From positions 8,719 through 72,718 of the forward strand of contig MESW01000003.1 in the NCBI GenBank assembly GCA_001771135.1: 64,000 nucleotides of DNA, read 5' to 3'. This document shows positions 1 to 64,000 of this stretch, in pieces. The number at the start of each line of letters is the position of its first letter. The stretch's first letter is position 1. The position numbers and the translations under genes were made by a program. This DNA is from a candidate division CPR3 bacterium GWF2_35_18 (GTDB lineage: Bacteria; Patescibacteriota; CPR3; GWF2-35-18). The notes under the pieces were generated by a model. That model searched no databases. It saw only the letters and a list, made by a program, of their open reading frames with translations, and was not told the DNA's origin.

Positions 1-238
1 TTTTCAGAAATTGGTTCAATATTCTTTTTAGTCCAGAAAAAGGGAAAATGATTTGGGAAATTAAAATCATTATTACTGACTGTATTAGATTTCGGGGAGT
101 GACGAACTTCTGGGGTATACTTTGTAATTTCGTTCATAATTATTAAATTTTTATAAATATGGGGTCCCCAATATATTCTAACATATGTATAAAACTTTGT
201 ATCCCAACTAGGATACTCTACAATTTATTCTTTTTAAA

Positions 239-312
239 TGCCCCTGGCGTGATTCGAACACGCGACCTACTGCTTAGAAGGCAGTCGCTCTATCCAGCTG
301 AGCTACAGGAGC
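239..312 (-). tRNA. tRNA-Arg (anticodon TCT)
   Basis: Cloverleaf read on minus strand: acceptor GCTCCTG/CAGGGGC, D-arm GCTCAGCTGGATAGAGC, anticodon loop CTTCTAA, T-arm GTTCGAATC; no encoded CCA. Confidence 0.8.
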
Positions 313-472
313 TTATCTAAATGTTAAAGCAGTGTCCTATCTAAAGCTATCTATAGAGAGAAATTTTTTAAATCAACGAATAGCTTGGAACGGGTCGCTC
401 TTTTTACTAACAAAAAGCGGGTGAATGGAATCGAACCGTCGACTATTTGTTGTTTGTCCGCAATGTACAAAG

Positions 473-546
473 TGGAGCGAGTGACGGGAATCGAACCCGT
501 ATCCTCTCCTTGGAAGGGAGATATTCTACCATTTAACTACACTCGC
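473..546 (-). tRNA. tRNA-Gly (anticodon TCC), CCA encoded
   Basis: Minus strand: acceptor GCGAGTG/CACTCGC, anticodon loop CTTCCAA, T-arm CGGGTTCGATTCCCG, 3' CCA. Confidence 0.8.
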
Positions 547-820
547 ATTTTTTTTGGCAGGTGGGGAAAGGATTCAATATTCCTGCCCTCCAATCGCTAT
601 GTTCTAGGTATTAGCAGACGGACCATTTAACCACACCCGCAAAAATATTAGAGAGATATTTTAATTATACACTATTTCGGTTTTTTTAAAGCAGACGACA
701 TTTTATCAAGAAGAAATAATCTTGCCAAGTAAATAACAACATATAAGAGTTGTTACCAAAGTTAGATGCCTTTGCTTTTTATTGCAAATTAAGGGAAGAT
801 AAGTATATAATTCCATTATT

Positions 821-1891
821 ATGAACAAACAAAATGTTATCCCAAATAGCTCTTCTGAAAAGTTTTTTGTCGCTCTTTTTCTCATCGCTACCGTATTTAT
901 TATTTTAATAATTAAACCATTTTTAACGACAATAATTTTTACACTGCTTATTGCCATCTATTTTTATCCTATTTACGATAAACTAGTTAGTTTTTTAAAA
1001 GGGAAAAAAGGAATAGCGTCATTCATAACTGCATCGTTAATACTTTTACTTATTATTATTCCAATAATAATTTTTTTCATAATAGCTATCGATCAGGCAG
1101 TGTCTTTTACAATGAAAATTATGCTTCAGATAAACAATGGGACGATTTCGATAGAAGATTATGTTTCGCAAATCAATAATCTGCTTAGTAGAATTCCCTT
1201 TGTTGATTATCAAATTTCAACAAAGATTGTTGTTAATAAAATCTTAGAAAACTCCCAATCAATAATTCAGACAGGAACAGATATTTTGGTTTTTGGTTCT
1301 CAAACAGCGGTTAGAGTCTTTGAACAGATAGCGGTATTTTTATTTTTGTTATACGGAATATTTCCAATGTTAAAGCCTTTACACGAAAAAATCATTAAAT
1401 TATCTCCACTTCCTCATGAAGTTGATGAAATGATTTTGCATCGGTTATATGATATGGGAAAAGCTGTCTTTTTAGGTATTGTGATTGTCGGTTTGGTTCA
1501 AGCTTCGATTGGCGGATTAGGCTTTATTATTGCTGGTATTCCAGCTGTAGCTTTTTGGATGTTACTACTAATTATTTTTTCAATTATTCCTATCCTTGGA
1601 GTCGGTTTTATCCTCGTTCCGGCAATTGTCTTTACTTTCTTTCAAGGACACGTACTGCAATCAATTATACTATTTATCAGCCTATTAATTGCTATTAATA
1701 TTGATAACTATTTAAGACCACTTCTTGTGGGAAAACAAACTTCTATTAACCCAGTATTACTTATTATCGCCTTACTGGGTGGATTAAAATTCTTTGGATT
1801 AATTGGAGTATTTATCGGACCAATGGTTTTAGTATTTATGCTTACTTTAGTTGAGGCTTATGAGAAGCATTACGTGATAAAGGAGAAGTAA
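821..1891 (+). CDS. Polytopic membrane protein, AI-2E (PerM/UPF0118)-like transporter family
   Basis: 356 aa, ~8 predicted TM helices, size and topology and C-terminal GP-containing helix typical of AI-2E family; family assignment by pattern only. Confidence 0.5.
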   Translation: MNKQNVIPNSSSEKFFVALFLIATVFIILIIKPFLTTIIFTLLIAIYFYPIYDKLVSFLKGKKGIASFITASLILLLIIIPIIIFFIIAIDQAVSFTMKIMLQINNGTISIEDYVSQINNLLSRIPFVDYQISTKIVVNKILENSQSIIQTGTDILVFGSQTAVRVFEQIAVFLFLLYGIFPMLKPLHEKIIKLSPLPHEVDEMILHRLYDMGKAVFLGIVIVGLVQASIGGLGFIIAGIPAVAFWMLLLIIFSIIPILGVGFILVPAIVFTFFQGHVLQSIILFISLLIAINIDNYLRPLLVGKQTSINPVLLIIALLGGLKFFGLIGVFIGPMVLVFMLTLVEAYEKHYVIKEK

Positions 1892-2432
1892 ATCGAGGTA
1901 AAGAGTACCCATGATTAGCATCTTTTTTCATAAAAAGTAAGTCTTTTTTAAAATTTTCAATATCGGTAAAACTATCGGCAATGTCAATTAGATTCTTGGA
2001 ACATGTTTTCCCAAAAGCTATAATTTCTACAAGACATCCTAATGATTGCTGTAAATAGTTAACAACCGGAATATAATCTCCATCTCCGCTAATTAAGATC
2101 ACAGAGTCAACTTTTTGCCCTAAACGAATTGCATCCATGGCAATCCCTACATCCCAGTCCCCTTTTTTGTTTCCTCCGGGGAAAATCTGAAGATCTTTTT
2201 CTTTGACTTCAAAACCAGCTTCATTGATAGCAGAGAAAAAATCACTTTCCTTTTCATTTATATCTGATTTAATTACATAAGCAATAGCTCGAGTCAAATT
2301 GCGGCTTTGAATAGCTAGTTTGAGAAGATTTTTGAAATTTATTCTTGAGTTATAAAGATTTTTGGCTGAATAGTAGAGATTCTGAACATCAACTAAAACC
2401 ACGATTCTCTGTTCTTTATTACGTACGATCAT
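1842..2432 (-). CDS. NYN/LabA-like (PIN-like) domain protein
   Basis: 196 aa; N-terminal VVLVDVQNLYY and GDGDY motifs characteristic of LabA/NYN domain. Confidence 0.6.
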   Translation of the reverse strand: MIVRNKEQRIVVLVDVQNLYYSAKNLYNSRINFKNLLKLAIQSRNLTRAIAYVIKSDINEKESDFFSAINEAGFEVKEKDLQIFPGGNKKGDWDVGIAMDAIRLGQKVDSVILISGDGDYIPVVNYLQQSLGCLVEIIAFGKTCSKNLIDIADSFTDIENFKKDLLFMKKDANHGYSLPRFTSPLSRNASHKPQLK

Positions 2433-2464
2433 AATATACCTTTGTAAATTAAATTATATTTTAA

Positions 2465-3670
2465 TTATACTACAAATTTACCTTTGGAATAGATAACCTT
2501 TTCACATCTATCTTTTAAAATAGCCGTAACCGTTCTATCGGTAGTGGAAATAAAGTCTGTATGTTCTGAGCTATCATTAAATCCTAATTTCTCCCAACTT
2601 TCTTTGGTAATTTGGGTGATATTTCCGTTGTAGCAGTCTTGGTATGCTTTTCCAATAGCAATATGGGTGTTTCCAAAAGGTCCGCCAATATTTTCATCAA
2701 ACAGAGTTTCCGCCATCACATGAGTAATTCGGGACATATCTTTATCTGTTAAAGAGAACTCTCCGATCTTGTTAGCATTTTTGGTTTTTAACATTTCCTG
2801 GAGGAGTTTATTCCCGGTTTTTGCCTTTGCCTTTACCACTATTCCTTTTTTGAATTCAAAATATACATCGCGGATAATATTTCCATATCGATACAAAGGT
2901 TCATTGAAATACATCCATCCTTCTGTTTCTCTCCAATCTGGAGAGGTAAAAATTTCGAAACTAGGGATATTACGACCACTACCGCCATTCCAGATACGAT
3001 TGCCACCTATTTTAATTTTTAAATTAGCATTTTTTCCTTCAATTTTTACATACTCTATTTTTAAACTGTTTAATTTTGTCTTAATTTTATTTTGTTCTTT
3101 AAATAACTTTTTCCATTCCGCGGTTGGATTTGGGAAATCCAGAAAACAACCTTTAATAATCTGTTTCCAGTAGTTTTTCAAAGAAAGATTTACCTCTTTT
3201 GCTTTTGCTTCTGTAGCCCAAAGAGCGATCGTCCAGGTATACTTGTCTTGATTTTCCTTTTTGGTAATCCAATCGCGGTAAGGTTTTTGGCTATTTCGAG
3301 AAAGCATGATTTTGGATGGAGGAATTTTTGAAAGTTCTTCCGGATAAGGATCGGCAATAATCACCACCTGATGATCAAGCATTTGGGCCTTGGCTTTTAA
3401 GAAATTTTCTGGGAAAAAGGTAAGCTGTTTATCTGAAGCGAGAGCATAATAATCTTTATCAAAACCAGTAGGAATTAGTCTTAGAATCGGATGGCCTCCG
3501 GCCTTAAGTGTGGCATTTTGTAGCTCAAGAGCCAGAGGTTTGGCACAATCGGGAATGGAAATTTGTACGACTTCATCTTTTTGAATTCCCTTTCCAGAAT
3601 TCAGGGCAAAATTGATAAGAATCTCAGCGTATTTTTTGAGAATATTTTTTGAAGGATACATATTTAGCAT
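2465..3670 (-). CDS. Aminopeptidase, M29 (AmpS/PepS aminopeptidase T) family
   Basis: 401 aa; C-terminal GNTHIAIG and SEHTDF motifs typical of M29 family. Confidence 0.6.
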   Translation of the reverse strand: MLNMYPSKNILKKYAEILINFALNSGKGIQKDEVVQISIPDCAKPLALELQNATLKAGGHPILRLIPTGFDKDYYALASDKQLTFFPENFLKAKAQMLDHQVVIIADPYPEELSKIPPSKIMLSRNSQKPYRDWITKKENQDKYTWTIALWATEAKAKEVNLSLKNYWKQIIKGCFLDFPNPTAEWKKLFKEQNKIKTKLNSLKIEYVKIEGKNANLKIKIGGNRIWNGGSGRNIPSFEIFTSPDWRETEGWMYFNEPLYRYGNIIRDVYFEFKKGIVVKAKAKTGNKLLQEMLKTKNANKIGEFSLTDKDMSRITHVMAETLFDENIGGPFGNTHIAIGKAYQDCYNGNITQITKESWEKLGFNDSSEHTDFISTTDRTVTAILKDRCEKVIYSKGKFVV

Positions 3671-3832
3671 ATTATATTAATATAATCACTATTTGCAATT
3701 TAAGATGTTGCTGTATGGCTAATACTCAACTACTTTTTTGGCAAATTCAAGGAAGTTGAGTATATATTTCTATGTATAATACAGGTTCAACGTGTTAAAA
3801 TCAATTTTTATAAATAGGATATTCATTTTATT

Positions 3833-4810
3833 ATGAAAGAAAAAGTAAATATTTGGCAAAAACTAAAGAAACCAATTATAGCTCTTGCTCCAATGGAAGG
3901 GGTGACCGATACAGTTTTACGACAAATGATTTGTAAAACTGGAAAACCAGATCTTTTTTTCACCGAATTTGTAAACTGCGATGGTCTTACTTCCGAAGGT
4001 CGAGATGTTGTACAGCGTAGATTAAAATTTGAAAAACATGAAAAACCACTTATTCTGCAACTTTGGGGAAGCAATCCGGATACTTTTTATGAAGCCGCGA
4101 AGTTAGTCTCTGATTTTGGATTTGATGGAATTGATATTAATATGGGATGTCCCCAAAAAGATGTAATGCAACATCAAGCGGGTGCTGCACTCATAGATAA
4201 ATATGATACAGTAAAAGAAATAATCGCGGCAGTTAAAAAGGGTGCACCAAATCTTCCTATCAGTATCAAAATCCGTCTAGGAATAAAAAATAATAATATT
4301 TTACCATGGGTGAATTTTCTTCTTGAACATCAAATTCAAGCTTTGACTATTCATGGTCGAAGCGTCAAAGAAGGGTTTAGTGGTTTGGTTCATTGGGACA
4401 AAATTGGAGAGATTGTAAAATTAAGAGACAGTATGAATTTAAATACTATAATTATCGGTAATGGTAGTATTAAAAATTTAGGACAAGGCTTTGACATTGT
4501 GAAACAATTGAACCTTAATGGTTTTATGATTGGAAGAGAGATTCTCCGAAATCCTTGGGTTTTTGACGATTGTATTAATCCAAATATGGTAACTTTGGGA
4601 AAAAGATTAGATTTATTACAAAAACATATTTTACTTTATGTCAAAACTTGGGGAAAGACGAAAAATTTTGCCAATCTCCGGAAATTTTATACAATGTATT
4701 TATCAGGTTTTCCGGGAGCAAGTAATTTAAGACAACAATTAATGCAACAAAATTCAATTGAAAAATCGATGCAACTATTAAAAAATTATAGAAAGGAAAA
4801 CTATGACTAA
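3833..4810 (+). CDS. dus: tRNA-dihydrouridine synthase
   Basis: 325 aa; ALAPMEGVTD and MGCPQ motifs, TIM-barrel Dus family signature. Confidence 0.85.
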   Translation: MKEKVNIWQKLKKPIIALAPMEGVTDTVLRQMICKTGKPDLFFTEFVNCDGLTSEGRDVVQRRLKFEKHEKPLILQLWGSNPDTFYEAAKLVSDFGFDGIDINMGCPQKDVMQHQAGAALIDKYDTVKEIIAAVKKGAPNLPISIKIRLGIKNNNILPWVNFLLEHQIQALTIHGRSVKEGFSGLVHWDKIGEIVKLRDSMNLNTIIIGNGSIKNLGQGFDIVKQLNLNGFMIGREILRNPWVFDDCINPNMVTLGKRLDLLQKHILLYVKTWGKTKNFANLRKFYTMYLSGFPGASNLRQQLMQQNSIEKSMQLLKNYRKENYD

Positions 4811-5234
4811 AATTCGTATTTTATCTTTTGGAAATATTAAATCATATGCTTTAAAAGATTTAACCAATTATTATCAAAAATTAGTTTCCAAATATAGTAT
4901 GCTAGAGTTAGTAGTCTGTAAAGATCCTGGAGAGAGAAAAATTAGTAGCACTGATTTTCAAAAAATTGGTTATACCGTAGTTCTATCAGATCAAGGTCAA
5001 TCATTTGATACTTTAAAATTCAAAGAATTCATTGTTGATAGATTTAACCAAGAAGGGCAGATCACCTTTCTGATTGGAAATGCATATGGACTAGATGAAT
5101 CGGCTTTGAAACAAGCAGATTTAGTATTATCTCTATCCCCGATGACCTTGAATCATGAGCTGACTTTTATTATTCTTTTAGAACAGCTTTATAGAATTCT
5201 AAACTTACACGCCGGTGGTAAATATCACAAATAA
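4803..5234 (+). CDS. rlmH: 23S rRNA (pseudouridine1915-N3)-methyltransferase RlmH (SPOUT)
   Basis: 143 aa; C-terminal LSLSPMTLNHELTFIILLEQLYRILNLHAGGKYHK aligns with RlmH C-terminus (…LTLPHPLVRVLLAEQLYRA…HPYHR); overlaps dus stop. Confidence 0.8.
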   Translation: MTKIRILSFGNIKSYALKDLTNYYQKLVSKYSMLELVVCKDPGERKISSTDFQKIGYTVVLSDQGQSFDTLKFKEFIVDRFNQEGQITFLIGNAYGLDESALKQADLVLSLSPMTLNHELTFIILLEQLYRILNLHAGGKYHK

Positions 5235-5239
5235 TTTCC

Positions 5240-5974
5240 ATGAACAAAAGAATTAAAATATTCTGTTTACATGGTCTTGGAGGTAGTACAAACTCTTCTT
5301 TAGGGTTATTACAGTATCTTGACCAGAAAAAATTTGAGCTACTCCCAATAGCTTTACCAGGAAGTCGATTTGAAAAATTCCATGCAGAAAAAAGCTTAAA
5401 ACAATACAGCGATTTTGTCGTTAATAAAATAAAAGAATCAAAGTCAGATAGTTTTTATCTATTAGGATTTTCTTTTGGTGGACTGATTGCTCATGATATT
5501 TCCGAGAGATATCCGGAATATTTTTCTAATGAGTTGAAAGGAATCGTCGTTTGGGCGCCTCCCTTCTTAGGTTTGAACCGTTTTTTAAACATTTTTTATA
5601 GTTCCTTAATTCTTACGTCTTTTTTAATGAGTAATCCAAAGAATCTAAATCTAGTCATGAAAGCTGCCAATTTTCTTGGAGTGGGATTAAATAAGGGTGA
5701 TACCGAAGACTTAATTCTGACTGATAAACAGGCTTTGAAATCAGGAATGAATATTATTAAGTCGAGTAAATACAACTTTAACTCTTCATTAAAAAGACTG
5801 TATATTTTTGGAAAACCAGACGTTTTTGTTAGTCCTAAGAATTATGATTATGTTCAGAAGATGATTGAAAATAATCACAACTCACAGGTTTTACTTATTC
5901 CTTCCGGAGGACATTTTGGAAACGAAAAAAGCTTTAGACAGGTAAATTCAGAAATTAGTCACTTTTTAATTTAA
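5240..5974 (+). CDS. alpha/beta-hydrolase fold protein
   Basis: 244 aa; HGLGGS and nucleophile elbow GFSFGG. Confidence 0.6.
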   Translation: MNKRIKIFCLHGLGGSTNSSLGLLQYLDQKKFELLPIALPGSRFEKFHAEKSLKQYSDFVVNKIKESKSDSFYLLGFSFGGLIAHDISERYPEYFSNELKGIVVWAPPFLGLNRFLNIFYSSLILTSFLMSNPKNLNLVMKAANFLGVGLNKGDTEDLILTDKQALKSGMNIIKSSKYNFNSSLKRLYIFGKPDVFVSPKNYDYVQKMIENNHNSQVLLIPSGGHFGNEKSFRQVNSEISHFLI

Positions 5975-6600
5975 GAAATTTTCGGGAACTTTTAGTGGAG
6001 CTAGATGTGATCCTGATGACTTTCCTTTTTCCCCTATATATTTTAAAGTAACAGATTTAGCTTGAGGATATAAGAATCTGGCAAAAATTTCCGGATGGGC
6101 AATACATAAATCTCCAAGTAATTTGTCATCACCACTTTGCATCGCAGTTTCCAGTTGACCTTGTATTTCAGGATTAATCTCTTGAGGATAACCTAAACTT
6201 GCGATCTGTTTTCTAATTGTTCTTCCATATCCAGTTCCAGGAAAAACAAGATCTTCTACCGGAAAAATCGCTTCTACGTCAAAGGTATGGAGTCCATCAC
6301 AGACTGGACTACGAGTTTCGTTTGCAAGTAAATGATGCATTAATTCAGGAGGTGTATGTAAATCAACGAACTGACAGATTGAATTGAAGATTTTAATGCT
6401 TTCACCAAGTTCACGGCGAAAATTAGGATTGGCTGTAACAGCACGATCAATCACATCGGTTAAGAAAGGAATATTCAGGCTAGCCGATTGTTTCAGTTCT
6501 TCTGTAAAGAATTCTCTACCATCCTTATAACTTAAGATATTTCCTAAAGCACCTAAAATTTGAGTGATGGTTTTTTGGTCAAAAGCTTCTTTTGGATCCT
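5966..6600 (-). CDS. Hypothetical protein; reading frame open upstream of the annotated start to ~6600 with no canonical start codon (possible frameshift/split with upstream gene)
   Basis: ORF track 5966..6454 begins at GTG, but same frame stays open to the stop of the upstream gene at 6601 (EDPKEAFDQKTITQ…); conserved-looking core FPGTGYGRTIRKQI. Confidence 0.35.
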
Positions 6601-7416
6601 CTATTCTTTGGAGATTTTTTTCAATAAAGGATAATTTGATTTTCCACTTTCATCTCTAGATCTTAATTCATGTTGAACAGCTTTTGCAAATTCACTTTCT
6701 GGGATAGAAATTTCTCCACTAGCCATTTTTTCATGAACATTTTCGTTTAATCTCTGAGCTTCTTCATCTAGCTGAGCGTTTAAGCGCATTCGCATCTCTT
6801 CTAAAGTAATCCAAGTTACTTGCTCTGTAAATCCTTTAAACATTGTCGTACCATCAGCTTTTTTCCCTTCGTCAATAATGTCAATGACAGCGGTCGGACT
6901 AATCGATCTCAATGTTCTTTTTATATTATCATTTTCTGGAGGAATCTGATTCACAAGACCAGCAAGTTCTACTGCCGTACGAGCTCCGTCCGAAAATCCG
7001 ATAATTTTGACATCATGAGTAGCAAGGTTAAAATCGATTTCTTTGTTGCCATGTTTACTTTCAAGTTCCAGAGCTCTGAGAACAAGTTGGGCTTCAACAT
7101 CGGATCCTGGGTTGTGAGGGAGATTTTCAAAACGAGGAACAATTAAAACACTGTTGCGTTCTTTTGCCTGTTCAATAATTGCGGCGGAAAGTTCATTCGG
7201 TTTTACCGGATCGGTTTCCATGAAGCCCATGGTGTAAAAATCAATGGGATAATCCTGCGCTTTTCCGTGTTCTGTTTCACTACGAAAATCCATGATATAG
7301 ATAGAAAATTCCTCGCCATCGATTTCATAACGACGTTCAAATTCACCAAGATGGTATTGTTGAAGTTGTTCTTTACTGAGTCGGGAATCAACGTAGGGAA
7401 TATGTCTTTTGGGCAT
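6601..7416 (-). CDS. Hypothetical protein (start moved to MPKRH to clear tRNA-Pro)
   Basis: Long ORF, AT-rich host codon usage; 5' 57 nt of track ORF would approach tRNA at 7438. Confidence 0.5.
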   Translation of the reverse strand: MPKRHIPYVDSRLSKEQLQQYHLGEFERRYEIDGEEFSIYIMDFRSETEHGKAQDYPIDFYTMGFMETDPVKPNELSAAIIEQAKERNSVLIVPRFENLPHNPGSDVEAQLVLRALELESKHGNKEIDFNLATHDVKIIGFSDGARTAVELAGLVNQIPPENDNIKRTLRSISPTAVIDIIDEGKKADGTTMFKGFTEQVTWITLEEMRMRLNAQLDEEAQRLNENVHEKMASGEISIPESEFAKAVQHELRSRDESGKSNYPLLKKISKE

Positions 7417-7437
7417 ATTATTTTTCTTTAATAATAT

Positions 7438-7515
7438 TGGTCGGAGCGACTGGACTCGAACCAGCGACCTCACGCTCCCAAAGCGTGCGTTCTAGCCATC
7501 TGAACTACGCTCCGA
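7438..7515 (-). tRNA. tRNA-Pro (anticodon TGG), CCA encoded
   Basis: Minus strand: acceptor CGGAGCG/CGCTCCG, anticodon loop TTTGGGA, T-arm GGTTCGAGTCC, CCA. Confidence 0.85.
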
Positions 7516-7558
7516 CAAAAATCTATAAGCAGTTTAGAAATTACTAATAGTAAAAATA

Positions 7559-7643
7559 TGCCGAGGGCGGGAGTCGAACCCGCACGGAATTTTATTTCCA
7601 CTGGATTTTAAGTCCAGCGTGTCTGCCATTCCACCACCCCGGC
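7559..7643 (-). tRNA. tRNA-Leu (anticodon TAA), class II with long variable arm
   Basis: Minus strand: acceptor GCCGGGG/CCTCGGC (one G-U), anticodon loop CTTAAAA, variable arm, T-arm GGTTCGACTCC. Confidence 0.8.
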
Positions 7644-7812
7644 AAAATAAGAAGTTAAGAGTAAAAAGTACAGTTTCAGATTATACCTGAATTACTTGAA
7701 TTTGCAAAATATACTCATCTTATTAAATTTGTAATAAATGTAGATGAGTGTTACTCATTTAACAACAAATTAAGTTACAAATTGAATTTAAATGGGTATA
7801 ATGTTTGCCTTT

Positions 7813-8670
7813 TTAGTTACAGTTTGCGGCCTTTTTAAATCCAGCGTTTATAGCATCTTCTTCAGTACAAAAATACTTTTCCCCTCTTTTCTCATCTATT
7901 ACTGTCTGATCATAGTCTTTGCAGGTAATTAAATGGTAGATTTTTTCACCAGCCCATGAGATATTACCTTTTATAGTGCATTCATTTGAATCTATTACTG
8001 TTTGTTCTGAATCTGTACTACAAATATTACCCCAAAGACCAATTTCTTGTGTTCGTGCCGTTTCTTCTGCTTGTTCCAAAACTTCTTGGTATTTTACATC
8101 TGGAGGATAGGTTGAGACTTCCGCATATCCTTCTTTTACTAAATATTCATTAACAAAAAGATTATCGAGATATACATAACGCAGCAATCTTCCATAAGAG
8201 TCAGTTTCGGAAACATCTTTTACAAGGCTTACCCGTGTATTTTCTAATAATGATTTCAAAAAGTCAGAGGCTTCTTGGCCATAACACTCAACAGTTTTAT
8301 TTGGAGCGACAGTCTCTGGAGTATTGATGCCTATTAGACGGATTTTTTGTCCGCTATAAATTTCAAAAGTATCTCCATCAATTACCCTGGTTACAAGTAC
8401 AGTGTTTTGATCTTGAGTTGCACTTGAAGTACTTTCATTATTTTTGAAATCATAGGATTTTAAAGTATTTGAATTTGTGTCGTTGGAATTCTTGTTTCCG
8501 GCAGAGATATTGAAAAAAACAATTAACAGAAGTAGAGAGATTATAGAGAATAGAAAGAATTGTTTGCCACCTTTATTAAAACGGGGTTTCCTCCCATATG
8601 CGGCGGCAATAATTACTTCAAATATAAATGCAAACATTTGGGTAAAAAAACGAGACACTTTTTGCAACAT
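7813..8670 (-). CDS. Membrane-anchored thermonuclease (staphylococcal nuclease/SNase-like) with C-terminal Cys-rich domain
   Basis: 285 aa; N-terminal TM; RVIDGDTFEI…IRLIGINTPE…ECYGQEA…YGRLLRYVY SNase motifs; C-terminal 4-Cys segment. Confidence 0.8.
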   Translation of the reverse strand: MLQKVSRFFTQMFAFIFEVIIAAAYGRKPRFNKGGKQFFLFSIISLLLLIVFFNISAGNKNSNDTNSNTLKSYDFKNNESTSSATQDQNTVLVTRVIDGDTFEIYSGQKIRLIGINTPETVAPNKTVECYGQEASDFLKSLLENTRVSLVKDVSETDSYGRLLRYVYLDNLFVNEYLVKEGYAEVSTYPPDVKYQEVLEQAEETARTQEIGLWGNICSTDSEQTVIDSNECTIKGNISWAGEKIYHLITCKDYDQTVIDEKRGEKYFCTEEDAINAGFKKAANCN

Positions 8671-8826
8671 AATTTTTTATCAATTGTTGATTATTATCTA
8701 CTAATCTTATCACAAAACAAAATTGACGAAAATTGGCAAAAGGTGATATATTGACGACTGTGTTTTTTGTTGGTACGTTACTAATACGAATAATTGTTAA
8801 GTAGCCAATTAATTATCATTAAGTGA

Positions 8827-8913
8827 GGGCGAGTGGCGGAATTGGTATACGCGTAACGTTGAGGTCGTTATGGGAGCAATCCCGTGGAGGTTCAAGTCCT
8901 CTCTCGCCCACCA
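8827..8913 (+). tRNA. tRNA-Leu (anticodon GAG), CCA encoded
   Basis: Acceptor GGGCGAG/CTCGCCC, anticodon arm TAACG-TTGAGGT-CGTTA, long variable arm, T-arm GGTTCAAGTCC, CCA. Confidence 0.85.
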
Positions 8914-8938
8914 GTTAGTTAATCTTAATGATGCCAAA

Positions 8939-9015
8939 GGCCGCTTAGCTCAGCTGGTTAGAGCGCTTCGTTTACATCGAAGATGTCGGGGGTTCGAATC
9001 CCTCAGCGGCCACCA
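8939..9015 (+). tRNA. tRNA-Val (anticodon TAC), CCA encoded
   Basis: Acceptor GGCCGCT/AGCGGCC, D-arm GCTCAGCTGGTTAGAGC, anticodon arm CTTCG-TTTACAT-CGAAG, T-arm GGTTCGAATCC, CCA. Confidence 0.9.
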
Positions 9016-9034
9016 GAGTTTATACTTAAATAAA

Positions 9035-9367
9035 ATGCAAATTGGATTACGAGAGCAAAAAGAAGATTTAATTGTACAGGAAACAATTGCTGATAAAGAT
9101 ATTCTTGACTGGATGAGAGTAGTAGAAGATATTGATAATATGGAAGGAAATAAAGTTAGTGGTGATGTTTTGCATTTTATTAAAGGATTAGTTCCTCCAG
9201 AGGAAAATTTTAGTCTTTCAAGAAATTATCTTATAGAACAGATGAGGAATTATTTTGATTCATTAAAAGATAGTGGATATTCTGAAAAGGAATTAGAACA
9301 GGCTTGGAGTATGCTCAGAATAAGTGGTATTAACGAAGCGGAATTATTTGATAATCAAGAAATTTGA
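9035..9367 (+). CDS. Small hypothetical protein inside tRNA array
   Basis: 110-aa ORF (MQIGLREQ…) after trimming the part of track ORF 8870..9367 that overlaps two tRNAs. Confidence 0.35.
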   Translation: MQIGLREQKEDLIVQETIADKDILDWMRVVEDIDNMEGNKVSGDVLHFIKGLVPPEENFSLSRNYLIEQMRNYFDSLKDSGYSEKELEQAWSMLRISGINEAELFDNQEI

Positions 9368-9371
9368 TTTT

Positions 9372-9445
9372 GCCGAGGTAGCTCAGTGGTAGAGCACTGG
9401 TCTGAAAAACCAGGTGTCGACAGTCCGATTCTGTCCCTCGGCACC
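9372..9445 (+). tRNA. tRNA-Phe (anticodon GAA), CCA encoded; atypical anticodon loop length
   Basis: Acceptor GCCGAGG/CCTCGGC, D-arm GCTCAGTGGTAGAGC, anticodon region CTGGT-CTGAAA-ACCAG (6-nt loop, or 4-bp stem with 8-nt loop), T-arm GTCCGATTC. Confidence 0.7.
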
Positions 9446-9479
9446 AAGTTAACAAACACATTTTTTGATTATCGGTTGG

Positions 9480-9556
9480 GCGGGAGTAGTTCAGCTGGCT
9501 AGAACGACACATTGCCAATGTGTAGGTCGCGGGTTCGAACCCCGTCTCCCGCTCCA
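9480..9556 (+). tRNA. tRNA-Gly (anticodon GCC), CCA encoded
   Basis: Acceptor GCGGGAG/CTCCCGC, anticodon arm ACACA-TTGCCAA-TGTGT, T-arm GGTTCGAACCC, CCA. Confidence 0.9.
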
Positions 9557-9563
9557 AAGACTT

Positions 9564-10061
9564 ATGAATGATGAAGTAACCCAAATCCCTTTGTACGAAA
9601 GAATTCCAAATAATGATGCGGTTGCGGAGTGGTTAGCCGTAGGAACTTTAAACGGTGTAGTCAAGAAACTTTTAATGCGTGATGGAATTATTACCGTTAA
9701 TAATGAAGGTGTAATGATTGCTCAAGATGTTGGAATTGAACCTTATCGAATAAGAGATGAAGTGGCTAGACAGATATTTGCAGAAGCAAAAGGCAATGTG
9801 GAAGTTTCAATCAAACTTCCCAAGAGTGAAGTCAAACAAGATCCTCTAAAAGGTAAACGAAAAGGGGTAAACTACATGCAACGCAATGGTATAAAGTTAA
9901 GTATCAAGGATGAACAACATAACATATTTGCTTGTGAACTATATCCAGCGACAGCAGATAAAAAAATAAAAGATGGGAGTGATGAATCTTGGGAAGCTTT
10001 GACAAACCAGGAAGTCCGTACTTTAATACAGGTTATTGAAACAGGAATCCTTGCTAGTTAA
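9564..10061 (+). CDS. Hypothetical protein (start trimmed to MNDEV to clear tRNA-Gly)
   Basis: 165-aa ORF; no recognisable motif; no obvious SD. Confidence 0.35.
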   Translation: MNDEVTQIPLYERIPNNDAVAEWLAVGTLNGVVKKLLMRDGIITVNNEGVMIAQDVGIEPYRIRDEVARQIFAEAKGNVEVSIKLPKSEVKQDPLKGKRKGVNYMQRNGIKLSIKDEQHNIFACELYPATADKKIKDGSDESWEALTNQEVRTLIQVIETGILAS

Positions 10062-10068
10062 TATTTGT

Positions 10069-10139
10069 TGCGGGATAGTGAAATGGTATCACAGCGGCCT
10101 TTGAAGCCGTTTTTCTTGGTTCGAATCCAAGTCCCGCAG
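10069..10139 (+). tRNA. tRNA-Gln (anticodon TTG)
   Basis: Acceptor TGCGGGA/TCCCGCA, anticodon arm GCGGC-CTTTGAA-GCCGT, T-arm GGTTCGAATCC; no CCA. Confidence 0.8.
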
Positions 10140-10184
10140 TAAACACATCTTTACTTTTTTAATAGACTTTAGATATCCTATAGC

Positions 10185-10214
10185 TTGACAATATCTACAC
10201 TTTCAGGTAAAATC
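10185..10214 (+). promoter_or_regulatory. Sigma70-type promoter (TTGACA-17 bp-TAAAAT) for surface protein gene
   Basis: Perfect -35 TTGACA, 17-bp spacer, -10 TAAAAT about 32 bp upstream of ATG at 10247. Confidence 0.6.
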
Positions 10215-10246
10215 TCGCAAATTATTTTAATATTGGAGTTTTTTCA

Positions 10247-11764
10247 ATGAGTAAAAAATTATTAGTCTTTGTCTCTTTAATATCATTATTATTTGCAAAT
10301 TATTTTGTTTATGTACCAAAAGTTTCAGCGGCATATGTTCCTTCATCTTTTACATCAACATCTTATATTACAGGCGAGAAAGCTACATATAAACTATCAT
10401 TTACTTTACCGATGTCTTTAAAAATCGGTAAGATTGGAGTCTCTTTTGCTAATCCCTATGTGGATTTTTCAGGAGCTTCTCTATCTGTTTCCGGTATCTC
10501 AGGGGGTTCTTGTTATGTTGATTATGAACCTGGAATCTCTGGAAACCAAGATTTAGTCTGTAAATTCAACTCTGTCGTTACGACAGCTCCGAATACGACT
10601 ATTGTAATGACAGTTACAAATGCTAAGAATCCAAGTGGCAGTACTGCTAGCATTGGTTGGGATTATATTATGTTGTCGGATAGTCCGACTGCAAATCATG
10701 ATTCTTTCTGGGAATATAATCAAAACAATGATCCTGATTATCGAATTCAATCTAATATTTACGTTAGTTTAACTGATCCGGAGCCGGAGCCAGAGCCGAC
10801 ACCTGTGCCTACTCCAGCACCTACACCGACACTATCTCCGACTCCAGCACCAACTCCGAGTCCAGCTCCTATTAACAACAATGTAGATGTAGATATAGAT
10901 ATTACAATCGTTAGTATCGAAATAAATAGCTATTATTATTTTGAAGGTTCTAATACTACTAAGCTGTCTGATATAAAAGATACAAAGAGTGTCCCCAATT
11001 TTACCCTCGATCGTCAGAATCTTTGTATGATGACTTTTATCGGAAATATTGATATGTCTTCTCAAAATGTCGTGAATACCGTAAAAAATCTTGATCAAAA
11101 TGTCAGTTTTGAATATATGTATTTTTGGGTTTCTTGGGAGTTTTGGGCTTATTTTGAAAAGCCATTAGAAGTTACGTTCTATGATGAAAAAGATCAGATT
11201 AAAGAAGATTCAGAAATAGTTCTTAATGGAAAAGTATTAAACACTAGCGATTATAAAATAACGACAACTGAAAACGGTGATAAACAGGTAGAGGTATCTT
11301 CTGAAGTTATTAAGGAGAATAAAACAGATAACAATAAAATTGAAATCAAGGTCGAACCGAAGCTAACTCTGAATATATCTGATCCAGAGATTAAAGTTTA
11401 TGATTCAAGTTATAATTTGGAAGGTTCAATCTCGGATATATCAAGTGAAATTTACGTTGAATTCAATGGTAAAAATGAAAAAGTTGAAATCGATGAGAAC
11501 GGTAAATTCTCTAAAAATTTAGAATTAATGTTAGGTAGAAACACTTTGAAAGTCGAAGCAAAGAAAGATGGAACAGTTATAAAGTCCCAAGATGCAACTA
11601 TTATTTATGAAAATGATTCTTCTGCCAAACTACTAAATCAACTTAAGGATTTCTTTGATAAATATAGATACTTAATTTTAGGAATACTTGGATTTATACT
11701 ATTAATTCCGGTTTCAATTTTGGGATATGTGATCTTTAAGTTAGCGAAAAAGAAGAAAAACTAA
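10247..11764 (+). CDS. Secreted/cell-surface protein with signal peptide, Pro-Thr-rich linker (PEPEPEPTPVPTPAPTP…) and C-terminal TM anchor + KKKKN tail
   Basis: 505 aa; N-terminal hydrophobic signal, low-complexity PT linker encoded by degenerate repeats ~10790-10880, C-terminal hydrophobic helix followed by basic tail. Confidence 0.7.
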   Translation: MSKKLLVFVSLISLLFANYFVYVPKVSAAYVPSSFTSTSYITGEKATYKLSFTLPMSLKIGKIGVSFANPYVDFSGASLSVSGISGGSCYVDYEPGISGNQDLVCKFNSVVTTAPNTTIVMTVTNAKNPSGSTASIGWDYIMLSDSPTANHDSFWEYNQNNDPDYRIQSNIYVSLTDPEPEPEPTPVPTPAPTPTLSPTPAPTPSPAPINNNVDVDIDITIVSIEINSYYYFEGSNTTKLSDIKDTKSVPNFTLDRQNLCMMTFIGNIDMSSQNVVNTVKNLDQNVSFEYMYFWVSWEFWAYFEKPLEVTFYDEKDQIKEDSEIVLNGKVLNTSDYKITTTENGDKQVEVSSEVIKENKTDNNKIEIKVEPKLTLNISDPEIKVYDSSYNLEGSISDISSEIYVEFNGKNEKVEIDENGKFSKNLELMLGRNTLKVEAKKDGTVIKSQDATIIYENDSSAKLLNQLKDFFDKYRYLILGILGFILLIPVSILGYVIFKLAKKKKN

Positions 11765-12348
11765 TTTAGTAATTCTTCATTCAGCTTTTGAAAATTCTCG
11801 CAATAGATCATGATTTCATAAGAGTTTGACGTAATTTGTTTAGAATCGGAACTTACTTTTTCCTTAATAAGTTGGGAAAACAATTCAAACCATTCTCCTT
11901 CATATAATTTCCGAGGTACTTTTGTATCTAGAAATTTTATTTTTATAGTATTCTTATCCGGATTTTCCAATTGAACCTTCAAACTTGGAGCGAAAAAAGG
12001 AATTGTTTTTTCGATTGTTCGCAAGATTGTTGGATTGAAAAAGGTATTTTTAAAAATATTGGTCTTACTAACCATACTAATTCCGATTTTGGTCATTTTA
12101 GTGGAAATTAATTTTTGCGCCAGAATTCTACCCATTTCAAACAGACTAGATCCATTAGTATTTTTGAATATTACTTTTGTTGCAGCTATCAAAAGACGGA
12201 TATTATCATCTTCAGAGTATATTTCCGTGGCTTTAAAATCAAGGTTTCCATATTCTTCTTCCAGGTTTTTTATTCCAGCCATACCGGCTTTTTTATCAAC
12301 CTCTTCTACAATATATTTCATTCGATAACCTTTGACATTTGCAGGCAT
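11761..12348 (-). CDS. Hypothetical protein
   Basis: 195-aa ORF, host codon usage. Confidence 0.45.
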   Translation of the reverse strand: MPANVKGYRMKYIVEEVDKKAGMAGIKNLEEEYGNLDFKATEIYSEDDNIRLLIAATKVIFKNTNGSSLFEMGRILAQKLISTKMTKIGISMVSKTNIFKNTFFNPTILRTIEKTIPFFAPSLKVQLENPDKNTIKIKFLDTKVPRKLYEGEWFELFSQLIKEKVSSDSKQITSNSYEIMIYCENFQKLNEELLN

Positions 12349-12405
12349 ATAAAAATTGATTATTACTACAAATTAACCTAGAATAATTATAGTTATTATT
12401 AATTA

Positions 12406-13260
12406 TTGATTCAAGCTATGCGATATTTAGGTTGTCATGTCTCAGTTGCTGGTGGGTTACAAAATGCGATCACAAACGCTGAGAAGCTAGTTGTAAACTC
12501 TATTCAGATTCATCCCTCTCCTCCACAACGTTGGATTTCAAAAGAGTTTCAGGATGAAATTGCCAAAAACTTCAATGCAGTAAGAAAAAATAGTAATGTA
12601 GAAAAAGTTTTTTTCCACGGAATTTATCTCATCAATTTAGCAACTCCAAATAAACAAAATTTTCATCTTTCCAAAATTTCTTTAGTTTACTATCTGAATC
12701 TTTGTGAAAAAATCAAAGGTGATGGAGTGATTTTTCATATGGGTTCTTTTAAAGATATTTCTGAGGATGATGGTTTTAAACAGATTATTCTCGGAATTAA
12801 TTGGATTCTGGAACAAACTGAGAATAAGTCGAAGCTGATACTAGAATCTGCCGCTGGTGCTGGGAACATTGTCGGTGACAGATTGGAAGAATTGGCAAAA
12901 GTTTATGATGGAATTAAGAATAAAGACAGGGTAGCGTTTGCTTTGGATACTCAACATATGTGGGCTTCAGGTTATGACTGGGTAAAGAACACAGAAAAAA
13001 TAGTCAAAGACATGGATCATTTTCTGGGATTAGACAAAATATTAGCTTTTCATCTTAATGATAGTAAAACAGACCTGGGTTCAAAAAAAGATCGGCATGA
13101 GAATTTGGGAATGGGTTTAATTGGCGAGAAAGGCATTAAAAACGTGATCAATCATCCAAAATTAAAACAGATACCTTTTATTCTAGAGACTCCGGTACTT
13201 AAAGATATGAGTACTGCCAAATCAGACATTGATAAGCTAAAATCATGGGTTGAAGACTAG
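12406..13260 (+). CDS. nfo: Endonuclease IV (AP endonuclease family 2)
   Basis: 284 aa; N-terminus MRYLGCHVSVAGGL matches Nfo (MKFVGAHVSAAGG); HMGS and HLNDSK metal-ligand motifs. Confidence 0.85.
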   Translation: MIQAMRYLGCHVSVAGGLQNAITNAEKLVVNSIQIHPSPPQRWISKEFQDEIAKNFNAVRKNSNVEKVFFHGIYLINLATPNKQNFHLSKISLVYYLNLCEKIKGDGVIFHMGSFKDISEDDGFKQIILGINWILEQTENKSKLILESAAGAGNIVGDRLEELAKVYDGIKNKDRVAFALDTQHMWASGYDWVKNTEKIVKDMDHFLGLDKILAFHLNDSKTDLGSKKDRHENLGMGLIGEKGIKNVINHPKLKQIPFILETPVLKDMSTAKSDIDKLKSWVED

Positions 13261-13311
13261 GTTTATTGTGAAAGATTTTAGAAAAGCTAATAACTAGTTA
13301 ACCAAAGGAGA

Positions 13312-14028
13312 TTAGATTTTGAAAAGGGCTCTTATTAAAAAGTATATATAGTAAAATCCAATTATCATAAAGACGCTTGCTATCAAATACCGCATTCCTT
13401 TTTCAATTTTTTGAGCGACTTTGAAGGCTTGACCGAGTTTTTGCATACTAAAAACCAGAAGAATAGAGAATAATAGCACTGGTAAACCGGTTCCGATTGC
13501 AAATAATGGCGGTAAGAAAAGTCCTTCTGATGAATTTAAAACGAATGGTATTAACACTCCAAAAAATAGCACACCACTATAAGGACAAAAGGCGAGCGCA
13601 AAAATTACCCCAAGTAAAAATGTTCCCCAGTAACCTTTTTGAGTTAAACTTAATTTGAATTTTTCTAATTTCTCGTTTTTAACTTTGAGATTAAGTTTAA
13701 TAACGCCAAACATTATTAAACTAATTAAGATTAAAATTGGACCTAATATCTTTTCTCCCCAACCTTGAAAGATATTAGAGACATCAAAAGAAGACCAGCC
13801 AAAATAAATTAATGTTGCCAAAAGAGTATAGGTTAATCCTCTTCCTAAAATATAAAAAAAAGCGTTAAAAAGGGTGTGCTTAAGTGTTTTGATTTCTTTG
13901 GAAATAAATGCAATCGCAGTGATGTTAGTAGCTAACGGACAGGGACTAATTGAAGTTAGAATTCCCAAAAGAAAAGCAGTTAATAATGGTATATTGTATT
14001 GATCAATTATTGTATTTATAAAGTTCAT
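13312..14028 (-). CDS. CcdA/DsbD-family thiol-disulfide transporter
   Basis: 238 aa, 6 TM; membrane-embedded Cys in SPCPLA and FCPYSG motifs. Confidence 0.65.
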   Translation of the reverse strand: MNFINTIIDQYNIPLLTAFLLGILTSISPCPLATNITAIAFISKEIKTLKHTLFNAFFYILGRGLTYTLLATLIYFGWSSFDVSNIFQGWGEKILGPILILISLIMFGVIKLNLKVKNEKLEKFKLSLTQKGYWGTFLLGVIFALAFCPYSGVLFFGVLIPFVLNSSEGLFLPPLFAIGTGLPVLLFSILLVFSMQKLGQAFKVAQKIEKGMRYLIASVFMIIGFYYIYFLIRALFKI

Positions 14029-14498
14029 AAATATTCTTTTAATTTATTCTCAAAATACTCTAGGTATTGATTCTCATTAGAAACTAAACGCCAGACTGAC
14101 GTATCTTCCTGAATGTGATTTTTATCGTCATAAATAACATTTACAAAAAGAGACGATCCTCTTGCCTGAAACTTTGATACAATCTCTTCATTCTCTTCTA
14201 AATCAATATTCACATCTAAAAATACCACTTTGTTTGATTTATTTTCTTCAAGCAACTTTTCTTCAACTACTTTCTTGGCATATTTGCCAATCGTAATACA
14301 GGAGTAGCACTGACGGGTAGTATGAAAATGAACCACCTCAATTTTGTCAGCTTTTACATTCTGTGATAGTGAAGATGTGCCTTGTATATTGTTTTGTAAT
14401 TTGGTCTCTTGAGAATTTCGACTGTTTTTATAGACAGAATATACTGTAGCTCCAAAAATTAGAACGATAATTGAAGGGATAATGAGTCTTTTAAGCAT
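14025..14498 (-). CDS. Membrane-anchored CxxC (thioredoxin-like?) protein
   Basis: 157 aa; N-terminal TM; CYSC motif; 4-nt overlap with the CcdA-family gene suggests operon. Confidence 0.4.
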   Translation of the reverse strand: MLKRLIIPSIIVLIFGATVYSVYKNSRNSQETKLQNNIQGTSSLSQNVKADKIEVVHFHTTRQCYSCITIGKYAKKVVEEKLLEENKSNKVVFLDVNIDLEENEEIVSKFQARGSSLFVNVIYDDKNHIQEDTSVWRLVSNENQYLEYFENKLKEYL

Positions 14499-14515
14499 TT
14501 TTTCTCCAATGTTGA

Positions 14516-15505
14516 CTATAAAATTATATTAAAGAGATAACCCATAATCATAATCCCGATAATAGTAATTCCCAAAAATATTGCCAACAATTGCCATCGC
14601 ATCACCTTTTTTAGAATCATTAGCTCTGGAATAGATACCGTTACAATAGCTGTCATAAATGATAATGCGGTTCCAAGTGGGACACCTTTTCCAACTAACG
14701 CTTCCATAACTGGAATAACGCTCACAGAATTAGCATAAAGAGGCGAACCTAATAAAGTAGCCAAGGGTATAGTCCACCAAGTTTTCATAGAAAGATATTT
14801 TTCAACCAGTGAAGCAGGAACAAAACCATGAATAAGTGCTCCAATGCTAACTCCTAAGATAACATATGGAAACACATTTTTCGTTATAACCATACCGTCT
14901 TTCCAAAAATATTTTATAAGTTTTTTCCATGTTAGAGAATTTCCACCATTTTCAGCTTCAATTTGTTGACGAGACTTGAATTTCAAAAGCTCTGGCTTTA
15001 CATATTTTTCGACACTCAATTTTTGAATCAACATTCCCCCCAACATGGCAATTGATATTCCTAATATATTGTAGATAATGGTAACTTTCATTCCAAACAT
15101 AGCCGGAAAAAGATACAAAGAGGATTCGTTTATAAGCGGAGAGCTTATCAAGAAAGCAAAGGTAACACCTAAAGGTATTCCTGCTCCCATAAACCCGATA
15201 AAAAGAGGGATTGATGAACAGGAACAAAAAGGAGTAATCATTCCAAGCAAAGCCGCAAAAAGATAATCCAGTCCGAACCACCGTCGTTTGGTTAAAATAT
15301 TCCGAACCTTTTCCATGGGAAAATAATACCGAATAATTGCCATTACATAGTTAATTACTACAAGAAGTAAACCAATTTTGATGACATCATAAATAAAAAA
15401 ATTAATTGTGTCTCCCCAATATGAATGAGGTATGATGCGGAAAACATCATACGTTATGAAATCTGAAAAGATTTGGATCGGTTTAAAAATATCCATTACT
15501 GACAA
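14516..15505 (-). CDS. ArsP-like permease (DUF318/YraQ family)
   Basis: 329 aa polytopic; conserved TPFCSCSSIP motif characteristic of ArsP/DUF318 permeases. Confidence 0.65.
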   Translation of the reverse strand: MSVMDIFKPIQIFSDFITYDVFRIIPHSYWGDTINFFIYDVIKIGLLLVVINYVMAIIRYYFPMEKVRNILTKRRWFGLDYLFAALLGMITPFCSCSSIPLFIGFMGAGIPLGVTFAFLISSPLINESSLYLFPAMFGMKVTIIYNILGISIAMLGGMLIQKLSVEKYVKPELLKFKSRQQIEAENGGNSLTWKKLIKYFWKDGMVITKNVFPYVILGVSIGALIHGFVPASLVEKYLSMKTWWTIPLATLLGSPLYANSVSVIPVMEALVGKGVPLGTALSFMTAIVTVSIPELMILKKVMRWQLLAIFLGITIIGIMIMGYLFNIIL

Positions 15506-16206
15506 TTACCTCCACAGCTACATTTAACCTTTTCAGTCTTTGTAGTTCCAGAAATAATCGCTTGCTTAATTTCTTCGATATCAGGATTGAATCCCTCCAT
15601 GGCAATTTTTCCGTTAACAATTAATAAAGGACTACTCATTGCCCCTAACTCGATAATTTTTTGTATTCCAGATTCTCCTGAAATATATTCGACATTATTT
15701 ACCATATTCATCTCTGCAACCGCCTTTTGGGTAATTTCATAAAGCTTTTTACAGGTTGGACAACCAGAACCTATAACTTGGATGTTCATTTTTTTCCTTT
15801 CATTGACATTATTATCAGCTATATTACTGAGTCTGTTCATAATAGCTTGTTTTACAAGATTAGTAGGAATTTCTTCATAAACATTTTTTCCTTGATTTAC
15901 CGTCCTGCAATTACAACCTTTGGGATCGTCTATCAAATCCGAACACGAATCACAATAATTAACTCCGGTAGTTGTATTCGGGATAAGATTTTCTAAAAGG
16001 ATTCCATCAATTAGTATCTGATTTGACTCTGCCATACGACTATCGGGAAGTTTTGTTTCTTGAAACTCAATTTCTAACTCTTTTAATGCATATTCATCTT
16101 TAAGCTTTTTTATAACTGCATTCAAATTATCGCCTGTTTGAGAACAACGCTTACAAGTTGCACCGTCTTTATCAAAATGTTTCCACTCGATTGATAATTT
16201 TTTCAT
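15496..16206 (-). CDS. Cys-rich N-terminal domain fused to redox-active-disulfide (thioredoxin-fold, GCPTC) domain
   Basis: 236 aa; C-terminal MNIQVIGSGCPTCKK… typical of 'redox-active disulfide protein 2' family; N-terminal half has CxxC, CxxC, CxC clusters. Confidence 0.6.
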   Translation of the reverse strand: MKKLSIEWKHFDKDGATCKRCSQTGDNLNAVIKKLKDEYALKELEIEFQETKLPDSRMAESNQILIDGILLENLIPNTTTGVNYCDSCSDLIDDPKGCNCRTVNQGKNVYEEIPTNLVKQAIMNRLSNIADNNVNERKKMNIQVIGSGCPTCKKLYEITQKAVAEMNMVNNVEYISGESGIQKIIELGAMSSPLLIVNGKIAMEGFNPDIEEIKQAIISGTTKTEKVKCSCGGNCQ

Positions 16207-16213
16207 ATATAAA

Positions 16214-16525
16214 TTAATTTATGTTAAATAGTAGATTCGTAATCTCTTTACCTTTTTTAGTAAGAGAGTAATAGACATATAATCCTCTTTTCTCATCTTG
16301 AACTATACCTGCTTCTTTAAGATCTTTGAGATGATGAGAAACAAGACTTTGAGAAAGATTTACATGCTCTATTAGTTCACAAACACAATGTGTCCCATTC
16401 CTTAGAATACAGAGAATCTTTAAGCGACTCTCTTCACCAATAATTTTAAGTAAAGAGGAAATAGAAGAAGCCTTATGAAATTCCTTTTTATTAGAATTAC
16501 AACAATTATATGAACTCATATTCAT
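16214..16525 (-). CDS. arsR: ArsR/SmtB-family metalloregulator
   Basis: 103 aa; wHTH with ELCVCEL-type metal site (CVCELIEHVNLSQSLVSHHLKDLKEAG). Confidence 0.85.
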   Translation of the reverse strand: MNMSSYNCCNSNKKEFHKASSISSLLKIIGEESRLKILCILRNGTHCVCELIEHVNLSQSLVSHHLKDLKEAGIVQDEKRGLYVYYSLTKKGKEITNLLFNIN

Positions 16526-16527
16526 GT

Positions 16528-16557
16528 ATAGTACAGATTACATTATTCTATGTCAAC
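16528..16557 (-). promoter_or_regulatory. Putative promoter (TTGACA-17-TACTAT) abutting arsR start; transcript may be leaderless
   Basis: On minus strand TTGACA…TACTAT ends about 6 nt before the arsR ATG. Confidence 0.4.
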
Positions 16558-16668
16558 AATGAAGTGATATTTTAAAAAGATATTTATGATGAATAGTTTT
16601 TGTAAAGTTAATGATTAGATTTATCTCAAAGATGAGACTTAAGCTTCTGCAATTTATTCATAAATTTA

Positions 16669-16752
16669 TGCTGGAGATGGGATTCGAACCCACACGAGGT
16701 TGCCCTCACTAGCTTCTGAGACTAGCTTGTCTGCCAGTTCCAACACTCCAGC
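16669..16752 (-). tRNA. tRNA-Leu (anticodon CAG), class II
   Basis: Minus strand: acceptor GCTGGAG/CTCCAGC, anticodon stem CTAGT/GCTAG with loop CTCAGAA, long variable arm, T-arm GGTTCGAATCC. Confidence 0.75.
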
Positions 16753-16795
16753 ATTCTAAAGCGAATATACCATTCCGCCATCACCGCAAACCAGT

Positions 16796-18424
16796 CTATT
16801 TCAATAAACTATTAAATCTGTCTTCTGGGGTATAAATTTGTGATATGGGCATTTTATCAGCAAAACGATTAATAATAAAATAATAGTAATTAGGTTGATA
16901 AAGCATCACGGCGGGAATTTCACTCTGAAAGTATCTTTGAAAATCTTTATAGGCAGTGATTCTTTTTGCTTGATCGGTCGTTTTTCTCTCTTGTTCTAAT
17001 GCTCTATCGGCAAAACGACTTTTAAATTGGGAAATATTGAGATTTGGATAATCAGTTTGCGTAGAATGCCACAAAGCGTAGCGATCGGGATCATGAAATA
17101 CCTCTTGTCCTAGGAGTAATATTTCGAAGTCACGTGGTCCAACTACGGTATCACGTAGATTGTATAGGGTCACAGAATTTAGTTCTATTTTTAGTCCAAT
17201 ATCTTCCAGATGTTTCTTTAGAATTGTTGCGGTTTCGTAGTTCACTTCAGTATTTGGGTAGGTTAATGTAAATTGAAGTTCTTCCTCAGGGATATCCTTA
17301 ATTAATTCTTTTGCTTTAACAAGATCAAAAGCATAAGTTTTTATATCTTTATCATATGCCCAGGATGATGTTTCAATCGGACCGTTCATCTTGATTACTT
17401 CTTCATTGGGAAAAACGCTTTTAAGTAGTTCATCAAGGTTAATACTACGGGCGATAGCCTCACGTACTTCTATAGTATTAATTTTTTTAGCTGATTTCAA
17501 ATTGAAGAACAATCCGTAATATCGTTGTTCTAAGGGTTTTATATTAACTTTCTTTTTGGTCCAATCTTTCAAAGTATTTTGTAAATTTGAGTTTAACGAG
17601 CCAAATGAATCAATCTCGCCCATTTTAAAAGCATTAAGTAGAGCTTCTTCATTATCGTAGAAGTTGAAGCGTATTTTTGAGATTACGGAGTTGTTGTTTG
17701 TATTATTAAGAATTAAACTCTCAATTTTATGGGCGGCGTCAGAAAAAAGTTCCTTTTTAAAATATTTGAATTTTCCTGTTCCAACTGGGCTAACATTAAA
17801 AATATGGTCTGGTCGTAAAGCATCATTTACATCTTTAAATAGATGTTTTGGTAAGATCCCCACAGTGTTATGTTCTATAAAAGAAGCCAATGGAGCTTTT
17901 AAGGTCATCTTTAATTCTTTATCATTAATCTTTTCAATTTGAACATCGGAAAAGGCATCCTTCCAAAAATCATGGTAGTTATCAGATTGAATGACCTCAT
18001 AAGTAAAAAGAATGTCATCAATGGTGAGTTTTTGGCCGTCATGGAAATAAATATTGTCTTTTAAATAAAAGTGATAAACCTTTCCGTCCTCTTGGATTTC
18101 GTATTTTTCAGCAATATCTCCGATAAAACTTTTGGTATCATAGTCGTATTTGACGAGACCATTAAAAACTAAACTTGTGACGGTGCGATCGATCTCATTT
18201 TCTTCTGAGAAAAGAGGATTCAAAAATCGAGGTTGACCAATGATTCCCTCTCGAAGTTCATTCTGATGAAAAACAGTGGAAGAATAGTTCGTAGTTAGAT
18301 AATAAAGAATTGCGGCGACAATGGTAACACCTAGAATAATCGTTATGATTGAAGAAAAATGAGATTTTTTGATACTTTCTCGAGTTTCATTGATAAACTT
18401 AAGAGGAGAAATGGGTGTTGGCAT
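16796..18424 (-). CDS. ABC transporter substrate-binding protein, family 5 (OppA/DppA-like), membrane-anchored
   Basis: 542 aa; N-terminal TM anchor; SBP_bac_5-like core (…GLVKYD…YHFYLKDNIYFHDGQKLTIDDILFTYE…). Confidence 0.7.
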   Translation of the reverse strand: MPTPISPLKFINETRESIKKSHFSSIITIILGVTIVAAILYYLTTNYSSTVFHQNELREGIIGQPRFLNPLFSEENEIDRTVTSLVFNGLVKYDYDTKSFIGDIAEKYEIQEDGKVYHFYLKDNIYFHDGQKLTIDDILFTYEVIQSDNYHDFWKDAFSDVQIEKINDKELKMTLKAPLASFIEHNTVGILPKHLFKDVNDALRPDHIFNVSPVGTGKFKYFKKELFSDAAHKIESLILNNTNNNSVISKIRFNFYDNEEALLNAFKMGEIDSFGSLNSNLQNTLKDWTKKKVNIKPLEQRYYGLFFNLKSAKKINTIEVREAIARSINLDELLKSVFPNEEVIKMNGPIETSSWAYDKDIKTYAFDLVKAKELIKDIPEEELQFTLTYPNTEVNYETATILKKHLEDIGLKIELNSVTLYNLRDTVVGPRDFEILLLGQEVFHDPDRYALWHSTQTDYPNLNISQFKSRFADRALEQERKTTDQAKRITAYKDFQRYFQSEIPAVMLYQPNYYYFIINRFADKMPISQIYTPEDRFNSLLK

Positions 18425-18518
18425 GGGAATGAATTATCACGAACTTACGTGCGTGATATCTTCTATTTCTCGCTAGGCGAGTGATTTATGCTCAAATATA
18501 AATTAAAAAATAATAAAA

Positions 18519-18755
18519 CTACAGATAAAACAACACAAGTGCATTCGCGACAAAAAGAATCCCTAAGATAATAGTACTGTAGAAAAAAGTTTTTTCAATC
18601 CCCCTTTTGGAACGATAGAAACTTCCCCCTCCACCAAAAGTAAGACTTAAACCAGTTCCCTGTGACTGAGATAAAATAAGTAATACTAAAAGTGCGGCAA
18701 TGATTATCTGAGTAATTGTGAGTATTTTAGTTAAATCCATGATATTCCTTTCCAA
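18519..18755 (-). CDS. secG: Preprotein translocase subunit SecG
   Basis: 78 aa, two TM segments flanking Gly-rich LTFGGGGS loop typical of SecG. Confidence 0.7.
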   Translation of the reverse strand: MERNIMDLTKILTITQIIIAALLVLLILSQSQGTGLSLTFGGGGSFYRSKRGIEKTFFYSTIILGILFVANALVLFYL

Positions 18756-18843
18756 TCCTAATACGTTTCAAGATTATATACACAACTTCTTTTATTTGCA
18801 ACAATTGTAACCTCGTTTATCTTCAATATAGTTCAGAATCGGT

Positions 18844-19245
18844 TCAATCGATAAGCCACCCGATTACACTGGTTATTACTCCAATAATTACCGATGAAAT
18901 AATAGCAGTTCCCCAAACGGGTATTTGGTAAGGATTAATTATAAACCAACTTGTTTCAATTCCCGTAAAATAAAATCCTTGAATCGAAAACTGAGGCACA
19001 AAATAAGCTGTTAGATAAAGCATGGCAGCGTTAATAAGGATTCCGAAAAGTCCTAATGTTACAAGCTCTATGGGTAAGGTGAGGATCTTAATTATCGGTT
19101 TGACAAAGATGTTGGCAATAGCCAAAATGACCGCGATCTCAACTAGAGTAACAATTCCACCTTGATAATTAAGACCCGGAATAAAATGGGCCACGATGGC
19201 AATAGAAATCATGTTGAGAAGCACATTGAAAAAAATACGTTTCAT
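18844..19245 (-). CDS. Small polytopic membrane protein (DUF360/phage-holin-4-like family?)
   Basis: 133 aa, 4 predicted TM helices. Confidence 0.4.
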   Translation of the reverse strand: MKRIFFNVLLNMISIAIVAHFIPGLNYQGGIVTLVEIAVILAIANIFVKPIIKILTLPIELVTLGLFGILINAAMLYLTAYFVPQFSIQGFYFTGIETSWFIINPYQIPVWGTAIISSVIIGVITSVIGWLID

Positions 19246-19287
19246 ATCAATAAAGTTAGCACAAAATTAGAGGTTTAGTCAAAAATA

Positions 19288-20622
19288 TCAAAGATCAAAT
19301 TCCTTTTTTAGCTTCATCTCACGTAATTTACGGTGGTAAGTGATTGCAAAGCGATGAGCTTCATCACGGATTTGTTGCAGTAACTGCAATTCTTTTGATT
19401 TTTTAGAAAGCTTAATCTTATGAAAGTTTACTTTAGATACTTCAAGTAAATTAGGTTGATTTTCCATATAAATCTCTTCTTCCTTTTTTGCCAGAGAGAT
19501 TATTGGAACTTGAAGTTTTAATAATCTTTGAATGGATATTGCTTTTGATAGCTGCCCTTCTCCCCCATCAATCACAATTAAATCGGGTAGTTTCCAATGT
19601 GACTTATCATTCAATCGGGAGAATCTTCTTTTTAGCATTTCATATAACATAAAATAGTCATCTGGAGTATCTTTGAATTTGATTTTAAAACGGCGATATT
19701 CTTTTTTGTCCGCTTCAGCGTTTGTAAAAACAACCATACTTCCGGTAGCCTGTTTTCCTTGAAAATTCGAGATATCATAGCATTCAATACGAGTAGGTAA
19801 TGTTTTCAACTTCAGGACTTTTTGCAAATTAATTAATACTTGAGTTCGAAGATCTTCGAGTAAGTTTGGAGCTTGAAGATATTCCTGAGGTAACCTGAAT
19901 TTTGTAGTTAAATATTCTAGTCTTTCGATTTGATCTCTGATTTGTGCGGCTTTTTCAAAACTTTCTGTTTCTGAGTGTTTTTGCATCTCTCGCTTCAAAT
20001 TCAAAGCGAGTGTTTTAGTTTTTCTTTGCAGGAAAGATTTGAGATAGTTAATCTCTTTTTGGTAATCAACAAAATTAATTTTATCTTCGCAGGGTGCTTG
20101 GCAAAGATGTAGATGATAATAAAGACAAACTTTATGTTTATTAAAACGATTTGTATTACAGCTACGGTAAGGGAAAACTTTTCTAATTTCGTCTAAGGTT
20201 AAACGAACAATCTTTGAGGATAAAAAAGGTCCAAAGCTGACTTTCCTTTCAGACTTCAGAATTTGGTTCATTCTTTCCGCATAAATTCTTGGAAATTCTT
20301 CTTTGGTAAAATGGATAAAAGAAAACGATTTATCGTCCTTGAGTTGATGATTATATTTCGGTTGTTTGCTATTAACTAGTTCCGCTTCAAGAAGTAGTGC
20401 TTCAATCTCTGATTCAACAATAATTGTTTTTATAGTTTTAATTTGGGAAACCATGAGTTTGGTCTTTGGTAAAAGAGTTGAAGATTTTTTGAAATAACTA
20501 GAAACTCTTTTCTGAAGATCTTTAGCTTTCCCGACATATAACAAACTTTTTGTCTCATCAGAAAATTGATAGATTCCTGGTTTATTAGGTATAGTTTTGT
20601 AATTTTTTGGGGTGAAATTCAT
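19288..20622 (-). CDS. uvrC: Excinuclease ABC subunit C (short form)
   Basis: 444 aa; N-terminal GIY-YIG (PGIYQF…LYVGKAKDLQKRVSSYF); followed by UvrC-type central region; no obvious C-terminal HhH pair. Confidence 0.8.
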   Translation of the reverse strand: MNFTPKNYKTIPNKPGIYQFSDETKSLLYVGKAKDLQKRVSSYFKKSSTLLPKTKLMVSQIKTIKTIIVESEIEALLLEAELVNSKQPKYNHQLKDDKSFSFIHFTKEEFPRIYAERMNQILKSERKVSFGPFLSSKIVRLTLDEIRKVFPYRSCNTNRFNKHKVCLYYHLHLCQAPCEDKINFVDYQKEINYLKSFLQRKTKTLALNLKREMQKHSETESFEKAAQIRDQIERLEYLTTKFRLPQEYLQAPNLLEDLRTQVLINLQKVLKLKTLPTRIECYDISNFQGKQATGSMVVFTNAEADKKEYRRFKIKFKDTPDDYFMLYEMLKRRFSRLNDKSHWKLPDLIVIDGGEGQLSKAISIQRLLKLQVPIISLAKKEEEIYMENQPNLLEVSKVNFHKIKLSKKSKELQLLQQIRDEAHRFAITYHRKLREMKLKKEFDL

Positions 20623-22571
20623 CTCTTGTTTTTCTTTCGTTTTGCTCTTTTATGACTTTTTTCTTGGAGGGAAAAAACAAAGAAGATACTTCCAATTAAT
20701 AGAATACCACCCAAAATTCCGATCAGAATGGGAATAAGATTCCACAAAAATGGGGAGAGTTTCAGACTACTTGTGGCTGTTTTTGTATATTCATTACCCA
20801 AAAGATCTTTCGCGGTAAAAGAAATATTCATATCCACCTTATCCATACTCCAAAACTGGGGATTAATTAGACTTACTGTCAGTTCCTTTTTCCCATAAGG
20901 AGAGATTGTCAAATTCTTTAAAACTTCAGAGTTGCGAATTTTTAAAGAATTCGACTTTAATTCAACTATACCATTATAGATAGTAAAAGCACTGTTATTG
21001 GTAATAATAAGCTTCACGTTTTGAGGAATAATTCCGGAAATCTGTAACTCTTTTTGATTTTTTAAAAATCCTGAGATCGGAAATAATTCCAAGGAAACAT
21101 TTGCGGCGATCTCTCTCTGAACATCAGAGAATGAAACCATGATATTTCCCTCTTTACCTGAATCTTTTTTATAAGTTCCGGGAGGATATGGTGTTTCTGA
21201 GGAAATTCCTTTTGTCACTAGAGCAAGATGATTTGTATCCAACTTTGAAAAATAATCCAGACTGGAAGCCGTTGATGACCATGTAGGATCAATTGGTAGC
21301 CATCCAAACGGAGGAATATATACTTCAACCCAGGCATGCAAAGCATCGATATAACCGATATTATCTTTTGCATTATAAGCATATCCATCAATTTCTCGAG
21401 CAGGAATTCCACTACTTCGAGCCAAGGCGATATAAAGATCAGCAAACTCCATACAGACAGCTTGATCTTTTTTGGATAAAGCTTCTTTGGCTCCAAATCG
21501 ATAAGGATTTTCAGTAAGTCTGGCATCGTTATATACAAGATTTTCGGTGACATATTTAAAGATAGATTTAGCTTTATCCGCTACTTTCTCCTGATCTTTG
21601 GTGATCTCATTGGCAATATTTTTGATCTCTGGATCATTTACCTCCCAGTAAGGTAGAGCTTTGGTATAGATAGCAAGATCTTTAGAAATATCAGATAGTT
21701 TTCCGGATTTACTTAAATCATTTTCCAGAAGCCAGACTTTGGCATATCCAGACACGACTACCTGGAATTTGGTGTTAGCTTCAAGTTCGTAATACCCCAA
21801 AATATTATCATCATTATCAAGTCGGGTGTTTATTGGAGATGGGTCAATAGTCTCTAAAAATACTTCTTGATTATTTTTGTCAGATGGAAAGGCAATTTCA
21901 GTATAGACTTTTTCGTTAGTAGGGTTATTGAGTTGATATCTTAGAGTAAAGTCAAAGCTTTGGTATTTTCCAAACGCCGCGTTTACGGAATTTTTGACTA
22001 AGTCCTCTTTCGCAAAAGTATACATATAATATTCACCTTCAGTAGTTTCTGTCTCTGGATTTGGCGAAACATAGCTTTTTTGACCGATTTTATTAGAAAC
22101 TTTCAGAATTAGATTATATGAATTGAACTGATCTAAATTCGCCATCTTGGGAATGGTTACTTCATAAATTTGTCCTTTTTTCTCAGTAATGTCATCCGAA
22201 GTGTAACCTAAATTCCAGGTAAAAGAGGTCTGTGGAGCCACAACGAGAGCGTTAAAATCAAAATCAACAATCAGTTTTTTATCTTCTTTGGTTGTTGTGA
22301 AAGGAATATCTCTTCCACTGTCGGTTTTGGCCCAGATATTTTCAATATTTCCTAGCTCTAAAGTAATTTGATACTCAGGAACATAATGATCATTGGTGAG
22401 ATTCTTTAGAGTTAGGTTTTGGTTAATCGAAGTTTTGCCGGCCTCGTTCACCAAATATTCAGTTTGACTGTCGATATCAAACACTTTATCTACTGCTGAA
22501 GTTACAATAGGAAAAAGGAAGTAAGAGATATTGAGAAAAAAGATAATAAAAAATGTGAAAATCTTTTTCAT
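20619..22571 (-). CDS. Transglutaminase-like (Cys-His-Asp) domain protein with signal peptide and C-terminal TM anchor
   Basis: 650 aa; core C(MEFADLYIALARSSGIPAR)…H(AWVEVY)…D(PT) spacing typical of transglutaminase-like superfamily; 4-nt overlap with uvrC. Confidence 0.65.
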   Translation of the reverse strand: MKKIFTFFIIFFLNISYFLFPIVTSAVDKVFDIDSQTEYLVNEAGKTSINQNLTLKNLTNDHYVPEYQITLELGNIENIWAKTDSGRDIPFTTTKEDKKLIVDFDFNALVVAPQTSFTWNLGYTSDDITEKKGQIYEVTIPKMANLDQFNSYNLILKVSNKIGQKSYVSPNPETETTEGEYYMYTFAKEDLVKNSVNAAFGKYQSFDFTLRYQLNNPTNEKVYTEIAFPSDKNNQEVFLETIDPSPINTRLDNDDNILGYYELEANTKFQVVVSGYAKVWLLENDLSKSGKLSDISKDLAIYTKALPYWEVNDPEIKNIANEITKDQEKVADKAKSIFKYVTENLVYNDARLTENPYRFGAKEALSKKDQAVCMEFADLYIALARSSGIPAREIDGYAYNAKDNIGYIDALHAWVEVYIPPFGWLPIDPTWSSTASSLDYFSKLDTNHLALVTKGISSETPYPPGTYKKDSGKEGNIMVSFSDVQREIAANVSLELFPISGFLKNQKELQISGIIPQNVKLIITNNSAFTIYNGIVELKSNSLKIRNSEVLKNLTISPYGKKELTVSLINPQFWSMDKVDMNISFTAKDLLGNEYTKTATSSLKLSPFLWNLIPILIGILGGILLIGSIFFVFSLQEKSHKRAKRKKNKR

Positions 22572-22692
22572 GGTTACAAGGATAACAAATCTTCGGAATA
22601 AATACTAATATCTAAGAACTAAATTCTAAACAAATCGCAAAAATCAAAACCACAATTACAAGCTTAAAATTGAAACATTTTAAGAATTTGAG

Positions 22693-25692
22693 TTAACCTT
22701 TGATATTTGAGTTTTGAGTTATAAGTTTTTGTAGATATTGACCGGTATAAGATTCTTTAGTATTCGCGATCTCTTCGGGTTTACCCATCGCAATAATTCT
22801 TCCTCCTTCATCTCCACCTTCTGGACCCAAATCAATTACGTAATCAGCATTTTTAATGACATCAAGATTGTGCTCGATAATAATTATTGTGTTACCATGA
22901 GCAACCAGTCGTTTCAAGACATTAAGAAGCTTTTCAATATCGGCAAAATGAAGACCGGTTGTGGGTTCATCAAGAAGATAAAGAGTTCTACCCGTTTGCT
23001 TTTTGGATAGTTCTGAAGCCAATTTCACACGTTGAGCTTCTCCACCGGAGAGCGTTGGAGCCGGTTGACCCAGGCGAATATATGATAATCCCACGTCAAA
23101 AAGAGTTTCCAGTTTCGATGCAATCCGAGGAATATTGGTAAAGAATTTCATTCCCTCTTCAACGGTCATATTTAAAATTTCAGAGATATTTTTATCTTTA
23201 TAATGAATTTCGAGAGTATCACGGTTATATCTTTTACCATTACAAGCTTCACAGGTAACATATACATCAGGTAAAAACTGCATTTCAATTTTAATCATCC
23301 CTTCCCCTTCACAGTTTTCACATCGACCGCCTTTGACATTGAACGAAAATCTTCCCATCTGGTAGCCACGGGCGCGAGATTCCGGAGTATCAGTAAAAAG
23401 ATCTCGAATATGATTAAAAACTCCAGTGTAAGTAGCCGGATTAGAGCGTGGTGTACGACCAATTGGAGACTGATCAATCAAAATAACTTTGTCGATAAAC
23501 TCCATGCCTTTTATTTTTTTGTAAGAGCCGGGCTTAATATTTCCTTCTTTTAATTGTTCTTTGAGAGCGTAATATAGAGTATCATGAATTAAGGTCGATT
23601 TTCCGGATCCAGAAACACCGGTAATACAGATAAATTGGCCTAACGGAAAGGAAACCGTGAGATTCTTGAGATTGTGATCTGTAGCTCCAATAAGCTCTAA
23701 ACTGTGAGTATTCTTTGATTTTTGATGGAGATTATTTTTAAGCAAAAATTCTTCTGAAACATAAGGTTTGATCTGTTTTTGGTTTGACAAATATTTTCCG
23801 GTAACTGAATTTTTATCGTTTTTAATATGCTCCGGAGTTCCCTGACTAACGATCTGTCCACCATGTTCTCCAGCCCCTGGTCCAAAATCAACTACATAAT
23901 CAGCGCTTTCGATCATCTCGGCGTCATGTTCAACGACAATAACCGTGTTTCCGAGGTCTCGTAAACGTTTTAGCGTATTTATAAGTCGAGTGTTGTCTCT
24001 TTGATGTAGTCCAATTGTAGGTTCGTCCAGAATATACAAAACGCCAGTTAATCCGGAACCGATCTGTGAAGCAAGTCTGATTCTTTGCATCTCTCCTCCG
24101 GCTAAAGTATTGGCACTACGGCTTAAAGTCAGATAATCAAGGCCCACGTCAATTAAAAACTGCAAGCGAGCCATAGTTTCTTTTAGGATTGGTTTCGCAA
24201 TGATCGTTTCTCTTTCTGATAGTAAGGAGTTATTGTTTTCGCTTAAATCAGACAACCATTTGTGCAGTTTTCTAATAGCATATTCGCTAATTTGAGCAAT
24301 ATTAATCTCATAAATTGTGACGCCTAGAGATTCTGGTTTCAGTCTTTTTCCTTGACAGGTAGGACAGGGATCAAGACGCATAAATTTTTCAATCTCTCCA
24401 CGGATAAAATCAGAATCAGTCTGTTTATATCGTCTTTCTAAATTGGGAATAATGCCTTCAAAAGTCGTGGTATACTGCTTGATTTTATGAGTAGAGTCAT
24501 CACCGAGAATGGTATAACTTTCGTCTCCAGTGCCATACAGAACTAGATTCAATTCTTTTTCAGAAAAGCGAATAACCGGTTTTTGGAGATCAATTTGGTG
24601 GGATTTTGCAACTTCTTCTAGGAGTCGAAACATCCAAGAATCATAAGAAAGCATGCGAGCATAAGGAATTATCGCTCCCTCTGCAATAGTTAAATTCGGC
24701 GCTAAAATCAGGCTTTTATCCACGTTCAAAGTAGTCCCAATACCAGTACAGGTCGGACAAGCTCCGTGTGGAGTATTAAAGGAAAAATTTCGCGGTTCAA
24801 GCTCTGGTAATGAAATATTACATTCTGGGCAAGCGAATCTTTCAGAAAAAAGATGATCTGCGGTTACTTTAGGAAAGGTAGGAACTTCAAACGAAGCGTC
24901 TTTAATTTCAGCGACGATAAGATTACTTTCCCCAAGTTTCAGTCCTTGCTCCGTAAGTTCAATAATTTTTTGCCGGAGAGTTTCCGGATTTTGGTTATTA
25001 TCAAGAACGATTCGTCCAATTTCTACATCAATACTATGTTTATTAGTCTTTATTAAAACAAAATCTTCTTGAAGACTGCGAAATTCACCGTCAATTCGGA
25101 CGTTAAAATATCCACGTTGACGTAGCGAGTCAAAAAGTTTGGAATATTCTCCTTTACGATCTTTAATAAGTGGAGCGAGAAAAATTAATCGTATCCCCCG
25201 TTTTTTCGCTAATTTGTCATTATTATCACCGATTTTAAAAATCTGATTTACAATTTGGGGAATAGTTTGATGACTGATTTCGCGGCCGCAATTCGGACAA
25301 TGCGGGTGTCCAATGCGAGCATATAATACTCTTAAATAATCATAAATCTCGGTAATTGTTCCCACTGTGGAACGAGGATTGTGGCTTGTGGTCTTTTGAG
25401 TGATCGAGATTGCTGGAGAAAGTCCTTCAATGGAATCGACATCAGGTTTATCCATAACTCCCAAAAATTGACGGGCGTATGATGAAAGAGATTCGACATA
25501 ACGGCGTTGACCCTCCGCATAGATCGTATCAATTGCCAAAGAAGACTTTCCGGAACCTGATAAACCGGTAAAAACCACGAGTTTATTACGTGGGATATCA
25601 ACATTTATATTCTTGAGATTGTGTTGGCGAGCGCCGCGGATAATAATGTTTTGCATAATTACCAAATATAACCCGAAATTATTAGTATACAA
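22693..25692 (-). CDS. uvrA: Excinuclease ABC subunit A
   Basis: 999 aa; two ABC ATPase modules with [10 protein letters not shown] and [10 protein letters not shown] Walker A motifs, LSGGE signatures, Zn-finger Cys clusters. Confidence 0.95.
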
Positions 25693-25928
25693 TATCTATA
25701 TAACTTTTACAATAATAAATGTAATAAATAGATAATAATCATCAACTTTTGATGCAGATTGTAGGAAGATGAGTATATAACTGTCAAGAAAATGTAAGAG
25801 GTAAAAGAATGGAAATTAAAAGATGAGAAGATTGAAGTTAGAAATTAAGAGAAAGAAAAAAGGATCTGGAGTAAAAAAACTCAAGCTGACGGCGAAGCAG
25901 TCAGATCCTTTTAAATTGAAAAAAGCCG

Positions 25929-26132
25929 TTATGAAAGGCGGGGACGATTATAAAAACCAAATCGCCAGATAATAAAAAGCGATTGTGCTATAAATACGAA
26001 CCCGCCGATTCCGGAAAGGTTGGATGATTCGAATATCGATTCGCCAGTGACCATGAAGATGAACGCGAATAGATATGCTACAAACCACCAGAGCCAGAAC
26101 CAAAACTTATTATTTGGATTTTGAGCAAACAT
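25929..26132 (-). CDS. Small hydrophobic hypothetical protein
   Basis: 67 aa, two hydrophobic segments; weak. Confidence 0.25.
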   Translation of the reverse strand: MFAQNPNNKFWFWLWWFVAYLFAFIFMVTGESIFESSNLSGIGGFVFIAQSLFIIWRFGFYNRPRLS

Positions 26133-26373
26133 CTCTTCTCCTCTCTGAATTGAATCGTTTATTAGTGTTTATTAATGTCCTTTTAGGACAATGATAACTT
26201 CTTGAGAAAGAAAAAGGGAACGATGAAACCAAAGATATTGACGCTAACATGCAAGCATGTCAAGGTGAATAATTTTTGGGTCGTTCCCCCTTCTCTCTTT
26301 TTTTCTTCCTGCGAAGGCAGGTTCAGAACCTTCGTACAGATGCACGAAATTCTGGTTCTGAACCAACCCTCAA

Positions 26374-26444
26374 TTGGGAGGGTGGGATTTGAACCCACAA
26401 CCTGAGATTGTGAATCTCATGCTCAGCCGTTGAGCTTCCTCCCA
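26374..26444 (-). tRNA. tRNA-Val (anticodon CAC)
   Basis: Minus strand: acceptor TGGGAGG/CCTCCCA (U1-A72), D-arm GCTCAACGGCTGAGC, anticodon arm TGAGA-TTCACAA-TCTCA, T-arm GTGGGTTCAAATCCCAC. Confidence 0.75.
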
Positions 26445-26446
26445 AG

Positions 26447-26519
26447 TGGCGCTGCGTGGATTTGAACCACGGTTTCAGGATCATGAGTCCTGACGGCGTC
26501 CAGACTGCCTTACAGCGCC
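26447..26519 (-). tRNA. tRNA-Met/Ile2 type (anticodon CAT)
   Basis: Minus strand: acceptor GGCGCTG/CAGCGCC, anticodon arm CAGGA-CTCATGA-TCCTG, T-arm GTGGTTCAAATCCAC; 2 nt from tRNA-Val. Confidence 0.8.
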
Positions 26520-26732
26520 TAATGAAAACGAAAGTCTGTTTAGATACAGTAAAATCATAATTTCCGTCGAAACTTAGATTATGGATTCTCTGTACCTCCA
26601 CGGTTCCATCGAGGTAAGCGCTAATCTTCCCGAGCTAGTAACTTCCAAGAAACGAATTCTTGGGAAACTCGAGACAGAATGCTTAACACCGTTTGGCTCC
26701 AGACTTTCATGATGTGCCTCATCACATCATCT

Positions 26733-26805
26733 GCGCGCCTGCTGCGAATTGAACGCAGTACCTTTTGCTCCGAGAGCGAACGCTCTACCAGATGAGCTAC
26801 AGGCG
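26733..26805 (-). tRNA. tRNA, probably Arg (anticodon TCG); anticodon stem has one C·A mismatch
   Basis: Minus strand: acceptor GCGCCTG/CAGGCGC, D-arm GCTCATCTGGTAGAGC, loop TCTCGGA, T-arm CTGCGTTCAATTCGCAG. Confidence 0.6.
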
Positions 26806-27095
26806 CGATTATAAATCCTTTGGAATCTGAAGTATTAAAAATCAGCAAAGACAAAAGTCTTTGAACCCGACTAAAATTTACTCCATCAGATTCCTTTGGA
26901 TGAGGGTTACCTCTTGCTGTTATCCTCGGGCGGGATATAACTCTATTAATGTAGAGCTTGAAAAAAACAATTCCAGATTCCCTTTTTGTGGGAACCTCCA
27001 GAGAACCTGGAATTGTTTGGTTTGCCGTGGGCGCCTTCAGTTCCCTTACGGCGGGGATGTCAGTTTTCCTTTAGGAGGAGTAAGGAAACACTGTT

Positions 27096-27560
27096 TTATT
27101 CTTCATCATCAATGACGAACGGGTGGCAATTGCCACAACGGTCGCAGAGGTTGGTCTCTGGATTTCTCAACACACGGTGCGGTGACAGAAAGTTCTTACA
27201 ACCATACGTGGTGCAGCGACCCCAACGGCCGGTTTCCATTCGAGCAAAGATGTCCAGAACTCCTTTGACATAGGCTTGATCGTGATCCAGTAGAGCAGCT
27301 TGACGTTGGAACTCAGCAGTAGCGCTTGCCAGATCGAGGTCGTCAGGACAACACTCTACAACCGTGTCAGGGGCTGGTTTTTGCCAGTTTTTGAAGCCGT
27401 TGGCTTTCGTGGTCAGATGCTTCAAAGCATACGGCAATAACACTGGAACCCATTGTTCAGGTTTGAGCTGTTGTAGGATCACATCGGCTCGACTAGGGAC
27501 GCTTTTCGGATCAGCCTTTTCCAGCAAGGCTTCCAATTCGTGAATCAAATCAGTAATCAC
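27096..27560 (-). CDS. Island hypothetical protein with C-terminal Cys-rich (zinc-ribbon-like) tail
   Basis: 154 aa, GC-rich codons; C-terminus CTTYGC…CDRCGNCH. Confidence 0.5.
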   Translation of the reverse strand: MITDLIHELEALLEKADPKSVPSRADVILQQLKPEQWVPVLLPYALKHLTTKANGFKNWQKPAPDTVVECCPDDLDLASATAEFQRQAALLDHDQAYVKGVLDIFARMETGRWGRCTTYGCKNFLSPHRVLRNPETNLCDRCGNCHPFVIDDEE

Positions 27561-27682
27561 AGGTTATACTCCTAAGTTGAATGTTCCCGGGCGTGGCGCC
27601 TCGAGAGGAGGGCCGACACACACCGGGTGGATTGATGGAACAAAATGTTCGGTGTGCAAAACTTTATGTTGTCGGTAACCTC

Positions 27683-28162
27683 CTATTGATCAAAATCGTA
27701 ACCGGGAAATTCGGCGGAGTTCAACACTTTAACCCCATGATACATGCGTCCAAGCTCCATGAAACCGATCTGCAAGGGTTCTAGAGAACCTAATCCAGGT
27801 TTCAGCGCGTACTGCCAATCGCAGACTGAGGGAAAACGTACTGCTCCATGCCACATACATGGACTCCACGCTGAAAGCTGTGGACAAGTGATGTCAGGTT
27901 CGGCTTTTGGGCAGAAAGAGCAACCCAACTGGTGCCAGCGGAGAGCATAAGCCTGGTAGAGGTCTTTGTCAGAGGGGTTGTTCACCCATAACATTACCAT
28001 CGGCCAAGTAATTACGCCGCTGGAAAAGCCAGGGATGGCTTTCACGACTTTGAGCAGTTCTGGGGTTGTAACCTGATCGAACCAACGTGGATCGACAAAT
28101 TGAGCTGCTCGCAGATCAAAGCCCAGAAGCGGTTCATGGTTGATAATAAGGAGTTGACTCAC
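27683..28162 (-). CDS. Island hypothetical Cys/Trp-rich protein
   Basis: 159 aa; GTG start preceded by AGGAGG; multiple Cys (CSFCP, CPQLSAWSPCMWHG, CDW). Confidence 0.5.
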   Translation of the reverse strand: MSQLLIINHEPLLGFDLRAAQFVDPRWFDQVTTPELLKVVKAIPGFSSGVITWPMVMLWVNNPSDKDLYQAYALRWHQLGCSFCPKAEPDITCPQLSAWSPCMWHGAVRFPSVCDWQYALKPGLGSLEPLQIGFMELGRMYHGVKVLNSAEFPGYDFDQ

Positions 28163-28174
28163 GGATACCTCCTA

Positions 28175-28411
28175 TTAATTTACCACGGCAAGAACCGGAA
28201 TGGATTGCTGAAGGGTGATCAAATACTGGCGACCGGTATTGGTAATGCGAACAATACGGTTTTCGTCGATAGTGATATAGCCAGCATTTTTCAGGTAACC
28301 CAGATTCGTGGATTTGTTAATGACACGTTGACGAACCTGAATACCTTCTTCTCCTGCAGTTTGAAGGTTTTCCAGAATCTTGCCAATGGGGGTAGAGCAG
28401 ATAATGTACAT
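28175..28411 (-). CDS. Island small hypothetical protein
   Basis: 78 aa; AAGGAG RBS 6 nt upstream; first gene of a 3-gene minus-strand operon. Confidence 0.45.
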   Translation of the reverse strand: MYIICSTPIGKILENLQTAGEEGIQVRQRVINKSTNLGYLKNAGYITIDENRIVRITNTGRQYLITLQQSIPVLAVVN

Positions 28412-28652
28412 GGTTCTCCTTAGAACGAAAATAAGCTGATTGTTATTGGAGTCTATTACGACTTTTTGAAGGACTTGGAGACGTCAATCGGTTCTCCGAA
28501 TGACGTTATGAAATAGGACAGAAAAGTTCCACGGTCTCCTCCTTTCGAATTGACCCGCGATTGGGGAAAGCGGGTTAAAAATGATCATATCGGCTTTTTA
28601 GCCGGGATGATTACAAGTGATAAATTATGAGGTGCAAAAAATATTAGGTAGT

Positions 28653-28709
28653 TCTTCGACTACGTTCAGAAACTAAATATTTGCTGAGTGCAATCGAAGC
28701 ATTACCTAT
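28653..28709. repeat. 57-bp repeat copy 1 (TCTTCGACTACGTTCA-N14-GCTGAGTGCAATCGAAGCATTACCTAT), 3' of csp-like gene
   Basis: Identical 16-nt and 27-nt blocks shared with 29931-29987; CTTCGA/TCGAAG arms can pair. Confidence 0.8.
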
Positions 28710-28942
28710 AAATCCGCCTTCGGCGAGATTGATAAACTCTAAGTTCATTCTTTACTAAGATTTCATCAAAAGAAAAAGCAGGGCTAGTAATAAGTATGAG
28801 AATTATATATGAAAAATAATAAATTCGCTATTTTTACTAGCCCTTTTTGTCTCTCTCTTTCTCTTTGTGGTAAAAAACCACAGATAATTGCGTGTACGCA
28901 TCAACCTGACGGTCGGTGCGTACGTGGTGGAGACAGATTCCC

Positions 28943-29650
28943 CTAATCCCCCTTTTGATCCTCCTGGAATTGAGCAACAACTTTTGGTTCGAATTCAACG
29001 CCTACGTCCAAGCCGCCAGCATAGTACTTACGGGCGCGTGCCAGATCGCCTTGATTCAAAGCAAGGTTTACAAAGAACGGGATATACAAGCACATGGCTT
29101 GCATGTTCAACTTTTCCCATTCCTCGCCTTTGCCCTTGCGAGCTTTTTTCTTCCGTACATCCTTGAGATTTTCCGCATTTACCTCAGTAGGATTTGCCTC
29201 AAAATCGGCAATAGCTTGACGTAAAACTTCCAAACTATATTCAGGTGATGCTGTCGGGATGGAACTTGATACTTTTGGTGTCAAGGATTGGCGTGGAGCT
29301 GCAGGAGGTTCAACCAAGTGTGAGCGATATGGTTGATCGTAAGATTGAATCGGCGTCCGAGTTGGCGTGCGTACCTGTTGATACTGATCTTGATGATTTG
29401 GTTCAGGATCGAAGCAACGTTGTCCTTTTGGTGGTTGACCAACAAGCGTTGCAGAAACAACCTGTTTTTGACCAAACTTTTTGGGGTTTGGACCAATAGT
29501 AACGTTATCAAGATACAATTCACGCAAGTTAGCTCCATACTCTGGTTGGTTTGTTAACGCAGTTACGTGAAAATACAAGCCATCTTGAAAATCCGGATGT
29601 TCAATAAAACCAAACCCTTTTCCCGGAAAGAAAACATATATCCTATACAT
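28943..29650 (-). CDS. Cold-shock-domain protein with long low-complexity C-terminal extension
   Basis: 235 aa; N-terminal GKGFGFIEHP…GLYFHVTAL CSD/RNP1-like motifs (~70 aa), then Pro/Gln/Lys-rich tail. Confidence 0.75.
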   Translation of the reverse strand: MYRIYVFFPGKGFGFIEHPDFQDGLYFHVTALTNQPEYGANLRELYLDNVTIGPNPKKFGQKQVVSATLVGQPPKGQRCFDPEPNHQDQYQQVRTPTRTPIQSYDQPYRSHLVEPPAAPRQSLTPKVSSSIPTASPEYSLEVLRQAIADFEANPTEVNAENLKDVRKKKARKGKGEEWEKLNMQAMCLYIPFFVNLALNQGDLARARKYYAGGLDVGVEFEPKVVAQFQEDQKGD

Positions 29651-29930
29651 AGTCTGTCTCCAAATGTGTAATGTGTGATATTCATGTGGCTAAATTTTAA
29701 CGATGGGTCATTAAACGACCTGAAAAGATAAGAATTCTAAAGGTTGTTTGAGATAGGAATCCTCCTTGAATTTGAACTTGTTCTCCAGTCAGCTTTTGCC
29801 GAGCGGAGTTTGGTAAAACCTTTTCCACTTTTGTGGTCAAGGGAAGAGAAAACAGGAAAAAAGTTATTAATTCCTATCCTCTATTCCCTTGAACACTAGA
29901 TTTAAGGTGCTAGTTATATATAAAGGTAAA

Positions 29931-29987
29931 TCTTCGACTACGTTCATATGATAATTAATTGCTGAGTGCAATCGAAGCATTACCTAT
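29931..29987. repeat. 57-bp repeat copy 2, 5' of csp-like gene
   Basis: See copy 1; loose similarity extends about 25 bp further upstream (AGGTGC…AGGTA…). Confidence 0.8.
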
Positions 29988-30002
29988 TTTTAAAAAGAGA
30001 CG

Positions 30003-30061
30003 GAGGCAGAAAGCTAAAAACACGATAATAAAAATATTTGTGTTTTGGAAGCTTTCTGCCT
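30003..30061 (-). terminator. Compound long hairpin (13-bp outer stem GAGGCAGAAAGCT/AGCTTTCTGCCTC, inner AAAACAC/GTGTTTT) followed by T-run on minus strand
   Basis: Inverted repeats read directly; T5 follows on minus strand about 85 nt after stop of 30149..30433; T-rich tract also follows on plus strand (bidirectional). Confidence 0.6.
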
Positions 30062-30148
30062 CAGATTGTCTCTCTCTTTTCTTTTTCCAGCATAAGCTGG
30101 AGATGATTGCTTCAGAAGGAGTGCGATGCACCCCTCCTGAAATAGATT

Positions 30149-30433
30149 TTAGTGGAATCTGCATCCATAATCGCCGTTGTGCATTTGACGACGCAGGTTG
30201 ATATGTCCACCTTTTTGGACCAAACCCAGGTATAGGACTGGGATACGAAAATCTCCGTCTGAGGGGATTACTTCTTCGTAATCACGTTTATCCTCTTGGA
30301 GTATTACCGCTCCCTGTAATCCTTTGACCCGGATTCGGTAGAACGTCCACGCTATCCAGTAGAACTCTCGAGTTACCTCGGCGAGCCAGTGGATTTTGTG
30401 AACTAATTCCTCGATACGTGTGGGGTGCATCAT
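30149..30433 (-). CDS. Island hypothetical protein
   Basis: 94 aa; AAAGGAGAAC RBS. Confidence 0.45.
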   Translation of the reverse strand: MMHPTRIEELVHKIHWLAEVTREFYWIAWTFYRIRVKGLQGAVILQEDKRDYEEVIPSDGDFRIPVLYLGLVQKGGHINLRRQMHNGDYGCRFH

Positions 30434-30507
30434 ACCCGTTCTCCTTTCGAAAAGATTTTGTGCTGCAATGTGAGCTCTTTGTTATACGGGTGATGATGTA
30501 GAAGTGA

Positions 30508-30849
30508 TTAACTACAGCGCTGCTCTTTTAAAAGCAGGTAGCGCATGATCGCGCCATGGTAGCAAACAAGAGGGCAGTGTGTGCAGCCGATCTCATCCCA
30601 TGGCCAATTGCCATCGTCCAAATTAATCTGGTAATCAGATATTCCTACGATTTCAACCAAATGGACACCCCAAACATCCAAGAGAACTGCGAAATCAGGA
30701 TGCAGAGATGAACCAAATTGGTTGATGATGTAACTCATGCTGGCTGCGATTTGCATAGGAAGAGCCTCTTTAAACAGTTCCGGGTCCACGAAAAATTGCA
30801 CTCCATTGATGCGGAGCATGACCGTGGGTGGTTGTGGATTTGCGCTCAT
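30508..30849 (-). CDS. Island hypothetical protein (start at MSANPQ, ATGA overlap with upstream gene)
   Basis: ~113 aa; translational coupling overlap with 30846..32105. Confidence 0.45.
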   Translation of the reverse strand: MSANPQPPTVMLRINGVQFFVDPELFKEALPMQIAASMSYIINQFGSSLHPDFAVLLDVWGVHLVEIVGISDYQINLDDGNWPWDEIGCTHCPLVCYHGAIMRYLLLKEQRCS

Positions 30850-32105
30850 GGCTGTACCTGTCTTACTCGAAGACCAGTGTCCCGATCCCACAGATTGGGC
30901 GGATTGTGAACAATCTGCCAGAGATCAACCATATTAGCTCCTGCGAGAACTTGAGCTTTTAGTGCATCTGCTGATATTTTTTCCAGTGAAGCAGCACGAG
31001 CGATGAATTCATCAAACAGGGTGGATACGTCTTCTTCTCTACTTGCTTCAGCACCCCAGCCTTGTTCTTCAGTGATTCGGGTGACATCATAGATGATTCG
31101 GTTAAGTGAATAAGCCATGCCGGCCTTTTCATCTTTGACATCCTGGGTGAGTTTTGCCAGTTGACGAATGATTTGCAGCAGCAAATTAGCCTGGTAGACA
31201 AAGTCCTTTCGGTCAAAACCACCGTATTCCTTGACCGGGAAAAACATCTGCCCAATGCCCAATCCGCTCCAGTTTAGGAGGAACCCATCCCAATACCTTT
31301 CCAATCCTGTACCAGGAGTCTTCCCACCAGGTTCGCCAGGAGATGAAATCTTAGTCTGACCGAAATCAGTCGGGCTAGCGATAGAGATGAACAGCATCCC
31401 TTCGGGCGCGGTGACTTTGACAAAGATGATCTGTTTGCGATACCAGATCATGACGTCATGGGTGCGATTCCACTCGCCGATGAAAAAGGCCTTGACGACC
31501 GGAAATAGGCACCACAACAGTGAGATAGCCATTCCAGCCAGGATACCCAGAAGCAATGGTTGCCAGACGACATTGATGTAACCAGATAGCAACCATTCTG
31601 TTAAGGTTCCATTCATCAGAGCATTGTAGGCAGGGAGCAAGGTTAGTCCCACTGCGACTATTAAGCCTCCGGTGAAGCCCAGAAAAAGAACCCAATACGC
31701 CTGACGGAGACCTTTACCGATGGCTTTGAACATGTCTTCGATGACGATAGTAATGTCTTCGAATATGACGATCTGGCATCTATCATCTTTCTCGAACCAC
31801 CACTGGATAGGGTTTTCGTACATGGTGTCCATCCAGCGGAATACCGGACTGAAGATCGCGACCGTGAAGACATAGAAACGGCGGATGGCCATGAATGATG
31901 TTCGGACGACCTCCTTCAAAAAATTGACCAACCGAGTTGGACCAATGAAGAACAGGATCAACATTGGTGATGAGATGATGAGAAGGGCCAAAAGCCCCCA
32001 TAATAACCAACCTTTGGTTGTAAAAACCAGAAGAGTGGCGCCGGCGAGGAGATAGAGAATCCAGGCGGCTAGGATAGATCGGAAATCAAGTTTGAAAATA
32101 CTCAT
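30846..32105 (-). CDS. Island polytopic membrane protein with cytoplasmic C-terminal domain (start at MSIFKLDF)
   Basis: ~419 aa; GAAAGGAGACCCC RBS before MSIFK; N-terminal half with several TM helices. Confidence 0.55.
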   Translation of the reverse strand: MSIFKLDFRSILAAWILYLLAGATLLVFTTKGWLLWGLLALLIISSPMLILFFIGPTRLVNFLKEVVRTSFMAIRRFYVFTVAIFSPVFRWMDTMYENPIQWWFEKDDRCQIVIFEDITIVIEDMFKAIGKGLRQAYWVLFLGFTGGLIVAVGLTLLPAYNALMNGTLTEWLLSGYINVVWQPLLLGILAGMAISLLWCLFPVVKAFFIGEWNRTHDVMIWYRKQIIFVKVTAPEGMLFISIASPTDFGQTKISSPGEPGGKTPGTGLERYWDGFLLNWSGLGIGQMFFPVKEYGGFDRKDFVYQANLLLQIIRQLAKLTQDVKDEKAGMAYSLNRIIYDVTRITEEQGWGAEASREEDVSTLFDEFIARAASLEKISADALKAQVLAGANMVDLWQIVHNPPNLWDRDTGLRVRQVQP

Positions 32106-32418
32106 GGGGTCTCCTTTCAACAAGATACTCCTTTCGAAATTGGTGGAGAGGGCCATTTGGCGCACTCCATGGAAAAACAACCCGCATTTTACGGGGACCA
32201 AACAGAATTAAGCTGCACATCGTGCAGGTTAAAAAAGAAATATTTAGTTTTAATGTACTTATAATTTTCTCTTCTAATTTCTAGAATTAAAGATTATTAA
32301 TCCCAGGAATCAGAAGAGAGGGTGGGTGACGATACAGTAATGTATGTCATGAAGGCAGCCACCCTCGTCTCTCTCCTGATGTTTGTATCACCGCGCGTAA
32401 GCAGGGTGAAGATTGATG

Positions 32419-32787
32419 TTACTTGATTTCTTGGACTTCGGCTTCCACGACTTCTTCTTCATAGCCAAGAGGCTCAGAATCAGATTGTTGGACACCGATG
32501 TCGGCGCGAGCTAAATCCAGAAACCATTGGGATCCAAAATACAAGACGATCACGTCGTCAAAGGGTCCAAAGAAGATATCCACTGGTACGATCACGTAAA
32601 GAATCGTGCCTATGAAGATCAGTTTGTGCCGAAAGAGCACCTTGGGGTGACGAAAGAGCATCCAGACCTCTTTCGCATTGGCGACAATGTCGGCAATAAG
32701 ATCCTTACGATTCTGTTCAGGCAGGCGACGGAGTCGCGCTCGTCCGGACGGAGAAGGTTGTGGATTTGCAGGAGGTGTTTTCTTCAT
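32419..32787 (-). CDS. DUF1232 (YkvA-like) small membrane protein
   Basis: 122 aa; YVIVPVDIFFGPFDDVIVL resembles DUF1232 signature (…SPIDLIPDFIP..G.LDD…). Confidence 0.5.
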   Translation of the reverse strand: MKKTPPANPQPSPSGRARLRRLPEQNRKDLIADIVANAKEVWMLFRHPKVLFRHKLIFIGTILYVIVPVDIFFGPFDDVIVLYFGSQWFLDLARADIGVQQSDSEPLGYEEEVVEAEVQEIK

Positions 32788-33545
32788 GGTTGTACCGTGA
32801 CCAATTCCGTGCGGATGTAGCAGGTCTGCCCTTCGGCGGTCGTAATCTGGTAAAGAGCATTGGAGCCATTCCAGGAGACCGGGGCGGTTGCTTCTCCGAT
32901 TATGATGATCACATCGCCAGTTGAAAGCTTGATGATCGAGGTCTGCCAGGTGCTTTCGTTCAAATCAGTATGGCAGTTGACGCCGTCATCATCCTGGAAG
33001 GTCACAGTGCCTTGGCGGTTCGCCGGAGTTGCAGTTGGAGCAGGTGTTGGAGTGTTTTGCGGAACTGCAGTTGCCTGGTTCATCACAACCTGGGTCGGAT
33101 TGGCAGTTGGTATAGTCGGACGGTCAATGCTCAGAATCAGTTCAATCCGGATGTAGCAGATTTGGCCGGTTTGATTAACCTTGACCCTGTACAGGTTGTT
33201 GGAGCTATTCTGCCAGGAAACAGGGGCTGTTCCGAATCCAATTACTTCGAGTTCTGTCCCATTTGGCAGAGAGATGATCTGGCTGGGTGTTGACCAAGTT
33301 GCTTCATCAGTGTTCAAATGGCATTGAACAGATCCAGAGCCATCGGTGGCGGCGACTTTTAGCCATTTCGCGGTGTTCCAGGGAGTAACCGTAGCCGCAA
33401 CGCGAACCGGGTCGATACTTCCGCCTAAAGTAATGGTCCTGCATAAACCGCAAAAACAAGCAACACAGATTATGGGAATGAGCAGGATCCAAAGCCAGGG
33501 GCGGCGTTTGCGATTTTGAGCGATTGAGGAAGTTGAAGTTGTCAT
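32784..33545 (-). CDS. Membrane-anchored protein with two tandem ~65-aa Cys-containing beta-rich repeats (SH3b-like?)
   Basis: 253 aa; N-terminal TM; repeats GSVQCHLN…APVSWQNS…CYIRIEL and GVNCHTDL…APVSWNGS…CYIRTEL separated by Pro/Thr linker. Confidence 0.55.
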   Translation of the reverse strand: MTTSTSSIAQNRKRRPWLWILLIPIICVACFCGLCRTITLGGSIDPVRVAATVTPWNTAKWLKVAATDGSGSVQCHLNTDEATWSTPSQIISLPNGTELEVIGFGTAPVSWQNSSNNLYRVKVNQTGQICYIRIELILSIDRPTIPTANPTQVVMNQATAVPQNTPTPAPTATPANRQGTVTFQDDDGVNCHTDLNESTWQTSIIKLSTGDVIIIIGEATAPVSWNGSNALYQITTAEGQTCYIRTELVTVQP

Positions 33546-33554
33546 AGCAATCTC

Positions 33555-34052
33555 CTATTGCTGAATATTTTGCACTTGCACAAGCTCCTGCCGGAGGTAG
33601 CAAGTTTGATTTTGGCCATCAAGTCTGACGAGGTATACATCTTTTGATCCATTCCAGATAGTGGGTGCAATATCTTCACCCAAAATCGTTACCGTCGTTC
33701 CAACATTCAACCTGACGATTGTGTTCGGATCAGTCCAGGTTTCATATGCCAGAGTGAGGTGGCATTGTACCGATCCGGAAGGATCATTGTAGGTGATGGT
33801 TCCCACAGTAATTACTACTGGGGTTGTGGTATCAGGAATAGCTGGAGTGACATTTTCTCCTTTTGATACCATTGGTAGAAAAACATAATTATAGTTGCCC
33901 AGACGCGCCGGGATAAAATCACCGTAGTACTCCGAGGTATCTGGGTTTACGTTTTGAGGTGTCGAAGACAGCGCCTGTAAACCAATCCAGGCAACGAACA
34001 CCAACAAAATGCCGATGATAAGATGCGGAATTCCAATTCTTGAAATCTTCAT
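33555..34052 (-). CDS. Membrane-anchored protein with one copy of the same SH3b-like repeat (paralogue of 32784..33545)
   Basis: 165 aa; N-terminal TM; SVQCHLTL…APTIWNGS…CYLRQEL. Confidence 0.55.
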   Translation of the reverse strand: MKISRIGIPHLIIGILLVFVAWIGLQALSSTPQNVNPDTSEYYGDFIPARLGNYNYVFLPMVSKGENVTPAIPDTTTPVVITVGTITYNDPSGSVQCHLTLAYETWTDPNTIVRLNVGTTVTILGEDIAPTIWNGSKDVYLVRLDGQNQTCYLRQELVQVQNIQQ

Positions 34053-34212
34053 GCCTTTAACCTCCGATAGAGCCTCCTGATTGGATGATGCTGGGGGGAA
34101 TTTTTCCGCCCAGTTTGATTTAAAGACCGATTTTGGTCTTTAACGATAACAAGAATAAAAAAAGGGATAATAGCAAATCCGTCAGCATAAGCTGGCGGAT
34201 TAATAGGTTGGA

Positions 34213-36204
34213 TCAGGAAGATCCGTTTGATCCGTACAGCTTGGAAGGCGAAGTTTTACCATCCTTGAGTTGATCATATGCAGATTCAGGAGTGATTCCA
34301 GCTTCAACTAACTTTTCCGCGACTTTACGGGTGAAGCTTTTTCCGCCTTCGGTAACCAGGCGCTCCGAAACTGCGAGCATAGCTACGACAGGATTATCAG
34401 TAGCAACTTGAACTAGCTCTGACGGCTCAATGCTCATCATTCTCAACGCCTTAAGCATCGTTGGAATAACATCATCTTTACCCTGTAGTGCTTGGGCCGC
34501 TTGAAGAAGTTGATCTACCGGCGAGATGGTTCCCACTCTTTGCTGGATTAAAACGAAAGCTCGTTGACGTGAGTCTGGTTGTAAAGAAGCAAAAAGCTGC
34601 TCCAGAACTTGTTCAGGAACTGGGATTCCGGCCGTGCGCCACATAGCGAAGGTTGCCGCAGCTTTGTTAGGAACCGAACGTAGTTTCGCACCGGCTTCGG
34701 TAGCGATGAGACGATAGGCTTCTTCAACTTCACGATGAGCCCATTCTTCATCCTCGACTTTCCAGGCCGTTCTGATGGCTCCTTCTTCAAAAGGAATCGT
34801 GAGCAAAAACTGACGCAGATAAGCGAGGATTGCTTTGTGGGCATCAAATCCCTTTTCGCCGGCAGCAGCACGTTCCATTCTAACCGCAAAGTCAGTATGA
34901 ATTTGCAGTCGATCAGGAGATAGCATATCTTCTAACTCGCGAGTACCGGTTTCGGTCATGTCAATCCACGGACGCGGGGTGGTCGGATTCTTCTCCGTGT
35001 AATGCATGATCAGAGAAGTTGCAGTTGGTTTCCCGATTTCATGGGCCACAGTGCCCGATGAAGTTTTCTCACCTTCGTAAAGGCTTGTTACAATCGGTGT
35101 CAAGGAACCACCTCCTGGCACTGAGCCGAAGAAGAGATAGTTATTGACAACCCAACTCAAAGCACCGGTCGGAATACCTGATCCTGCGAAGCCCTCACCG
35201 GCGATAGATTTGATTTGTCCCAATCCTTTAACAAGGCCAATGGCCGAGTCCAGGAAATAGAACACATCATAGCCTTCCGTAACGAAAGTCTGGGCGACCG
35301 ATCTTGACAGTTCAGCGTTGAGAAGAATTGTAGCTGGTGTTGCTCCAGTGAAGAAGAACGTATTAAGATGTGGATATTTAGCCAAACCAGCCGCCATTTT
35401 CCGGGCATCCCCTACTCTTTCACCAACGCTTAGGCAAATGATCACCGTGTTGTCTTTTTTGAGACCCAGTTCTTGATCGGTACAAGCCAAGACAGCATCG
35501 AGATAGGCACGCGCCGTCCAGGTTTTACCTGATTTCGATGGACCAAGGATTAGGCTGAGAGCACCGATACCGAAAGGCGCTTTGGCGCGGAGAATCTTCA
35601 TGGTCACATTGCCATTGACTGTTGACTCAAGCTCTCTGACCGAGTGCGCCAGCTTGCGTTGGCCGACGAGATGCTTCATGAAACTGGGTCTCATAGTTTT
35701 CTGAACACGTCCATTAACTGCCAGGATGACAATCAGGTTTCCTTGCAAGGTATACTTCACGATGTCACCCATACGAATATCCCATGTTTCAAGGACTTTG
35801 GTATCTAATATAGGAACTCTTCGCATGAATTCTTTCTTGTCTTCAGTCGTGAGTAGAAGCTCGCCTGCAGGAACCAGAAGATACGTGTTTTTTTCTACGA
35901 AACAGAAACGTTCAACAGCCAAGATCCTACCAGAAGCTGGATCAATCCAGACTACTTCGTTGACACTGAGTCCCCAACGAGTAACTTCCGCGTCGGAGAG
36001 AGGAATTCCAGACTTCGCCGTTCGTTCTTTGAGAGCAAGAACTTCAGCTTTTTTTTGATCATCAGGCTTGTCGGAGATATGAATTTCGTCTTCCTGAATA
36101 AGATAATTTCCATTCATCTGCGGAGTGATAGCATAGAATGGATTTTGACGCGCATGGTAATTCGCGTCATGAATTGAAAAAACAAAACGTTTCTCCATTT
36201 TCAC
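34213..36204 (-). CDS. rho: Divergent Rho-family transcription termination factor/RecA-like hexameric ATPase with ~190-aa C-terminal extension
   Basis: 663 aa; OB/CSD-like segment (WDIRMGDIVKYTL…IVILAVNG cf. Rho FNLRTGDTIEGKI…LKVEAVNG); Walker A LILGPSKSGKT; FLDSAIGL; GGGSLTPIVTSL (cf. Rho EGGSLTIIATAL); PWIDMTETGTRELEDML (cf. PAIDYNRSGTRKEELL). Confidence 0.7.
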   Translation of the reverse strand: MKMEKRFVFSIHDANYHARQNPFYAITPQMNGNYLIQEDEIHISDKPDDQKKAEVLALKERTAKSGIPLSDAEVTRWGLSVNEVVWIDPASGRILAVERFCFVEKNTYLLVPAGELLLTTEDKKEFMRRVPILDTKVLETWDIRMGDIVKYTLQGNLIVILAVNGRVQKTMRPSFMKHLVGQRKLAHSVRELESTVNGNVTMKILRAKAPFGIGALSLILGPSKSGKTWTARAYLDAVLACTDQELGLKKDNTVIICLSVGERVGDARKMAAGLAKYPHLNTFFFTGATPATILLNAELSRSVAQTFVTEGYDVFYFLDSAIGLVKGLGQIKSIAGEGFAGSGIPTGALSWVVNNYLFFGSVPGGGSLTPIVTSLYEGEKTSSGTVAHEIGKPTATSLIMHYTEKNPTTPRPWIDMTETGTRELEDMLSPDRLQIHTDFAVRMERAAAGEKGFDAHKAILAYLRQFLLTIPFEEGAIRTAWKVEDEEWAHREVEEAYRLIATEAGAKLRSVPNKAAATFAMWRTAGIPVPEQVLEQLFASLQPDSRQRAFVLIQQRVGTISPVDQLLQAAQALQGKDDVIPTMLKALRMMSIEPSELVQVATDNPVVAMLAVSERLVTEGGKSFTRKVAEKLVEAGITPESAYDQLKDGKTSPSKLYGSNGSS

Positions 36205-36535
36205 CTTTCCTTTCTTGAAAAAATCCGCAACCGCTTCGGAGTAAAGGGATTGCTTCTGAAATACAAATTAACCCGATTAACCGGGATAATTAACAAAGTA
36301 TTGTTCTTTCAAATTTAAATTTGAAAAGAAGATTTTCTAAGCAATAACTTAGAAAGATTCATTTTTTAGGTGCAAAAGAGTTTTTTAAAAGTATTTTTTA
36401 GATAACTCTTTGTTTACGCTCAGAGATTGAAGCTGAAAGCAAACAAAGTATTATCTAAGTTATAAAGTGAGAGAGGATAGTCCTAAATGAGAGGTTTCAA
36501 GGCGGATGCCAAGAAAAATTCATAAAGGACTATCC

Positions 36536-37969
36536 TTATGGTGTAGTCTCGTTGTTCTCCTCTCCCACTGTTTGAAAGGTGATCATGTTCGGATTATCCG
36601 ATACAGTCACCCATTGACCAATTATAGTGTAGTTCGTTGTGTTTTTGATAATCAAATCCATACCGCCACTAGCTCCAGCATGAGATTCACCACCGGTGCA
36701 GTTAATTGCCACCGTAAAAAATGATGAGCCACCGCTATGAGCTGGTGAGTTCAGGATTTGAAGACCTGGAGTATGTTGTGCCCAGGAATCAATGAAAGTG
36801 GCGTTGGCACAAAGTCCACCGGCGTTGATACCTGCCGCGTAAACATAACCTGACCAACCCGTCTCATTGACAGAAGCGCAAAAACTCCATTGTTGGCCAG
36901 CGGCGATTCGAACGGTTGAAACGTTATGAGTGTAAATCATGAAGTTTCCCGACTGACCATCGTGCGGAATGTTTCCAGATCGAATATCCACACTGATGAT
37001 TTCGCCCGAAGCGGTGCCAGTTGATGGCAGAGAGGATCTCTGCGTATCCAAACTTCGATAGAGATCATTGGGCAGAAGCCCAAAGAAGTTCATAACTGAC
37101 GCAAAAGTGCGTAGAGTATCACCGTCGAGATTGGTATCTCCAAAGGTGAGACCGGATACAATGCGTGAGTTATAAACCTCAGACAGATTGACCATCGCAT
37201 CAACATCGGCGATAAGTTGAACTCGATAGCTTTCGCTTTGATTCCAACCTCGCAGTTCTTGAATGCGTTGTTCAACAGAATGGTCTGACCGGTAACCGAT
37301 AGCGTAAACATACCAGGCTGTAGCATGCCAGCGAACGCGATCATTCCAGAAGTTACAGGTCATGAGAACCGGATCACCGGAGGGAATAAGGCCTTTTTCG
37401 CAGACTAGCTTTGCGGTTGAGGCGATAAATCCACCCGGAAGTTCACCAGTCGAAGCATGTCCTGTATAACCTGTATAACCATCGTAGATGTGACCATCGG
37501 TCACATTGTTTTCTTTCCAATGGTTAAGAAGCCAGGTTTGGGCTGCAACTTCCACGGCACAGTTAACATTCGGGTTTGAGCATGCCGCAGTTTTTGCGTC
37601 GTAAGCGGCAGAACGACCCTCATGTTGATCAAGTATAATGTACACACCTGGATCTCCAGCAGATGCTTCAATAGTGTTACTAATCCAGAGACTAGCTTCG
37701 ATGGAACCAGCGACATCCACAGGGTTTAAACCTTGAGCCGTTAATTGCTCTTCTTGAGCCTCCGTGAGGACAGGGTATCCGGACATGTCAATGTCCAGTA
37801 GCTCAGATACCGCTGTATCCCAAGTCCGGGGGATCATGGACTGCACTTGCCAAGCCGCCACTAGGGCAGCAAAGAAAATACAGCCCATGATTATCACCCC
37901 GCAGACCAGGAAAAAGGCAAAACGGCCTAGACGTTTTTCGAAGAACTTTCTCGACCGTTTTTTGCTCAT
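36536..37969 (-). CDS. Secreted/membrane-anchored protein of unknown function, immediately downstream of VirB4-like gene
   Basis: ~478 aa from MSKKRSRKFF (AGGGAGG RBS); N-terminal TM/signal; many Cys, Gly/Ser/Thr-rich. Confidence 0.55.
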   Translation of the reverse strand: MSKKRSRKFFEKRLGRFAFFLVCGVIIMGCIFFAALVAAWQVQSMIPRTWDTAVSELLDIDMSGYPVLTEAQEEQLTAQGLNPVDVAGSIEASLWISNTIEASAGDPGVYIILDQHEGRSAAYDAKTAACSNPNVNCAVEVAAQTWLLNHWKENNVTDGHIYDGYTGYTGHASTGELPGGFIASTAKLVCEKGLIPSGDPVLMTCNFWNDRVRWHATAWYVYAIGYRSDHSVEQRIQELRGWNQSESYRVQLIADVDAMVNLSEVYNSRIVSGLTFGDTNLDGDTLRTFASVMNFFGLLPNDLYRSLDTQRSSLPSTGTASGEIISVDIRSGNIPHDGQSGNFMIYTHNVSTVRIAAGQQWSFCASVNETGWSGYVYAAGINAGGLCANATFIDSWAQHTPGLQILNSPAHSGGSSFFTVAINCTGGESHAGASGGMDLIIKNTTNYTIIGQWVTVSDNPNMITFQTVGEENNETTP

Positions 37970-37983
37970 GTAGGCCTCCCTTG

Positions 37984-40329
37984 TTAGTTTGGCACACCGA
38001 GCAAGTCCAACAGACTGCGTTCGAGATGAGGATTGAACCAACCGCGCCATCCTGGAGGTGGACCCATTCTTTTCTTTGCTTCTTCAGGACCTTCTACCCC
38101 ATCCAACTGTTGTTCCATTGATTCATAACCAGAAGGGGGTTTTACTTCCCAAAGATTTGAGAGGGTTACATTTGGAGGGTAAAACACTTCGGCCAGCCGG
38201 TGCTTGCGATTCGGTTCATTACTGAAGACTAAGGCAACAGGGAAATCGTTTAAGATTGCCTGACCAAAGTTCTCCACGATGCTGGCGAAGCTGTGGAATA
38301 TACCGAAGAAACCGGTATTGTACTTCCGACAGGTGTTCATCACGATACTGAAGGATCGGCGAAAGTTTTTTGTTACCACTGGAGCTTGATCTCCAATGAC
38401 GGAATCTCGCTCAGCTTCTGACGCCGCAACCATATCGTCCACGATGACAACCATCTCTTCACCTAAATCGCAGGCCAGCTTTCCGACTGCTGGAATCGTG
38501 ATTTCCTGAATTAGTCTCAGGTATTCCAGATAGACAAACTGATTTCCCGATTCTCTGCGAATCACCCAAGGAAAGCCTAAAATCCGACCATTCTTTTTGA
38601 TTTGCTGCACCAATATTTCGGTGCTGGCCATAACTTCTTTCCGAAGCTGAACTGCCATTTGATTGAACTGCTCAGGGCTTTCGGGATTACCGAAGGTGTA
38701 GATCGGTGCTTGGCCTCCAAGCTTAATCGCCAACTCGCTGGTCCACGGTTCTTGGGTATCTGAAACATGCAGAACGATAACGTTCCTCGTTCGCATGTAG
38801 GCTGATATGACTGCCATTACCGTTTTCCCCGAACCTGATGGGCCTAAGAATAACGCCGATGGGGTTTTGTCCCATGAGACGAGACGATGAGTTACCGGAT
38901 GACGACCGAGTGGCCAGGCTCCGCCAGAAACGCCCACAGCTTCGGTGCTGTCCGCAACGACCTTGAGCATTTCACTCCACTTCCGGACGGCGAAGCGTTT
39001 TGCTTGATAAGCAGTTACAGGAGTCGCCATTAGATTGAGGAACCAATCCCAGACCTTTCCCGTCATTCGGAAGAACCGATTGTTTGAGTATTGACGTTGA
39101 ATAGGAGTGGTTCCAATCTTCCAAGGCGATCCAGGAATCATACTATACAGTGTTCTGCGAAGATAATCCGGATCTTGGTTTTCGACACCCATCACGCGTT
39201 CGTGGCGAGAAGGCAGACTATTTTCTGTCTGAGTTAGATCTATTTCCGTACCTGCCGCCATGACCAAAACCGATGTCCAGATTTCCGGACTAGAGAGGTT
39301 CTCTTGCTCGATACAAACATGAACATCGAGAGAGAAAAGCACCTCCCATTCCTCTTTTGTCGCCGGATACACTCGCCAAAGGGCAACGTGTTTGTCGCCA
39401 TGAGTATAATCGGCTTCATGAAAACGAAGATCTGGCAAAGCTCCGAGAATTGGCTTTGGCATGGGATTGTCACCATGGGTTGTTGACCCTGAAGTGAGGA
39501 ATGCATATGCCAGATTTGCCCATTGTGATGGGTTTAAAGGTGTAGCTCCCGCTAATGCGGTAGTCGCCATTTTGGGATTGAAACAGTGATTAGCCAGTCC
39601 GGTCATGACAAGCATTCGTCCACGATCATTTGCACCAGCCGCATAATACCGTTCTAGCTCCTGGTGAAGATTTACCCAGAGAGCATTTCCTGGCATCTGC
39701 CGTGTGGCGGTTGTGATTAACTGATGAAACGCTCTATTGTCGTGTGGAACACTCATTGAAATCATTTTCCACCACATTGGATTGACTCCGCGACCAGATG
39801 GATCGAGTAAATGGTCAGCAAGCATCGGTGGCGTTTGATGAACACCAACGACCATTGATCGACCATCATTTACCGAATTTGAATCAATCGGTATCAGAAT
39901 GGCAACAGGACCATTAACACCTACCGGAGTATAAGACTGCACTTTAAAGCCATAAAGCGCTTCCGCTTCAGCCACAAGATCTTCAATGGGCATTGGCGCG
40001 AACGGCATGCTAGCGTGTAGAATTTGGGTCAAAGCCGGGTGGCCGCGACCTTTGATCGTTATTGTGGCTGGAACTGGTCCTTGCGCAGTAACGTGGCGTT
40101 TTCCTTCTCGACCTGGAATTTGAGATTTACCGATGGTTTGGCCAATCACAACAGTTTCCAGACCTAAACGTAGAGAAGCTTTGAAGAAAGGAGTGTCGCT
40201 TTTGATAGTAAGCAATCCAGCTTGACGAAGTTCAAAATGATTATATCCGTTCGGACTCATTACCCGAACATCTGCCAACACCGATGGTGGTGGCAATTGA
40301 AAGAGGGAGGGTAAGTTTGTATTTTTCAT
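37984..40329 (-). CDS. VirB4/TraC/TrbE-family conjugation/secretion ATPase-like protein
   Basis: 781 aa; Walker A LFLGPSGSGKT in C-terminal half; Walker B MVVIVDDMVAASEAE; RKYNTGFFGIFHS resembles VirB4 motif (…RKfN…ATQS); size as VirB4. Confidence 0.65.
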   Translation of the reverse strand: MKNTNLPSLFQLPPPSVLADVRVMSPNGYNHFELRQAGLLTIKSDTPFFKASLRLGLETVVIGQTIGKSQIPGREGKRHVTAQGPVPATITIKGRGHPALTQILHASMPFAPMPIEDLVAEAEALYGFKVQSYTPVGVNGPVAILIPIDSNSVNDGRSMVVGVHQTPPMLADHLLDPSGRGVNPMWWKMISMSVPHDNRAFHQLITTATRQMPGNALWVNLHQELERYYAAGANDRGRMLVMTGLANHCFNPKMATTALAGATPLNPSQWANLAYAFLTSGSTTHGDNPMPKPILGALPDLRFHEADYTHGDKHVALWRVYPATKEEWEVLFSLDVHVCIEQENLSSPEIWTSVLVMAAGTEIDLTQTENSLPSRHERVMGVENQDPDYLRRTLYSMIPGSPWKIGTTPIQRQYSNNRFFRMTGKVWDWFLNLMATPVTAYQAKRFAVRKWSEMLKVVADSTEAVGVSGGAWPLGRHPVTHRLVSWDKTPSALFLGPSGSGKTVMAVISAYMRTRNVIVLHVSDTQEPWTSELAIKLGGQAPIYTFGNPESPEQFNQMAVQLRKEVMASTEILVQQIKKNGRILGFPWVIRRESGNQFVYLEYLRLIQEITIPAVGKLACDLGEEMVVIVDDMVAASEAERDSVIGDQAPVVTKNFRRSFSIVMNTCRKYNTGFFGIFHSFASIVENFGQAILNDFPVALVFSNEPNRKHRLAEVFYPPNVTLSNLWEVKPPSGYESMEQQLDGVEGPEEAKKRMGPPPGWRGWFNPHLERSLLDLLGVPN

Positions 40330-40520
40330 GCCTTTCTCCTTGCGGAATGGGACCGGGGGCGGAACAGCGCCCGGCTATTACAAAACTCGCTTTTGTAAGC
40401 GAGATAACCAACATATTTATTTTTATTTGCTTTTTTAAATGTGCCTGTCTCTTCCTCCTTTTAGACTCTTTGATTAATAAGAATTATTTCCAGAATACAA
40501 AGAATCAAAAGGAGAGAGAG

Positions 40521-40567
40521 GAATGATCCGTACAACGAGTGTTGTGCGTCCGTTATACGGATCATTC
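40521..40567. repeat. 12-bp-arm perfect palindrome GAATGATCCGTA-N23-TACGGATCATTC
   Basis: Inverted repeat read directly; lies between VirB3-like and VirB4-like genes; loop carries smaller hairpins. Confidence 0.8.
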
Positions 40568-40596
40568 TTTATTGTAGTCTCGTTGTTCCTCTCTTT

Positions 40597-40857
40597 CTAC
40601 TGAGGTTTAGGGTTTTCGAGTTTGTGCTTCACGGAGAAGCGAATAAAGGCGATCAGTCGCCAGCATCCAACTCCGATCAGATACAAGCCGAAGATACCCA
40701 TTTCGATGAGAATCAACTGAATCAAGCCGATCCGGAAGATCATGGGTCCAATGATCCAGCTGAAAACGATAACAAAAGCCAGGGTGATGATGACCAGGAT
40801 GGTCAACACCGTGGGCTTCTCACCTTGATTTGTAAGGAGATACATCAGTTTTTTCAT
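40597..40857 (-). CDS. VirB3-like small 2-TM membrane protein
   Basis: 86 aa, two hydrophobic helices; directly upstream of VirB4-like gene; ATGA overlap with the VirB6-like upstream gene. Confidence 0.5.
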   Translation of the reverse strand: MKKLMYLLTNQGEKPTVLTILVIITLAFVIVFSWIIGPMIFRIGLIQLILIEMGIFGLYLIGVGCWRLIAFIRFSVKHKLENPKPQ

Positions 40858-42344
40858 GATTCTTCTCCTGAAGTGTGTGTCTCTACATAATGAACAACAG
40901 CTTCTTCGGCAATAGAACCAGCAATCGGAGCAGCTTCTGGTGCACCCAAAGCAGTTGCGGCGGTAGCTCCAGCTATATATCCGATTTCTCCAAGGAGTTC
41001 TCCATTTACGTTTCGTTGCTCGACTTTCGTAGGAACGCCGTTGACCGATACATCGTCACCAGAAATTTCCGGATAAACCTGGCTTCCAGCTCGCGCATAA
41101 ACAGTGCCATCAGGACCAACAATATCCTCTGAAGCAAAGTAACGCTCTTCAGGTGCTGGAGTATTTTCCGGTAGGACGTTTGGATCAGCGTTAGGAAGAG
41201 TTTCTTTTCCAGTTTGAGAGTCATCACCGTCTGTAGGAATTCCAGTCGTTGGAGCAGGAGTGATGATGGGTTTACCATCGCTACCGTCGTTTACCGGTCG
41301 GAATTCTCCTTCGACGATCTCTGACTCAGAGGTGCTTGGAGATGGAGTCTTTCCATTACCGCCATGACCACCATTACCACCGCCATTGGTTTGACCAGTT
41401 GGAAGCTGACGCTGACCTGGCTTAGGCGCTGGGGCGTTGGGATTACTGACTTTGATATCAGGATCTTTATCCTTATGACGGGATAAAATCCATGTCTGGA
41501 AACCTTCCCAAAGCGTTTCCGCTTTGTCGTCCCACCAGCTATGGTCATGTCCATCTTCATCTTCGGGCAGCATGGATTTGATGACCGTGAGTCCGGCGAT
41601 GATCGGGAAGATCAGTAAAGCTCCCATAAGGAAGGCATAAGTGGAACCTGGCTGGTTCATGTTTGCAGCAAGCAACTGCATCATGAGACCCCAACTCAAG
41701 TCCATAAGAAGAAAGAGACCAAAGGCAGTAAACCAAGCCATGATTGGTTTCAGGCTTTTACGGAAAATCGCCATTGGGATGAGGATAATCGGCGCAATTG
41801 CGAGGAGGATCTCGTACGCCAGATGGCCTGCGAGATAGCCGTACGTTAGTGGAATGCCCACGAACGACATGAAGTCGACGCTCGTGTTGAGGCTGAGCCA
41901 GTCAACCGTGAATCCCATTGCCCTCCGGGCAAGATCAGGGCCGATGCCGAATACTTGCCATAGCAATTTGCCGATTTCATCCGCCATGGTATAGGTGACA
42001 AATGGTGCCGGTAGGACAAACATCATCTCTAGCCAAAACCAGTGCCGTTTAGCAATCGCTTCGGGAACATTTTCCCTTTTTACCGCCGACACAATTACAT
42101 TCAGGCAGAAAATCAGGAATAGTCCTAGACCAATTGCAAGCATTCCCCATACCAAGACAGGATTGGAGTCAAAGATTTGCTGGATACTACTGACATTGAT
42201 CCAAGCTTTGTTCTCAAAATCAATGACTCCATTGACGAATGTTTCGACTTGATCAATTAATTCGCCGGCAGCGCTGCACCCGGTCAACAGAGTTGACAGG
42301 AGCACGACGCCGGACAGGCGCAGCACGAGTTTAGTTTTTTTCAT
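40854..42344 (-). CDS. VirB6/TrbL-like polytopic membrane lipoprotein with long disordered Pro/Gly/Asp-rich C-terminal tail
   Basis: 496 aa; lipobox LLTGCS; >=5 TM helices; C-terminal ~200 aa low complexity. Confidence 0.5.
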   Translation of the reverse strand: MKKTKLVLRLSGVVLLSTLLTGCSAAGELIDQVETFVNGVIDFENKAWINVSSIQQIFDSNPVLVWGMLAIGLGLFLIFCLNVIVSAVKRENVPEAIAKRHWFWLEMMFVLPAPFVTYTMADEIGKLLWQVFGIGPDLARRAMGFTVDWLSLNTSVDFMSFVGIPLTYGYLAGHLAYEILLAIAPIILIPMAIFRKSLKPIMAWFTAFGLFLLMDLSWGLMMQLLAANMNQPGSTYAFLMGALLIFPIIAGLTVIKSMLPEDEDGHDHSWWDDKAETLWEGFQTWILSRHKDKDPDIKVSNPNAPAPKPGQRQLPTGQTNGGGNGGHGGNGKTPSPSTSESEIVEGEFRPVNDGSDGKPIITPAPTTGIPTDGDDSQTGKETLPNADPNVLPENTPAPEERYFASEDIVGPDGTVYARAGSQVYPEISGDDVSVNGVPTKVEQRNVNGELLGEIGYIAGATAATALGAPEAAPIAGSIAEEAVVHYVETHTSGEES

Positions 42345-42361
42345 AGTCGTGCTCCTTAGCG

Positions 42362-42700
42362 TTACTGGTTGAGGTTGATGCCGTTGCTGGCGAGACTGAT
42401 CAACCAGTTAATCAAGGCGATAGCTGCGTTGATAATCGTCATGATGAGGCCGGCTCCGTTGACCGCCAGATTGATGAGGTCGGTGAGCATGAAGATGCCG
42501 AAACCGATCCAGCCAATAGTTACAGCCACGTTTTTGAGGTGGCTATTGGCTCCGGACTTGATTTTGTCATCTGACGACATCTTGGCCTGGATGGTGTACC
42601 AGAGGGCTGCAACTAAGCAGATAAGTGCCGTAAGAACGCCCAAGATGGCACCACCATAGAGCATTGCCTGAAATGCAGCAGGTGCTGTATTGATAGTCAT
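42362..42700 (-). CDS. VirB2/TrbC pilin-like small 2-TM protein
   Basis: 112 aa; hydrophobic-hydrophilic-hydrophobic layout typical of T4SS pilin-like subunits; first gene of module. Confidence 0.45.
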   Translation of the reverse strand: MTINTAPAAFQAMLYGGAILGVLTALICLVAALWYTIQAKMSSDDKIKSGANSHLKNVAVTIGWIGFGIFMLTDLINLAVNGAGLIMTIINAAIALINWLISLASNGINLNQ

Positions 42701-43211
42701 AGCGGAATTCTCCTTTCGAGATAGTCTTGAACATAGTTTTTAGTTGATCTTACTTGATATCAGGACAAACTTAATCTTAGATTTGGTTCGGATGCCTCCT
42801 TAATCTGAATAGGCGGAGGGGCTTTTTGGCGCCTCCATAGTTTTATCGGCCTATGGCCGGATTGAACGAGTTAGGTTTGAAATGTGCTATTTAATTTATT
42901 AATTCCCCTAAATCTAATTTTTTAAAAATGATAAAAAATTAATTTCAGATAATTAATTACGCGAAAAAACGGCACTTTAGGTGTCGTTTCTCTCGATTAA
43001 TATTAAATTTTATCTCTCTCAAAAAGGGGTAAATAATAGTAAAGTTGTTGGGGATTAACGTTTACTATTAAAATTTTCTATTACTTTCTGCTTTAAGCAA
43101 ACAAATGACTTTGTTTTCTTAAGGTAAAAAGAGTGTCTTGGGTGGTAAAAAAGATATAGATGAAGCGAATAATTGCTAGATGTATATGTTTTTTCAAGAC
43201 ACTTCCTGAAA

Positions 43212-43257
43212 GGGAGTCGCCTGACGGCGGACTTCAAGCCAAGCGGCTCCCTTTTTT
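43212..43257 (+). terminator. Orphan plus-strand intrinsic terminator (GC-rich hairpin + T6) in island intergenic region
   Basis: AGGGAGTCGCC…GGCGGA…GCGGCTCCC hairpin followed by TTTTTT; no plus-strand CDS upstream. Confidence 0.45.
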
Positions 43258-43389
43258 GGAATTGTGTGGAGCGCGCAGGCGGATGGCAGTTAGCCTATGA
43301 AATTTGGATCAAGGGTACGAATACCCAAGACCTCAGGTATGTTTGTTAAACATGTGGTTGAAGGTTTTTCTCCTTGAACGAAAAGTGAA

Positions 43390-44142
43390 TCAGACGGCGA
43401 CAGGGGTCGGCGCAGGGAAGATCTGCCGGAAATCGGCAATCATTTCGGCCGTCATGTTGATGCCAGCGAGATGTTCATCGGTCATCGTGATGATCTCTTC
43501 CAGCGTGCGGCCGGTTGCGTCCAGGTGGACACCGGTGCCATTGCTGAAGAACAGGCTGGGCTTCAGGTCGGTCATCGCGTAAAAGTTCTCGCTGAGCTTG
43601 ATCAGATCAGCCTTAGCATCTTTGGCCATCTGGGCGACAGCTTTCGGACTGTAGAATCCCCGCTCGGGATTCTCCTGATTCCGATATTGCGCACGGTGGG
43701 CCTTGAGGACCCGACCGAAGGTGGCTGACAGACTCATGGAGCGATCGCGGAAATCTGGGTCAACGAACCGAACCAGTGCCTTGAAGATGGGATTCGCCAT
43801 CAGGACGCCCAGTTCCTTCTGGCCGGCTTCCGCCTGATCGAGAGCCCAATTCCACTGACAATCGCTGAACATGTTCCAGAGACGTTGGACATTGTTGCAG
43901 AAGATGCGGACTTCATCGGCGACCACGTCTAGGAATGCTTCATCGGCGAATTTCAAAACGTCCTGGAGGCGGCGTTGCTCGCCATTGGCTTCGCCAAACT
44001 GTTCTTCGAAATCGGCGCTGAACAGGCCTGTCTGGTTTGGATCGGTAACGATGGCGCGGTGAATGCCGAACAAAGTGCGCATTTTGCCGGCGGCATTTTC
44101 AAAGTCTGAACGAACGGTCTTGAGGGTCAAATTTACAGACAT
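43390..44142 (-). CDS. Island hypothetical cytoplasmic protein
   Basis: 250 aa; AGGAG RBS; GC-rich codons; no recognised motif. Confidence 0.5.
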   Translation of the reverse strand: MSVNLTLKTVRSDFENAAGKMRTLFGIHRAIVTDPNQTGLFSADFEEQFGEANGEQRRLQDVLKFADEAFLDVVADEVRIFCNNVQRLWNMFSDCQWNWALDQAEAGQKELGVLMANPIFKALVRFVDPDFRDRSMSLSATFGRVLKAHRAQYRNQENPERGFYSPKAVAQMAKDAKADLIKLSENFYAMTDLKPSLFFSNGTGVHLDATGRTLEEIITMTDEHLAGINMTAEMIADFRQIFPAPTPVAV

Positions 44143-44895
44143 GAGTTTTTCTCCTAGAGGAAAATGAACGTGAATGGGTGAAATTTTGGAAGGTTAAACT
44201 GACAATTTTGATGCTCTACTAAACTGAAAGTGATTTTTCGATACAGCCTCCTTTGCTAATCGAAACGATTGTGATTTTCCACGTGCTTACGCAGGTGGAT
44301 TTAATAAAATTTCCTTTACCCTTTTGGGCTTGGGAGGGAAAAATACAAATTATTAGGTACTTCTCTATCGGTTAAAACCTCATCGAAGTATAATAACATT
44401 ATGTTCTTCGCTCCCATGCCCAAGGAATTATTTTCCCTGGAGGTCCTTATTACAAAGGGTTTATCTGCATGTCTATTGCTATTAATTTTTAAGTGCGATG
44501 TATTATAGATGTATACTTCAAAAAATAACTAAAAATTGCCCCACGGTTGACGTAGCTGCAAACATGAAATATACAATTTTGCTCTCTCCAACAAGGGCAA
44601 ATGGCAGTCTAAAATTTAAAAAAAGAAACCGCAAAAGAGTAAAATTAAGCGAAAAAAATATGGATTTATTGTCCATATTTTTTAATCTTTCCCAAATTAT
44701 TCTCTTTTAAGATTTCTTCAGCAAGTTTAAAAAGAGGTAAAAGGTTATAATTCTTATTTCTTCAGTCTTAATTGTAATTAACATTGACCTCTTCTTGGTA
44801 TAAGTTATTCTGCGATACTCTAACATACTACAGGTTATTTTGTCAAGAGAAAAAACAAGAAAAAGAGAATAAGCAAAAAAAGATATTTACATAAA

Positions 44896-46992
44896 TTATA
44901 CGGAAAGTTTTTTGATGACATCTCGAATCTGAGCGGCACGTTCGAAATCTAAATTTTTGGCGGAATTGCGCATCAATCTTTGGAGTCTATTTAAAGCCTG
45001 TTTCTTTTGATCGGGAAGCATTTCCGGCCAAGACTCCTCTATTTCAATGAGATCGGAGATATCAATATAAATCTCTTTTTTTGATAACTGAGATTTCCGT
45101 TTTAGATCTTCAGCAATCTCTTCAGTAAGTTCTATCAGTTTGGGACGAATCTGTTTTTTTATCGATTTGGGAACAATGTGATGCTCTTTATTATATCTAT
45201 TTTGAATAAGTCGACGCCTATTTACCTCATTAATAGCTGCTTTCATTGATTTTGTCATATTATCTGCATACATAATGACGTAACCGTTTTCATGACGAGC
45301 CGCTCTACCCATAGTTTGGATGAGGCTGGTAGCGGAGCGTAAAAAAGATTCCTTATCAGCATCTAGAATCGCGACCAAAGAGACTTCCGGAAGATCAAGT
45401 CCTTCTCGCAAAAGGTTAATTCCTACAAGTACATCATACTTACCATTACGTAAATCAGCTAAAATATCGGTACGCTCCAAAGTATCCACATCAGAATGAA
45501 GATACATTGATTTTATTTTTTTCTCTTTGAGGTAGGTAGATAGATCTTCGGACATTTTCTTCGTTAAAGTGGTAATTAAAACTCGTTGACCTTTGTCTAT
45601 CCTTTTGTTAATCTCTTTCAGTAAATCCGGAATCTGACCTTCAGTAGGTCGTATGGAAATCTCTGGATCAATAAGTCCGGTAGGTCGAATCAGTTGTTGC
45701 GTGATTGGCGACCAGGTCTTTTTAAATTTGAACTTTTGCGCTTTACTTCTAGTTAACTCCCACTCTGAAGGTGTGGCGGAAACATAAACGGTTTGGGGCA
45801 TTCTGGCCTGGAATTCATCAAAGTTCAAAGGGCGATTATCAAAAGCGGCTTTGAGACGGAAACCGTAATCAATCAGGGTCTGTTTACGGGAACGATCACC
45901 GGCATACATTCCCCCGATTTGGGGTACAGTCATATGTGATTCATCAATCATCAGAAGCCAGTTATTATTTTCTGGCTGTTGTTTATTCTTCAATTTAGAA
46001 TCAAATAATCGGAAATAGTCTAGTAAGGTATAGGGAGGATCATTGATCTTTCGACCATCAAAATAGCGAGAGTAGTTTTCTATTCCAGAGCAAAAACCAA
46101 GCTCCCGAATCATTTCCAGATCATATTTAACTCGTTGTTTTAACCTTTCGGCTTCAAGATGATGTCCGTGACTCAAAAACAATTTTACCTCTTTTTCCAT
46201 ATCCGACTCTATTTCCTGTAAAATCTTTTCCCGATTATCTTCTCCGGCAATATAGTGTCGAGCGGAAAAAACTTGAAAGATAGGATATTCAAATTTTTTC
46301 TTCCCATTGATTGGATCAAAAGCATAAATCTGTTTAATTATTTCATTTTCAGTAAATTCTACGCGAGTAGGGCTGTCTTCCCAAGAAGGATAAATGTCAA
46401 ATGAACCACCACGGATACGGAAAGTGCTACGGCGGAAATCAAAATCATTACGTTCGTAATATAACTTCAGAAGTTCTGTAATTAATTTTTTCTGCGGATA
46501 ATGCTTCCCTATTTTTAAGGTAATTATACTTTTCCCAAATTCAATGGGAGAACCAATATTATAGATACAAGAAACTGAAGCAACGACGATCACATCTTTA
46601 CGAGTAAGCAGAGAGGCTGTAGTTGATAATCTCAATTTTTCAATCATATCGTTAATATCAGACTCTTTGTCAATATAAGTATCGGTTTGGGGAATATACG
46701 CTTCTGGTTGATAATAGTCATAATAAGAAACAAAATATTCCACGGCATTATCGGGAAAGAACTCTTTAAATTCCTGAGCAAGTTGAGCGGCTAAAGTTTT
46801 ATTATGAGAGATTACCAGTGTCGGTCGCTGGGTTTTTGCAATTACATTCGCCATAGTAAAGGTTTTTCCACTACCTGTTACGCCAAGTAGAACTTGATCT
46901 TTAACGCCATTATCAAGACCATAAATTAAATTATCAATGGCTTGAGGTTGATCACCGGTAGGTTTAAATTGAGATTGTAATTTAAATTTCAT
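44896..46992 (-). CDS. uvrB: Excinuclease ABC subunit B
   Basis: 698 aa; N-terminal GDQPQAI…GVTGSGKTFT helicase motif I, DESH, C-terminal UVR domain. Confidence 0.95.
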   Translation of the reverse strand: MKFKLQSQFKPTGDQPQAIDNLIYGLDNGVKDQVLLGVTGSGKTFTMANVIAKTQRPTLVISHNKTLAAQLAQEFKEFFPDNAVEYFVSYYDYYQPEAYIPQTDTYIDKESDINDMIEKLRLSTTASLLTRKDVIVVASVSCIYNIGSPIEFGKSIITLKIGKHYPQKKLITELLKLYYERNDFDFRRSTFRIRGGSFDIYPSWEDSPTRVEFTENEIIKQIYAFDPINGKKKFEYPIFQVFSARHYIAGEDNREKILQEIESDMEKEVKLFLSHGHHLEAERLKQRVKYDLEMIRELGFCSGIENYSRYFDGRKINDPPYTLLDYFRLFDSKLKNKQQPENNNWLLMIDESHMTVPQIGGMYAGDRSRKQTLIDYGFRLKAAFDNRPLNFDEFQARMPQTVYVSATPSEWELTRSKAQKFKFKKTWSPITQQLIRPTGLIDPEISIRPTEGQIPDLLKEINKRIDKGQRVLITTLTKKMSEDLSTYLKEKKIKSMYLHSDVDTLERTDILADLRNGKYDVLVGINLLREGLDLPEVSLVAILDADKESFLRSATSLIQTMGRAARHENGYVIMYADNMTKSMKAAINEVNRRRLIQNRYNKEHHIVPKSIKKQIRPKLIELTEEIAEDLKRKSQLSKKEIYIDISDLIEIEESWPEMLPDQKKQALNRLQRLMRNSAKNLDFERAAQIRDVIKKLSV

Positions 46993-47074
46993 AGTATTTC
47001 GGATTATCCTTTGTATTTTACTCTAATTTTCACCTAATTTGAAGTTTCTTTAGATACGCTTTACAATACATGTT

Positions 47075-48577
47075 ATGAATAAAACTATTGAAAGACTAGA
47101 AAAACCGATTGGTCGAGGAGTAGAGATTACTATTGGAGTAATTACCTGGTTGGCGATTACTTCTCCAATTTGGGCTTCATATTTCTTTCCGAACATTATC
47201 GCGATATTTATATTATTAATGACTTTTTATTGGTTTTGGAAGAGTTTAAACTATGCTTTTGCGGCGATTTTTGGATTTTACCGAATTTATAAAGATAGCC
47301 GTATAAAATGGATTGAGCTAGTTAAAAATGAAAAGGATTATCAAAAACTCCGGCATATTATTTTGCTTCCAAACTATAAAGAGCTTGAAGATAAGCTAGA
47401 AATCACCATAAATCATATCTTAAGTCAAACTATTTCTCCGCTTAAAATTGGTATTGTGCTGGCTATGGAAGAAAGAGAAGCAGAAAAAGGGAGAGAAAAG
47501 GCCCGACATTTAATTGAAAAATATAAGTCAAAGTTTGGAGATATGATTGCCACTTTTCATCCTGAGATCGTGGGTGAAGTTGCCGGAAAATCTTCCAATC
47601 AGGCATGGGCAGGAAAAAAAGCGAAGGAATATTTTATTGATAAACTGGGATGGAATTTGGATTACACCACGATTACTTCTTGTGATGCTGATTCGCTGTT
47701 TCCAAAAGAATATTTTAGCTGTCTTTCTTATAAATTCCTAAAAAATGAAGATCGATATAGCCGTTTCTGGCAAGGTCATCTGACAGAATATTCGAACTTC
47801 AAAAGAGTCATTCTGCCTATTAAGCTTATGTGTAGTATGAATTCAGTCCTGCGTATGGGTTACTCTCTCCAAGGAGATTTCTTTATACCTTATTCAACCT
47901 ACAGTAGCAGTTTGAAACTTATTCATGAAGCTGGATATTGGGATGTAAATGTAATTCCCGAAGATTGGCATATGTATATGAAAGCGTTTTTTCACAAAAA
48001 AGGAGAGATCAAAACCGAAGCGATTAACATGACTATTCATGGTGATGCCATCGAAGGAATAAACTTCATTGACGCTCTCAAAAATAGATATATCCAAAAT
48101 CGCCGTCATGCTTGGGGAGTCACGGATATCCCCTATTTTATTAAAGAATTTATGAGACAACCGAAAGAACGATTTCTTAAAAAATTATATGTTTTATTTA
48201 GAATTTACGAGGTACATTTTTTGTGGCCAACTTCATGGTTTCTCCTAACTCTTGGAATCAATCTTCCAACGATTATCAATCCTGCCTTAAAAGAAACCGT
48301 ATTGGGATATAATTTCTCTAGAATCTCCGGGACAATCTTGGGTCTTTCCTTTTTCTTCACAATTTTCTTCATTGTTCTTGACCGAATGGCCCGACCACGC
48401 GAAACTCAAAATGAAACTTTTAAGGACAAAATTCTGTCACTGTTACAATGGGTTTTAATGCCTATTATTTCACTCTTTGCGACAGCTTTACCTGGGTTGG
48501 ACGCTCACACACGGTTAATGATGAATAAAAAAATAGAATATATCGTAGCCCCAAAGGGAATTAGCAAGAAAAAATAA
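47075..48577 (+). CDS. Membrane-embedded family-2 glycosyltransferase (processive beta-glycan synthase-like)
   Basis: 500 aa; N-terminal and C-terminal TM bundles; SCDADS (DxD) and QNRRHAWG (QxxRW-like) motifs. Confidence 0.55.
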   Translation: MNKTIERLEKPIGRGVEITIGVITWLAITSPIWASYFFPNIIAIFILLMTFYWFWKSLNYAFAAIFGFYRIYKDSRIKWIELVKNEKDYQKLRHIILLPNYKELEDKLEITINHILSQTISPLKIGIVLAMEEREAEKGREKARHLIEKYKSKFGDMIATFHPEIVGEVAGKSSNQAWAGKKAKEYFIDKLGWNLDYTTITSCDADSLFPKEYFSCLSYKFLKNEDRYSRFWQGHLTEYSNFKRVILPIKLMCSMNSVLRMGYSLQGDFFIPYSTYSSSLKLIHEAGYWDVNVIPEDWHMYMKAFFHKKGEIKTEAINMTIHGDAIEGINFIDALKNRYIQNRRHAWGVTDIPYFIKEFMRQPKERFLKKLYVLFRIYEVHFLWPTSWFLLTLGINLPTIINPALKETVLGYNFSRISGTILGLSFFFTIFFIVLDRMARPRETQNETFKDKILSLLQWVLMPIISLFATALPGLDAHTRLMMNKKIEYIVAPKGISKKK

Positions 48578-48588
48578 TAATTTTTATA

Positions 48589-49755
48589 ATGGAAACTGAT
48601 CGTTCAATCATAAACAAAGCTTATTCTATAGCTGAAAAATCTTTAAAATCTTGTTATAACGATTATGGAGTATCAGCAGGAAAACATCATTTTGTTGATA
48701 TTTGGGCTAGAGATAGCTTTTTTGCTTTACTTGGAACGGATGACTACAAAACTTTGAAACTTAATCTTCAAACCTTTTTATCATATACAAATAAAAACGG
48801 GCATGTTCCATATAGGATTTTATTAAGCTCAATAAACTTGATGAAGTATTTAGGCAAACCTACTTATCTTGATTCACCAAAAGCAAATTATCGATCATTA
48901 CAAACTGGAGGAAAGATAGTTGATGGAGGTCTTTTGTTAGTTATTTCATTAAATTATTACATTCAAAAAACTAAGGATCTTAAATTTCTAAACCAGCACT
49001 GGCAAACAATTAAAAATATCTTTTATTTCTATAATAAATATCGTAAGAATGATTTGTTAAAACAAGATTTGTTATGCGAATGGTACGATGCCGTATACAA
49101 ATCAGGATATAGTTTATATTTAAATGTTCTCTATTTAAGATTTTTGAAAGATTTTTCTGATCTTGCTTCAATACAAAATGATTTGTCATTAAAAAATGAA
49201 TCCTTCGAAATAAAAGCTAAACTATATGAAGATTTTATTATAAAATTTTGGAATGATGATTATTTCGACGATTGGATAGATTTTAAAAATAATCATATCT
49301 TCAATCCTAATTATAATCTTCTTGCGGTAATATTTGATGTGATTGATAAAAAATATCAACATACTATTATTCATTATCTTGATAAAAACTATAAATCAAA
49401 TGATTTTGCCCTCGAAACAAGTTATCCCAAGTATCCATTTTGGAGAATTCCCTTTTATAATTATTTACTCGGTGTTGGCGATTACTGTAATGGTTTAAAA
49501 TGGCTGCAATCAATTTGTTTCTATAGCGTGGCGTTAAAAAATATAGGGAAATTGAAGGAATCACAGAAAATTTTGAGAGTTGTCGCAGAGAAAATAGTAG
49601 AATATAATGATGTTTACGAAGTTTATGAAAGGAATGGTAAACCCTTAAAAAGATTGTTCTATAAATCTGAATCTCCTTTTGCATGGAGTTCAGGTTTATT
49701 CTTATTTGCATACAAAGTTTTGTACGAAGATTTTAGATATTTATGGAATAATTAA
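48589..49755 (+). CDS. (alpha/alpha)6-barrel glycoside hydrolase-like protein (GDE_C/GH63-like)
   Basis: 388 aa; DIWARDSFFALLG motif typical of amylo-alpha-1,6-glucosidase-like folds. Confidence 0.45.
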   Translation: METDRSIINKAYSIAEKSLKSCYNDYGVSAGKHHFVDIWARDSFFALLGTDDYKTLKLNLQTFLSYTNKNGHVPYRILLSSINLMKYLGKPTYLDSPKANYRSLQTGGKIVDGGLLLVISLNYYIQKTKDLKFLNQHWQTIKNIFYFYNKYRKNDLLKQDLLCEWYDAVYKSGYSLYLNVLYLRFLKDFSDLASIQNDLSLKNESFEIKAKLYEDFIIKFWNDDYFDDWIDFKNNHIFNPNYNLLAVIFDVIDKKYQHTIIHYLDKNYKSNDFALETSYPKYPFWRIPFYNYLLGVGDYCNGLKWLQSICFYSVALKNIGKLKESQKILRVVAEKIVEYNDVYEVYERNGKPLKRLFYKSESPFAWSSGLFLFAYKVLYEDFRYLWNN

Positions 49756-49757
49756 TA

Positions 49758-50882
49758 ATGTATATTAATGGTTATGGTTCTTGGGGTAATTGTAGTGATG
49801 CACATACTAGAATAGATATTTTAAACCGTTTTTCTCCTTGGTATACAAACAATTTTAGGATACGTTCGTATGGATACATCGATGATGGTCATATTTTATA
49901 TTGCAGAACTAATCCACATTCTCAAGATATTTTTGATTATCATGAACTAGATAAAAATGCTAATCTAATAAAGATTCAGGGAGAGACATATGCAAAAAGA
50001 ATTGATAATTTTGTTTCTCACTGTTTTCATAACTTCAAATTAAAACAAGTTATTCCCTTAAAGGGTTGGTGTTCTTGGAATACTTATTTTCAATACATTT
50101 CTCCAGAAAAAATTAAGACTCAAATCAGTTATGCCAAAATAATTAAAGAGAATCTGGATAAAGATTTTAAATATTTTCTCATTGATTTTGGCTATAGTAA
50201 TGTTGGAGATCTTATAACTAACAACAATCAGTGGATATACAAATCAATAGAAGATATTAATTCCCAAGGATTAATATCTGGTATTTGGATAAATCCTTTT
50301 ACTTCAATCCATAAGTTTGAACATAATACTCATATTAAATCCAAATTTAAAAAGTTATTTTTAAGAACGGTTGCTTGTAATTCAAATAAGATAATACCAT
50401 TATATTTAATGTCCATACACGACTTTGAATATCAAGAGTTACTTCTAAATAGAATTAAATATTTATATGATTTAGGAATACGTTTATTTAAATTTGATTT
50501 TAATATCTTTTTATTTTGGCAGAATGAAAATTATTTAGACATTTTAAAAATATATAGGAAATTTTATTTAAATGTAAGAAAAGTTGCACCCAAAGCTATT
50601 TTGATCGGTTGTGGTGTCCCCCTTTTTGATTCTATTGGTTTATTTGATTATGTTAGAGTAACTAAAGATTCTTTAATTGCGCCTTTTTCACCAAAACAAA
50701 TAAGGAACTTTGTCCAAAATATCCGTCAGCAAGACATAAACAGAGCAATTAAAGTCAGAAAGCCATTTGACGGTCTTCTTTGGCACGCGGACTATGATCA
50801 AATTGATGATCCGAAAATATATATAAAGAGTAATGATAAAATAAAAATGGCTGGATTTGATTTGAAGAAAATGTTAACTTAG
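49758..50882 (+). CDS. Putative glycoside hydrolase (clan GH-D alpha-galactosidase-like?)
   Basis: 374 aa; GWCSWNTYF… resembles GWNSW start of GH27/36 catalytic barrel; weak. Confidence 0.35.
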   Translation: MYINGYGSWGNCSDAHTRIDILNRFSPWYTNNFRIRSYGYIDDGHILYCRTNPHSQDIFDYHELDKNANLIKIQGETYAKRIDNFVSHCFHNFKLKQVIPLKGWCSWNTYFQYISPEKIKTQISYAKIIKENLDKDFKYFLIDFGYSNVGDLITNNNQWIYKSIEDINSQGLISGIWINPFTSIHKFEHNTHIKSKFKKLFLRTVACNSNKIIPLYLMSIHDFEYQELLLNRIKYLYDLGIRLFKFDFNIFLFWQNENYLDILKIYRKFYLNVRKVAPKAILIGCGVPLFDSIGLFDYVRVTKDSLIAPFSPKQIRNFVQNIRQQDINRAIKVRKPFDGLLWHADYDQIDDPKIYIKSNDKIKMAGFDLKKMLT

Positions 50883-50912
50883 ATAACGTATAATTTTGAA
50901 AAAATATAAAAC

Positions 50913-52049
50913 ATGAGTCTTCAAAAGAATATCGAGAAAAAACGAATACTACTTTTATATGCGTCTATGGGTATGGGTCATAAAAAGGCCGCTGATGTGT
51001 TAGAGAAAGAACTATCAAAGATAGATAATATAGAAATATTAAATATTAATGTGCTTTCGATTATTAGTTCTTTTATTGTAAAAGCTCTCCCAGACCTCAA
51101 TTTGTTATATAGAACTTTGTACAGTTTTTCCATAATTAACACTAAAATGTTACGGTTTACTTTAAGAAGAAAAAAAAGTATTTCTTATTTTAATGAATTA
51201 TTTATCGATAGCGCCAAAAGTGACGTTCTAGAATTCATTAAACAAATAAAGCCAGATATTATTATATGTACTCATGCTTTTCCTGCAAATATAATTTCAA
51301 ACTTAATAGAAAATCGAAGTATAAAAAATACGAAATTTTTTATTGTAGCAACTGATTATGTGTCACATAAAACCTGGCCGCTTAAAAACGTTACTGAATA
51401 TTTTGTTCCAAATAAAGAATATAGAGATTCTTTAATATTACAAAATGTTAAAGATCCGATAACGATATCCGGAATTCCAGTTTCTAAGAAGTTTTATGAA
51501 CTTTACTATCATCAAAAATTCAAAGATAATAAAGAAGTACTTTTTATTATCGGTTCGAATAGGTATGATTTAGAAAATTTAAAAATAACTAAAAAGTTAG
51601 ATAAATTTATTAAACTATTTAATAAGTATAAACCGGATTATAGTCTTAATATAGTTTGTGGAAAAAGTGAATCACTGAAGAAAAAATATGAGAAAATTTG
51701 TCAGAATAATAAAAAAATAAAAGTTTATGGATTAGTCGAGAATATGTCTGAGGTATTAGAAAAATGCGAATTAGTAATAACCAAAGCAGGAGGAATAACC
51801 TCTACTGAAATAATTGCTGCGGGTAAAATTTTAGTTTTTATAGCAGGACTTGGAATACAAGAGCTTGAAAATATTGAATATTTAGAGAATAATAAAGTAG
51901 CTAAATATTATGATAATATTAAAGATCTTTATAATGATATACCATTGTTATTAAGTAATGAGAATTTAAAAAAAGTTTCAACTAGTTGTAAAATTTTTCA
52001 GAAAACTTCGACGTTAAAAATAATTGTAAATGAGATTTTAAAAAAATAG
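50913..52049 (+). CDS. GT28-family glycosyltransferase (MGDG synthase/UgtP/MurG-like)
   Basis: 378 aa; N-terminal ILLLYASMGMGHKKAA and C-terminal LVITKAGGITSTEIIAAGK motifs. Confidence 0.7.
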   Translation: MSLQKNIEKKRILLLYASMGMGHKKAADVLEKELSKIDNIEILNINVLSIISSFIVKALPDLNLLYRTLYSFSIINTKMLRFTLRRKKSISYFNELFIDSAKSDVLEFIKQIKPDIIICTHAFPANIISNLIENRSIKNTKFFIVATDYVSHKTWPLKNVTEYFVPNKEYRDSLILQNVKDPITISGIPVSKKFYELYYHQKFKDNKEVLFIIGSNRYDLENLKITKKLDKFIKLFNKYKPDYSLNIVCGKSESLKKKYEKICQNNKKIKVYGLVENMSEVLEKCELVITKAGGITSTEIIAAGKILVFIAGLGIQELENIEYLENNKVAKYYDNIKDLYNDIPLLLSNENLKKVSTSCKIFQKTSTLKIIVNEILKK

Positions 52050-52053
52050 TTAT

Positions 52054-53508
52054 ATGCGTATTGTTTTTACCTCTTTTTATGAAAAGCCATCAATGGGCGG
52101 TGGACCGGGAGTCATAACACATGAACTGCCACAAGTTTTTTCCAAGAATCATGAAGTGCTTTTTATCTGTCCGGGACGAAAAAATAGTCTAAAAAAAGTT
52201 AACAAAAACCTAAAAGTTGCTTATATATCTAGTGAAACAAACAGAGAAATTTCAATTCCTTTCTTAAGTGTTCCTAATGTTTTTCATATATTTAAAACGC
52301 TATCTGATTTCAAACCGGATGTGATACATTCCCAGGACTTTGATCCTATTTCTCTAATCTGTCAGATCTGGGCGATCGTTCATAATGTTGCTTTTTTCCA
52401 TACTATTCACATTTTTCCAGGAAAACGAAGCGAATTTGGAATTTCGGAAGCCTCAAAAACATTCTCGAAATTCTATGCTTCAAAGTTTTTTGGAAGTTAT
52501 GTCATGAATTATTTTGATAACTGCGACGCTCTAATTACCTTAAATCAATCTGTGGAGGACAACGTCCGTAGCTTTGGTTATCAAGGAAATACCTTTATAA
52601 TTCCAAACGGAATTAGATTAGAAAATTATCAAAAGACGAAAAAAACAGATATTAAAGCAACTAAAAAAGAGCTTCTTTTTGTCGGGTTCCTTTCCAAAAG
52701 AAAAAATCAAGAGTACTTAATTAATGTTATGAAGTATCTTCCTCAAAATTATCATCTTACTTTGATTGGAGATTCTATAAATCAAAGTTTCAAAAAGGAG
52801 ATGTTACACTATATTCATGAAAACAATTTAGATAAAAAGATTACTATTAAAAATAAATTGCCACATGACATAGTTACAAAATACTTAAAAAATACGCACG
52901 TGTTTGTCTCAGCCTCTATTATGGAGTTGCAAAGCTTAGTAATTCTGGAGTCACTTGCTTCAGGAACTCCAGTGGTTGGATTATCAAACGATACAATCAA
53001 CGAACTTATTGATAGTGATACCGGTTCAAAATTGCCTCAAAATACCACCCCTATGCATTTTGCAAAAGAGGTAGAAAGGATCTGTAAATTATCGGAAAAG
53101 GACTATTTGATTCTTTCTGAAAACGCACGCTCAAAGATCTCTCACTTAGATTGGAATATTGTTTCCGAAAAAATGGTTGCTGCTTATAAAAGAACCATTG
53201 AATACAAAAAGATTCGCGATCAAAAACAGAAATATAAGATGATTACCAGAATAATTCCGATTTTTAATGATCTTAATTTCGTCAAGTTTATTCGTAGCTA
53301 TATTAAAAAAATCTTGTCATATTTACCATTTGAGGTAGAAAAGAAAGAAATTGAAGATTACAAAATGCAACCGAAAAAGCTACTTGAGTTGAAGTGGCAG
53401 TATCTATATCTATTTATTATGATTTTAACAACGCTTTCGGGAGTATTTACCTTTAGATTGATTCGCAACACCAAAAAAATTAAAAGCATATTATCAAAAA
53501 AGATTTAA
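52054..53508 (+). CDS. GT4-family glycosyltransferase with C-terminal TM segment
   Basis: 484 aa; ESLASGTPVVG (E-x7-E region) typical of GT4/GT1 retaining transferases. Confidence 0.65.
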   Translation: MRIVFTSFYEKPSMGGGPGVITHELPQVFSKNHEVLFICPGRKNSLKKVNKNLKVAYISSETNREISIPFLSVPNVFHIFKTLSDFKPDVIHSQDFDPISLICQIWAIVHNVAFFHTIHIFPGKRSEFGISEASKTFSKFYASKFFGSYVMNYFDNCDALITLNQSVEDNVRSFGYQGNTFIIPNGIRLENYQKTKKTDIKATKKELLFVGFLSKRKNQEYLINVMKYLPQNYHLTLIGDSINQSFKKEMLHYIHENNLDKKITIKNKLPHDIVTKYLKNTHVFVSASIMELQSLVILESLASGTPVVGLSNDTINELIDSDTGSKLPQNTTPMHFAKEVERICKLSEKDYLILSENARSKISHLDWNIVSEKMVAAYKRTIEYKKIRDQKQKYKMITRIIPIFNDLNFVKFIRSYIKKILSYLPFEVEKKEIEDYKMQPKKLLELKWQYLYLFIMILTTLSGVFTFRLIRNTKKIKSILSKKI

Positions 53509-54615
53509 TTGAGCTTCATATTTTCCATTTACGGTGATAAATTGAGAGGCTCTTCTTATTGAAATTCCCATCTTTTTTAACTCAAAATGTGAATTGATCT
53601 TTCCATATTTTATCCTTCTTTGTATTATTTTATCGACATTATCAGGTCCAATTCCCGGTATTTTTAATAAGTTATTTCTAGGTGAGGTGTTAATTTCTAT
53701 TGGATATAATTCAGGATGGCTTTCCGCAAAAGCAAGCTTTGGATCTTTTTGTAGGCTCAACATTTTATTTTTCCCGAGAACTATGTCGTTTTTCTGAAAA
53801 CCATAAAACCGCAAGAGAAAATCTGCTTGATATAATCGATGACCTCGTTTTGTAGTTGAAGCGGTTACATCCTGAAGTGGCGATCCGGAAACTGGCGAAA
53901 AAGAAGAATAAAAAATCCGCGTCAATTTAAGCTGTCTATATAATAACTGCATTGTATCTAGAATTTCAGCATCACTATCTCGAGTTGCTCCAACTACAAA
54001 CTGCGTGGTTTGAGAAATATTTCTTTTATATTTAAGATTATATTTTTGACGGATTGTATTCAGACGAATGACTGTTTTTAATACCTCGTTTTCATAATTT
54101 TTGTCGGGAGAAATTTCCTTTAACCTCTCAGAATTAGGAGCTTCAAGGTTGAGAGAAACACGGTTACTTAATTTTAGTGCTTCTTCTAAATAAATATCAG
54201 TAACTCCAGGCATAATTTTAAGATGAATATACCCATGATAATGATATCTCTGACGGATAATCGTTGCCGTTTCCAAAATCTTTGACATCGCTGTTTGGGA
54301 ATTTCCCAAAATTCCGGATGAAAGAAATAAGCCATCAACAAGTCTTTTTCCTATAAGCTCCATAAAAGTTCTAGCCATATCATCAGGACTTAAAACAACA
54401 CGAGGGGTATTCATACAAGCCTGATTAACACAGTAACGGCAGTGTTTGATACAAGAATTAGTTTGTAAAACTTTAAAAAGTCGACAATATCCATTACCTG
54501 TTTTTGCAAAATACACTCCCGGAATTTTTTGGTCAATTCCTTCTTTGGGACCACAAGTATCATATTTTGCTGAAGGCCCTAAAATTTGAAGTTTTTTATA
54601 TACAGAATCTAACAT
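53494..54615 (-). CDS. Radical-SAM DNA modification/repair protein with C-terminal helix-hairpin-helix
   Basis: 373 aa; CIKHCRYC (Cx3Cx2C); C-terminal IPGIGPDNVDKII HhH; divergent from lexA. Confidence 0.6.
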   Translation of the reverse strand: MLDSVYKKLQILGPSAKYDTCGPKEGIDQKIPGVYFAKTGNGYCRLFKVLQTNSCIKHCRYCVNQACMNTPRVVLSPDDMARTFMELIGKRLVDGLFLSSGILGNSQTAMSKILETATIIRQRYHYHGYIHLKIMPGVTDIYLEEALKLSNRVSLNLEAPNSERLKEISPDKNYENEVLKTVIRLNTIRQKYNLKYKRNISQTTQFVVGATRDSDAEILDTMQLLYRQLKLTRIFYSSFSPVSGSPLQDVTASTTKRGHRLYQADFLLRFYGFQKNDIVLGKNKMLSLQKDPKLAFAESHPELYPIEINTSPRNNLLKIPGIGPDNVDKIIQRRIKYGKINSHFELKKMGISIRRASQFITVNGKYEAQLNLF

Positions 54616-54625
54616 AATGATACTC

Positions 54626-54674
54626 TTGACATTCGGTTTTTATTCGGGTAACATATATCCAAAGAATACCCGAA
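54626..54674 (+). promoter_or_regulatory. lexA promoter (TTGACA-17-TAACAT) overlapped by palindrome TTCGGGTA-N16-TACCCGAA (candidate LexA operator)
   Basis: -35/-10 hexamers and inverted repeat read directly; located in 86-bp divergent intergenic region between radical-SAM repair gene and lexA. Confidence 0.5.
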
Positions 54675-54701
54675 TATTTATTTCAAGTCAAGGAGTACAA
54701 A

Positions 54702-55322
54702 ATGTCACCAGTAACTATTTATAAAAAACAGAGGCTAATTGTCGATTACATAAAACAATACATTCAAAAATATGGAAGCTCCCCTACTTTAAGTGAAATT
54801 GCTGACGCGATGGGTGTAAGATCACTTGCAACCGTACACGAACATCTGGAAACATTAGAGAAAAAAGGTTTGATCAAAAGATTTCAAGGTGCAGTTCGCG
54901 GAATTCAGATTTTGGAAGAAAAGATTAGTGATAATTTACAAGGAATTGAACTCCCTCTAATTGGATATATTGCGGCTGGCAAACCAATTGAAGCCATTGA
55001 AGATCATACGCAAACAATCTCTGTTTCACCATCAATGTTGACCGGTAAAAAACGTGGATTTGTACTCCAAGTCAAAGGTGAATCAATGATTGAAGAAGGA
55101 ATCCTTGATGGGGATTATGTGGTAATTGAACAGCAAAATACGGCCAATAATGGAGATATTGTGGTCGCTTTATTAGAAAACGAATTTGCGACCTTAAAAA
55201 GATATTATCGTGAAGCAACCCGGATTCGCTTAGAACCGGCAAATGCAAAGATGAAACCGATATACAGTAATGATGTCCAAATACAAGGCAAGGTTGTTGG
55301 AGTAATCCGAAGATTTCACTAA
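54702..55322 (+). CDS. lexA: LexA repressor (S24 peptidase)
   Basis: 206 aa; N-terminal wHTH, Ala-Gly cleavage site (IAAGKP), catalytic GESM Ser and LKRY Lys. Confidence 0.9.
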   Translation: MSPVTIYKKQRLIVDYIKQYIQKYGSSPTLSEIADAMGVRSLATVHEHLETLEKKGLIKRFQGAVRGIQILEEKISDNLQGIELPLIGYIAAGKPIEAIEDHTQTISVSPSMLTGKKRGFVLQVKGESMIEEGILDGDYVVIEQQNTANNGDIVVALLENEFATLKRYYREATRIRLEPANAKMKPIYSNDVQIQGKVVGVIRRFH

Positions 55323-55400
55323 AAGTATTTATTTATATTCCCTTCTTCCTACTAATTATGTTAAGATAGTAATCTGTGATCTTTTCATTGTAAAAACACT

Positions 55401-56042
55401 ATGCAGACGATTAAATTCATAATTGATCTATTTATTCATTTAGATAGATATCTCGCCCAAATTATAGACGCCACGGGGTCATTAACTTACCTGATTCTAT
55501 TTCTGGTTATTTTTGCCGAAACCGGTTTTGTTATTACTCCTTTTCTCCCTGGTGATTCTTTACTCTTTGCCGCTGGAGCTTTGGCAGCGAAAAATATATT
55601 GAATATATACGTTTTGTATTTTAGTTTATTATTAGCAGCTTTTTTAGGAGACACTATTAACTACTGGATTGGAAAGAAGATAGGTTCAGAAGCTTTCAGA
55701 TCTAACTCAAAGATTTTCAAGAAAAAATATTTACATAAGGCCCAAGATTTCTACGAAAAACACGGAGGAAAGGCTATCATTCTGGCTCGATTTGTTCCTA
55801 TTGTGAGAACGTTTGCTCCATTTGTAGCTGGAATAGGAGTAATGAGTTATCCCAAATTTTTACTTTATAATTTAATTGGTGGTTTTCTCTGGGTTTCTTT
55901 ATTTTTGCTGGGTGGATTTTTTCTAGGAAATATCCCTTTTATCAAAAATAATTTTCATTACACGGTTATTTTAATTATCCTCATCTCCATAATTCCAATC
56001 ATTGTCGAAATAATAAAGTCAAAAAAAGAACCAAAGGATTAA
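55401..56042 (+). CDS. DedA-family membrane protein
   Basis: 213 aa; TPFLPGDSLLFAAG DedA signature. Confidence 0.8.
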   Translation: MQTIKFIIDLFIHLDRYLAQIIDATGSLTYLILFLVIFAETGFVITPFLPGDSLLFAAGALAAKNILNIYVLYFSLLLAAFLGDTINYWIGKKIGSEAFRSNSKIFKKKYLHKAQDFYEKHGGKAIILARFVPIVRTFAPFVAGIGVMSYPKFLLYNLIGGFLWVSLFLLGGFFLGNIPFIKNNFHYTVILIILISIIPIIVEIIKSKKEPKD

Positions 56043-56088
56043 AGTTTGGTTTTTGTGATATACTTTCTCCAAAGTTACTTCTAATACA

Positions 56089-57135
56089 ATGAAAATTGCT
56101 TGTTTAGTTTCCGGAGGAGTTGATAGTTCAACTTCATTATATCTTTTACAACAACAGGGTTTTAAACCGGAAGCCTTTTATATCAAAATCTGGATGGAAG
56201 ATGATTTTTTTGATTGTCCTTGGAAAGAAGATCTTGAGTATGTGAAAAAAGTGACGAAGAAGTTGAAAGTAAAACTAAATGTTGTTTCAATGCAAAAGGA
56301 ATATTGGGATAAGATAATTAAATATACACTAAATGAAGTTCGGATTGGAAGAACTCCAAATCCAGATGTCTTTTGTAATACCTTTATTAAGTTTGGACTT
56401 TTTTACGAAAAATACGGAAAAGACTTTGATAAGGTTGCTACGGGGCATTACGCAAGAATAATTAACGATGATAAAGCATACTTAGCTAAAGCAAAAGATC
56501 CCAGTAAAGATCAGGCTTACTTTTTGTCTCAAATGACAAAAAGACAACTTTCCCGTTGTATGTTCCCTGTAGGCGATTTATTAAAAACCGAAGTACGTAA
56601 AATCGCCAAAGAAGCTAATTTAGCTACTCATAGTAGACCTGATTCACAAGGTTTATGTTTTTTAGGAAAGGTTAATTTTAAACAATTTTTAGAAAAGTAT
56701 GTGGGGATAAAAAATGGAGATATTATCGACTTAGATTCAAAACAAGTTATTGGAAATCATCAAGGACATTGGTTTTTTACCCTCGGTCAAAGAGAAGGAC
56801 TGAAGATTGGAGGAGCCGGATTACCATATTACGTAGCTGATAAAGATGCGTTAAAAAATATAGTATATGTAGTCAAAGGACAAGATCATAAAGCGCTTTG
56901 GAAAAATAAATTAGGAATCTCCAATTTGAATATTCTGGTATCAGATAGTTTAGATGAAACCAAAATATATGACGTCCAACTTCGCTATCACAGCAGTATT
57001 ATAAAAGCAACAATTAAAAAACAAAAAAATAATCTGAAGTTGATTCTACAAAAACCCTATTTTGCTGTCGCTCCAGGACAAATCGGAGTTTTATATGATA
57101 AAGATTTAATTGTTGCTTCTGGAATAATAAAGTAA
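56089..57135 (+). CDS. mnmA: tRNA-specific 2-thiouridylase MnmA
   Basis: 348 aa; PP-loop SGGVDSS, catalytic Cys positions, C-terminal beta-barrel. Confidence 0.85.
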   Translation: MKIACLVSGGVDSSTSLYLLQQQGFKPEAFYIKIWMEDDFFDCPWKEDLEYVKKVTKKLKVKLNVVSMQKEYWDKIIKYTLNEVRIGRTPNPDVFCNTFIKFGLFYEKYGKDFDKVATGHYARIINDDKAYLAKAKDPSKDQAYFLSQMTKRQLSRCMFPVGDLLKTEVRKIAKEANLATHSRPDSQGLCFLGKVNFKQFLEKYVGIKNGDIIDLDSKQVIGNHQGHWFFTLGQREGLKIGGAGLPYYVADKDALKNIVYVVKGQDHKALWKNKLGISNLNILVSDSLDETKIYDVQLRYHSSIIKATIKKQKNNLKLILQKPYFAVAPGQIGVLYDKDLIVASGIIK

Positions 57136-57150
57136 CTAGAATTAAAACAT

Positions 57151-57774
57151 ATGAAATATAAAAAATCAGATAAAGAATTAAAGGATAATCTTAATCAACA
57201 AATTATATTTTTGAAAAGATCTTTTGATACTTTCGACAAAGGTAATTTTGACGAAGGGATTAGAATTGCTACTAGTATTAGAGTATTACTTCATGATACA
57301 CAAAGACAGAAATCACTATTAACTTTATTGGGTATAAAAGAAGATCTATTGTTCTATGATACGGCTATAAGTTATAACCCTAATAGTCTCACGAGACAGA
57401 TTTTACTTGTAGAAATTCAATTAAGTAGTTTACCAAATGAATCAAGGTATAAAGCTCCATTAAGCGAAGGTGTCCCTATTAGATATATTAACCCAAAAAT
57501 TCAATTTGAAACTTGGTGGTCAAAAAATATTGTAATAAAAGATGAATCTGGGAATACTTTTTCCAGAAAGGATTTAATTCTAAATATCTGCGATAAAGAA
57601 GGTGGTGCTCATGTGGATTTGAACTTAGACAACAATTTTGCTTTATTAAGTAAAAAAAACTTGAAAATGTTTCAGATTAATAAAAATACAGAAATCTTAA
57701 TATCTGGAGGAGAATTAGTTTCGATAAGACAAATTGGTTATGAGGTTCTTAGAAGTCTTGAAGATAAAATATAA
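57151..57774 (+). CDS. Hypothetical protein
   Basis: 207-aa ORF; no recognised motif. Confidence 0.4.
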   Translation: MKYKKSDKELKDNLNQQIIFLKRSFDTFDKGNFDEGIRIATSIRVLLHDTQRQKSLLTLLGIKEDLLFYDTAISYNPNSLTRQILLVEIQLSSLPNESRYKAPLSEGVPIRYINPKIQFETWWSKNIVIKDESGNTFSRKDLILNICDKEGGAHVDLNLDNNFALLSKKNLKMFQINKNTEILISGGELVSIRQIGYEVLRSLEDKI

Positions 57775-57776
57775 AT

Positions 57777-59684
57777 CTACAATCCGATGTATTTGTGATC
57801 GTTATTAAGGGTAACTTCTATTGGTTTAGTAAATTCTTCAATTGGGTACTTTTTAACGGCTTCTTCCATAAAGGAATCCCAAATTGGAGCGGCAACATTA
57901 ATCCCATCAGCATCGTTTTTCAGTAAACTTCCATCATTATTTCCGGACCAAACTACAGAAGCTAGATTTGGAGTATAACCCATTAACCAAACGTCTTTAG
58001 GCCCTGAAGTGGTTCCTGTTTTAGCCGCTGCCGGTCTATCTGACAGAGAATAATTTCTAAACCAAGAGCTATTGTAAAAAGCTTGTTTGGTCTGATAATC
58101 AGAAAGAATATTATTTACAAGAGCAACGGCGTTGCTGTCAGCAATCTGCTTTTCACTTTTTATCCATTCATTACTCATTAACAAGTTTCCATCCTCCTTC
58201 TCTATCTTTAGAATAGACACAGGAATAACTTCTTTTCCTCCTGTAGCTAATAAAGAAGCTCCAGTGACCATTTCTAAAGGAGTGACTTCTACTGATCCTA
58301 AGGCCATAGAAAGACCATAATACACATTTGGATCAAGACTCATAAAACCCAGATCTTTTATCCTTTGAGTTGTTTCAGTGACTCCAATTTTATTTAGAGT
58401 CGCTACAGCGGGAATATTCAAAGATCTAATTAAAGTTTGACGAATTGTTAACCATTGTCCAGTTGCTCCTCCACCATAATCTTCAGGTTTATATCCTCCG
58501 CCAAAATCACGTACGGAATCCAAGACTATAGTTTTATCAGAATAACCATTTTCAAAGGCAGTCAGATAGACGAACGGCTTAAAAGAAGATCCTGGTTGGC
58601 GTTTGGACGTAATAATATTGACTTGAGTTTCAAAATAATCATAACTACCAACCATTGCGAGAATTTGACCGGTTTTAGGATCCATGACCACTATCCCAGC
58701 ATCACGTGCTAACCACTTATTTGTGTTTATATCTTTAGCTTCTTTAATCTTTTGTTCCGCTAGATTTTGCAAATCTGGGTCAATTGTGGTGTAAATTTTA
58801 TATCCACCGTATTCGATTTTTTCCTTACCATATTTATCTTCTAACAGCTTTTTGACGTACATTATAAAATGAGGATATTTAATAGTTTCAATATCTGCAG
58901 CAAAAGTTAATTTTTGCCTTTTTGCTTCATCAGAAGAAGATTTAGTTATATAGTCTAAATCTACCATCTGATCCAGAATAATATCGGTTCTTTCTTTCAG
59001 GTTGGTTTCAGCATTATAAGGAGAAAGACGTGAAGGAGCGTTAATTAAAGCAGCAATTGTTGTACCTTCTGCCAAAGACAGATCTTTAACTTCTTTTTGA
59101 AAATATACCTCAGCCGCAGTAGCGATACCCACTAAATTTCCACCTACGGGAACCTCATTTAAATAACGTTCTAGAATCTGATCTTTTGAATATCGAGTAT
59201 TGATTAAAATAGCAATAATAATCTCTTTCAGTTTTCTCTCAATTGTTTTATCGTTTGTTAAAACAAGGTTTCGGGATAACTGCATTGGAATTGTAGAAGC
59301 ACCACGTTCAACTTCTTCGTTTGACAGGTTTTCTTTTATGGATGCAATAATATTCTTTAAAGAAACTCCGGAATGAGTATAAAATTCATGGTCTTCAGCG
59401 GCAATAAAGGCTTGCTGGACATATAACGGAACTTCACTAAGATTAACATTTTTTTGACGAATATTACCATGTATTTCATAGAGAAAATTACCATTTCGAT
59501 CATAGATTTTAGAAGGCTCTCCGGATCGTTCTTCAATGCGAGGTTGAGGTAAAGATTCAGCATATGTAGCTCCAATATTTACAGTATCTTTAATTAAGTT
59601 CAAACCTCTAATTACTAAAAAACAACAGGTAGTCACTAAAAACATTAAGACACTATATTTTATGACGAAATTTACAATTTTCAT
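57777..59684 (-). CDS. Bifunctional class A penicillin-binding protein (GT51 transglycosylase + transpeptidase)
   Basis: 635 aa; N-terminal TM; AAEDHEFYTHSG (GT51), SGSSFKP (SxxK), KTGTT (KTG). Confidence 0.9.
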   Translation of the reverse strand: MKIVNFVIKYSVLMFLVTTCCFLVIRGLNLIKDTVNIGATYAESLPQPRIEERSGEPSKIYDRNGNFLYEIHGNIRQKNVNLSEVPLYVQQAFIAAEDHEFYTHSGVSLKNIIASIKENLSNEEVERGASTIPMQLSRNLVLTNDKTIERKLKEIIIAILINTRYSKDQILERYLNEVPVGGNLVGIATAAEVYFQKEVKDLSLAEGTTIAALINAPSRLSPYNAETNLKERTDIILDQMVDLDYITKSSSDEAKRQKLTFAADIETIKYPHFIMYVKKLLEDKYGKEKIEYGGYKIYTTIDPDLQNLAEQKIKEAKDINTNKWLARDAGIVVMDPKTGQILAMVGSYDYFETQVNIITSKRQPGSSFKPFVYLTAFENGYSDKTIVLDSVRDFGGGYKPEDYGGGATGQWLTIRQTLIRSLNIPAVATLNKIGVTETTQRIKDLGFMSLDPNVYYGLSMALGSVEVTPLEMVTGASLLATGGKEVIPVSILKIEKEDGNLLMSNEWIKSEKQIADSNAVALVNNILSDYQTKQAFYNSSWFRNYSLSDRPAAAKTGTTSGPKDVWLMGYTPNLASVVWSGNNDGSLLKNDADGINVAAPIWDSFMEEAVKKYPIEEFTKPIEVTLNNDHKYIGL

Positions 59685-59702
59685 GGTGAAAAAAGAATTT
59701 TG

Positions 59703-60035
59703 TTATCCAAAAAGCTGCGGGAATCGTGAATAAACGTAAAAAGAAACAATGCCAAGCAGGATCATGAATGAGACTAAAAATCCGATACAGAATCCGACTC
59801 CCATAAGAAGCCCAAAGAAAAATCCAGAAGTATGTTTTACCCTTATTTGATCAGGTATTTTTAGTAATGAAGATTCGCTTTTTTTAATTTCATGAAGTAA
59901 GGATTCGGCGTTTTTAAGCTCGGTCCATTTAGATTCGTTTTTTTCGCTTCCCATGATAATCTCCTTTGACTTACTGAACTTTGATGAGTAAAATCTACTC
60001 ATATTCATAGTAGAGTTTATAAACTTAAGAGTCAA
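59703..60035 (-). CDS. Small membrane protein, hypothetical
   Basis: 110 aa; C-terminal TM helix. Confidence 0.4.
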   Translation of the reverse strand: MTLKFINSTMNMSRFYSSKFSKSKEIIMGSEKNESKWTELKNAESLLHEIKKSESSLLKIPDQIRVKHTSGFFFGLLMGVGFCIGFLVSFMILLGIVSFYVYSRFPQLFG

Positions 60036-60053
60036 GTCAAAGGTTAAAAGCGC

Positions 60054-60278
60054 ATGAAAAAAATTGAAGTAACTATAAAATCAAATGCTAGGGAACAACG
60101 AATTGATCAACTAAATGACAATTGTTATAAGGTTTGGGTAAAAAATCCAGCGACAGAGGGAAAAGCTAACGCCGAAATGATAAGATTACTCGCAAGATTA
60201 TTTAAAGTTCATCTGAATCAGATAAATATCATTATCGGTTGGAAGTGCAGGAAAAAAATTGTGGAGATTAAGGGTTAA
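60054..60278 (+). CDS. DUF167 (YggU/UPF0235) family protein
   Basis: 74 aa; …ATEGKANAEMIRLLARLF… resembles DUF167 core. Confidence 0.55.
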   Translation: MKKIEVTIKSNAREQRIDQLNDNCYKVWVKNPATEGKANAEMIRLLARLFKVHLNQINIIIGWKCRKKIVEIKG

Positions 60279-61646
60279 TTAAAGTGATTTCACCATATAG
60301 GTGTTTTGGAGTGTATAACCAAACTTACGATAGTATTCACGCACACCCACTCCAGAGATAACGGCAATTTTTGAAAGTCGATACTCTTTTTTGGCAATTT
60401 CCTCAGCTCTTTCCAGAAGTTTTGTGCCAAGTCCTTTATGTTGGACTTTTCCCTTACTATTTATGGGTGTACTTTGACCATAAATGTGAAGCTCTCGAAT
60501 AATAGCTGTGTTTTTTAGACATTTAAATGCCATTTTCATTTTAGGATTGTTTATTCGCAACCGTAAAAATCCGTATAGATTTCCTTTACTATCAATATAT
60601 TCGAGAAATAGTTCTGTTCCTTTACTGGCCTCATATTTAGTTATTCTAAAATTCAAATCTTTTTCCTGATTCTGATTCCTAATTTCCCGGCAACGAATAC
60701 ATTGACATTTTATTTTCTTTTTTAGCATTTCTTTTTCCAGCATCTCCCGGATATTCGAATTGATTGATCCGGCGAGAATGTACTCTTTGGGAATGTCTCG
60801 ATAAAATCGCATAATACGTACATATGGAGGAATCCGTTTTTTTATTTCTATACCGATATCCATAAGCTCTTTATTCGTATACGGAAAATACTTGTTTTGT
60901 TGGTACCATTTATAAGCTAAAGTATTTCTGAGCAGTACACAAGGATAAACTTTTAACATATCGGGTTGGAAATCTGGATTTTGAAAAAGAGTTTCGAACA
61001 TTTGAATATCTTTTTCCTTGGTACTTCCGGGTAAGTTCGGCATAACATGGTAGTTTATTTTAAAACCGGATTCCTTTAATAACTCTGTAGCTTTAACAGT
61101 TTCTTTCAATGTATGACCACGTAAATTCATCTTTAGAACATCTTCGTAAACGGTTTGAACTCCTAGTTCGACTCGTGTAACGCCAAAATTTCGAAGTCGT
61201 TTTACTTCAAGTGGAAAGATATAATCAGGTCTGGTTTCTATTGTGAGACCGATAATTCGGTGTTTAGCTGTTTCATTAAGCCTCTGTGCTTCTTTTAAAG
61301 TTTTTGATTTTTTCCTGTTTAGGGTATCAAAACAGTTTTTGATAAACCAAGATTGATAGCGTTTAGGATAATATGACCAGGTTCCACCTAAAATAATAAG
61401 CTCAATTTTGTCAGTAGGATGATTGTTATCAAAATATTGTTGTAATCGGTAATTAATCTGTTTTTCGGGAGAAAAGTGAGATGCTTTAGCTCTTGCCGCC
61501 GCCGGTTCTTTACTCAAATAACTTTTAGGCATATCTACCTCTGTAGGACAAAAAGAGCATTTTCCCGGACAAGGGAAAGGTTTTGTAAGTATTGTAATTG
61601 GAGTTACTCCCGATAAGGTTCGGGTAGGTTTATGAATAATTGGCAT
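60279..61646 (-). CDS. Elp3-like radical-SAM/GNAT tRNA wobble-uridine modification enzyme
   Basis: 455 aa; CPGKCSFCP radical-SAM cluster; C-terminal GNAT (…IRELHIYGQSTPI…HKGLGTKLLERAEEIAKKEYRLSKIAVISGVGVREYYRKFGY) closely matches Elp3 C-terminus. Confidence 0.8.
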   Translation of the reverse strand: MPIIHKPTRTLSGVTPITILTKPFPCPGKCSFCPTEVDMPKSYLSKEPAAARAKASHFSPEKQINYRLQQYFDNNHPTDKIELIILGGTWSYYPKRYQSWFIKNCFDTLNRKKSKTLKEAQRLNETAKHRIIGLTIETRPDYIFPLEVKRLRNFGVTRVELGVQTVYEDVLKMNLRGHTLKETVKATELLKESGFKINYHVMPNLPGSTKEKDIQMFETLFQNPDFQPDMLKVYPCVLLRNTLAYKWYQQNKYFPYTNKELMDIGIEIKKRIPPYVRIMRFYRDIPKEYILAGSINSNIREMLEKEMLKKKIKCQCIRCREIRNQNQEKDLNFRITKYEASKGTELFLEYIDSKGNLYGFLRLRINNPKMKMAFKCLKNTAIIRELHIYGQSTPINSKGKVQHKGLGTKLLERAEEIAKKEYRLSKIAVISGVGVREYYRKFGYTLQNTYMVKSL

Positions 61647-61687
61647 TTTTAGTACTTAGAATTTCTTAACTATGGTATTATACCAGT

Positions 61688-62401
61688 ATGAACAAATCAA
61701 ACAGCAGTCTTTATTTGATTTCCACTCCAATTGGAAATTTAAACGATATCACCTTACGGGGTTTAGAAACAATTTTCAAAGTAGATATTTTACTTTGTGA
61801 AGATAGCAGAGTTACAGGCAATCTGGTACATCAATATAAAGAAAAATTTCCTCAATACGAAAATTATAATCCAAAACTAATTTCCTATCATGATCATAAT
61901 GAGGAACGAATGAATCCGCAAATTTTAGATTGGCTGCAAACTGGTAAGAATGTTGGTCTTGTAACTGACGCCGGAACTCCCCTCATTTCTGACCCGGGTT
62001 ATAAACTAGTTCGAGATTGTTTTTCCAAAAATATCAAAGTAGAATCAATTCCTGGATCATCTTCAGTACTTACAGCTTTAACTCTTTCCTCTTTTCCGCC
62101 AGATAAATTTATGTTCATTGGATATCTACCACGCAAGTCTGGACAACGTCAAAATTTATTTAAAAATCTTCATCCAAAACCATTTAAACACATCACGGTG
62201 ATCGCTTTTGAATCACCTCATCGAATAATCTCAAGCCTAAAAGACATGAAACAAGTATTAGGAGATATTGAGGTATGTGTATGTCGAGAATTAACGAAGA
62301 TGTATGAAGAAATAAAAAAAGGAAAAGTGTCTGAAGTGACAGAATATTTTGAAAAGAAAAGTATTAAAGGCGAAATAGTGTTACTTTTTGAAGTTTCATA
62401 A
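61688..62401 (+). CDS. rsmI: 16S rRNA (cytidine1402-2'-O)-methyltransferase RsmI (tetrapyrrole-methylase fold)
   Basis: 237 aa; LYLISTPIGNLNDITLRGLETI…DILLCEDSR motif. Confidence 0.85.
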   Translation: MNKSNSSLYLISTPIGNLNDITLRGLETIFKVDILLCEDSRVTGNLVHQYKEKFPQYENYNPKLISYHDHNEERMNPQILDWLQTGKNVGLVTDAGTPLISDPGYKLVRDCFSKNIKVESIPGSSSVLTALTLSSFPPDKFMFIGYLPRKSGQRQNLFKNLHPKPFKHITVIAFESPHRIISSLKDMKQVLGDIEVCVCRELTKMYEEIKKGKVSEVTEYFEKKSIKGEIVLLFEVS

Positions 62402-62413
62402 AAAGAGGAGAAA

Positions 62414-62461
62414 GGTACGGTGCATAATAATGCAGATGCTGTAAAGCACCGTACCTTTTTG
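62414..62461. terminator. Bidirectional intrinsic terminator (GGTACGGTGC-N22-GCACCGTACC + T-run)
   Basis: 10-bp stem followed by TTTTT on plus (after rsmI) and T-rich tract on minus (after 62484..62918). Confidence 0.7.
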
Positions 62462-62483
62462 TAAAACATCTCTCTCCTTCAAT

Positions 62484-62918
62484 TCATGAAAAACCATCCA
62501 AATGAAAGAAACCATTTTCTTCAGGTCTAAGTTTTTGCCAAAGAGGCGTGACATTATCTTCTATTATTTCGTCCCAACCATCTGGTACATAGAAATATGA
62601 TTTATTAGTTTTGGCTAATTGCAATGACCGAGTTGGCCAAGCAGAATTTGTCATCTCTACCCAATGCATACAGCTAGACCTGAAACAACTAAAAGAATAC
62701 ATATGTGGCATTTGAAGTGATAACAAGCTTCGAATCTTTTCAATTCGTATTGCAACAACACGGTATTGTTCAGCCCAAAATACGCAACCGGATGAGTGAC
62801 ATCCACTCACCTCGTTATTTGCGACAAACATAGCATTGACATGCAAAATTAGAGTCTCAAGATATCTGAGCTCCTCATGAAGTGTCATATAGGGTATGGT
62901 TATATGATGGGACAACAC
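62484..62918 (-). CDS. Hypothetical protein (moderately GC-richer than backbone)
   Basis: 144-aa ORF; His/Cys-containing; no recognised family. Confidence 0.4.
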   Translation of the reverse strand: MLSHHITIPYMTLHEELRYLETLILHVNAMFVANNEVSGCHSSGCVFWAEQYRVVAIRIEKIRSLLSLQMPHMYSFSCFRSSCMHWVEMTNSAWPTRSLQLAKTNKSYFYVPDGWDEIIEDNVTPLWQKLRPEENGFFHLDGFS

Positions 62919-62959
62919 CTTTTTTCTCCTTTCCTTTCTTCATCAACTAAGGATTTTTA

Positions 62960-63003
62960 AAAGGGCGCGATGATGTAATCGCGATGCTAGGCGCCCTTTT
63001 TTG
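62960..63003 (-). terminator. Intrinsic terminator (AGGGCGC-N22-GCGCCCT + T-run) 12 nt after stop of 63015..63956
   Basis: GC-rich hairpin followed by T4-6 on both strands. Confidence 0.65.
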
Positions 63004-63014
63004 GTTGGAAGATT

Positions 63015-63956
63015 TTATTCTTGTGAAACAGCAACCTCCTCTGCATGTCTAGAACAGACTAAGCCTCTGTCAAAACGGATTACTCCCATCAAAGCGCCAT
63101 CAGTTGACTGTGACACATGGAATTGACAGCCACAAGGAGCGGAGTAAAATTCTCCAACATCACATGATTTTGGAGGGTGCAAATCAACACGCCAACAAGA
63201 ATCAATAGAGATTGGAGTTTTTGGATTCATCGGCTTACGCAGTTGAAGCAAAACAGGAATAGCTAACGTTTGCTCAAATCGACGGTAACCGTTACCTTTT
63301 TGACCGTTTTTATGCTTAATGTTCTTTCCACAAGCCCGATCATAGGCAACAGCACGTTCGCAGGCGCCGTCCTGAGGACAATCAAACCAAGCTGTCTTAC
63401 CATTCCAAGGAATGATTCGACGACAACCACAGCCCCAGTTAGTTATAGTTCCTCGACCTTGAAAAAGCTTCATTTGCGCGGGTTTCCAACCACCACGCCA
63501 ATGAGTTAAAACATCGTCAGCTTCTTGCCAAGAAACTCTACCACCGGCGCTTTCGAGATCACACTGAAATTCACGCTTGGCTTTGGAAACCCACCACTCT
63601 CTACGAAGATCTTTTTCCGTTAGAGAAATAATTTTTTGTCGGAGTTCTCGAATGGATGGAATATTACCATTACTTTTTCTATTTCCGTAAGGAATAACAG
63701 AAGCACCTCCAAAAAGAGATCGTTGAACTCCTGAGTTTACCGGACACCAAAAAACTCCAGAATCCAAACGATTACTCGAAACGAGTCCAATTTTCTCCAA
63801 AAACTGGAGGTCGTCTCGAGTTTGAGAAGTTGACCGCACTTGTGAAGCATAACTAGACGCAATACCTCTAGTGGTTTGTCCTGGACAGAGTAAGACGTGA
63901 TGTAAAATTGTAGCTCTGTCTTTGAGGACTTCATCGGAATTGCGCTTTCGATTCAC
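63015..63956 (-). CDS. GC-rich hypothetical protein: N-terminal winged-helix-like segment plus Cys-rich C-terminal region (start set at GTG after GAAAGGAGGTG)
   Basis: ~313 aa; strong SD 5 nt before GTG; ≥14 Cys incl. CGC, CPQDGAC, CGC motifs; composition differs from AT-rich backbone. Confidence 0.5.
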   Translation of the reverse strand: MNRKRNSDEVLKDRATILHHVLLCPGQTTRGIASSYASQVRSTSQTRDDLQFLEKIGLVSSNRLDSGVFWCPVNSGVQRSLFGGASVIPYGNRKSNGNIPSIRELRQKIISLTEKDLRREWWVSKAKREFQCDLESAGGRVSWQEADDVLTHWRGGWKPAQMKLFQGRGTITNWGCGCRRIIPWNGKTAWFDCPQDGACERAVAYDRACGKNIKHKNGQKGNGYRRFEQTLAIPVLLQLRKPMNPKTPISIDSCWRVDLHPPKSCDVGEFYSAPCGCQFHVSQSTDGALMGVIRFDRGLVCSRHAEEVAVSQE

Positions 63957-64000
63957 AAAACACCTCCTTTCAAAATGGGGGAACAAAGGGTTTTTTATCG

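Follow-up and report, generated by a model that had tools for sequence, protein, structure and literature searches.

Type IV secretion systems (T4SS) of the Patescibacteria clade derive from the MPF-FATA type, and clusters devoid of a relaxase and a T4CP are the norm in these organisms (Quinonero-Coronel et al. 2025, PMC12102498). Such canonical systems are essential for epibiotic growth and are thought to be non-conjugative; their VirB4 ATPases are found by the standard VirB4 HMM, lie for the most part on the chromosome and follow inheritance within classes, and in at least one strain a wall hydrolase or peptidase is encoded just 3' of virB4 (PMC12102498).

The Enterococcus plasmid pCF10, which carries a conjugative T4SS of the monoderm type, encodes in this order a polytopic membrane protein (PrgH), a small VirB3-like protein (PrgI), a VirB4 ATPase of 796 aa (PrgJ) and a cell-wall enzyme (PrgK). 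Further genes of this system code for adhesins, a relaxase, VirB8-like proteins and PcfC, a coupling protein of the VirD4 type. The ICEs of Mycoplasma, whose cells have no outer membrane, likewise encode a conjugative T4SS with a small pilin-like protein (Mbov_0395 family). In these elements homologs of TraE/VirB4 and TraG/VirD4 can be recognised, and they carry a DDE transposase as well. Finally, the archaeal Ced and Ted systems are chromosomal and UV-induced. They combine a VirB4-like ATPase with VirB6-like and small VirB2/3-like membrane proteins and possess neither relaxase nor T4CP (PMC9905601; bioRxiv 10.1101/2024.09.27.615246), Ced being composed of CedA, CedA1, CedA2 and CedB (bioRxiv 10.1101/2024.09.27.615246).

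Here we describe a gene module in a 64,000-nt stretch of DNA (the window) from a candidate division CPR3 bacterium. It resembles the Patescibacteria systems in its CPR-type host, in a VirB4-like ATPase at its centre, in candidate genes for a VirB2-like pilin, a VirB3-like and a VirB6-like protein, in a wall-enzyme-type gene just 3' of the ATPase gene and in having no detectable relaxase or nearby T4CP; the latter feature alone is not novel, being already the norm in that clade (PMC12102498). By contrast, the ATPase is invisible to the VirB4-type models of Pfam and NCBIfam, the module lies on compositionally foreign islands, and it includes a conserved Rho-derived ATPase, a partner not mentioned for the Patescibacteria T4SS in PMC12102498. 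The order of its polytopic lipoprotein (496 aa, in the PrgH position), 2-TM protein, ATPase and wall enzyme is that of PrgH-PrgI-PrgJ-PrgK, and the ATPases are of similar length (781 aa here) with the Walker A motif in the second half of both, but sequence similarity to the pCF10 system is insignificant. Moreover, the coupling protein, relaxase, adhesins and VirB8-like proteins of pCF10 were not detected here, while pCF10 has no Rho-like ATPase. Two pilin-like proteins of the module family match the Mycoplasma model below threshold; TraE/VirB4, TraG/VirD4 and a DDE transposase are, however, not recognisable.

An island of foreign composition

The module is part of a 19.2-kb segment (Table 1). 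GC profiles delimit a GC-rich island (~26.9-44.3 kb), which the segment holds alongside an AT-rich leader and three tRNA genes. The genes beside it were identified from Pfam as uvrA, uvrB, uvrC and a transglutaminase-like gene, and the uvrB-uvrA-transglutaminase-uvrC cluster, conserved elsewhere, is split by the segment. In the nearest genomes available for this comparison (L017, L021 and L022; UvrB 55-59% identical) uvrB adjoins uvrA, with a gap of 64-1270 bp that holds no tRNA gene, and in L017 and L022 the transglutaminase and uvrC genes likewise follow uvrA. The foreign composition noted in the original prediction is borne out, with a GC content of ~47% in the island vs ~33% in the host and a GC3 of 48% vs 28%. 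In the related loci L013-L015, one of which comes from a genome labelled WWE3, the GC content of the module likewise exceeds that of its flanks, by ~8-14 points; all four genomes with usable flanks thus carry a compositionally foreign module, each at a different locus. On our reading, the locus is an island of foreign composition gained by horizontal transfer. Its junction was recovered in independent assemblies at ≥99.8% identity, and every contig with this exact UvrB has the island, so that nothing points to ongoing excision. Profile and repeat searches revealed no integrase, replication protein or att repeats for the island, and no VirD4, relaxase or phage gene was found in the 19.2-kb segment with Pfam, NCBIfam and PHROGs, in line with the predicted absence of VirD4 and relaxase.

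The ends of the island are variable. Its first gene is also its GC-richest part (~57%), and the encoded 250-aa protein has no significant match in Pfam, PHROGs, NCBIfam, PADLOC or PDB and no homolog in the other loci compared. Homologs in these loci are likewise missing for the distal genes, whose sole family match is a weak cold-shock domain in the 235-aa protein and among which lie two copies of a 64-nt direct repeat (D1; 28646-28709 and 29924-29987). The tRNA trio, at the distal end and in the orientation of the module, is probably island cargo; three co-oriented tRNA genes also terminate the island of L015.

Table 1 Features of the inserted segment (positions in the window)
Feature	Position	Strand	Basis
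Inserted segment (19.2 kb)	25693..44895	.	between uvrA and uvrB
tRNA-Val(CAC), tRNA-Met(CAT), tRNA-Arg(TCG)	26373..26806	-	ARAGORN + Rfam
Variable distal genes, 127, 94, 235, 78, 159, 154 aa	27096..30891	-	ORFs
Second polytopic membrane protein, ~420-450 aa, start uncertain (family F)	30846..32201	-	~5 TM segments
Small DUF1232-type membrane protein, 122 aa (family G)	32419..32787	-	BLAST to L011 and L015 orthologs
Two membrane-anchored proteins, 165 and 253 aa (family E)	32784..34052	-	N-terminal TM segments
Rho-derived RecA/F1-type ATPase, 663 aa, putative second motor	34213..36204	-	NCBIfam, PDB, residue alignment
N-terminally anchored wall-enzyme-type protein, 477 aa	36536..37969	-	VanW-like C-terminal domain, VirB1/PrgK position
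VirB4-like ATPase, 781 aa	37984..40329	-	N-terminal VirB4-type domain + C-terminal FtsK/HerA-superfamily P-loop domain
Structured AT-rich spacer, 267 nt	40330..40596	-	between VirB3-like and VirB4-like genes
Small 2-TM protein, 86 aa, VirB3/PrgI-like candidate	40597..40857	-	two TM segments
Polytopic lipoprotein, 496 aa, VirB6-like candidate	40854..42344	-	lipobox, TM segments
Pilin-like small membrane protein, 112 aa, VirB2/TrbC-type candidate	42362..42700	-	hydropathy, position
First island gene, 250 aa, no assigned function	43390..44142	-	ORF

Extent and components of the module

The five minus-strand ORFs of the original prediction (112, 496, 86, 781 and 504 aa) all exist, but the minimal five-gene core envisaged there proved too small: the cluster continues downstream past 36536 to ~30846 and its conserved core comprises ~9 genes, among them a second, Rho-derived ATPase and no fewer than three additional conserved membrane proteins. 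The core begins with the pilin-like protein, polytopic lipoprotein, 2-TM protein, VirB4-like ATPase and wall-enzyme-type protein, followed by the Rho-derived ATPase and three more membrane-protein families (E, G and F). Since this order recurs in at least six other loci (L008 and L011-L015), with proteins only 20-34% identical, the arrangement is not due to chance.

The TM topologies expected of pilin-like, VirB6-like and VirB3-like neighbours were recovered by hydropathy, in the gene order of monoderm T4SSs. In the 112-aa protein, hydropathy and alignment point to two to three hydrophobic helices; it also has a basic loop and a Gly that is invariant, and its gene holds the same place in the relatives. 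It matches the NCBIfam model 'Mbov_0395 family pilin-like conjugal transfer protein' (NF045849; E 1.5e-4), as does its L008 ortholog (26% identical; E 2.5e-6), both matches (21 and 27 bits) lying below the curated cut-off of 40. The 496-aa protein possesses a lipobox (LLTGC) and at least four TM segments, and ends in a long tail of low complexity. The lipobox Cys is present in six of six orthologs (clustered as family C and including those of L008 and L012), with 4-6 TM segments within the first ~270 residues; no VirB6/TrbL HMM matches this protein or any ortholog. Its gene overlaps that of the 86-aa protein by ATGA, as predicted. At the position of the latter, five relatives likewise encode a 2-TM protein of 65-146 aa, and no VirB3 or PrgI HMM matches the 86-aa protein. 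Topology, position and one sub-threshold family match thus mark the three proteins as candidate VirB2-, VirB6- and VirB3-like components.

The 86-aa gene had been placed directly upstream of the ATPase gene; the two are in fact separated by a 267-nt spacer, which contains tandem long hairpins (including I7) and a terminator-like hairpin at 40403-40386. Its minimum free energy is -86.9 kcal/mol vs -54.9 in shuffled sequences (z -6.3), and the equivalent spacers of nine relatives fold with z of -3.7 to -8.4.

On the other side of the ATPase gene, the predicted 504-aa exported protein (36536..38050) stands as an ORF, though a shorter, membrane-anchored product is more likely. An ATG at 37969, preceded 6 nt upstream by a GGGAGG ribosome-binding site, is most likely the true start, with which the gene callers concur, and yields a 477-aa protein that does not overlap the ATPase gene. 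Hydropathy indicates a single N-terminal TM segment and suggests a membrane-anchored protein, a cleaved signal peptide also being compatible with it. The match to VanW has an E of 7e-4 in this protein and is of full strength, in the precomputed Pfam annotation, in its L011 ortholog. The L013 protein can be aligned with the N-terminal part of the 477-aa protein and the L014 protein with the C-terminal part, and both of these orthologs carry Peptidase_M23. It is therefore assigned to the VirB1 position, and the earlier statement that VirB1 is absent is misleading.

Among the downstream membrane proteins, those of family E share a repeated domain of ~90 aa: one and the same domain in L011, L012 and L015 proteins is matched by the 165-aa protein and by each half of the 253-aa protein, while Pfam, PHROGs and NCBIfam give no family name. 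The L011 and L015 orthologs of the 122-aa protein carry DUF1232 (PF06803). Orthologs of family F were found directly in L011, L014 and L015 and by clustering in L013.

The VirB4-like ATPase

The 781-aa ATPase contains, as originally noted, the motifs GPSGSGKT (residues 496-503), VVIVDD (627-632) and RKYNTGFFGIFHS (668-680), and hydropathy reveals no TM segment. Its predicted fold is VirB4-like across both the N- and the C-terminal domain, the best match being a two-domain VirB4 and not the short A32/PRD1-type packaging ATPases, and TrwK is the only structure whose alignment extends across 486 residues or the entire length; this assignment rests on one predicted structure with an input alignment of 21 sequences. 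Furthermore, its RKY-x5-GI-x-H motif (RKYNTGFFGIFH) and RKYGAVTTGITQ in PrgJ, which is the pCF10 VirB4, can be aligned without gaps, so that both share RKY-x5-GI-x-[QH]. Fold, TrwK match and motif all speak for the VirB4-like nature proposed earlier. By contrast, the expected VirB4-family HMM match did not materialise in Pfam (E ≤ 1) or NCBIfam (E ≤ 0.1). The sole T4SS-related profile match is a sub-threshold one to a VirD4-type family at the Walker A region; the profile of the ATPase family matches EccC and FtsK around Walker A, and its hhalign comparison with PrgJ is insignificant (probability 4%). Only ~21 clusters of this family occur among 1.84 billion proteins. Indeed, no component of the module reaches the curated threshold of a T4SS family in sequence profiles, and the 781-aa motor is recognisable as VirB4 only by its predicted structure.

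The Rho-derived ATPase

Rho is both the best family match and the best PDB match of the 663-aa protein. NCBIfam Rho models match it with E of 7e-11 to 7e-9, far under their cut-offs (equivalog scores of 42 bits vs 628 and 35.5 vs 509), and residues 87-465 match M. tuberculosis Rho (7oqh; E 5e-10), with a partial match to the N-terminal OB region. Alignment of its family with two genuine Rho proteins reveals as invariant the Lys of Walker A, the Asp of Walker B (D319), the E262-R263 pair and the arginine-finger position (R422). The R-loop lysine of Rho, however, is seemingly not conserved in our reading of the alignment, and translocation of nucleic acid by this protein is consequently not assured. 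It also differs from Rho by an extra C-terminal extension of ~200 aa and by the fixed position of its gene inside a membrane-apparatus operon, orthologs being present in all five loci that reach far enough downstream. On these criteria (score, extension, R-loop and operon) it is distinct from the housekeeping Rho of the host, and it is somewhat more probable than otherwise that it acts as a functional second motor of the apparatus.

Possible functions of the apparatus

That the apparatus is T4SS-like we regard as very probable. Our best explanation for the whole, to which we give an even chance, is a horizontally acquired island whose conserved core specifies a T4SS-like envelope translocon, VirB4-based, of monoderm type and very divergent, perhaps serving transfer of the element. 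The 2-TM protein and the polytopic lipoprotein would make up a membrane channel with a hexamer of the VirB4-like protein docked on them, and this hexamer would extract the pilin-like subunit, while the anchored VanW-like protein (M23 elsewhere) may open the peptidoglycan. The Rho-derived ring ATPase could stand in for the missing VirD4-type coupling protein and feed a substrate into the channel, most likely a nucleic acid, because it stems from a single-strand nucleic-acid translocase. Islands at different chromosomal sites in various CPR lineages have the core as their principal conserved content; the function that this makes most likely would be conjugation-like cell-to-cell transfer of the element itself, via unrecognised DNA-processing and integration functions. 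That the substrate is nucleic acid or the system conjugation-like is nevertheless a tentative part of this explanation, somewhat short of an even chance. The original preference for secretion or cell contact over conjugation does not follow from the data, since a module on acquired islands fits self-transfer at least equally well.

Alternatively, the apparatus might secrete proteins or contact host cells in an epibiotic lifestyle, the Rho/F1-like ATPase being a FliI/SctN-like unfoldase or only a regulator. This is unlikely, though with real points in its favour: canonical Patescibacteria T4SSs without relaxase or nearby T4CP are essential for just such growth (PMC12102498), F1/FliI-type protein-export ATPases (FliI, SctN, ATP-synt_ab) are weak relatives of the Rho-like protein too, the island is fixed in the population without empty sites, and no DNA-processing genes were detected at the module. 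A core lifestyle organelle would, however, not be expected to have foreign composition at different loci in four of four genomes, the closest sequence relative of the second ATPase is a nucleic-acid motor, and no candidate effectors were identified.

A translocon for element transfer also has to be weighed against a DNA-import machine analogous to Ced/Ted, which we consider improbable. The likeness is one of description: the core composition agrees with that given for Ced and Ted (10.1101/2024.09.27.615246; PMC9905601), relaxase and T4CP are absent in both, and the insertion lies inside a uvr repair cluster, which may be coincidence. Yet the Rho-like ATPase, the wall enzyme and families E, G and F have no counterpart described for Ced, and carriage on an island would be left unexplained. 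Patescibacteria, moreover, use ComEC and type IV pili for DNA uptake.

An integrated virus or virus-like element, for example a membrane-enveloped, capsid-less one whose FtsK/HerA-superfamily ATPase packages or exports the genome and whose membrane proteins are virion or egress parts, would account for the tRNA gene cargo, for codon usage unlike that of the host, for the near-total orphan status of the island genes and for the strong structural match of the 781-aa ATPase to Gp155 of Bacillus phage G (E 2.5e-11). It is nonetheless highly improbable: PHROGs gave no capsid, portal, terminase, tail or integrase match, tblastn found no match in 50,697 phage records, an IMG/VR scan yielded no relatives, and the best match to the ATPase fold is a two-domain VirB4. 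Finally, a generic FtsK/HerA-family ATPase (defence, segregation, repair) placed among membrane proteins by chance, with a VirB4-like N-domain that is a modelling artefact, is barely plausible given the unique extent of the TrwK alignment, the lack of a PADLOC match, the motif shared with PrgJ, and the conserved pCF10-like order of the neighbouring genes (pilin-like, polytopic, 2-TM, wall-enzyme), which is otherwise hard to account for.

Sequence and predicted structure of the ATPase

VirB4 is treated as a universal, HMM-detectable hallmark of type IV secretion systems (T4SS). The 781-aa ATPase, which the original prediction had likened to VirB4, is not recognised in this manner: none of the VirB4 profiles (CagE_TrbE_VirB, AAA_10 and related models in Pfam; VirB4/TraC in NCBIfam) matched it at E ≤ 1 (Pfam) or E ≤ 0.1 (NCBIfam), and the HMM check proposed for its VirB4 membership came out negative. 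Likewise, 0 of the 21 members of its family match a VirB4-type profile at E ≤ 0.01, and no T4SS family of Pfam is matched by any of its 20 relatives. PDB searches with the ATPase (phmmer) and with the family profile returned no VirB4 chain, and alignment of that profile with PrgJ, the VirB4 of the Enterococcus plasmid pCF10, was insignificant (hhalign, probability 4%). Scans with NCBIfam, PHROGs and PADLOC gave nothing relevant, and the sole T4SS-related signal in Pfam is a sub-threshold match around Walker A to the VirD4-type T4SS-DNA_transf (E 0.003). The 21-sequence profile does match EccC and FtsK in the PDB in the region of Walker A, and the family can accordingly be assigned to the FtsK/HerA superfamily.

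The family is rare. An exhaustive phmmer search of 1.84 billion cluster representatives yielded the 20 relatives, at 20-34% identity, while a word-indexed search of 5.8 billion proteins, with the single ATPase or the 21-sequence profile as query, recovered the query alone. Among 72,556 plasmids and 50,697 phages, tblastn with the ATPase as query gave no match, and a scan of IMG/VR with the family alignments found no relatives.

The discriminating evidence comes from the predicted structure. A single-sequence AlphaFold model was unusable (pLDDT 37), whereas an AlphaFold2 model built on the 21-sequence alignment is confident (pLDDT 83.7, pTM 0.75). Its best Foldseek matches in the PDB are three chains of TrwK, the VirB4 of the R388 T4SS (E 1.8e-11 to 2e-10, alignments spanning 710-843 columns), the protein with which a comparison had been proposed, followed by the C-terminal domain of a Thermoanaerobacter VirB4 (9.5e-5) and by TcpA (1.5e-4). 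In view of this ranking it is the VirB4-type N-terminal domain that discriminates; in the model it precedes a C-terminal RecA-fold domain of FtsK/HerA type, and TM segments number zero. On the strength of this one structure, predicted from a shallow alignment, we regard the 781-aa ATPase as probably VirB4-like in fold.

The sequence motifs fit such a fold. Walker A, Walker B and the RKYNTGFFGIFHS motif are all present as originally described, and the likeness of the last to the VirB4 RK box holds against a bona fide monoderm VirB4, since RKYGAVTTGITQ at position 699 of PrgJ aligns gap-free with RKYNTGFFGIFH of the ATPase. G501, K502, D631 and R668 are invariant in the seven closest family members; across the whole family, G501, K502 and R668 are invariant (21/21) and D631 is kept in at least 90%. 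Two deviations occur, namely a His in place of the final Gln of the RK motif and a Walker B ending in DD, not DE.

Outside the PDB, the BFVD model G3MBM1 (Gp155 of the jumbo phage Bacillus phage G, 549 aa) resembles the ATPase model almost to the same degree as TrwK (Foldseek E 2.5e-11, 658 columns), which hints that Gp155 may be a VirB4-like protein in a phage.

Gene order and neighbouring proteins

All five minus-strand ORFs of the original prediction are found where it had placed them, and the 496-aa and 86-aa genes do overlap by ATGA. The 86-aa gene, however, does not lie directly upstream of the ATPase gene, as a 267-nt spacer intervenes, and the last gene, although present, is shorter than the 504 aa assigned to it: its likeliest start, the ATG at 37969 behind the ribosome binding site GGGAGG, gives 477 aa. 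Gene order is the same in the contigs of six relatives (L008 and L011-L015), and BLAST and clustering among the loci define a conserved core (see table). The distal genes (27.1-30.9 kb) and the 250-aa first gene have no homologs in the other loci (phmmer).

Features of the module, the island and their surroundings (window coordinates; motif positions are residues of the 781-aa ATPase)
Feature	Position	Strand	Place in core (family)	Remark
Pilin-like protein, 112 aa	42362-42700	minus	1 (H)	
Polytopic lipoprotein, 496 aa	40854-42344	minus	2 (C)	
Small 2-TM protein, 86 aa	40597-40857	minus	3	
Spacer	40330-40596	minus		upstream of VirB4-like gene
VirB4-like ATPase, 781 aa	37984-40329	minus	4 (A)	
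GPSGSGKT	residue 496			Walker A
VVIVDD	residue 627			Walker B
RKYNTGFFGIFH	residue 668			C-terminal RK...(T)Q motif
Anchored wall-enzyme-type protein, 477 aa	36536-37969	minus	5 (B)	
Rho-like ATPase, 663 aa	34213-36204	minus	6 (D)	
Repeat-domain membrane proteins			7 (E)	
DUF1232 protein			8 (G)	
Second polytopic protein			9 (F)	
Insertion between uvrA and uvrB	25693-44895			
GC-rich segment	~26.9-44.3 kb			
tRNA-Val(CAC), tRNA-Met(CAT), tRNA-Arg(TCG)	26373-26806	minus		distal end of insert, co-oriented with module
uvrB-uvrA-transglutaminase-like-uvrC genes	19288-25692, 44896-46992			split between uvrB and uvrA
Direct repeat, 64 nt	28646-28709, 29924-29987			88% identical
Inverted repeat	30003-30062			28-nt arms
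Small ORF, ~65 codons	25940-26135	minus		between uvrA and tRNA trio
Ends of seven metagenome contigs	43641, 43683, 43712 (two), 43806, 43950, 44119			within or near 250-aa gene

The order lipoprotein, 2-TM protein, ATPase, wall-enzyme-type protein equals that of PrgH-PrgI-PrgJ-PrgK in pCF10. At the PrgH position, family C displays a lipobox cysteine followed by 4-6 predicted TM segments in 6/6 orthologs, none of which matches a VirB6/TrbL-type profile of Pfam or NCBIfam. The gene at the VirB3/PrgI position has kept its 2-TM topology and its place in six loci; the orthologs are barely alignable, and no VirB3 or PrgI profile matches the 86-aa protein or any of them. The 112-aa protein, with two hydrophobic helices and a short basic loop, fits a VirB2/TrbC-type pilin in topology. 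It matches NF045849 (Mbov_0395, pilin-like conjugal transfer protein) at E 1.5e-4, as does its 26% identical ortholog in L008 at E 2.5e-6, both under the 40-bit cut-off, and Pfam TrbC/VirB2 does not match it. Since no ortholog matches a VirB2, VirB3 or VirB6 profile, these three assignments are topological and positional.

The 477-aa protein carries a sub-threshold VanW-like domain (Pfam), for which its ortholog in L011 has a full-strength precomputed match, and Peptidase_M23 is found in the orthologs of L013 and L014; family B corresponds to the wall-hydrolase position after virB4. No SLT or CHAP domain was found in the 477-aa protein, which does not qualify as a VirB1 lytic transglycosylase, CHAP or NlpC protein, and family B is a positional and functional analogue of the VirB1-type hydrolase, not a member of that family. 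Its single N-terminal TM segment suggests a membrane anchor. PDB sequence searches with the 250-, 235- and 477-aa proteins were uninformative.

A Rho-derived ATPase in the conserved core

The 663-aa protein lies outside the region covered by the original prediction, and it is present in every locus that reaches far enough downstream. Its best matches are to Rho (NCBIfam E 7e-11; Rho of M. tuberculosis, 7oqh, E 5e-10 over residues 87-465), with weaker ones to FliI, SctN and F1 ATPases. At 42 bits (NF041509, cut-off 628) and 35.5 bits (TIGR00767, cut-off 509), its scores are far below those of a Rho equivalog, neither Rho_N nor Rho_RNA_bind was matched in Pfam, and a C-terminal extension of ~200 aa has been added. 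An alignment that includes two true Rho proteins shows invariance of the Walker A Lys, the Glu-Arg pair, the Walker B Asp and the arginine-finger position; the R-loop lysine is apparently not kept. As catalytic residues are retained despite scores below the cut-offs, we regard the 663-aa protein as Rho-derived rather than Rho.

A word-indexed search with this protein recovered just the two true Rho proteins and an 80%-identical variant (P0026) on a 2.4-kb Logan contig from another sample, the existence of which indicates that a second, moderately diverged copy of this type of island is present in the environment.

Composition and insertion site of the island

The window derives from the candidate division CPR3 bacterium GWF2_35_18, the source recorded for a protein identical to the ATPase. 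The foreign composition attributed to the region is borne out by both GC content and GC3, which are raised over the host: GC rises from ~33% in the host to ~47% in the GC-rich segment, and GC3 from 28% in flanking host genes to 48%. The same holds for L013 (from a WWE3 bacterium), L014 and L015, the other genomes with enough flank: the module lies 8-14 GC points above its flanks, in a chromosomal context that differs in each. This offset recurs though the modules are mutually just 20-30% identical, and it does not merely reflect amino-acid composition, since in the window it also affects synonymous sites.

The insertion site was compared in the nearest genomes available, obtained by a UvrB search of genome contigs, whose UvrB is 55-59% identical to that of the window. 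In all three (L017, from Blackburnbacteria; L022, from Daviesbacteria; and L021) uvrB lies next to uvrA at a distance of 64-1270 bp, with zero tRNA genes between them, and in L017 and L022 a transglutaminase-like gene and uvrC follow uvrA. The same gene order is split in the window by 19.2 kb. The island is horizontally acquired, and the module is located on this foreign segment. The three tRNAs were all that Rfam, scanned by E-value, detected in the island. The distantly related island of L015 likewise ends in three co-oriented tRNAs (Val-TAC, Trp, Glu; 19899-20326 in that locus). GTG and CGG codons are commoner in the island than in host genes, and the island tRNAs may be element cargo that offsets codon usage.

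Nothing in this population points to present-day mobility of the island. Independent assemblies from NCBI, JGI, ENA and Logan reproduce the uvrB junction with ≥99.8% identity, and an exact UvrB sequence look-up returned no island-free variant of the site, all population contigs carrying the island. Seven independent metagenome contigs, otherwise ≥99.8% identical, end within or near the 250-aa gene (~57% GC); these ends, at 43640-44120, could stem from micro-variation between strains or from a shift in coverage at the edge of the island.

Between the island borders no direct or inverted repeats of at least 13 nt were detected, and a search for att-type repeats found one 12-mer, which we take as a chance match in AT-rich sequence. 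The absence of a VirD4-type protein and a relaxase, as originally claimed, agrees with the island scans. Apart from the sub-threshold match of the ATPase itself, no island protein resembles a type IV coupling protein (T4SS-DNA_transf, TraG-D_C, TcpA), and a Pfam scan of the sixteen island ORFs of at least 86 aa revealed no domain of a relaxase, integrase or other recombinase, nor did the PHROGs, NCBIfam and PADLOC scans. The combination expected of an integrative and conjugative element (relaxase and oriT, integrase or transposase, att repeats) was not recovered from the island, although its orphan genes could conceivably include novel enzymes.

Possible function and significance

Clusters that encode a T4SS but neither a relaxase nor, close by, a coupling protein have already been described as the usual form in Patescibacteria, where they are thought to have been repurposed (PMC12102498), so that the headline feature of the original prediction is not new. 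The novelty lies in a rare lineage of VirB4 fold that escaped the sequence profiles used here, in its constant association with a Rho-derived ATPase, and in its location on GC-rich islands, which bear tRNAs in at least two cases. Surveys of T4SS in Patescibacteria depend on HMM detection of VirB4 (PMC12102498) and may undercount such systems, as the tested Pfam and NCBIfam profiles miss both this motor and its operon.

The VirB4-fold ATPase sits in an operon that resembles a monoderm T4SS, together with a conserved Rho-derived ATPase whose catalytic set is intact. In the mechanism that we envisage, the membrane components and a VirB4-like hexamer would make up the channel and deal with the pilin-like subunit, remodelling of the wall would fall to the VanW/M23 protein, and the Rho-derived ring would stand in for the coupling protein. 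The constant occurrence of a Rho-derived ATPase in the coupling protein's expected place suggests, as a hypothesis, that a T4SS channel can also be fed by a ring translocase of another type.

Transfer of nucleic acid, most simply of the element itself, is the function that we tentatively favour, because the second motor is derived from a translocase of single-stranded nucleic acid and because it is mainly this apparatus that is conserved among the laterally moving islands. The main rival is a role in secreting proteins or in contact with the host, which has been proposed for the canonical T4SS of Patescibacteria and which we consider less likely here. DNA import of the Ced-like kind ranks after it, as do a virus-like element and an apparatus that is not a T4SS. 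A prophage is down-weighted by the lack of capsid, portal, terminase and tail matches in PHROGs, the phage-record tblastn and the IMG/VR scan being empty as well, and a role in defence is rejected since PADLOC returned nothing.

To our knowledge, next to nothing has been described of mobile elements in CPR bacteria, and GC-rich, tRNA-bearing islands made mainly of a transfer-like apparatus are a concrete candidate. More speculatively, and with a low likelihood in our estimation, they could form an unrecognised class of CPR/Patescibacteria mobile elements that combine a T4SS-like channel with a Rho-derived ring motor in place of VirD4 and a relaxase, and with their own tRNAs to offset GC-richer codons. 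If true, this would be a new solution to conjugative transfer between ultra-small cells, possibly of ssDNA or even RNA.

Intergenic elements

Compared with the genes, the spacer that precedes the VirB4-like gene is AT-richer, and it is strongly folded (z -6.3), with two tandem long hairpins, of which the first is followed by a U/pyrimidine-rich run; a terminator-like hairpin occurs in the window copy too. Equivalent spacers in nine relatives (L006-L009, L011-L015) have z values of -3.7 to -8.4, calculated from mononucleotide shuffles, and no sequence conservation is obvious by eye. The spacer could be an intra-operon attenuator, an element of mRNA processing or stability, or a DNA cruciform such as an oriT-like site.

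A 64-nt direct repeat occurs in two AT-rich spacers among the variable distal genes and, together with the inverted repeat listed in the table, may represent common promoter or operator elements. Finally, a small ORF, hydrophobic by eye, is situated in a host-like AT-rich stretch, its ATG preceded by the purine-rich GAGAGGAGAAGAG.

What the first reader, a model, noticed from the sequence alone, without database searches (positions are those of the whole stretch)
54616..54701. Divergent SOS control region: lexA promoter overlapped by TTCGGGTA-N16-TACCCGAA palindrome, shared with radical-SAM DNA-repair gene
The 86-bp intergenic region carries a near-consensus promoter (TTGACA-17-TAACAT) for lexA. 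An 8-bp-arm inverted repeat overlaps the -10, and a direct repeat ATTCGG sits upstream. The divergent neighbour is a radical-SAM/HhH DNA repair protein. The palindrome differs from both the E. coli box (CTGT-N8-ACAG) and the Cheo box (GAAC-N4-GTTC), so it may define the LexA operator of this lineage.
Basis: partly seen in the sequence, partly recalled or inferred. Interest (0 to 1): 0.55.

Follow-up and report, generated by a model that had tools for sequence, protein, structure and literature searches.

The report
Two head-to-head LexA direct-repeat operators
The palindrome between lexA and a radical-SAM repair gene is real, but it is a by-product of two oppositely oriented copies of the direct-repeat LexA operator typical of Patescibacteria, so this is an ordinary, compact SOS control region, not a new palindromic LexA box.

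Summary
The sequence observation holds. A perfect inverted repeat lies at 54641-54650 / 54667-54676, with 10-bp arms rather than 8. It overlaps a TTGACA-17-TAACAT promoter between lexA (+) and a radical-SAM/HhH gene (-).

The window is from candidate division CPR3 (Patescibacteria). In 56 of 80 related lexA loci the conserved element between the -35 and -10 is a direct repeat, TTCGGKT-N4-TTYGKKT, with an 11-bp period. It is not a palindrome.

The window holds two such operators head to head:
- op1, 54632-54649 (+), lies inside the lexA promoter.
- op2, 54657-54674 (-), overlaps a TTGACT-17-TATTCT promoter that faces the radical-SAM gene.

A relative with 62% radical-SAM identity keeps both operators and both -35 boxes, but its arm spacing is N30 instead of N16. 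Radical-SAM orthologues elsewhere carry their own direct repeat. A third site sits 3 nt upstream of the uvrA start codon; uvrB has none.

A direct-repeat LexA motif in Patescibacteria appears to be published already (Sánchez-Osuna et al. 2017). That paper was not readable here. This is therefore a new instance of a known kind, of modest interest.

The parts
54626..54631 (+). lexA promoter -35 hexamer, TTGACA
   Evidence: Promoter scan found TTGACA-17-TAACAT at 10 of 12. A TTGAC-like hexamer lies within 10 nt 5' of the operator in 53 of 56 related loci.
54632..54649 (+). LexA operator 1: direct repeat TTCGGTT-tttA-TTCGGGT. It fills the -35/-10 spacer of the lexA promoter.
   Evidence: Best hit of the position weight matrix (PWM) in the window at 25.2 bits; the highest score in 100 shuffles was 18.2. 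The sequence is identical to the lexA-upstream site of L050. A blind Gibbs sampler recovers the same motif.
54649..54654 (+). lexA promoter -10 hexamer, TAACAT. Its first base is the last base of operator 1.
54657..54674 (-). LexA operator 2: direct repeat TTCGGGT-attc-TTTGGAT on the minus strand, oriented towards the radical-SAM gene
   Evidence: Second-best PWM hit in the window at 21.8 bits. L083 has the equivalent TTCGGGTAATCTTTGGGT at the same place. It closely resembles the operator upstream of the radical-SAM orthologue in L089, TTCGGGTattcTTCGGGT.
54663..54668 (-). Predicted -10 hexamer (TATTCT) of the radical-SAM gene promoter, inside operator 2
   Evidence: Promoter scan found TTGACT-17-TATTCT at 9 of 12 on the minus strand. 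L083 has TTGACA-17-TAATCT in the same register. Predicted only; not shown experimentally.
54686..54691 (-). Predicted -35 hexamer (TTGACT) of the radical-SAM gene promoter, 11 nt from operator 2
   Evidence: L083 has TTGACA, also exactly 11 nt from its operator 2, although the 11 nt themselves differ.
54641..54676 (.). It consists of unit 2 of operator 1 plus unit 1 of operator 2.
   Evidence: The spacing is not conserved in L083.
54690..54695 (+). lexA Shine-Dalgarno sequence AAGGAG, 6 nt before the ATG
   Evidence: Read directly from the sequence.
54702..55322 (+). lexA coding sequence (206 aa)
   Evidence: TIGR00498 at 213.5 bits. LexA_DNA_bind and Peptidase_S24 domains. The Ala-Gly cleavage site and the Ser and Lys catalytic residues align with E. 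coli LexA.
53494..54615 (-). Radical-SAM / helix-hairpin-helix gene (373 aa), a putative DNA modification or repair enzyme
   Evidence: TIGR03916-like at 306.8 bits, below the 343.5 cutoff. Radical_SAM and HHH_3 domains. 94% identical to a candidate division CPR3 protein.
25660..25677 (-). Third operator-like direct repeat, TTCGGGT-tata-TTTGGTA, ending 3 nt before the uvrA ATG (25656..25654)
   Evidence: 19.7 bits, above all 100 shuffles. Sequence context. The 72%-identical uvrA in L093 has TTCGTATaataTTCGGGT 7 nt before its ATG. No site in 13 other Microgenomates uvrA loci.
22693..25656 (-). uvrA coding sequence (987 aa)
   Evidence: NF001503 at 1448.7 bits. 100% identical to UvrA of candidate division CPR3 bacterium GWF2_35_18.

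Best explanation
The 86-bp lexA / radical-SAM intergenic region holds two LexA operators of the Patescibacteria direct-repeat type. Each has two TTCGG-type units 11 bp apart, so both units face the same side of the helix. The two operators are placed head to head.

Operator 1 (54632-54649, +) fills the spacer of the lexA promoter and touches its -10. Operator 2 (54657-54674, -) covers the -10 of a predicted promoter on the opposite strand that drives the radical-SAM/HhH gene. The two promoters cross, with each -35 lying on the far side of the other promoter. Each operator therefore also sits on the start site or early transcribed region of the other gene.

LexA bound at both sites would shut off both genes by blocking RNA polymerase. 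RecA-stimulated self-cleavage of LexA after DNA damage would release both.

The perfect palindrome arises only because the best-conserved unit of each operator (TTCGGGT) happens to be identical and the operators point in opposite directions.

What is shown: the motif, its conservation, its position, and its orientation relative to genes. What is inferred: LexA binding, the transcription start sites, and the use of the minus-strand promoter.
For: 1. Motif discovery. A Gibbs sampler run blind on the 250 nt upstream of lexA in 80 related loci converges on TTGACnTTCGGnTTTTnTTCGGnTA.
2. Specificity. Sites of 15 bits or more: 60 in 56 loci lie within 700 nt upstream of lexA on the lexA strand. One lies on the opposite strand there, and 3 lie in the remaining 424 kb. 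A TTGAC-like -35 abuts the site in 53 of 56 loci.
3. Window scan. Exactly three hits exceed every shuffle: op1 at 25.2 bits, op2 at 21.8 and the uvrA site at 19.7, against a shuffle maximum of 18.2. Only the N4 spacer gives outliers; N3, N5 and N6 give none.
4. Conservation of the module. L083 (radical-SAM 62% identical, 257-bp intergenic region) keeps the whole arrangement: TTGACA, op1, 8 bp, op2 reversed, 11 nt, TGTCAA. Its flanks have diverged.
5. Both promoters are found by the consensus scan.
6. Independent regulon evidence. Radical-SAM orthologues not adjacent to lexA carry the same direct repeat just upstream on their own strand in L086, L087, L088, L089 and L090.
7. Geometry. Operators take up 36 of the 86 intergenic bases (a 43-bp span with the gap between them) and begin 17 nt from the radical-SAM ATG. 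Any promoter for that gene must therefore overlap or read through them.
8. The LexA here is complete and looks cleavable.
9. Literature. PMC7739468 cites the Patescibacteria SOS paper among three references for LexA proteins that recognise direct repeats. PMC8565304 states that the COG4277 helix-hairpin-helix gene, in a COG1573-COG4277 operon, was inferred to be LexA-regulated in other phyla. Equating COG4277 with this radical-SAM family is my own knowledge.
Against: - No binding or transcript data exist for this organism.
- The minus-strand promoter matches only 9 of 12 positions. Matches of this quality are common in AT-rich DNA: 3 were found in the region against 1.8 in shuffles.
- L072 has an inverted second operator downstream of a lexA-operon promoter with no divergent gene. 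Operator 2 could therefore serve lexA autoregulation alone.
- Two independent radical-SAM loci have no site: L084/L085 (two records of one place, Dojkabacteria) and L091. The distant L081 has none either.
- The two operator centres are about 25 bp apart, roughly 2.4 helical turns. That does not suggest cooperative contact between the two dimers.
- The published Patescibacteria consensus could not be read, so identity with it is not verified.
Confidence: 0.8

Rival explanations
1. One reading: the palindrome TTCGGGTA-N16-TACCCGAA is itself the LexA operator of this lineage, bound symmetrically by one LexA dimer.
For: The palindrome is perfect, has 10-bp arms and is unique in the window. It overlaps the lexA -10. 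Most characterised LexA boxes are palindromes (PMC8565304).
Against: - It is absent from all 80 related lexA loci and present only where the radical-SAM gene is divergent.
- The arm spacing is N16 here but N30 in L083.
- uvrA carries a direct repeat with no inverted partner.
- The two arms are about 25 bp apart centre to centre. The largest palindromic LexA box quoted in the literature read here is GGTT-N10-AACC.
Confidence: 0.03
2. Both operators serve lexA autoregulation only, one in the promoter spacer and one as a roadblock at the start site. The radical-SAM gene would then be affected only incidentally, or be transcribed independently of LexA.
For: Second operators downstream of the lexA promoter occur in other loci. 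They are tandem in L073, L075 and L076 and inverted in L072, where there is no divergent gene.
Against: - Radical-SAM orthologues elsewhere have their own operator.
- The -35 box on the radical-SAM side is kept exactly 11 nt from operator 2 in L083 although the sequence in between has diverged.
- No space for a promoter free of operators exists between operator 1 and the radical-SAM ATG, which are 16 nt apart.
Confidence: 0.12
3. The palindrome acts as a nucleic-acid hairpin or cruciform (an RNA leader structure or attenuator), or as the site of a different dimeric regulator. It would then be unrelated to LexA.
For: As RNA, 54636-54681 folds into a 10-bp stem at -11.8 kcal/mol, with z = -3.67 and 0 of 200 shuffles folding as well.
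Against: - The predicted start sites of both transcripts fall between the arms, so neither RNA would contain both arms (inference).
- No Rfam family matches the region.
- In L083 the pairing register differs.
- Both arms are fully explained as units of a motif conserved in 56 loci.
Confidence: 0.05

Closest known systems
Patescibacteria LexA-binding motif (Sánchez-Osuna, Barbé & Erill 2017, Environ Microbiol 19:3465)
   Same: The phylum, the repressor and the autoregulated lexA promoter are the same. PMC7739468 cites that paper among three references for LexA proteins that recognise direct repeats. The motif derived here from 80 loci is a direct repeat.
   Different: The paper is not in the held library, so its consensus and regulon list could not be compared. 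The head-to-head double operator in crossing divergent promoters, and the CPR3 lineage, may or may not be covered there.
Alphaproteobacterial (and Acidobacterium) SOS box, GTTC-N7-GTTC
   Same: It is a direct repeat with an 11-bp period and a TTC core (PMC8565304). Many Parcubacteria sites literally read TTCGGTTTTTGTTCGG, that is NTTC-N7-GTTC.
   Different: The unit here extends to TTCGG(G/T)T, and the first unit rarely begins with G. The lineage is unrelated, so the direct-repeat arrangement presumably arose independently, as PMC7739468 suggests.
Gram-positive Cheo box, CGAAC-N4-GTTCG
   Same: The half-site core is the same, TTCG / CGAA (my own knowledge of the consensus). The position between or over the -35 and -10 is also the same.
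   Different: The Cheo box is an inverted repeat with a 4-nt spacer. Here the units are direct with an 11-bp period. The window's inverted pair is 25 bp apart centre to centre and is not conserved.
Multi-operator and divergent SOS promoters in E. coli (two boxes at lexA; one box shared by divergent uvrA and ssb)
   Same: lexA is autoregulated through more than one operator, and a compact divergent region places two genes under LexA control (established knowledge, not tested here).
   Different: The box type differs (CTGT-N8-ACAG palindrome). Here each direction has its own oriented direct-repeat operator, and the partner gene is a radical-SAM enzyme.
LexA-regulated COG1573-COG4277 (UDG plus radical-SAM/HhH; TIGR03914/5-TIGR03916) operon reported in several phyla
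   Same: A radical-SAM/HhH gene of this family sits under a LexA operator. PMC8565304 describes the operon as part of SOS-like regulatory networks.
   Different: The gene here is solitary. Its neighbours are lexA and a convergent, slightly overlapping glycosyltransferase gene. It scores below the TIGR03916 cutoff. The Patescibacteria orthologues examined also lack an adjacent UDG-like partner.

Membership tests
Patescibacteria-type direct-repeat LexA operator | Two TTCGG-type units in direct orientation with an 11-bp period (4-nt spacer between 7-nt units) | tested here: met
   op1, op2 and the uvrA site score 25.2, 21.8 and 19.7 bits against a shuffle maximum of 18.2. Spacer variants N3, N5 and N6 give no outliers.
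Patescibacteria-type direct-repeat LexA operator | Located in the lexA promoter, overlapping the -35/-10 elements (autoregulation) | tested here: met
   op1 lies exactly between TTGACA and TAACAT. The same layout is seen in 53 of 56 related loci.
Patescibacteria-type direct-repeat LexA operator | Conserved upstream of lexA orthologues across the phylum and rare elsewhere | tested here: met
   60 sites in 56 of 80 loci lie upstream of lexA on its strand, against 3 in the other 424 kb. The motif was found de novo.
Patescibacteria-type direct-repeat LexA operator | Also present upstream of other DNA-damage genes (a regulon) | tested here: met
   The radical-SAM gene carries it here, in L083 and in five independent loci. 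uvrA carries it here and in L093. It is absent at uvrB and at uvrA in 13 other Microgenomates loci.
Patescibacteria-type direct-repeat LexA operator | Bound by the cognate LexA protein | not testable with these tools
   Needs EMSA or footprinting. The published validation could not be read.
Palindromic LexA box (E. coli CTGT-N8-ACAG or Cheo-box type) | Inverted repeat of two half-sites with a fixed short spacer, conserved upstream of lexA and other SOS genes | tested here: not met
   The N16 palindrome is absent from the 80 lexA loci. Its spacing is N30 in L083. It is not present at uvrA.
LexA repressor (TIGR00498) | Winged-helix LexA DNA-binding domain plus S24 peptidase domain, with an Ala-Gly cleavage site and a Ser/Lys dyad | tested here: met
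   213.5 bits against a cutoff of 111. PF01726 and PF00717.
TIGR03916 putative DNA modification/repair radical SAM protein (rSAM_link_UDG) | Score at or above the curated cutoff of the family model | tested here: not met
   306.8 bits against a cutoff of 343.5. The match covers residues 6-368 of the protein and positions 2-382 of 415 in the model.
TIGR03916 putative DNA modification/repair radical SAM protein (rSAM_link_UDG) | Radical-SAM CxxxCxxC motif plus a C-terminal helix-hairpin-helix | tested here: met
   CIKHCRYC is in the translation. PF04055 at 36.8 bits. PF12836 at 23.2 bits, just under its cutoff of 27; PF12836 is listed as a precomputed hit for most homologues.
TIGR03916 putative DNA modification/repair radical SAM protein (rSAM_link_UDG) | Paired with an adjacent TIGR03915 / UDG-like partner gene (the family's description, from my own knowledge) | tested here: not met
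   The neighbours are lexA and a glycosyltransferase. No such partner is called next to the orthologues in L082-L091. The rest of the window was not searched for one.

The most novel reading that the evidence does not exclude
In the CPR3 lineage a compact conserved cassette controls two crossing divergent promoters. The cassette is -35, op1, a 7-8 bp gap, op2 reversed, 11 nt, and the second -35, about 66 bp in all. Each oriented direct-repeat operator would repress its own promoter at the -10 and the partner promoter at its start site. This would tie lexA autoregulation tightly to a solitary radical-SAM/HhH enzyme of unknown repair chemistry, which would then be a core SOS gene of Patescibacteria. 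In this lineage the regulon also reaches uvrA through a site that abuts the start codon, possibly on a leaderless transcript.
Probability: 0.55. Interest if true: 0.3.

Novelty: new member of a known kind. Interest (0 to 1): 0.22.

Why it matters
The result corrects a tempting misreading. A perfect 10-bp palindrome over the lexA -10 looks like a new LexA box. Comparative data show that the recognition unit is used as a direct repeat, as I believe is already published for Patescibacteria.

On the practical side, the work yields a usable matrix for predicting SOS genes in these uncultured, reduced genomes. It identifies the solitary radical-SAM/HhH gene as a recurrent LexA target, which makes it a good candidate for an uncharacterised damage-repair activity. 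It also documents a tidy example of two oriented operators sharing one 86-bp bidirectional promoter. None of this changes how the SOS response is understood.

Tried and rejected
- Palindrome search in the window with up to 3 mismatches. The only other hit was a 3-mismatch chance match at 49781, at the level seen in shuffles.
- Single arms (TACCCGAA with up to 1 mismatch) are not enriched: 47 found against 42 expected.
- The metagenome scan with the radical-SAM protein returned only one distant locus, L081 at 38% identity, with no operator.
- The radical-SAM gene is not next to lexA in any of the 80 genome loci. That synteny had to be reached through protein homologues instead.
- The uvrB upstream region holds TTCGGAT-N5-TTTGTAT (46998-47016). 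With a 5-nt spacer matrix it scores 14.7, equal to the mean shuffle maximum of 14.2, so it was rejected.
- A spacer-free hit at 53358-53375, inside the glycosyltransferase ORF, scores 17.5. This lies within the shuffle range (95th percentile 17.6) and was rejected.
- uvrA upstream regions in 13 other Microgenomates loci show no site. L092 offers only 38 nt upstream and shows none.
- Rfam gives no match in 54300-55000.
- The primary paper on the Patescibacteria SOS network is not held under its DOI or its PubMed id. No held paper quotes its consensus.
- There is no DnaA box near the window's lexA.

Full report
**What is in the sequence**

The 86-bp interval 54616-54701 lies between a minus-strand gene that starts at 54615 and a plus-strand gene that starts at 54702.

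- The plus-strand gene is lexA. It scores 213.5 bits against TIGR00498, whose cutoff is 111, and has LexA_DNA_bind and Peptidase_S24 domains. Its AAG, GESM and TLKR motifs align with the cleavage site and the Ser/Lys dyad of E. coli LexA.
- The minus-strand gene encodes a 373-aa radical-SAM protein. It has a CxxxCxxC motif and a C-terminal helix-hairpin-helix. It resembles TIGR03916 but scores below that model's cutoff, 306.8 against 343.5 bits.
- The promoter TTGACA-17-TAACAT is at 54626-54654 and matches 10 of 12 positions.
- The inverted repeat is perfect and in fact has 10-bp arms: TATTCGGGTA at 54641-54650 and TACCCGAATA at 54667-54676.
- ATTCGG is repeated directly 11 nt apart, at 54631 and 54642.

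**Whose genome this is**

The UvrA encoded in the window is 100% identical to that of candidate division CPR3 bacterium GWF2_35_18. The radical-SAM protein is 94% identical to one from CPR3 GW2011_GWE2_35_7. The nearest LexA proteins in species-representative genomes are Patescibacteria of the Microgenomates type, at 72% identity or less. The window has 37% G+C.

**What is conserved upstream of lexA**

I took the 250 nt upstream of lexA from 80 related loci and ran a Gibbs sampler with no prior motif. Five of six seeds converged on TTGACnTTCGGnTTTTnTTCGGnTA. This is a direct repeat of TTCGG-type units with an 11-bp period, sitting between the -35 and the -10.

A position weight matrix (PWM) built from 45 of these sites carries 20.6 bits. 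At a threshold of 15 bits it finds:
- 60 sites in 56 loci within 700 nt upstream of lexA on the lexA strand;
- 1 site on the opposite strand there;
- 3 sites in the remaining 424 kb.

A TTGAC-like hexamer abuts the site in 53 of 56 loci. This is the signature of an autoregulatory LexA operator that blocks RNA polymerase.

The literature held here cites the Patescibacteria SOS paper among three references for LexA proteins that have switched to direct-repeat recognition (PMC7739468). The paper itself (Sánchez-Osuna, Barbé & Erill 2017) could not be read. I could not check whether my consensus equals theirs.

**What the palindrome really is**

Scanning the window with the matrix gives exactly three hits above every one of 100 shuffles, whose maximum was 18.2 bits:
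- op1, 54632-54649 (+), TTCGGTTtttaTTCGGGT, 25.2 bits;
- op2, 54657-54674 (-), TTCGGGTattcTTTGGAT, 21.8 bits;
- a site at 25660-25677 (-), TTCGGGTtataTTTGGTA, 19.7 bits.

Only a 4-nt spacer gives such outliers. Spacers of 3, 5 or 6 nt give none.

The intergenic region thus contains two complete direct-repeat operators pointing in opposite directions, 7 bp apart. The repeat finder reports the same thing as 20-nt arms at 54631-54650 and 54656-54675 that are 75% complementary. Those two units happen to be the best-conserved ones (TTCGGGT) and so are identical.

**Tests that separate the two readings**

1. A TTCGGGT-N10-30-ACCCGAA palindrome occurs in none of the 80 lexA loci. It occurs only in L082 and L083, the two loci in which the radical-SAM gene is divergent from lexA.
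2. L082 (CPR3 GW2011_GWE2_35_7) has an identical 86-bp region and so adds no independent information.
3. L083 is informative. Its radical-SAM protein is 62% identical and its intergenic region is 257 bp. It retains cTTGACA-TTCGGGTTTTGTTTGGAT-ataattct-ACCCAAAGATTACCCGAA-11 nt-TGTCAA. That is both operators (26.0 and 19.6 bits) and both -35 boxes in the same relative positions. The TTCGGGT/ACCCGAA arms, however, are now 30 nt apart rather than 16. The direct repeats are the conserved units; the palindrome spacing is not.
4. uvrA has the direct repeat and no inverted partner.

**The radical-SAM side**

The consensus scan finds TTGACT-17-TATTCT on the minus strand, with the -35 at 54691..54686 and the -10 at 54668..54663. 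Op2 begins 11 nt after the -35 and covers the -10. L083 has TTGACA, also 11 nt from its op2, and TAATCT in the -10 position. The 11 nt in between differ.

The two promoters therefore cross. The predicted start sites, near 54661 (+) and 54655 (-), lie in the gap between the operators. Each operator sits on the early transcribed region of the other gene.

Independent of any promoter prediction, only 16 nt separate op1 from the radical-SAM ATG. RNA polymerase transcribing that gene must bind over the operators or read through them.

Orthologues of the radical-SAM gene that are not next to lexA carry their own direct repeat just upstream, on their own strand:
- L089: TTGACTcTTCGGGTattcTTCGGGT;
- L088: TACGGGTttctTTCGGGT;
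- L090: TTCGTATtataTTCGGGT;
- L086: TTCGGTAaataTTCGGGT;
- L087: four tandem units.

L084/L085 (two records of one place, Dojkabacteria), L091 and the distant L081 have no site.

The gene is thus a recurrent LexA target in this phylum. This agrees with reports from other phyla that the COG4277 helix-hairpin-helix gene, in an operon with a COG1573 glycosylase gene, belongs to the inferred LexA network (PMC8565304). Equating COG4277 with this radical-SAM family rests on my own knowledge. Here the gene is solitary, with no adjacent UDG-like partner.

**Other SOS genes in the window**

uvrA (22693-25656, NF001503 at 1449 bits) has the third site, which ends 3 nt before its ATG.
- A 72%-identical uvrA in L093 has TTCGTATaataTTCGGGT 7 nt before its ATG.
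- L092, from the same sample as L083, offers only 38 nt upstream and shows none.
- 13 other Microgenomates uvrA loci have none.

uvrA control therefore looks real but restricted to this lineage.

uvrB (44896-46992, minus strand, NF003673 at 965 bits) has only an off-register TTCGGAT-N5-TTTGTAT element, which scores at chance level.

**Mechanism, with shown and inferred steps marked**

Shown:
- the motif, its phylum-wide conservation at lexA promoters, and its orientation bias;
- its occurrence twice head to head here and in L083;
- its occurrence at radical-SAM and uvrA genes;
- the presence of a complete LexA.

Inferred:
- LexA dimers bind each direct repeat, presumably with both N-terminal domains in the same orientation as in the alphaproteobacterial GTTC-N7-GTTC system;
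- binding blocks both promoters;
- RecA-stimulated autocleavage de-represses both genes;
- the start sites and the use of the minus-strand promoter.

The operator centres are 25-26 bp apart, about 2.4 helical turns. I see no reason to propose cooperativity between the two dimers.

**Rivals**

- Palindrome as the operator: contradicted by all the comparative tests above.
- Op2 as a second autoregulatory roadblock only: plausible in part. L072 has an inverted second operator without a divergent gene, and tandem second operators occur in L073, L075 and L076. The operators at radical-SAM orthologues elsewhere, and the conserved -35, argue that the radical-SAM gene is a genuine target. The two roles are not exclusive.
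- RNA hairpin or cruciform: the stem is stable as RNA, at -11.8 kcal/mol with z = -3.67. The predicted start sites split the arms, Rfam has no match, and the pairing register differs in L083.

**Comparison with the known, and verdict**

This works like every LexA-repressed promoter. By motif architecture it belongs with the direct-repeat LexA boxes: Patescibacteria 2017, and Alphaproteobacteria GTTC-N7-GTTC. The unit core TTCG equals the Cheo-box half-site (my own knowledge).

It is not a new palindromic box. What may be new is the specific cassette of two oriented operators in crossing divergent promoters for lexA and a solitary radical-SAM/HhH gene in CPR3, and the uvrA site next to the start codon.

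I rate it a new member of a known kind, with low to moderate interest.

Noticed in passing
Loci L044-L080 (Parcubacteria-type lexA loci), around the lexA operator; not in the window: There are 34 perfect DnaA-box 9-mers (TTATCCACA) in all 80 lexA loci (479 kb). Of these, 25 (in 25 loci) lie within -79 to +46 nt of the start of the LexA operator. They cluster at two places: 20-24 nt upstream, just 5' of the -35, or 32-46 nt downstream, just 3' of the -10. This suggests DnaA co-regulates lexA in Parcubacteria. The window has no such box near lexA.
   Followed up: partly
L041, L042, L043, L047, L048 (Levybacteria-type lexA loci), about 50-90 nt upstream of lexA: These five loci lack the direct repeat. 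At the same promoter position they share TTGACAAAAATAyACGAAAAnT(C/T)nTAT, in some cases a TATACGA-N4-TCGTATA inverted repeat. This may be a different, palindromic LexA motif within the same superphylum.
   Followed up: no
window 53494-54615 (-) and orthologues in L082-L091: The radical-SAM/HhH gene scores below the TIGR03916 cutoff. Neither it nor the roughly 361-aa Patescibacteria orthologues examined have the adjacent UDG-like/TIGR03915 partner that normally accompanies this family. The rest of the window was not searched for a partner.
   Followed up: partly
window 53494-53508: The 3' end of the radical-SAM ORF overlaps the 3' end of the convergent glycosyltransferase ORF (52054-53508, +) by 15 nt. 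The CPR3 GW2011_GWE2_35_7 orthologue is 20 aa shorter (353 against 373 aa), although its intergenic region and its overlap are the same.
   Followed up: no
window 25654-25680 (-): The uvrA operator ends 3 nt before the ATG and there is no Shine-Dalgarno sequence. A TATATT inside the operator could act as a -10 for a leaderless or nearly leaderless uvrA mRNA. Several radical-SAM orthologues (L086, L088, L089) have similarly short distances from operator to ATG.
   Followed up: no
L016, L028, L029, L039: 20-50 nt upstream of the uvrA ATG: The uvrA leaders of several Microgenomates share a small hairpin-like element just upstream of the start codon, CCACGG-N-CCGNGG-like.
   Followed up: no
L084/L085, 40-90 nt upstream of the Dojkabacteria radical-SAM gene: There is no TTCGG direct repeat here. 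Instead a dense set of repeated GTCAA / TTGACAA elements appears (cttgtcaagtcaataagtcaatgaccttgacaagttgtcaatt). This may be a different regulator site.
   Followed up: no
L073, L075, L076 (tandem) and L072 (inverted), upstream of the lexA operons: Second operators lie 30-35 bp downstream of the first. In these loci the operators sit 450-700 nt upstream of lexA, so lexA appears to be the distal gene of an operon. In L072 the upstream gene is a small 117-aa ORF.
   Followed up: partly
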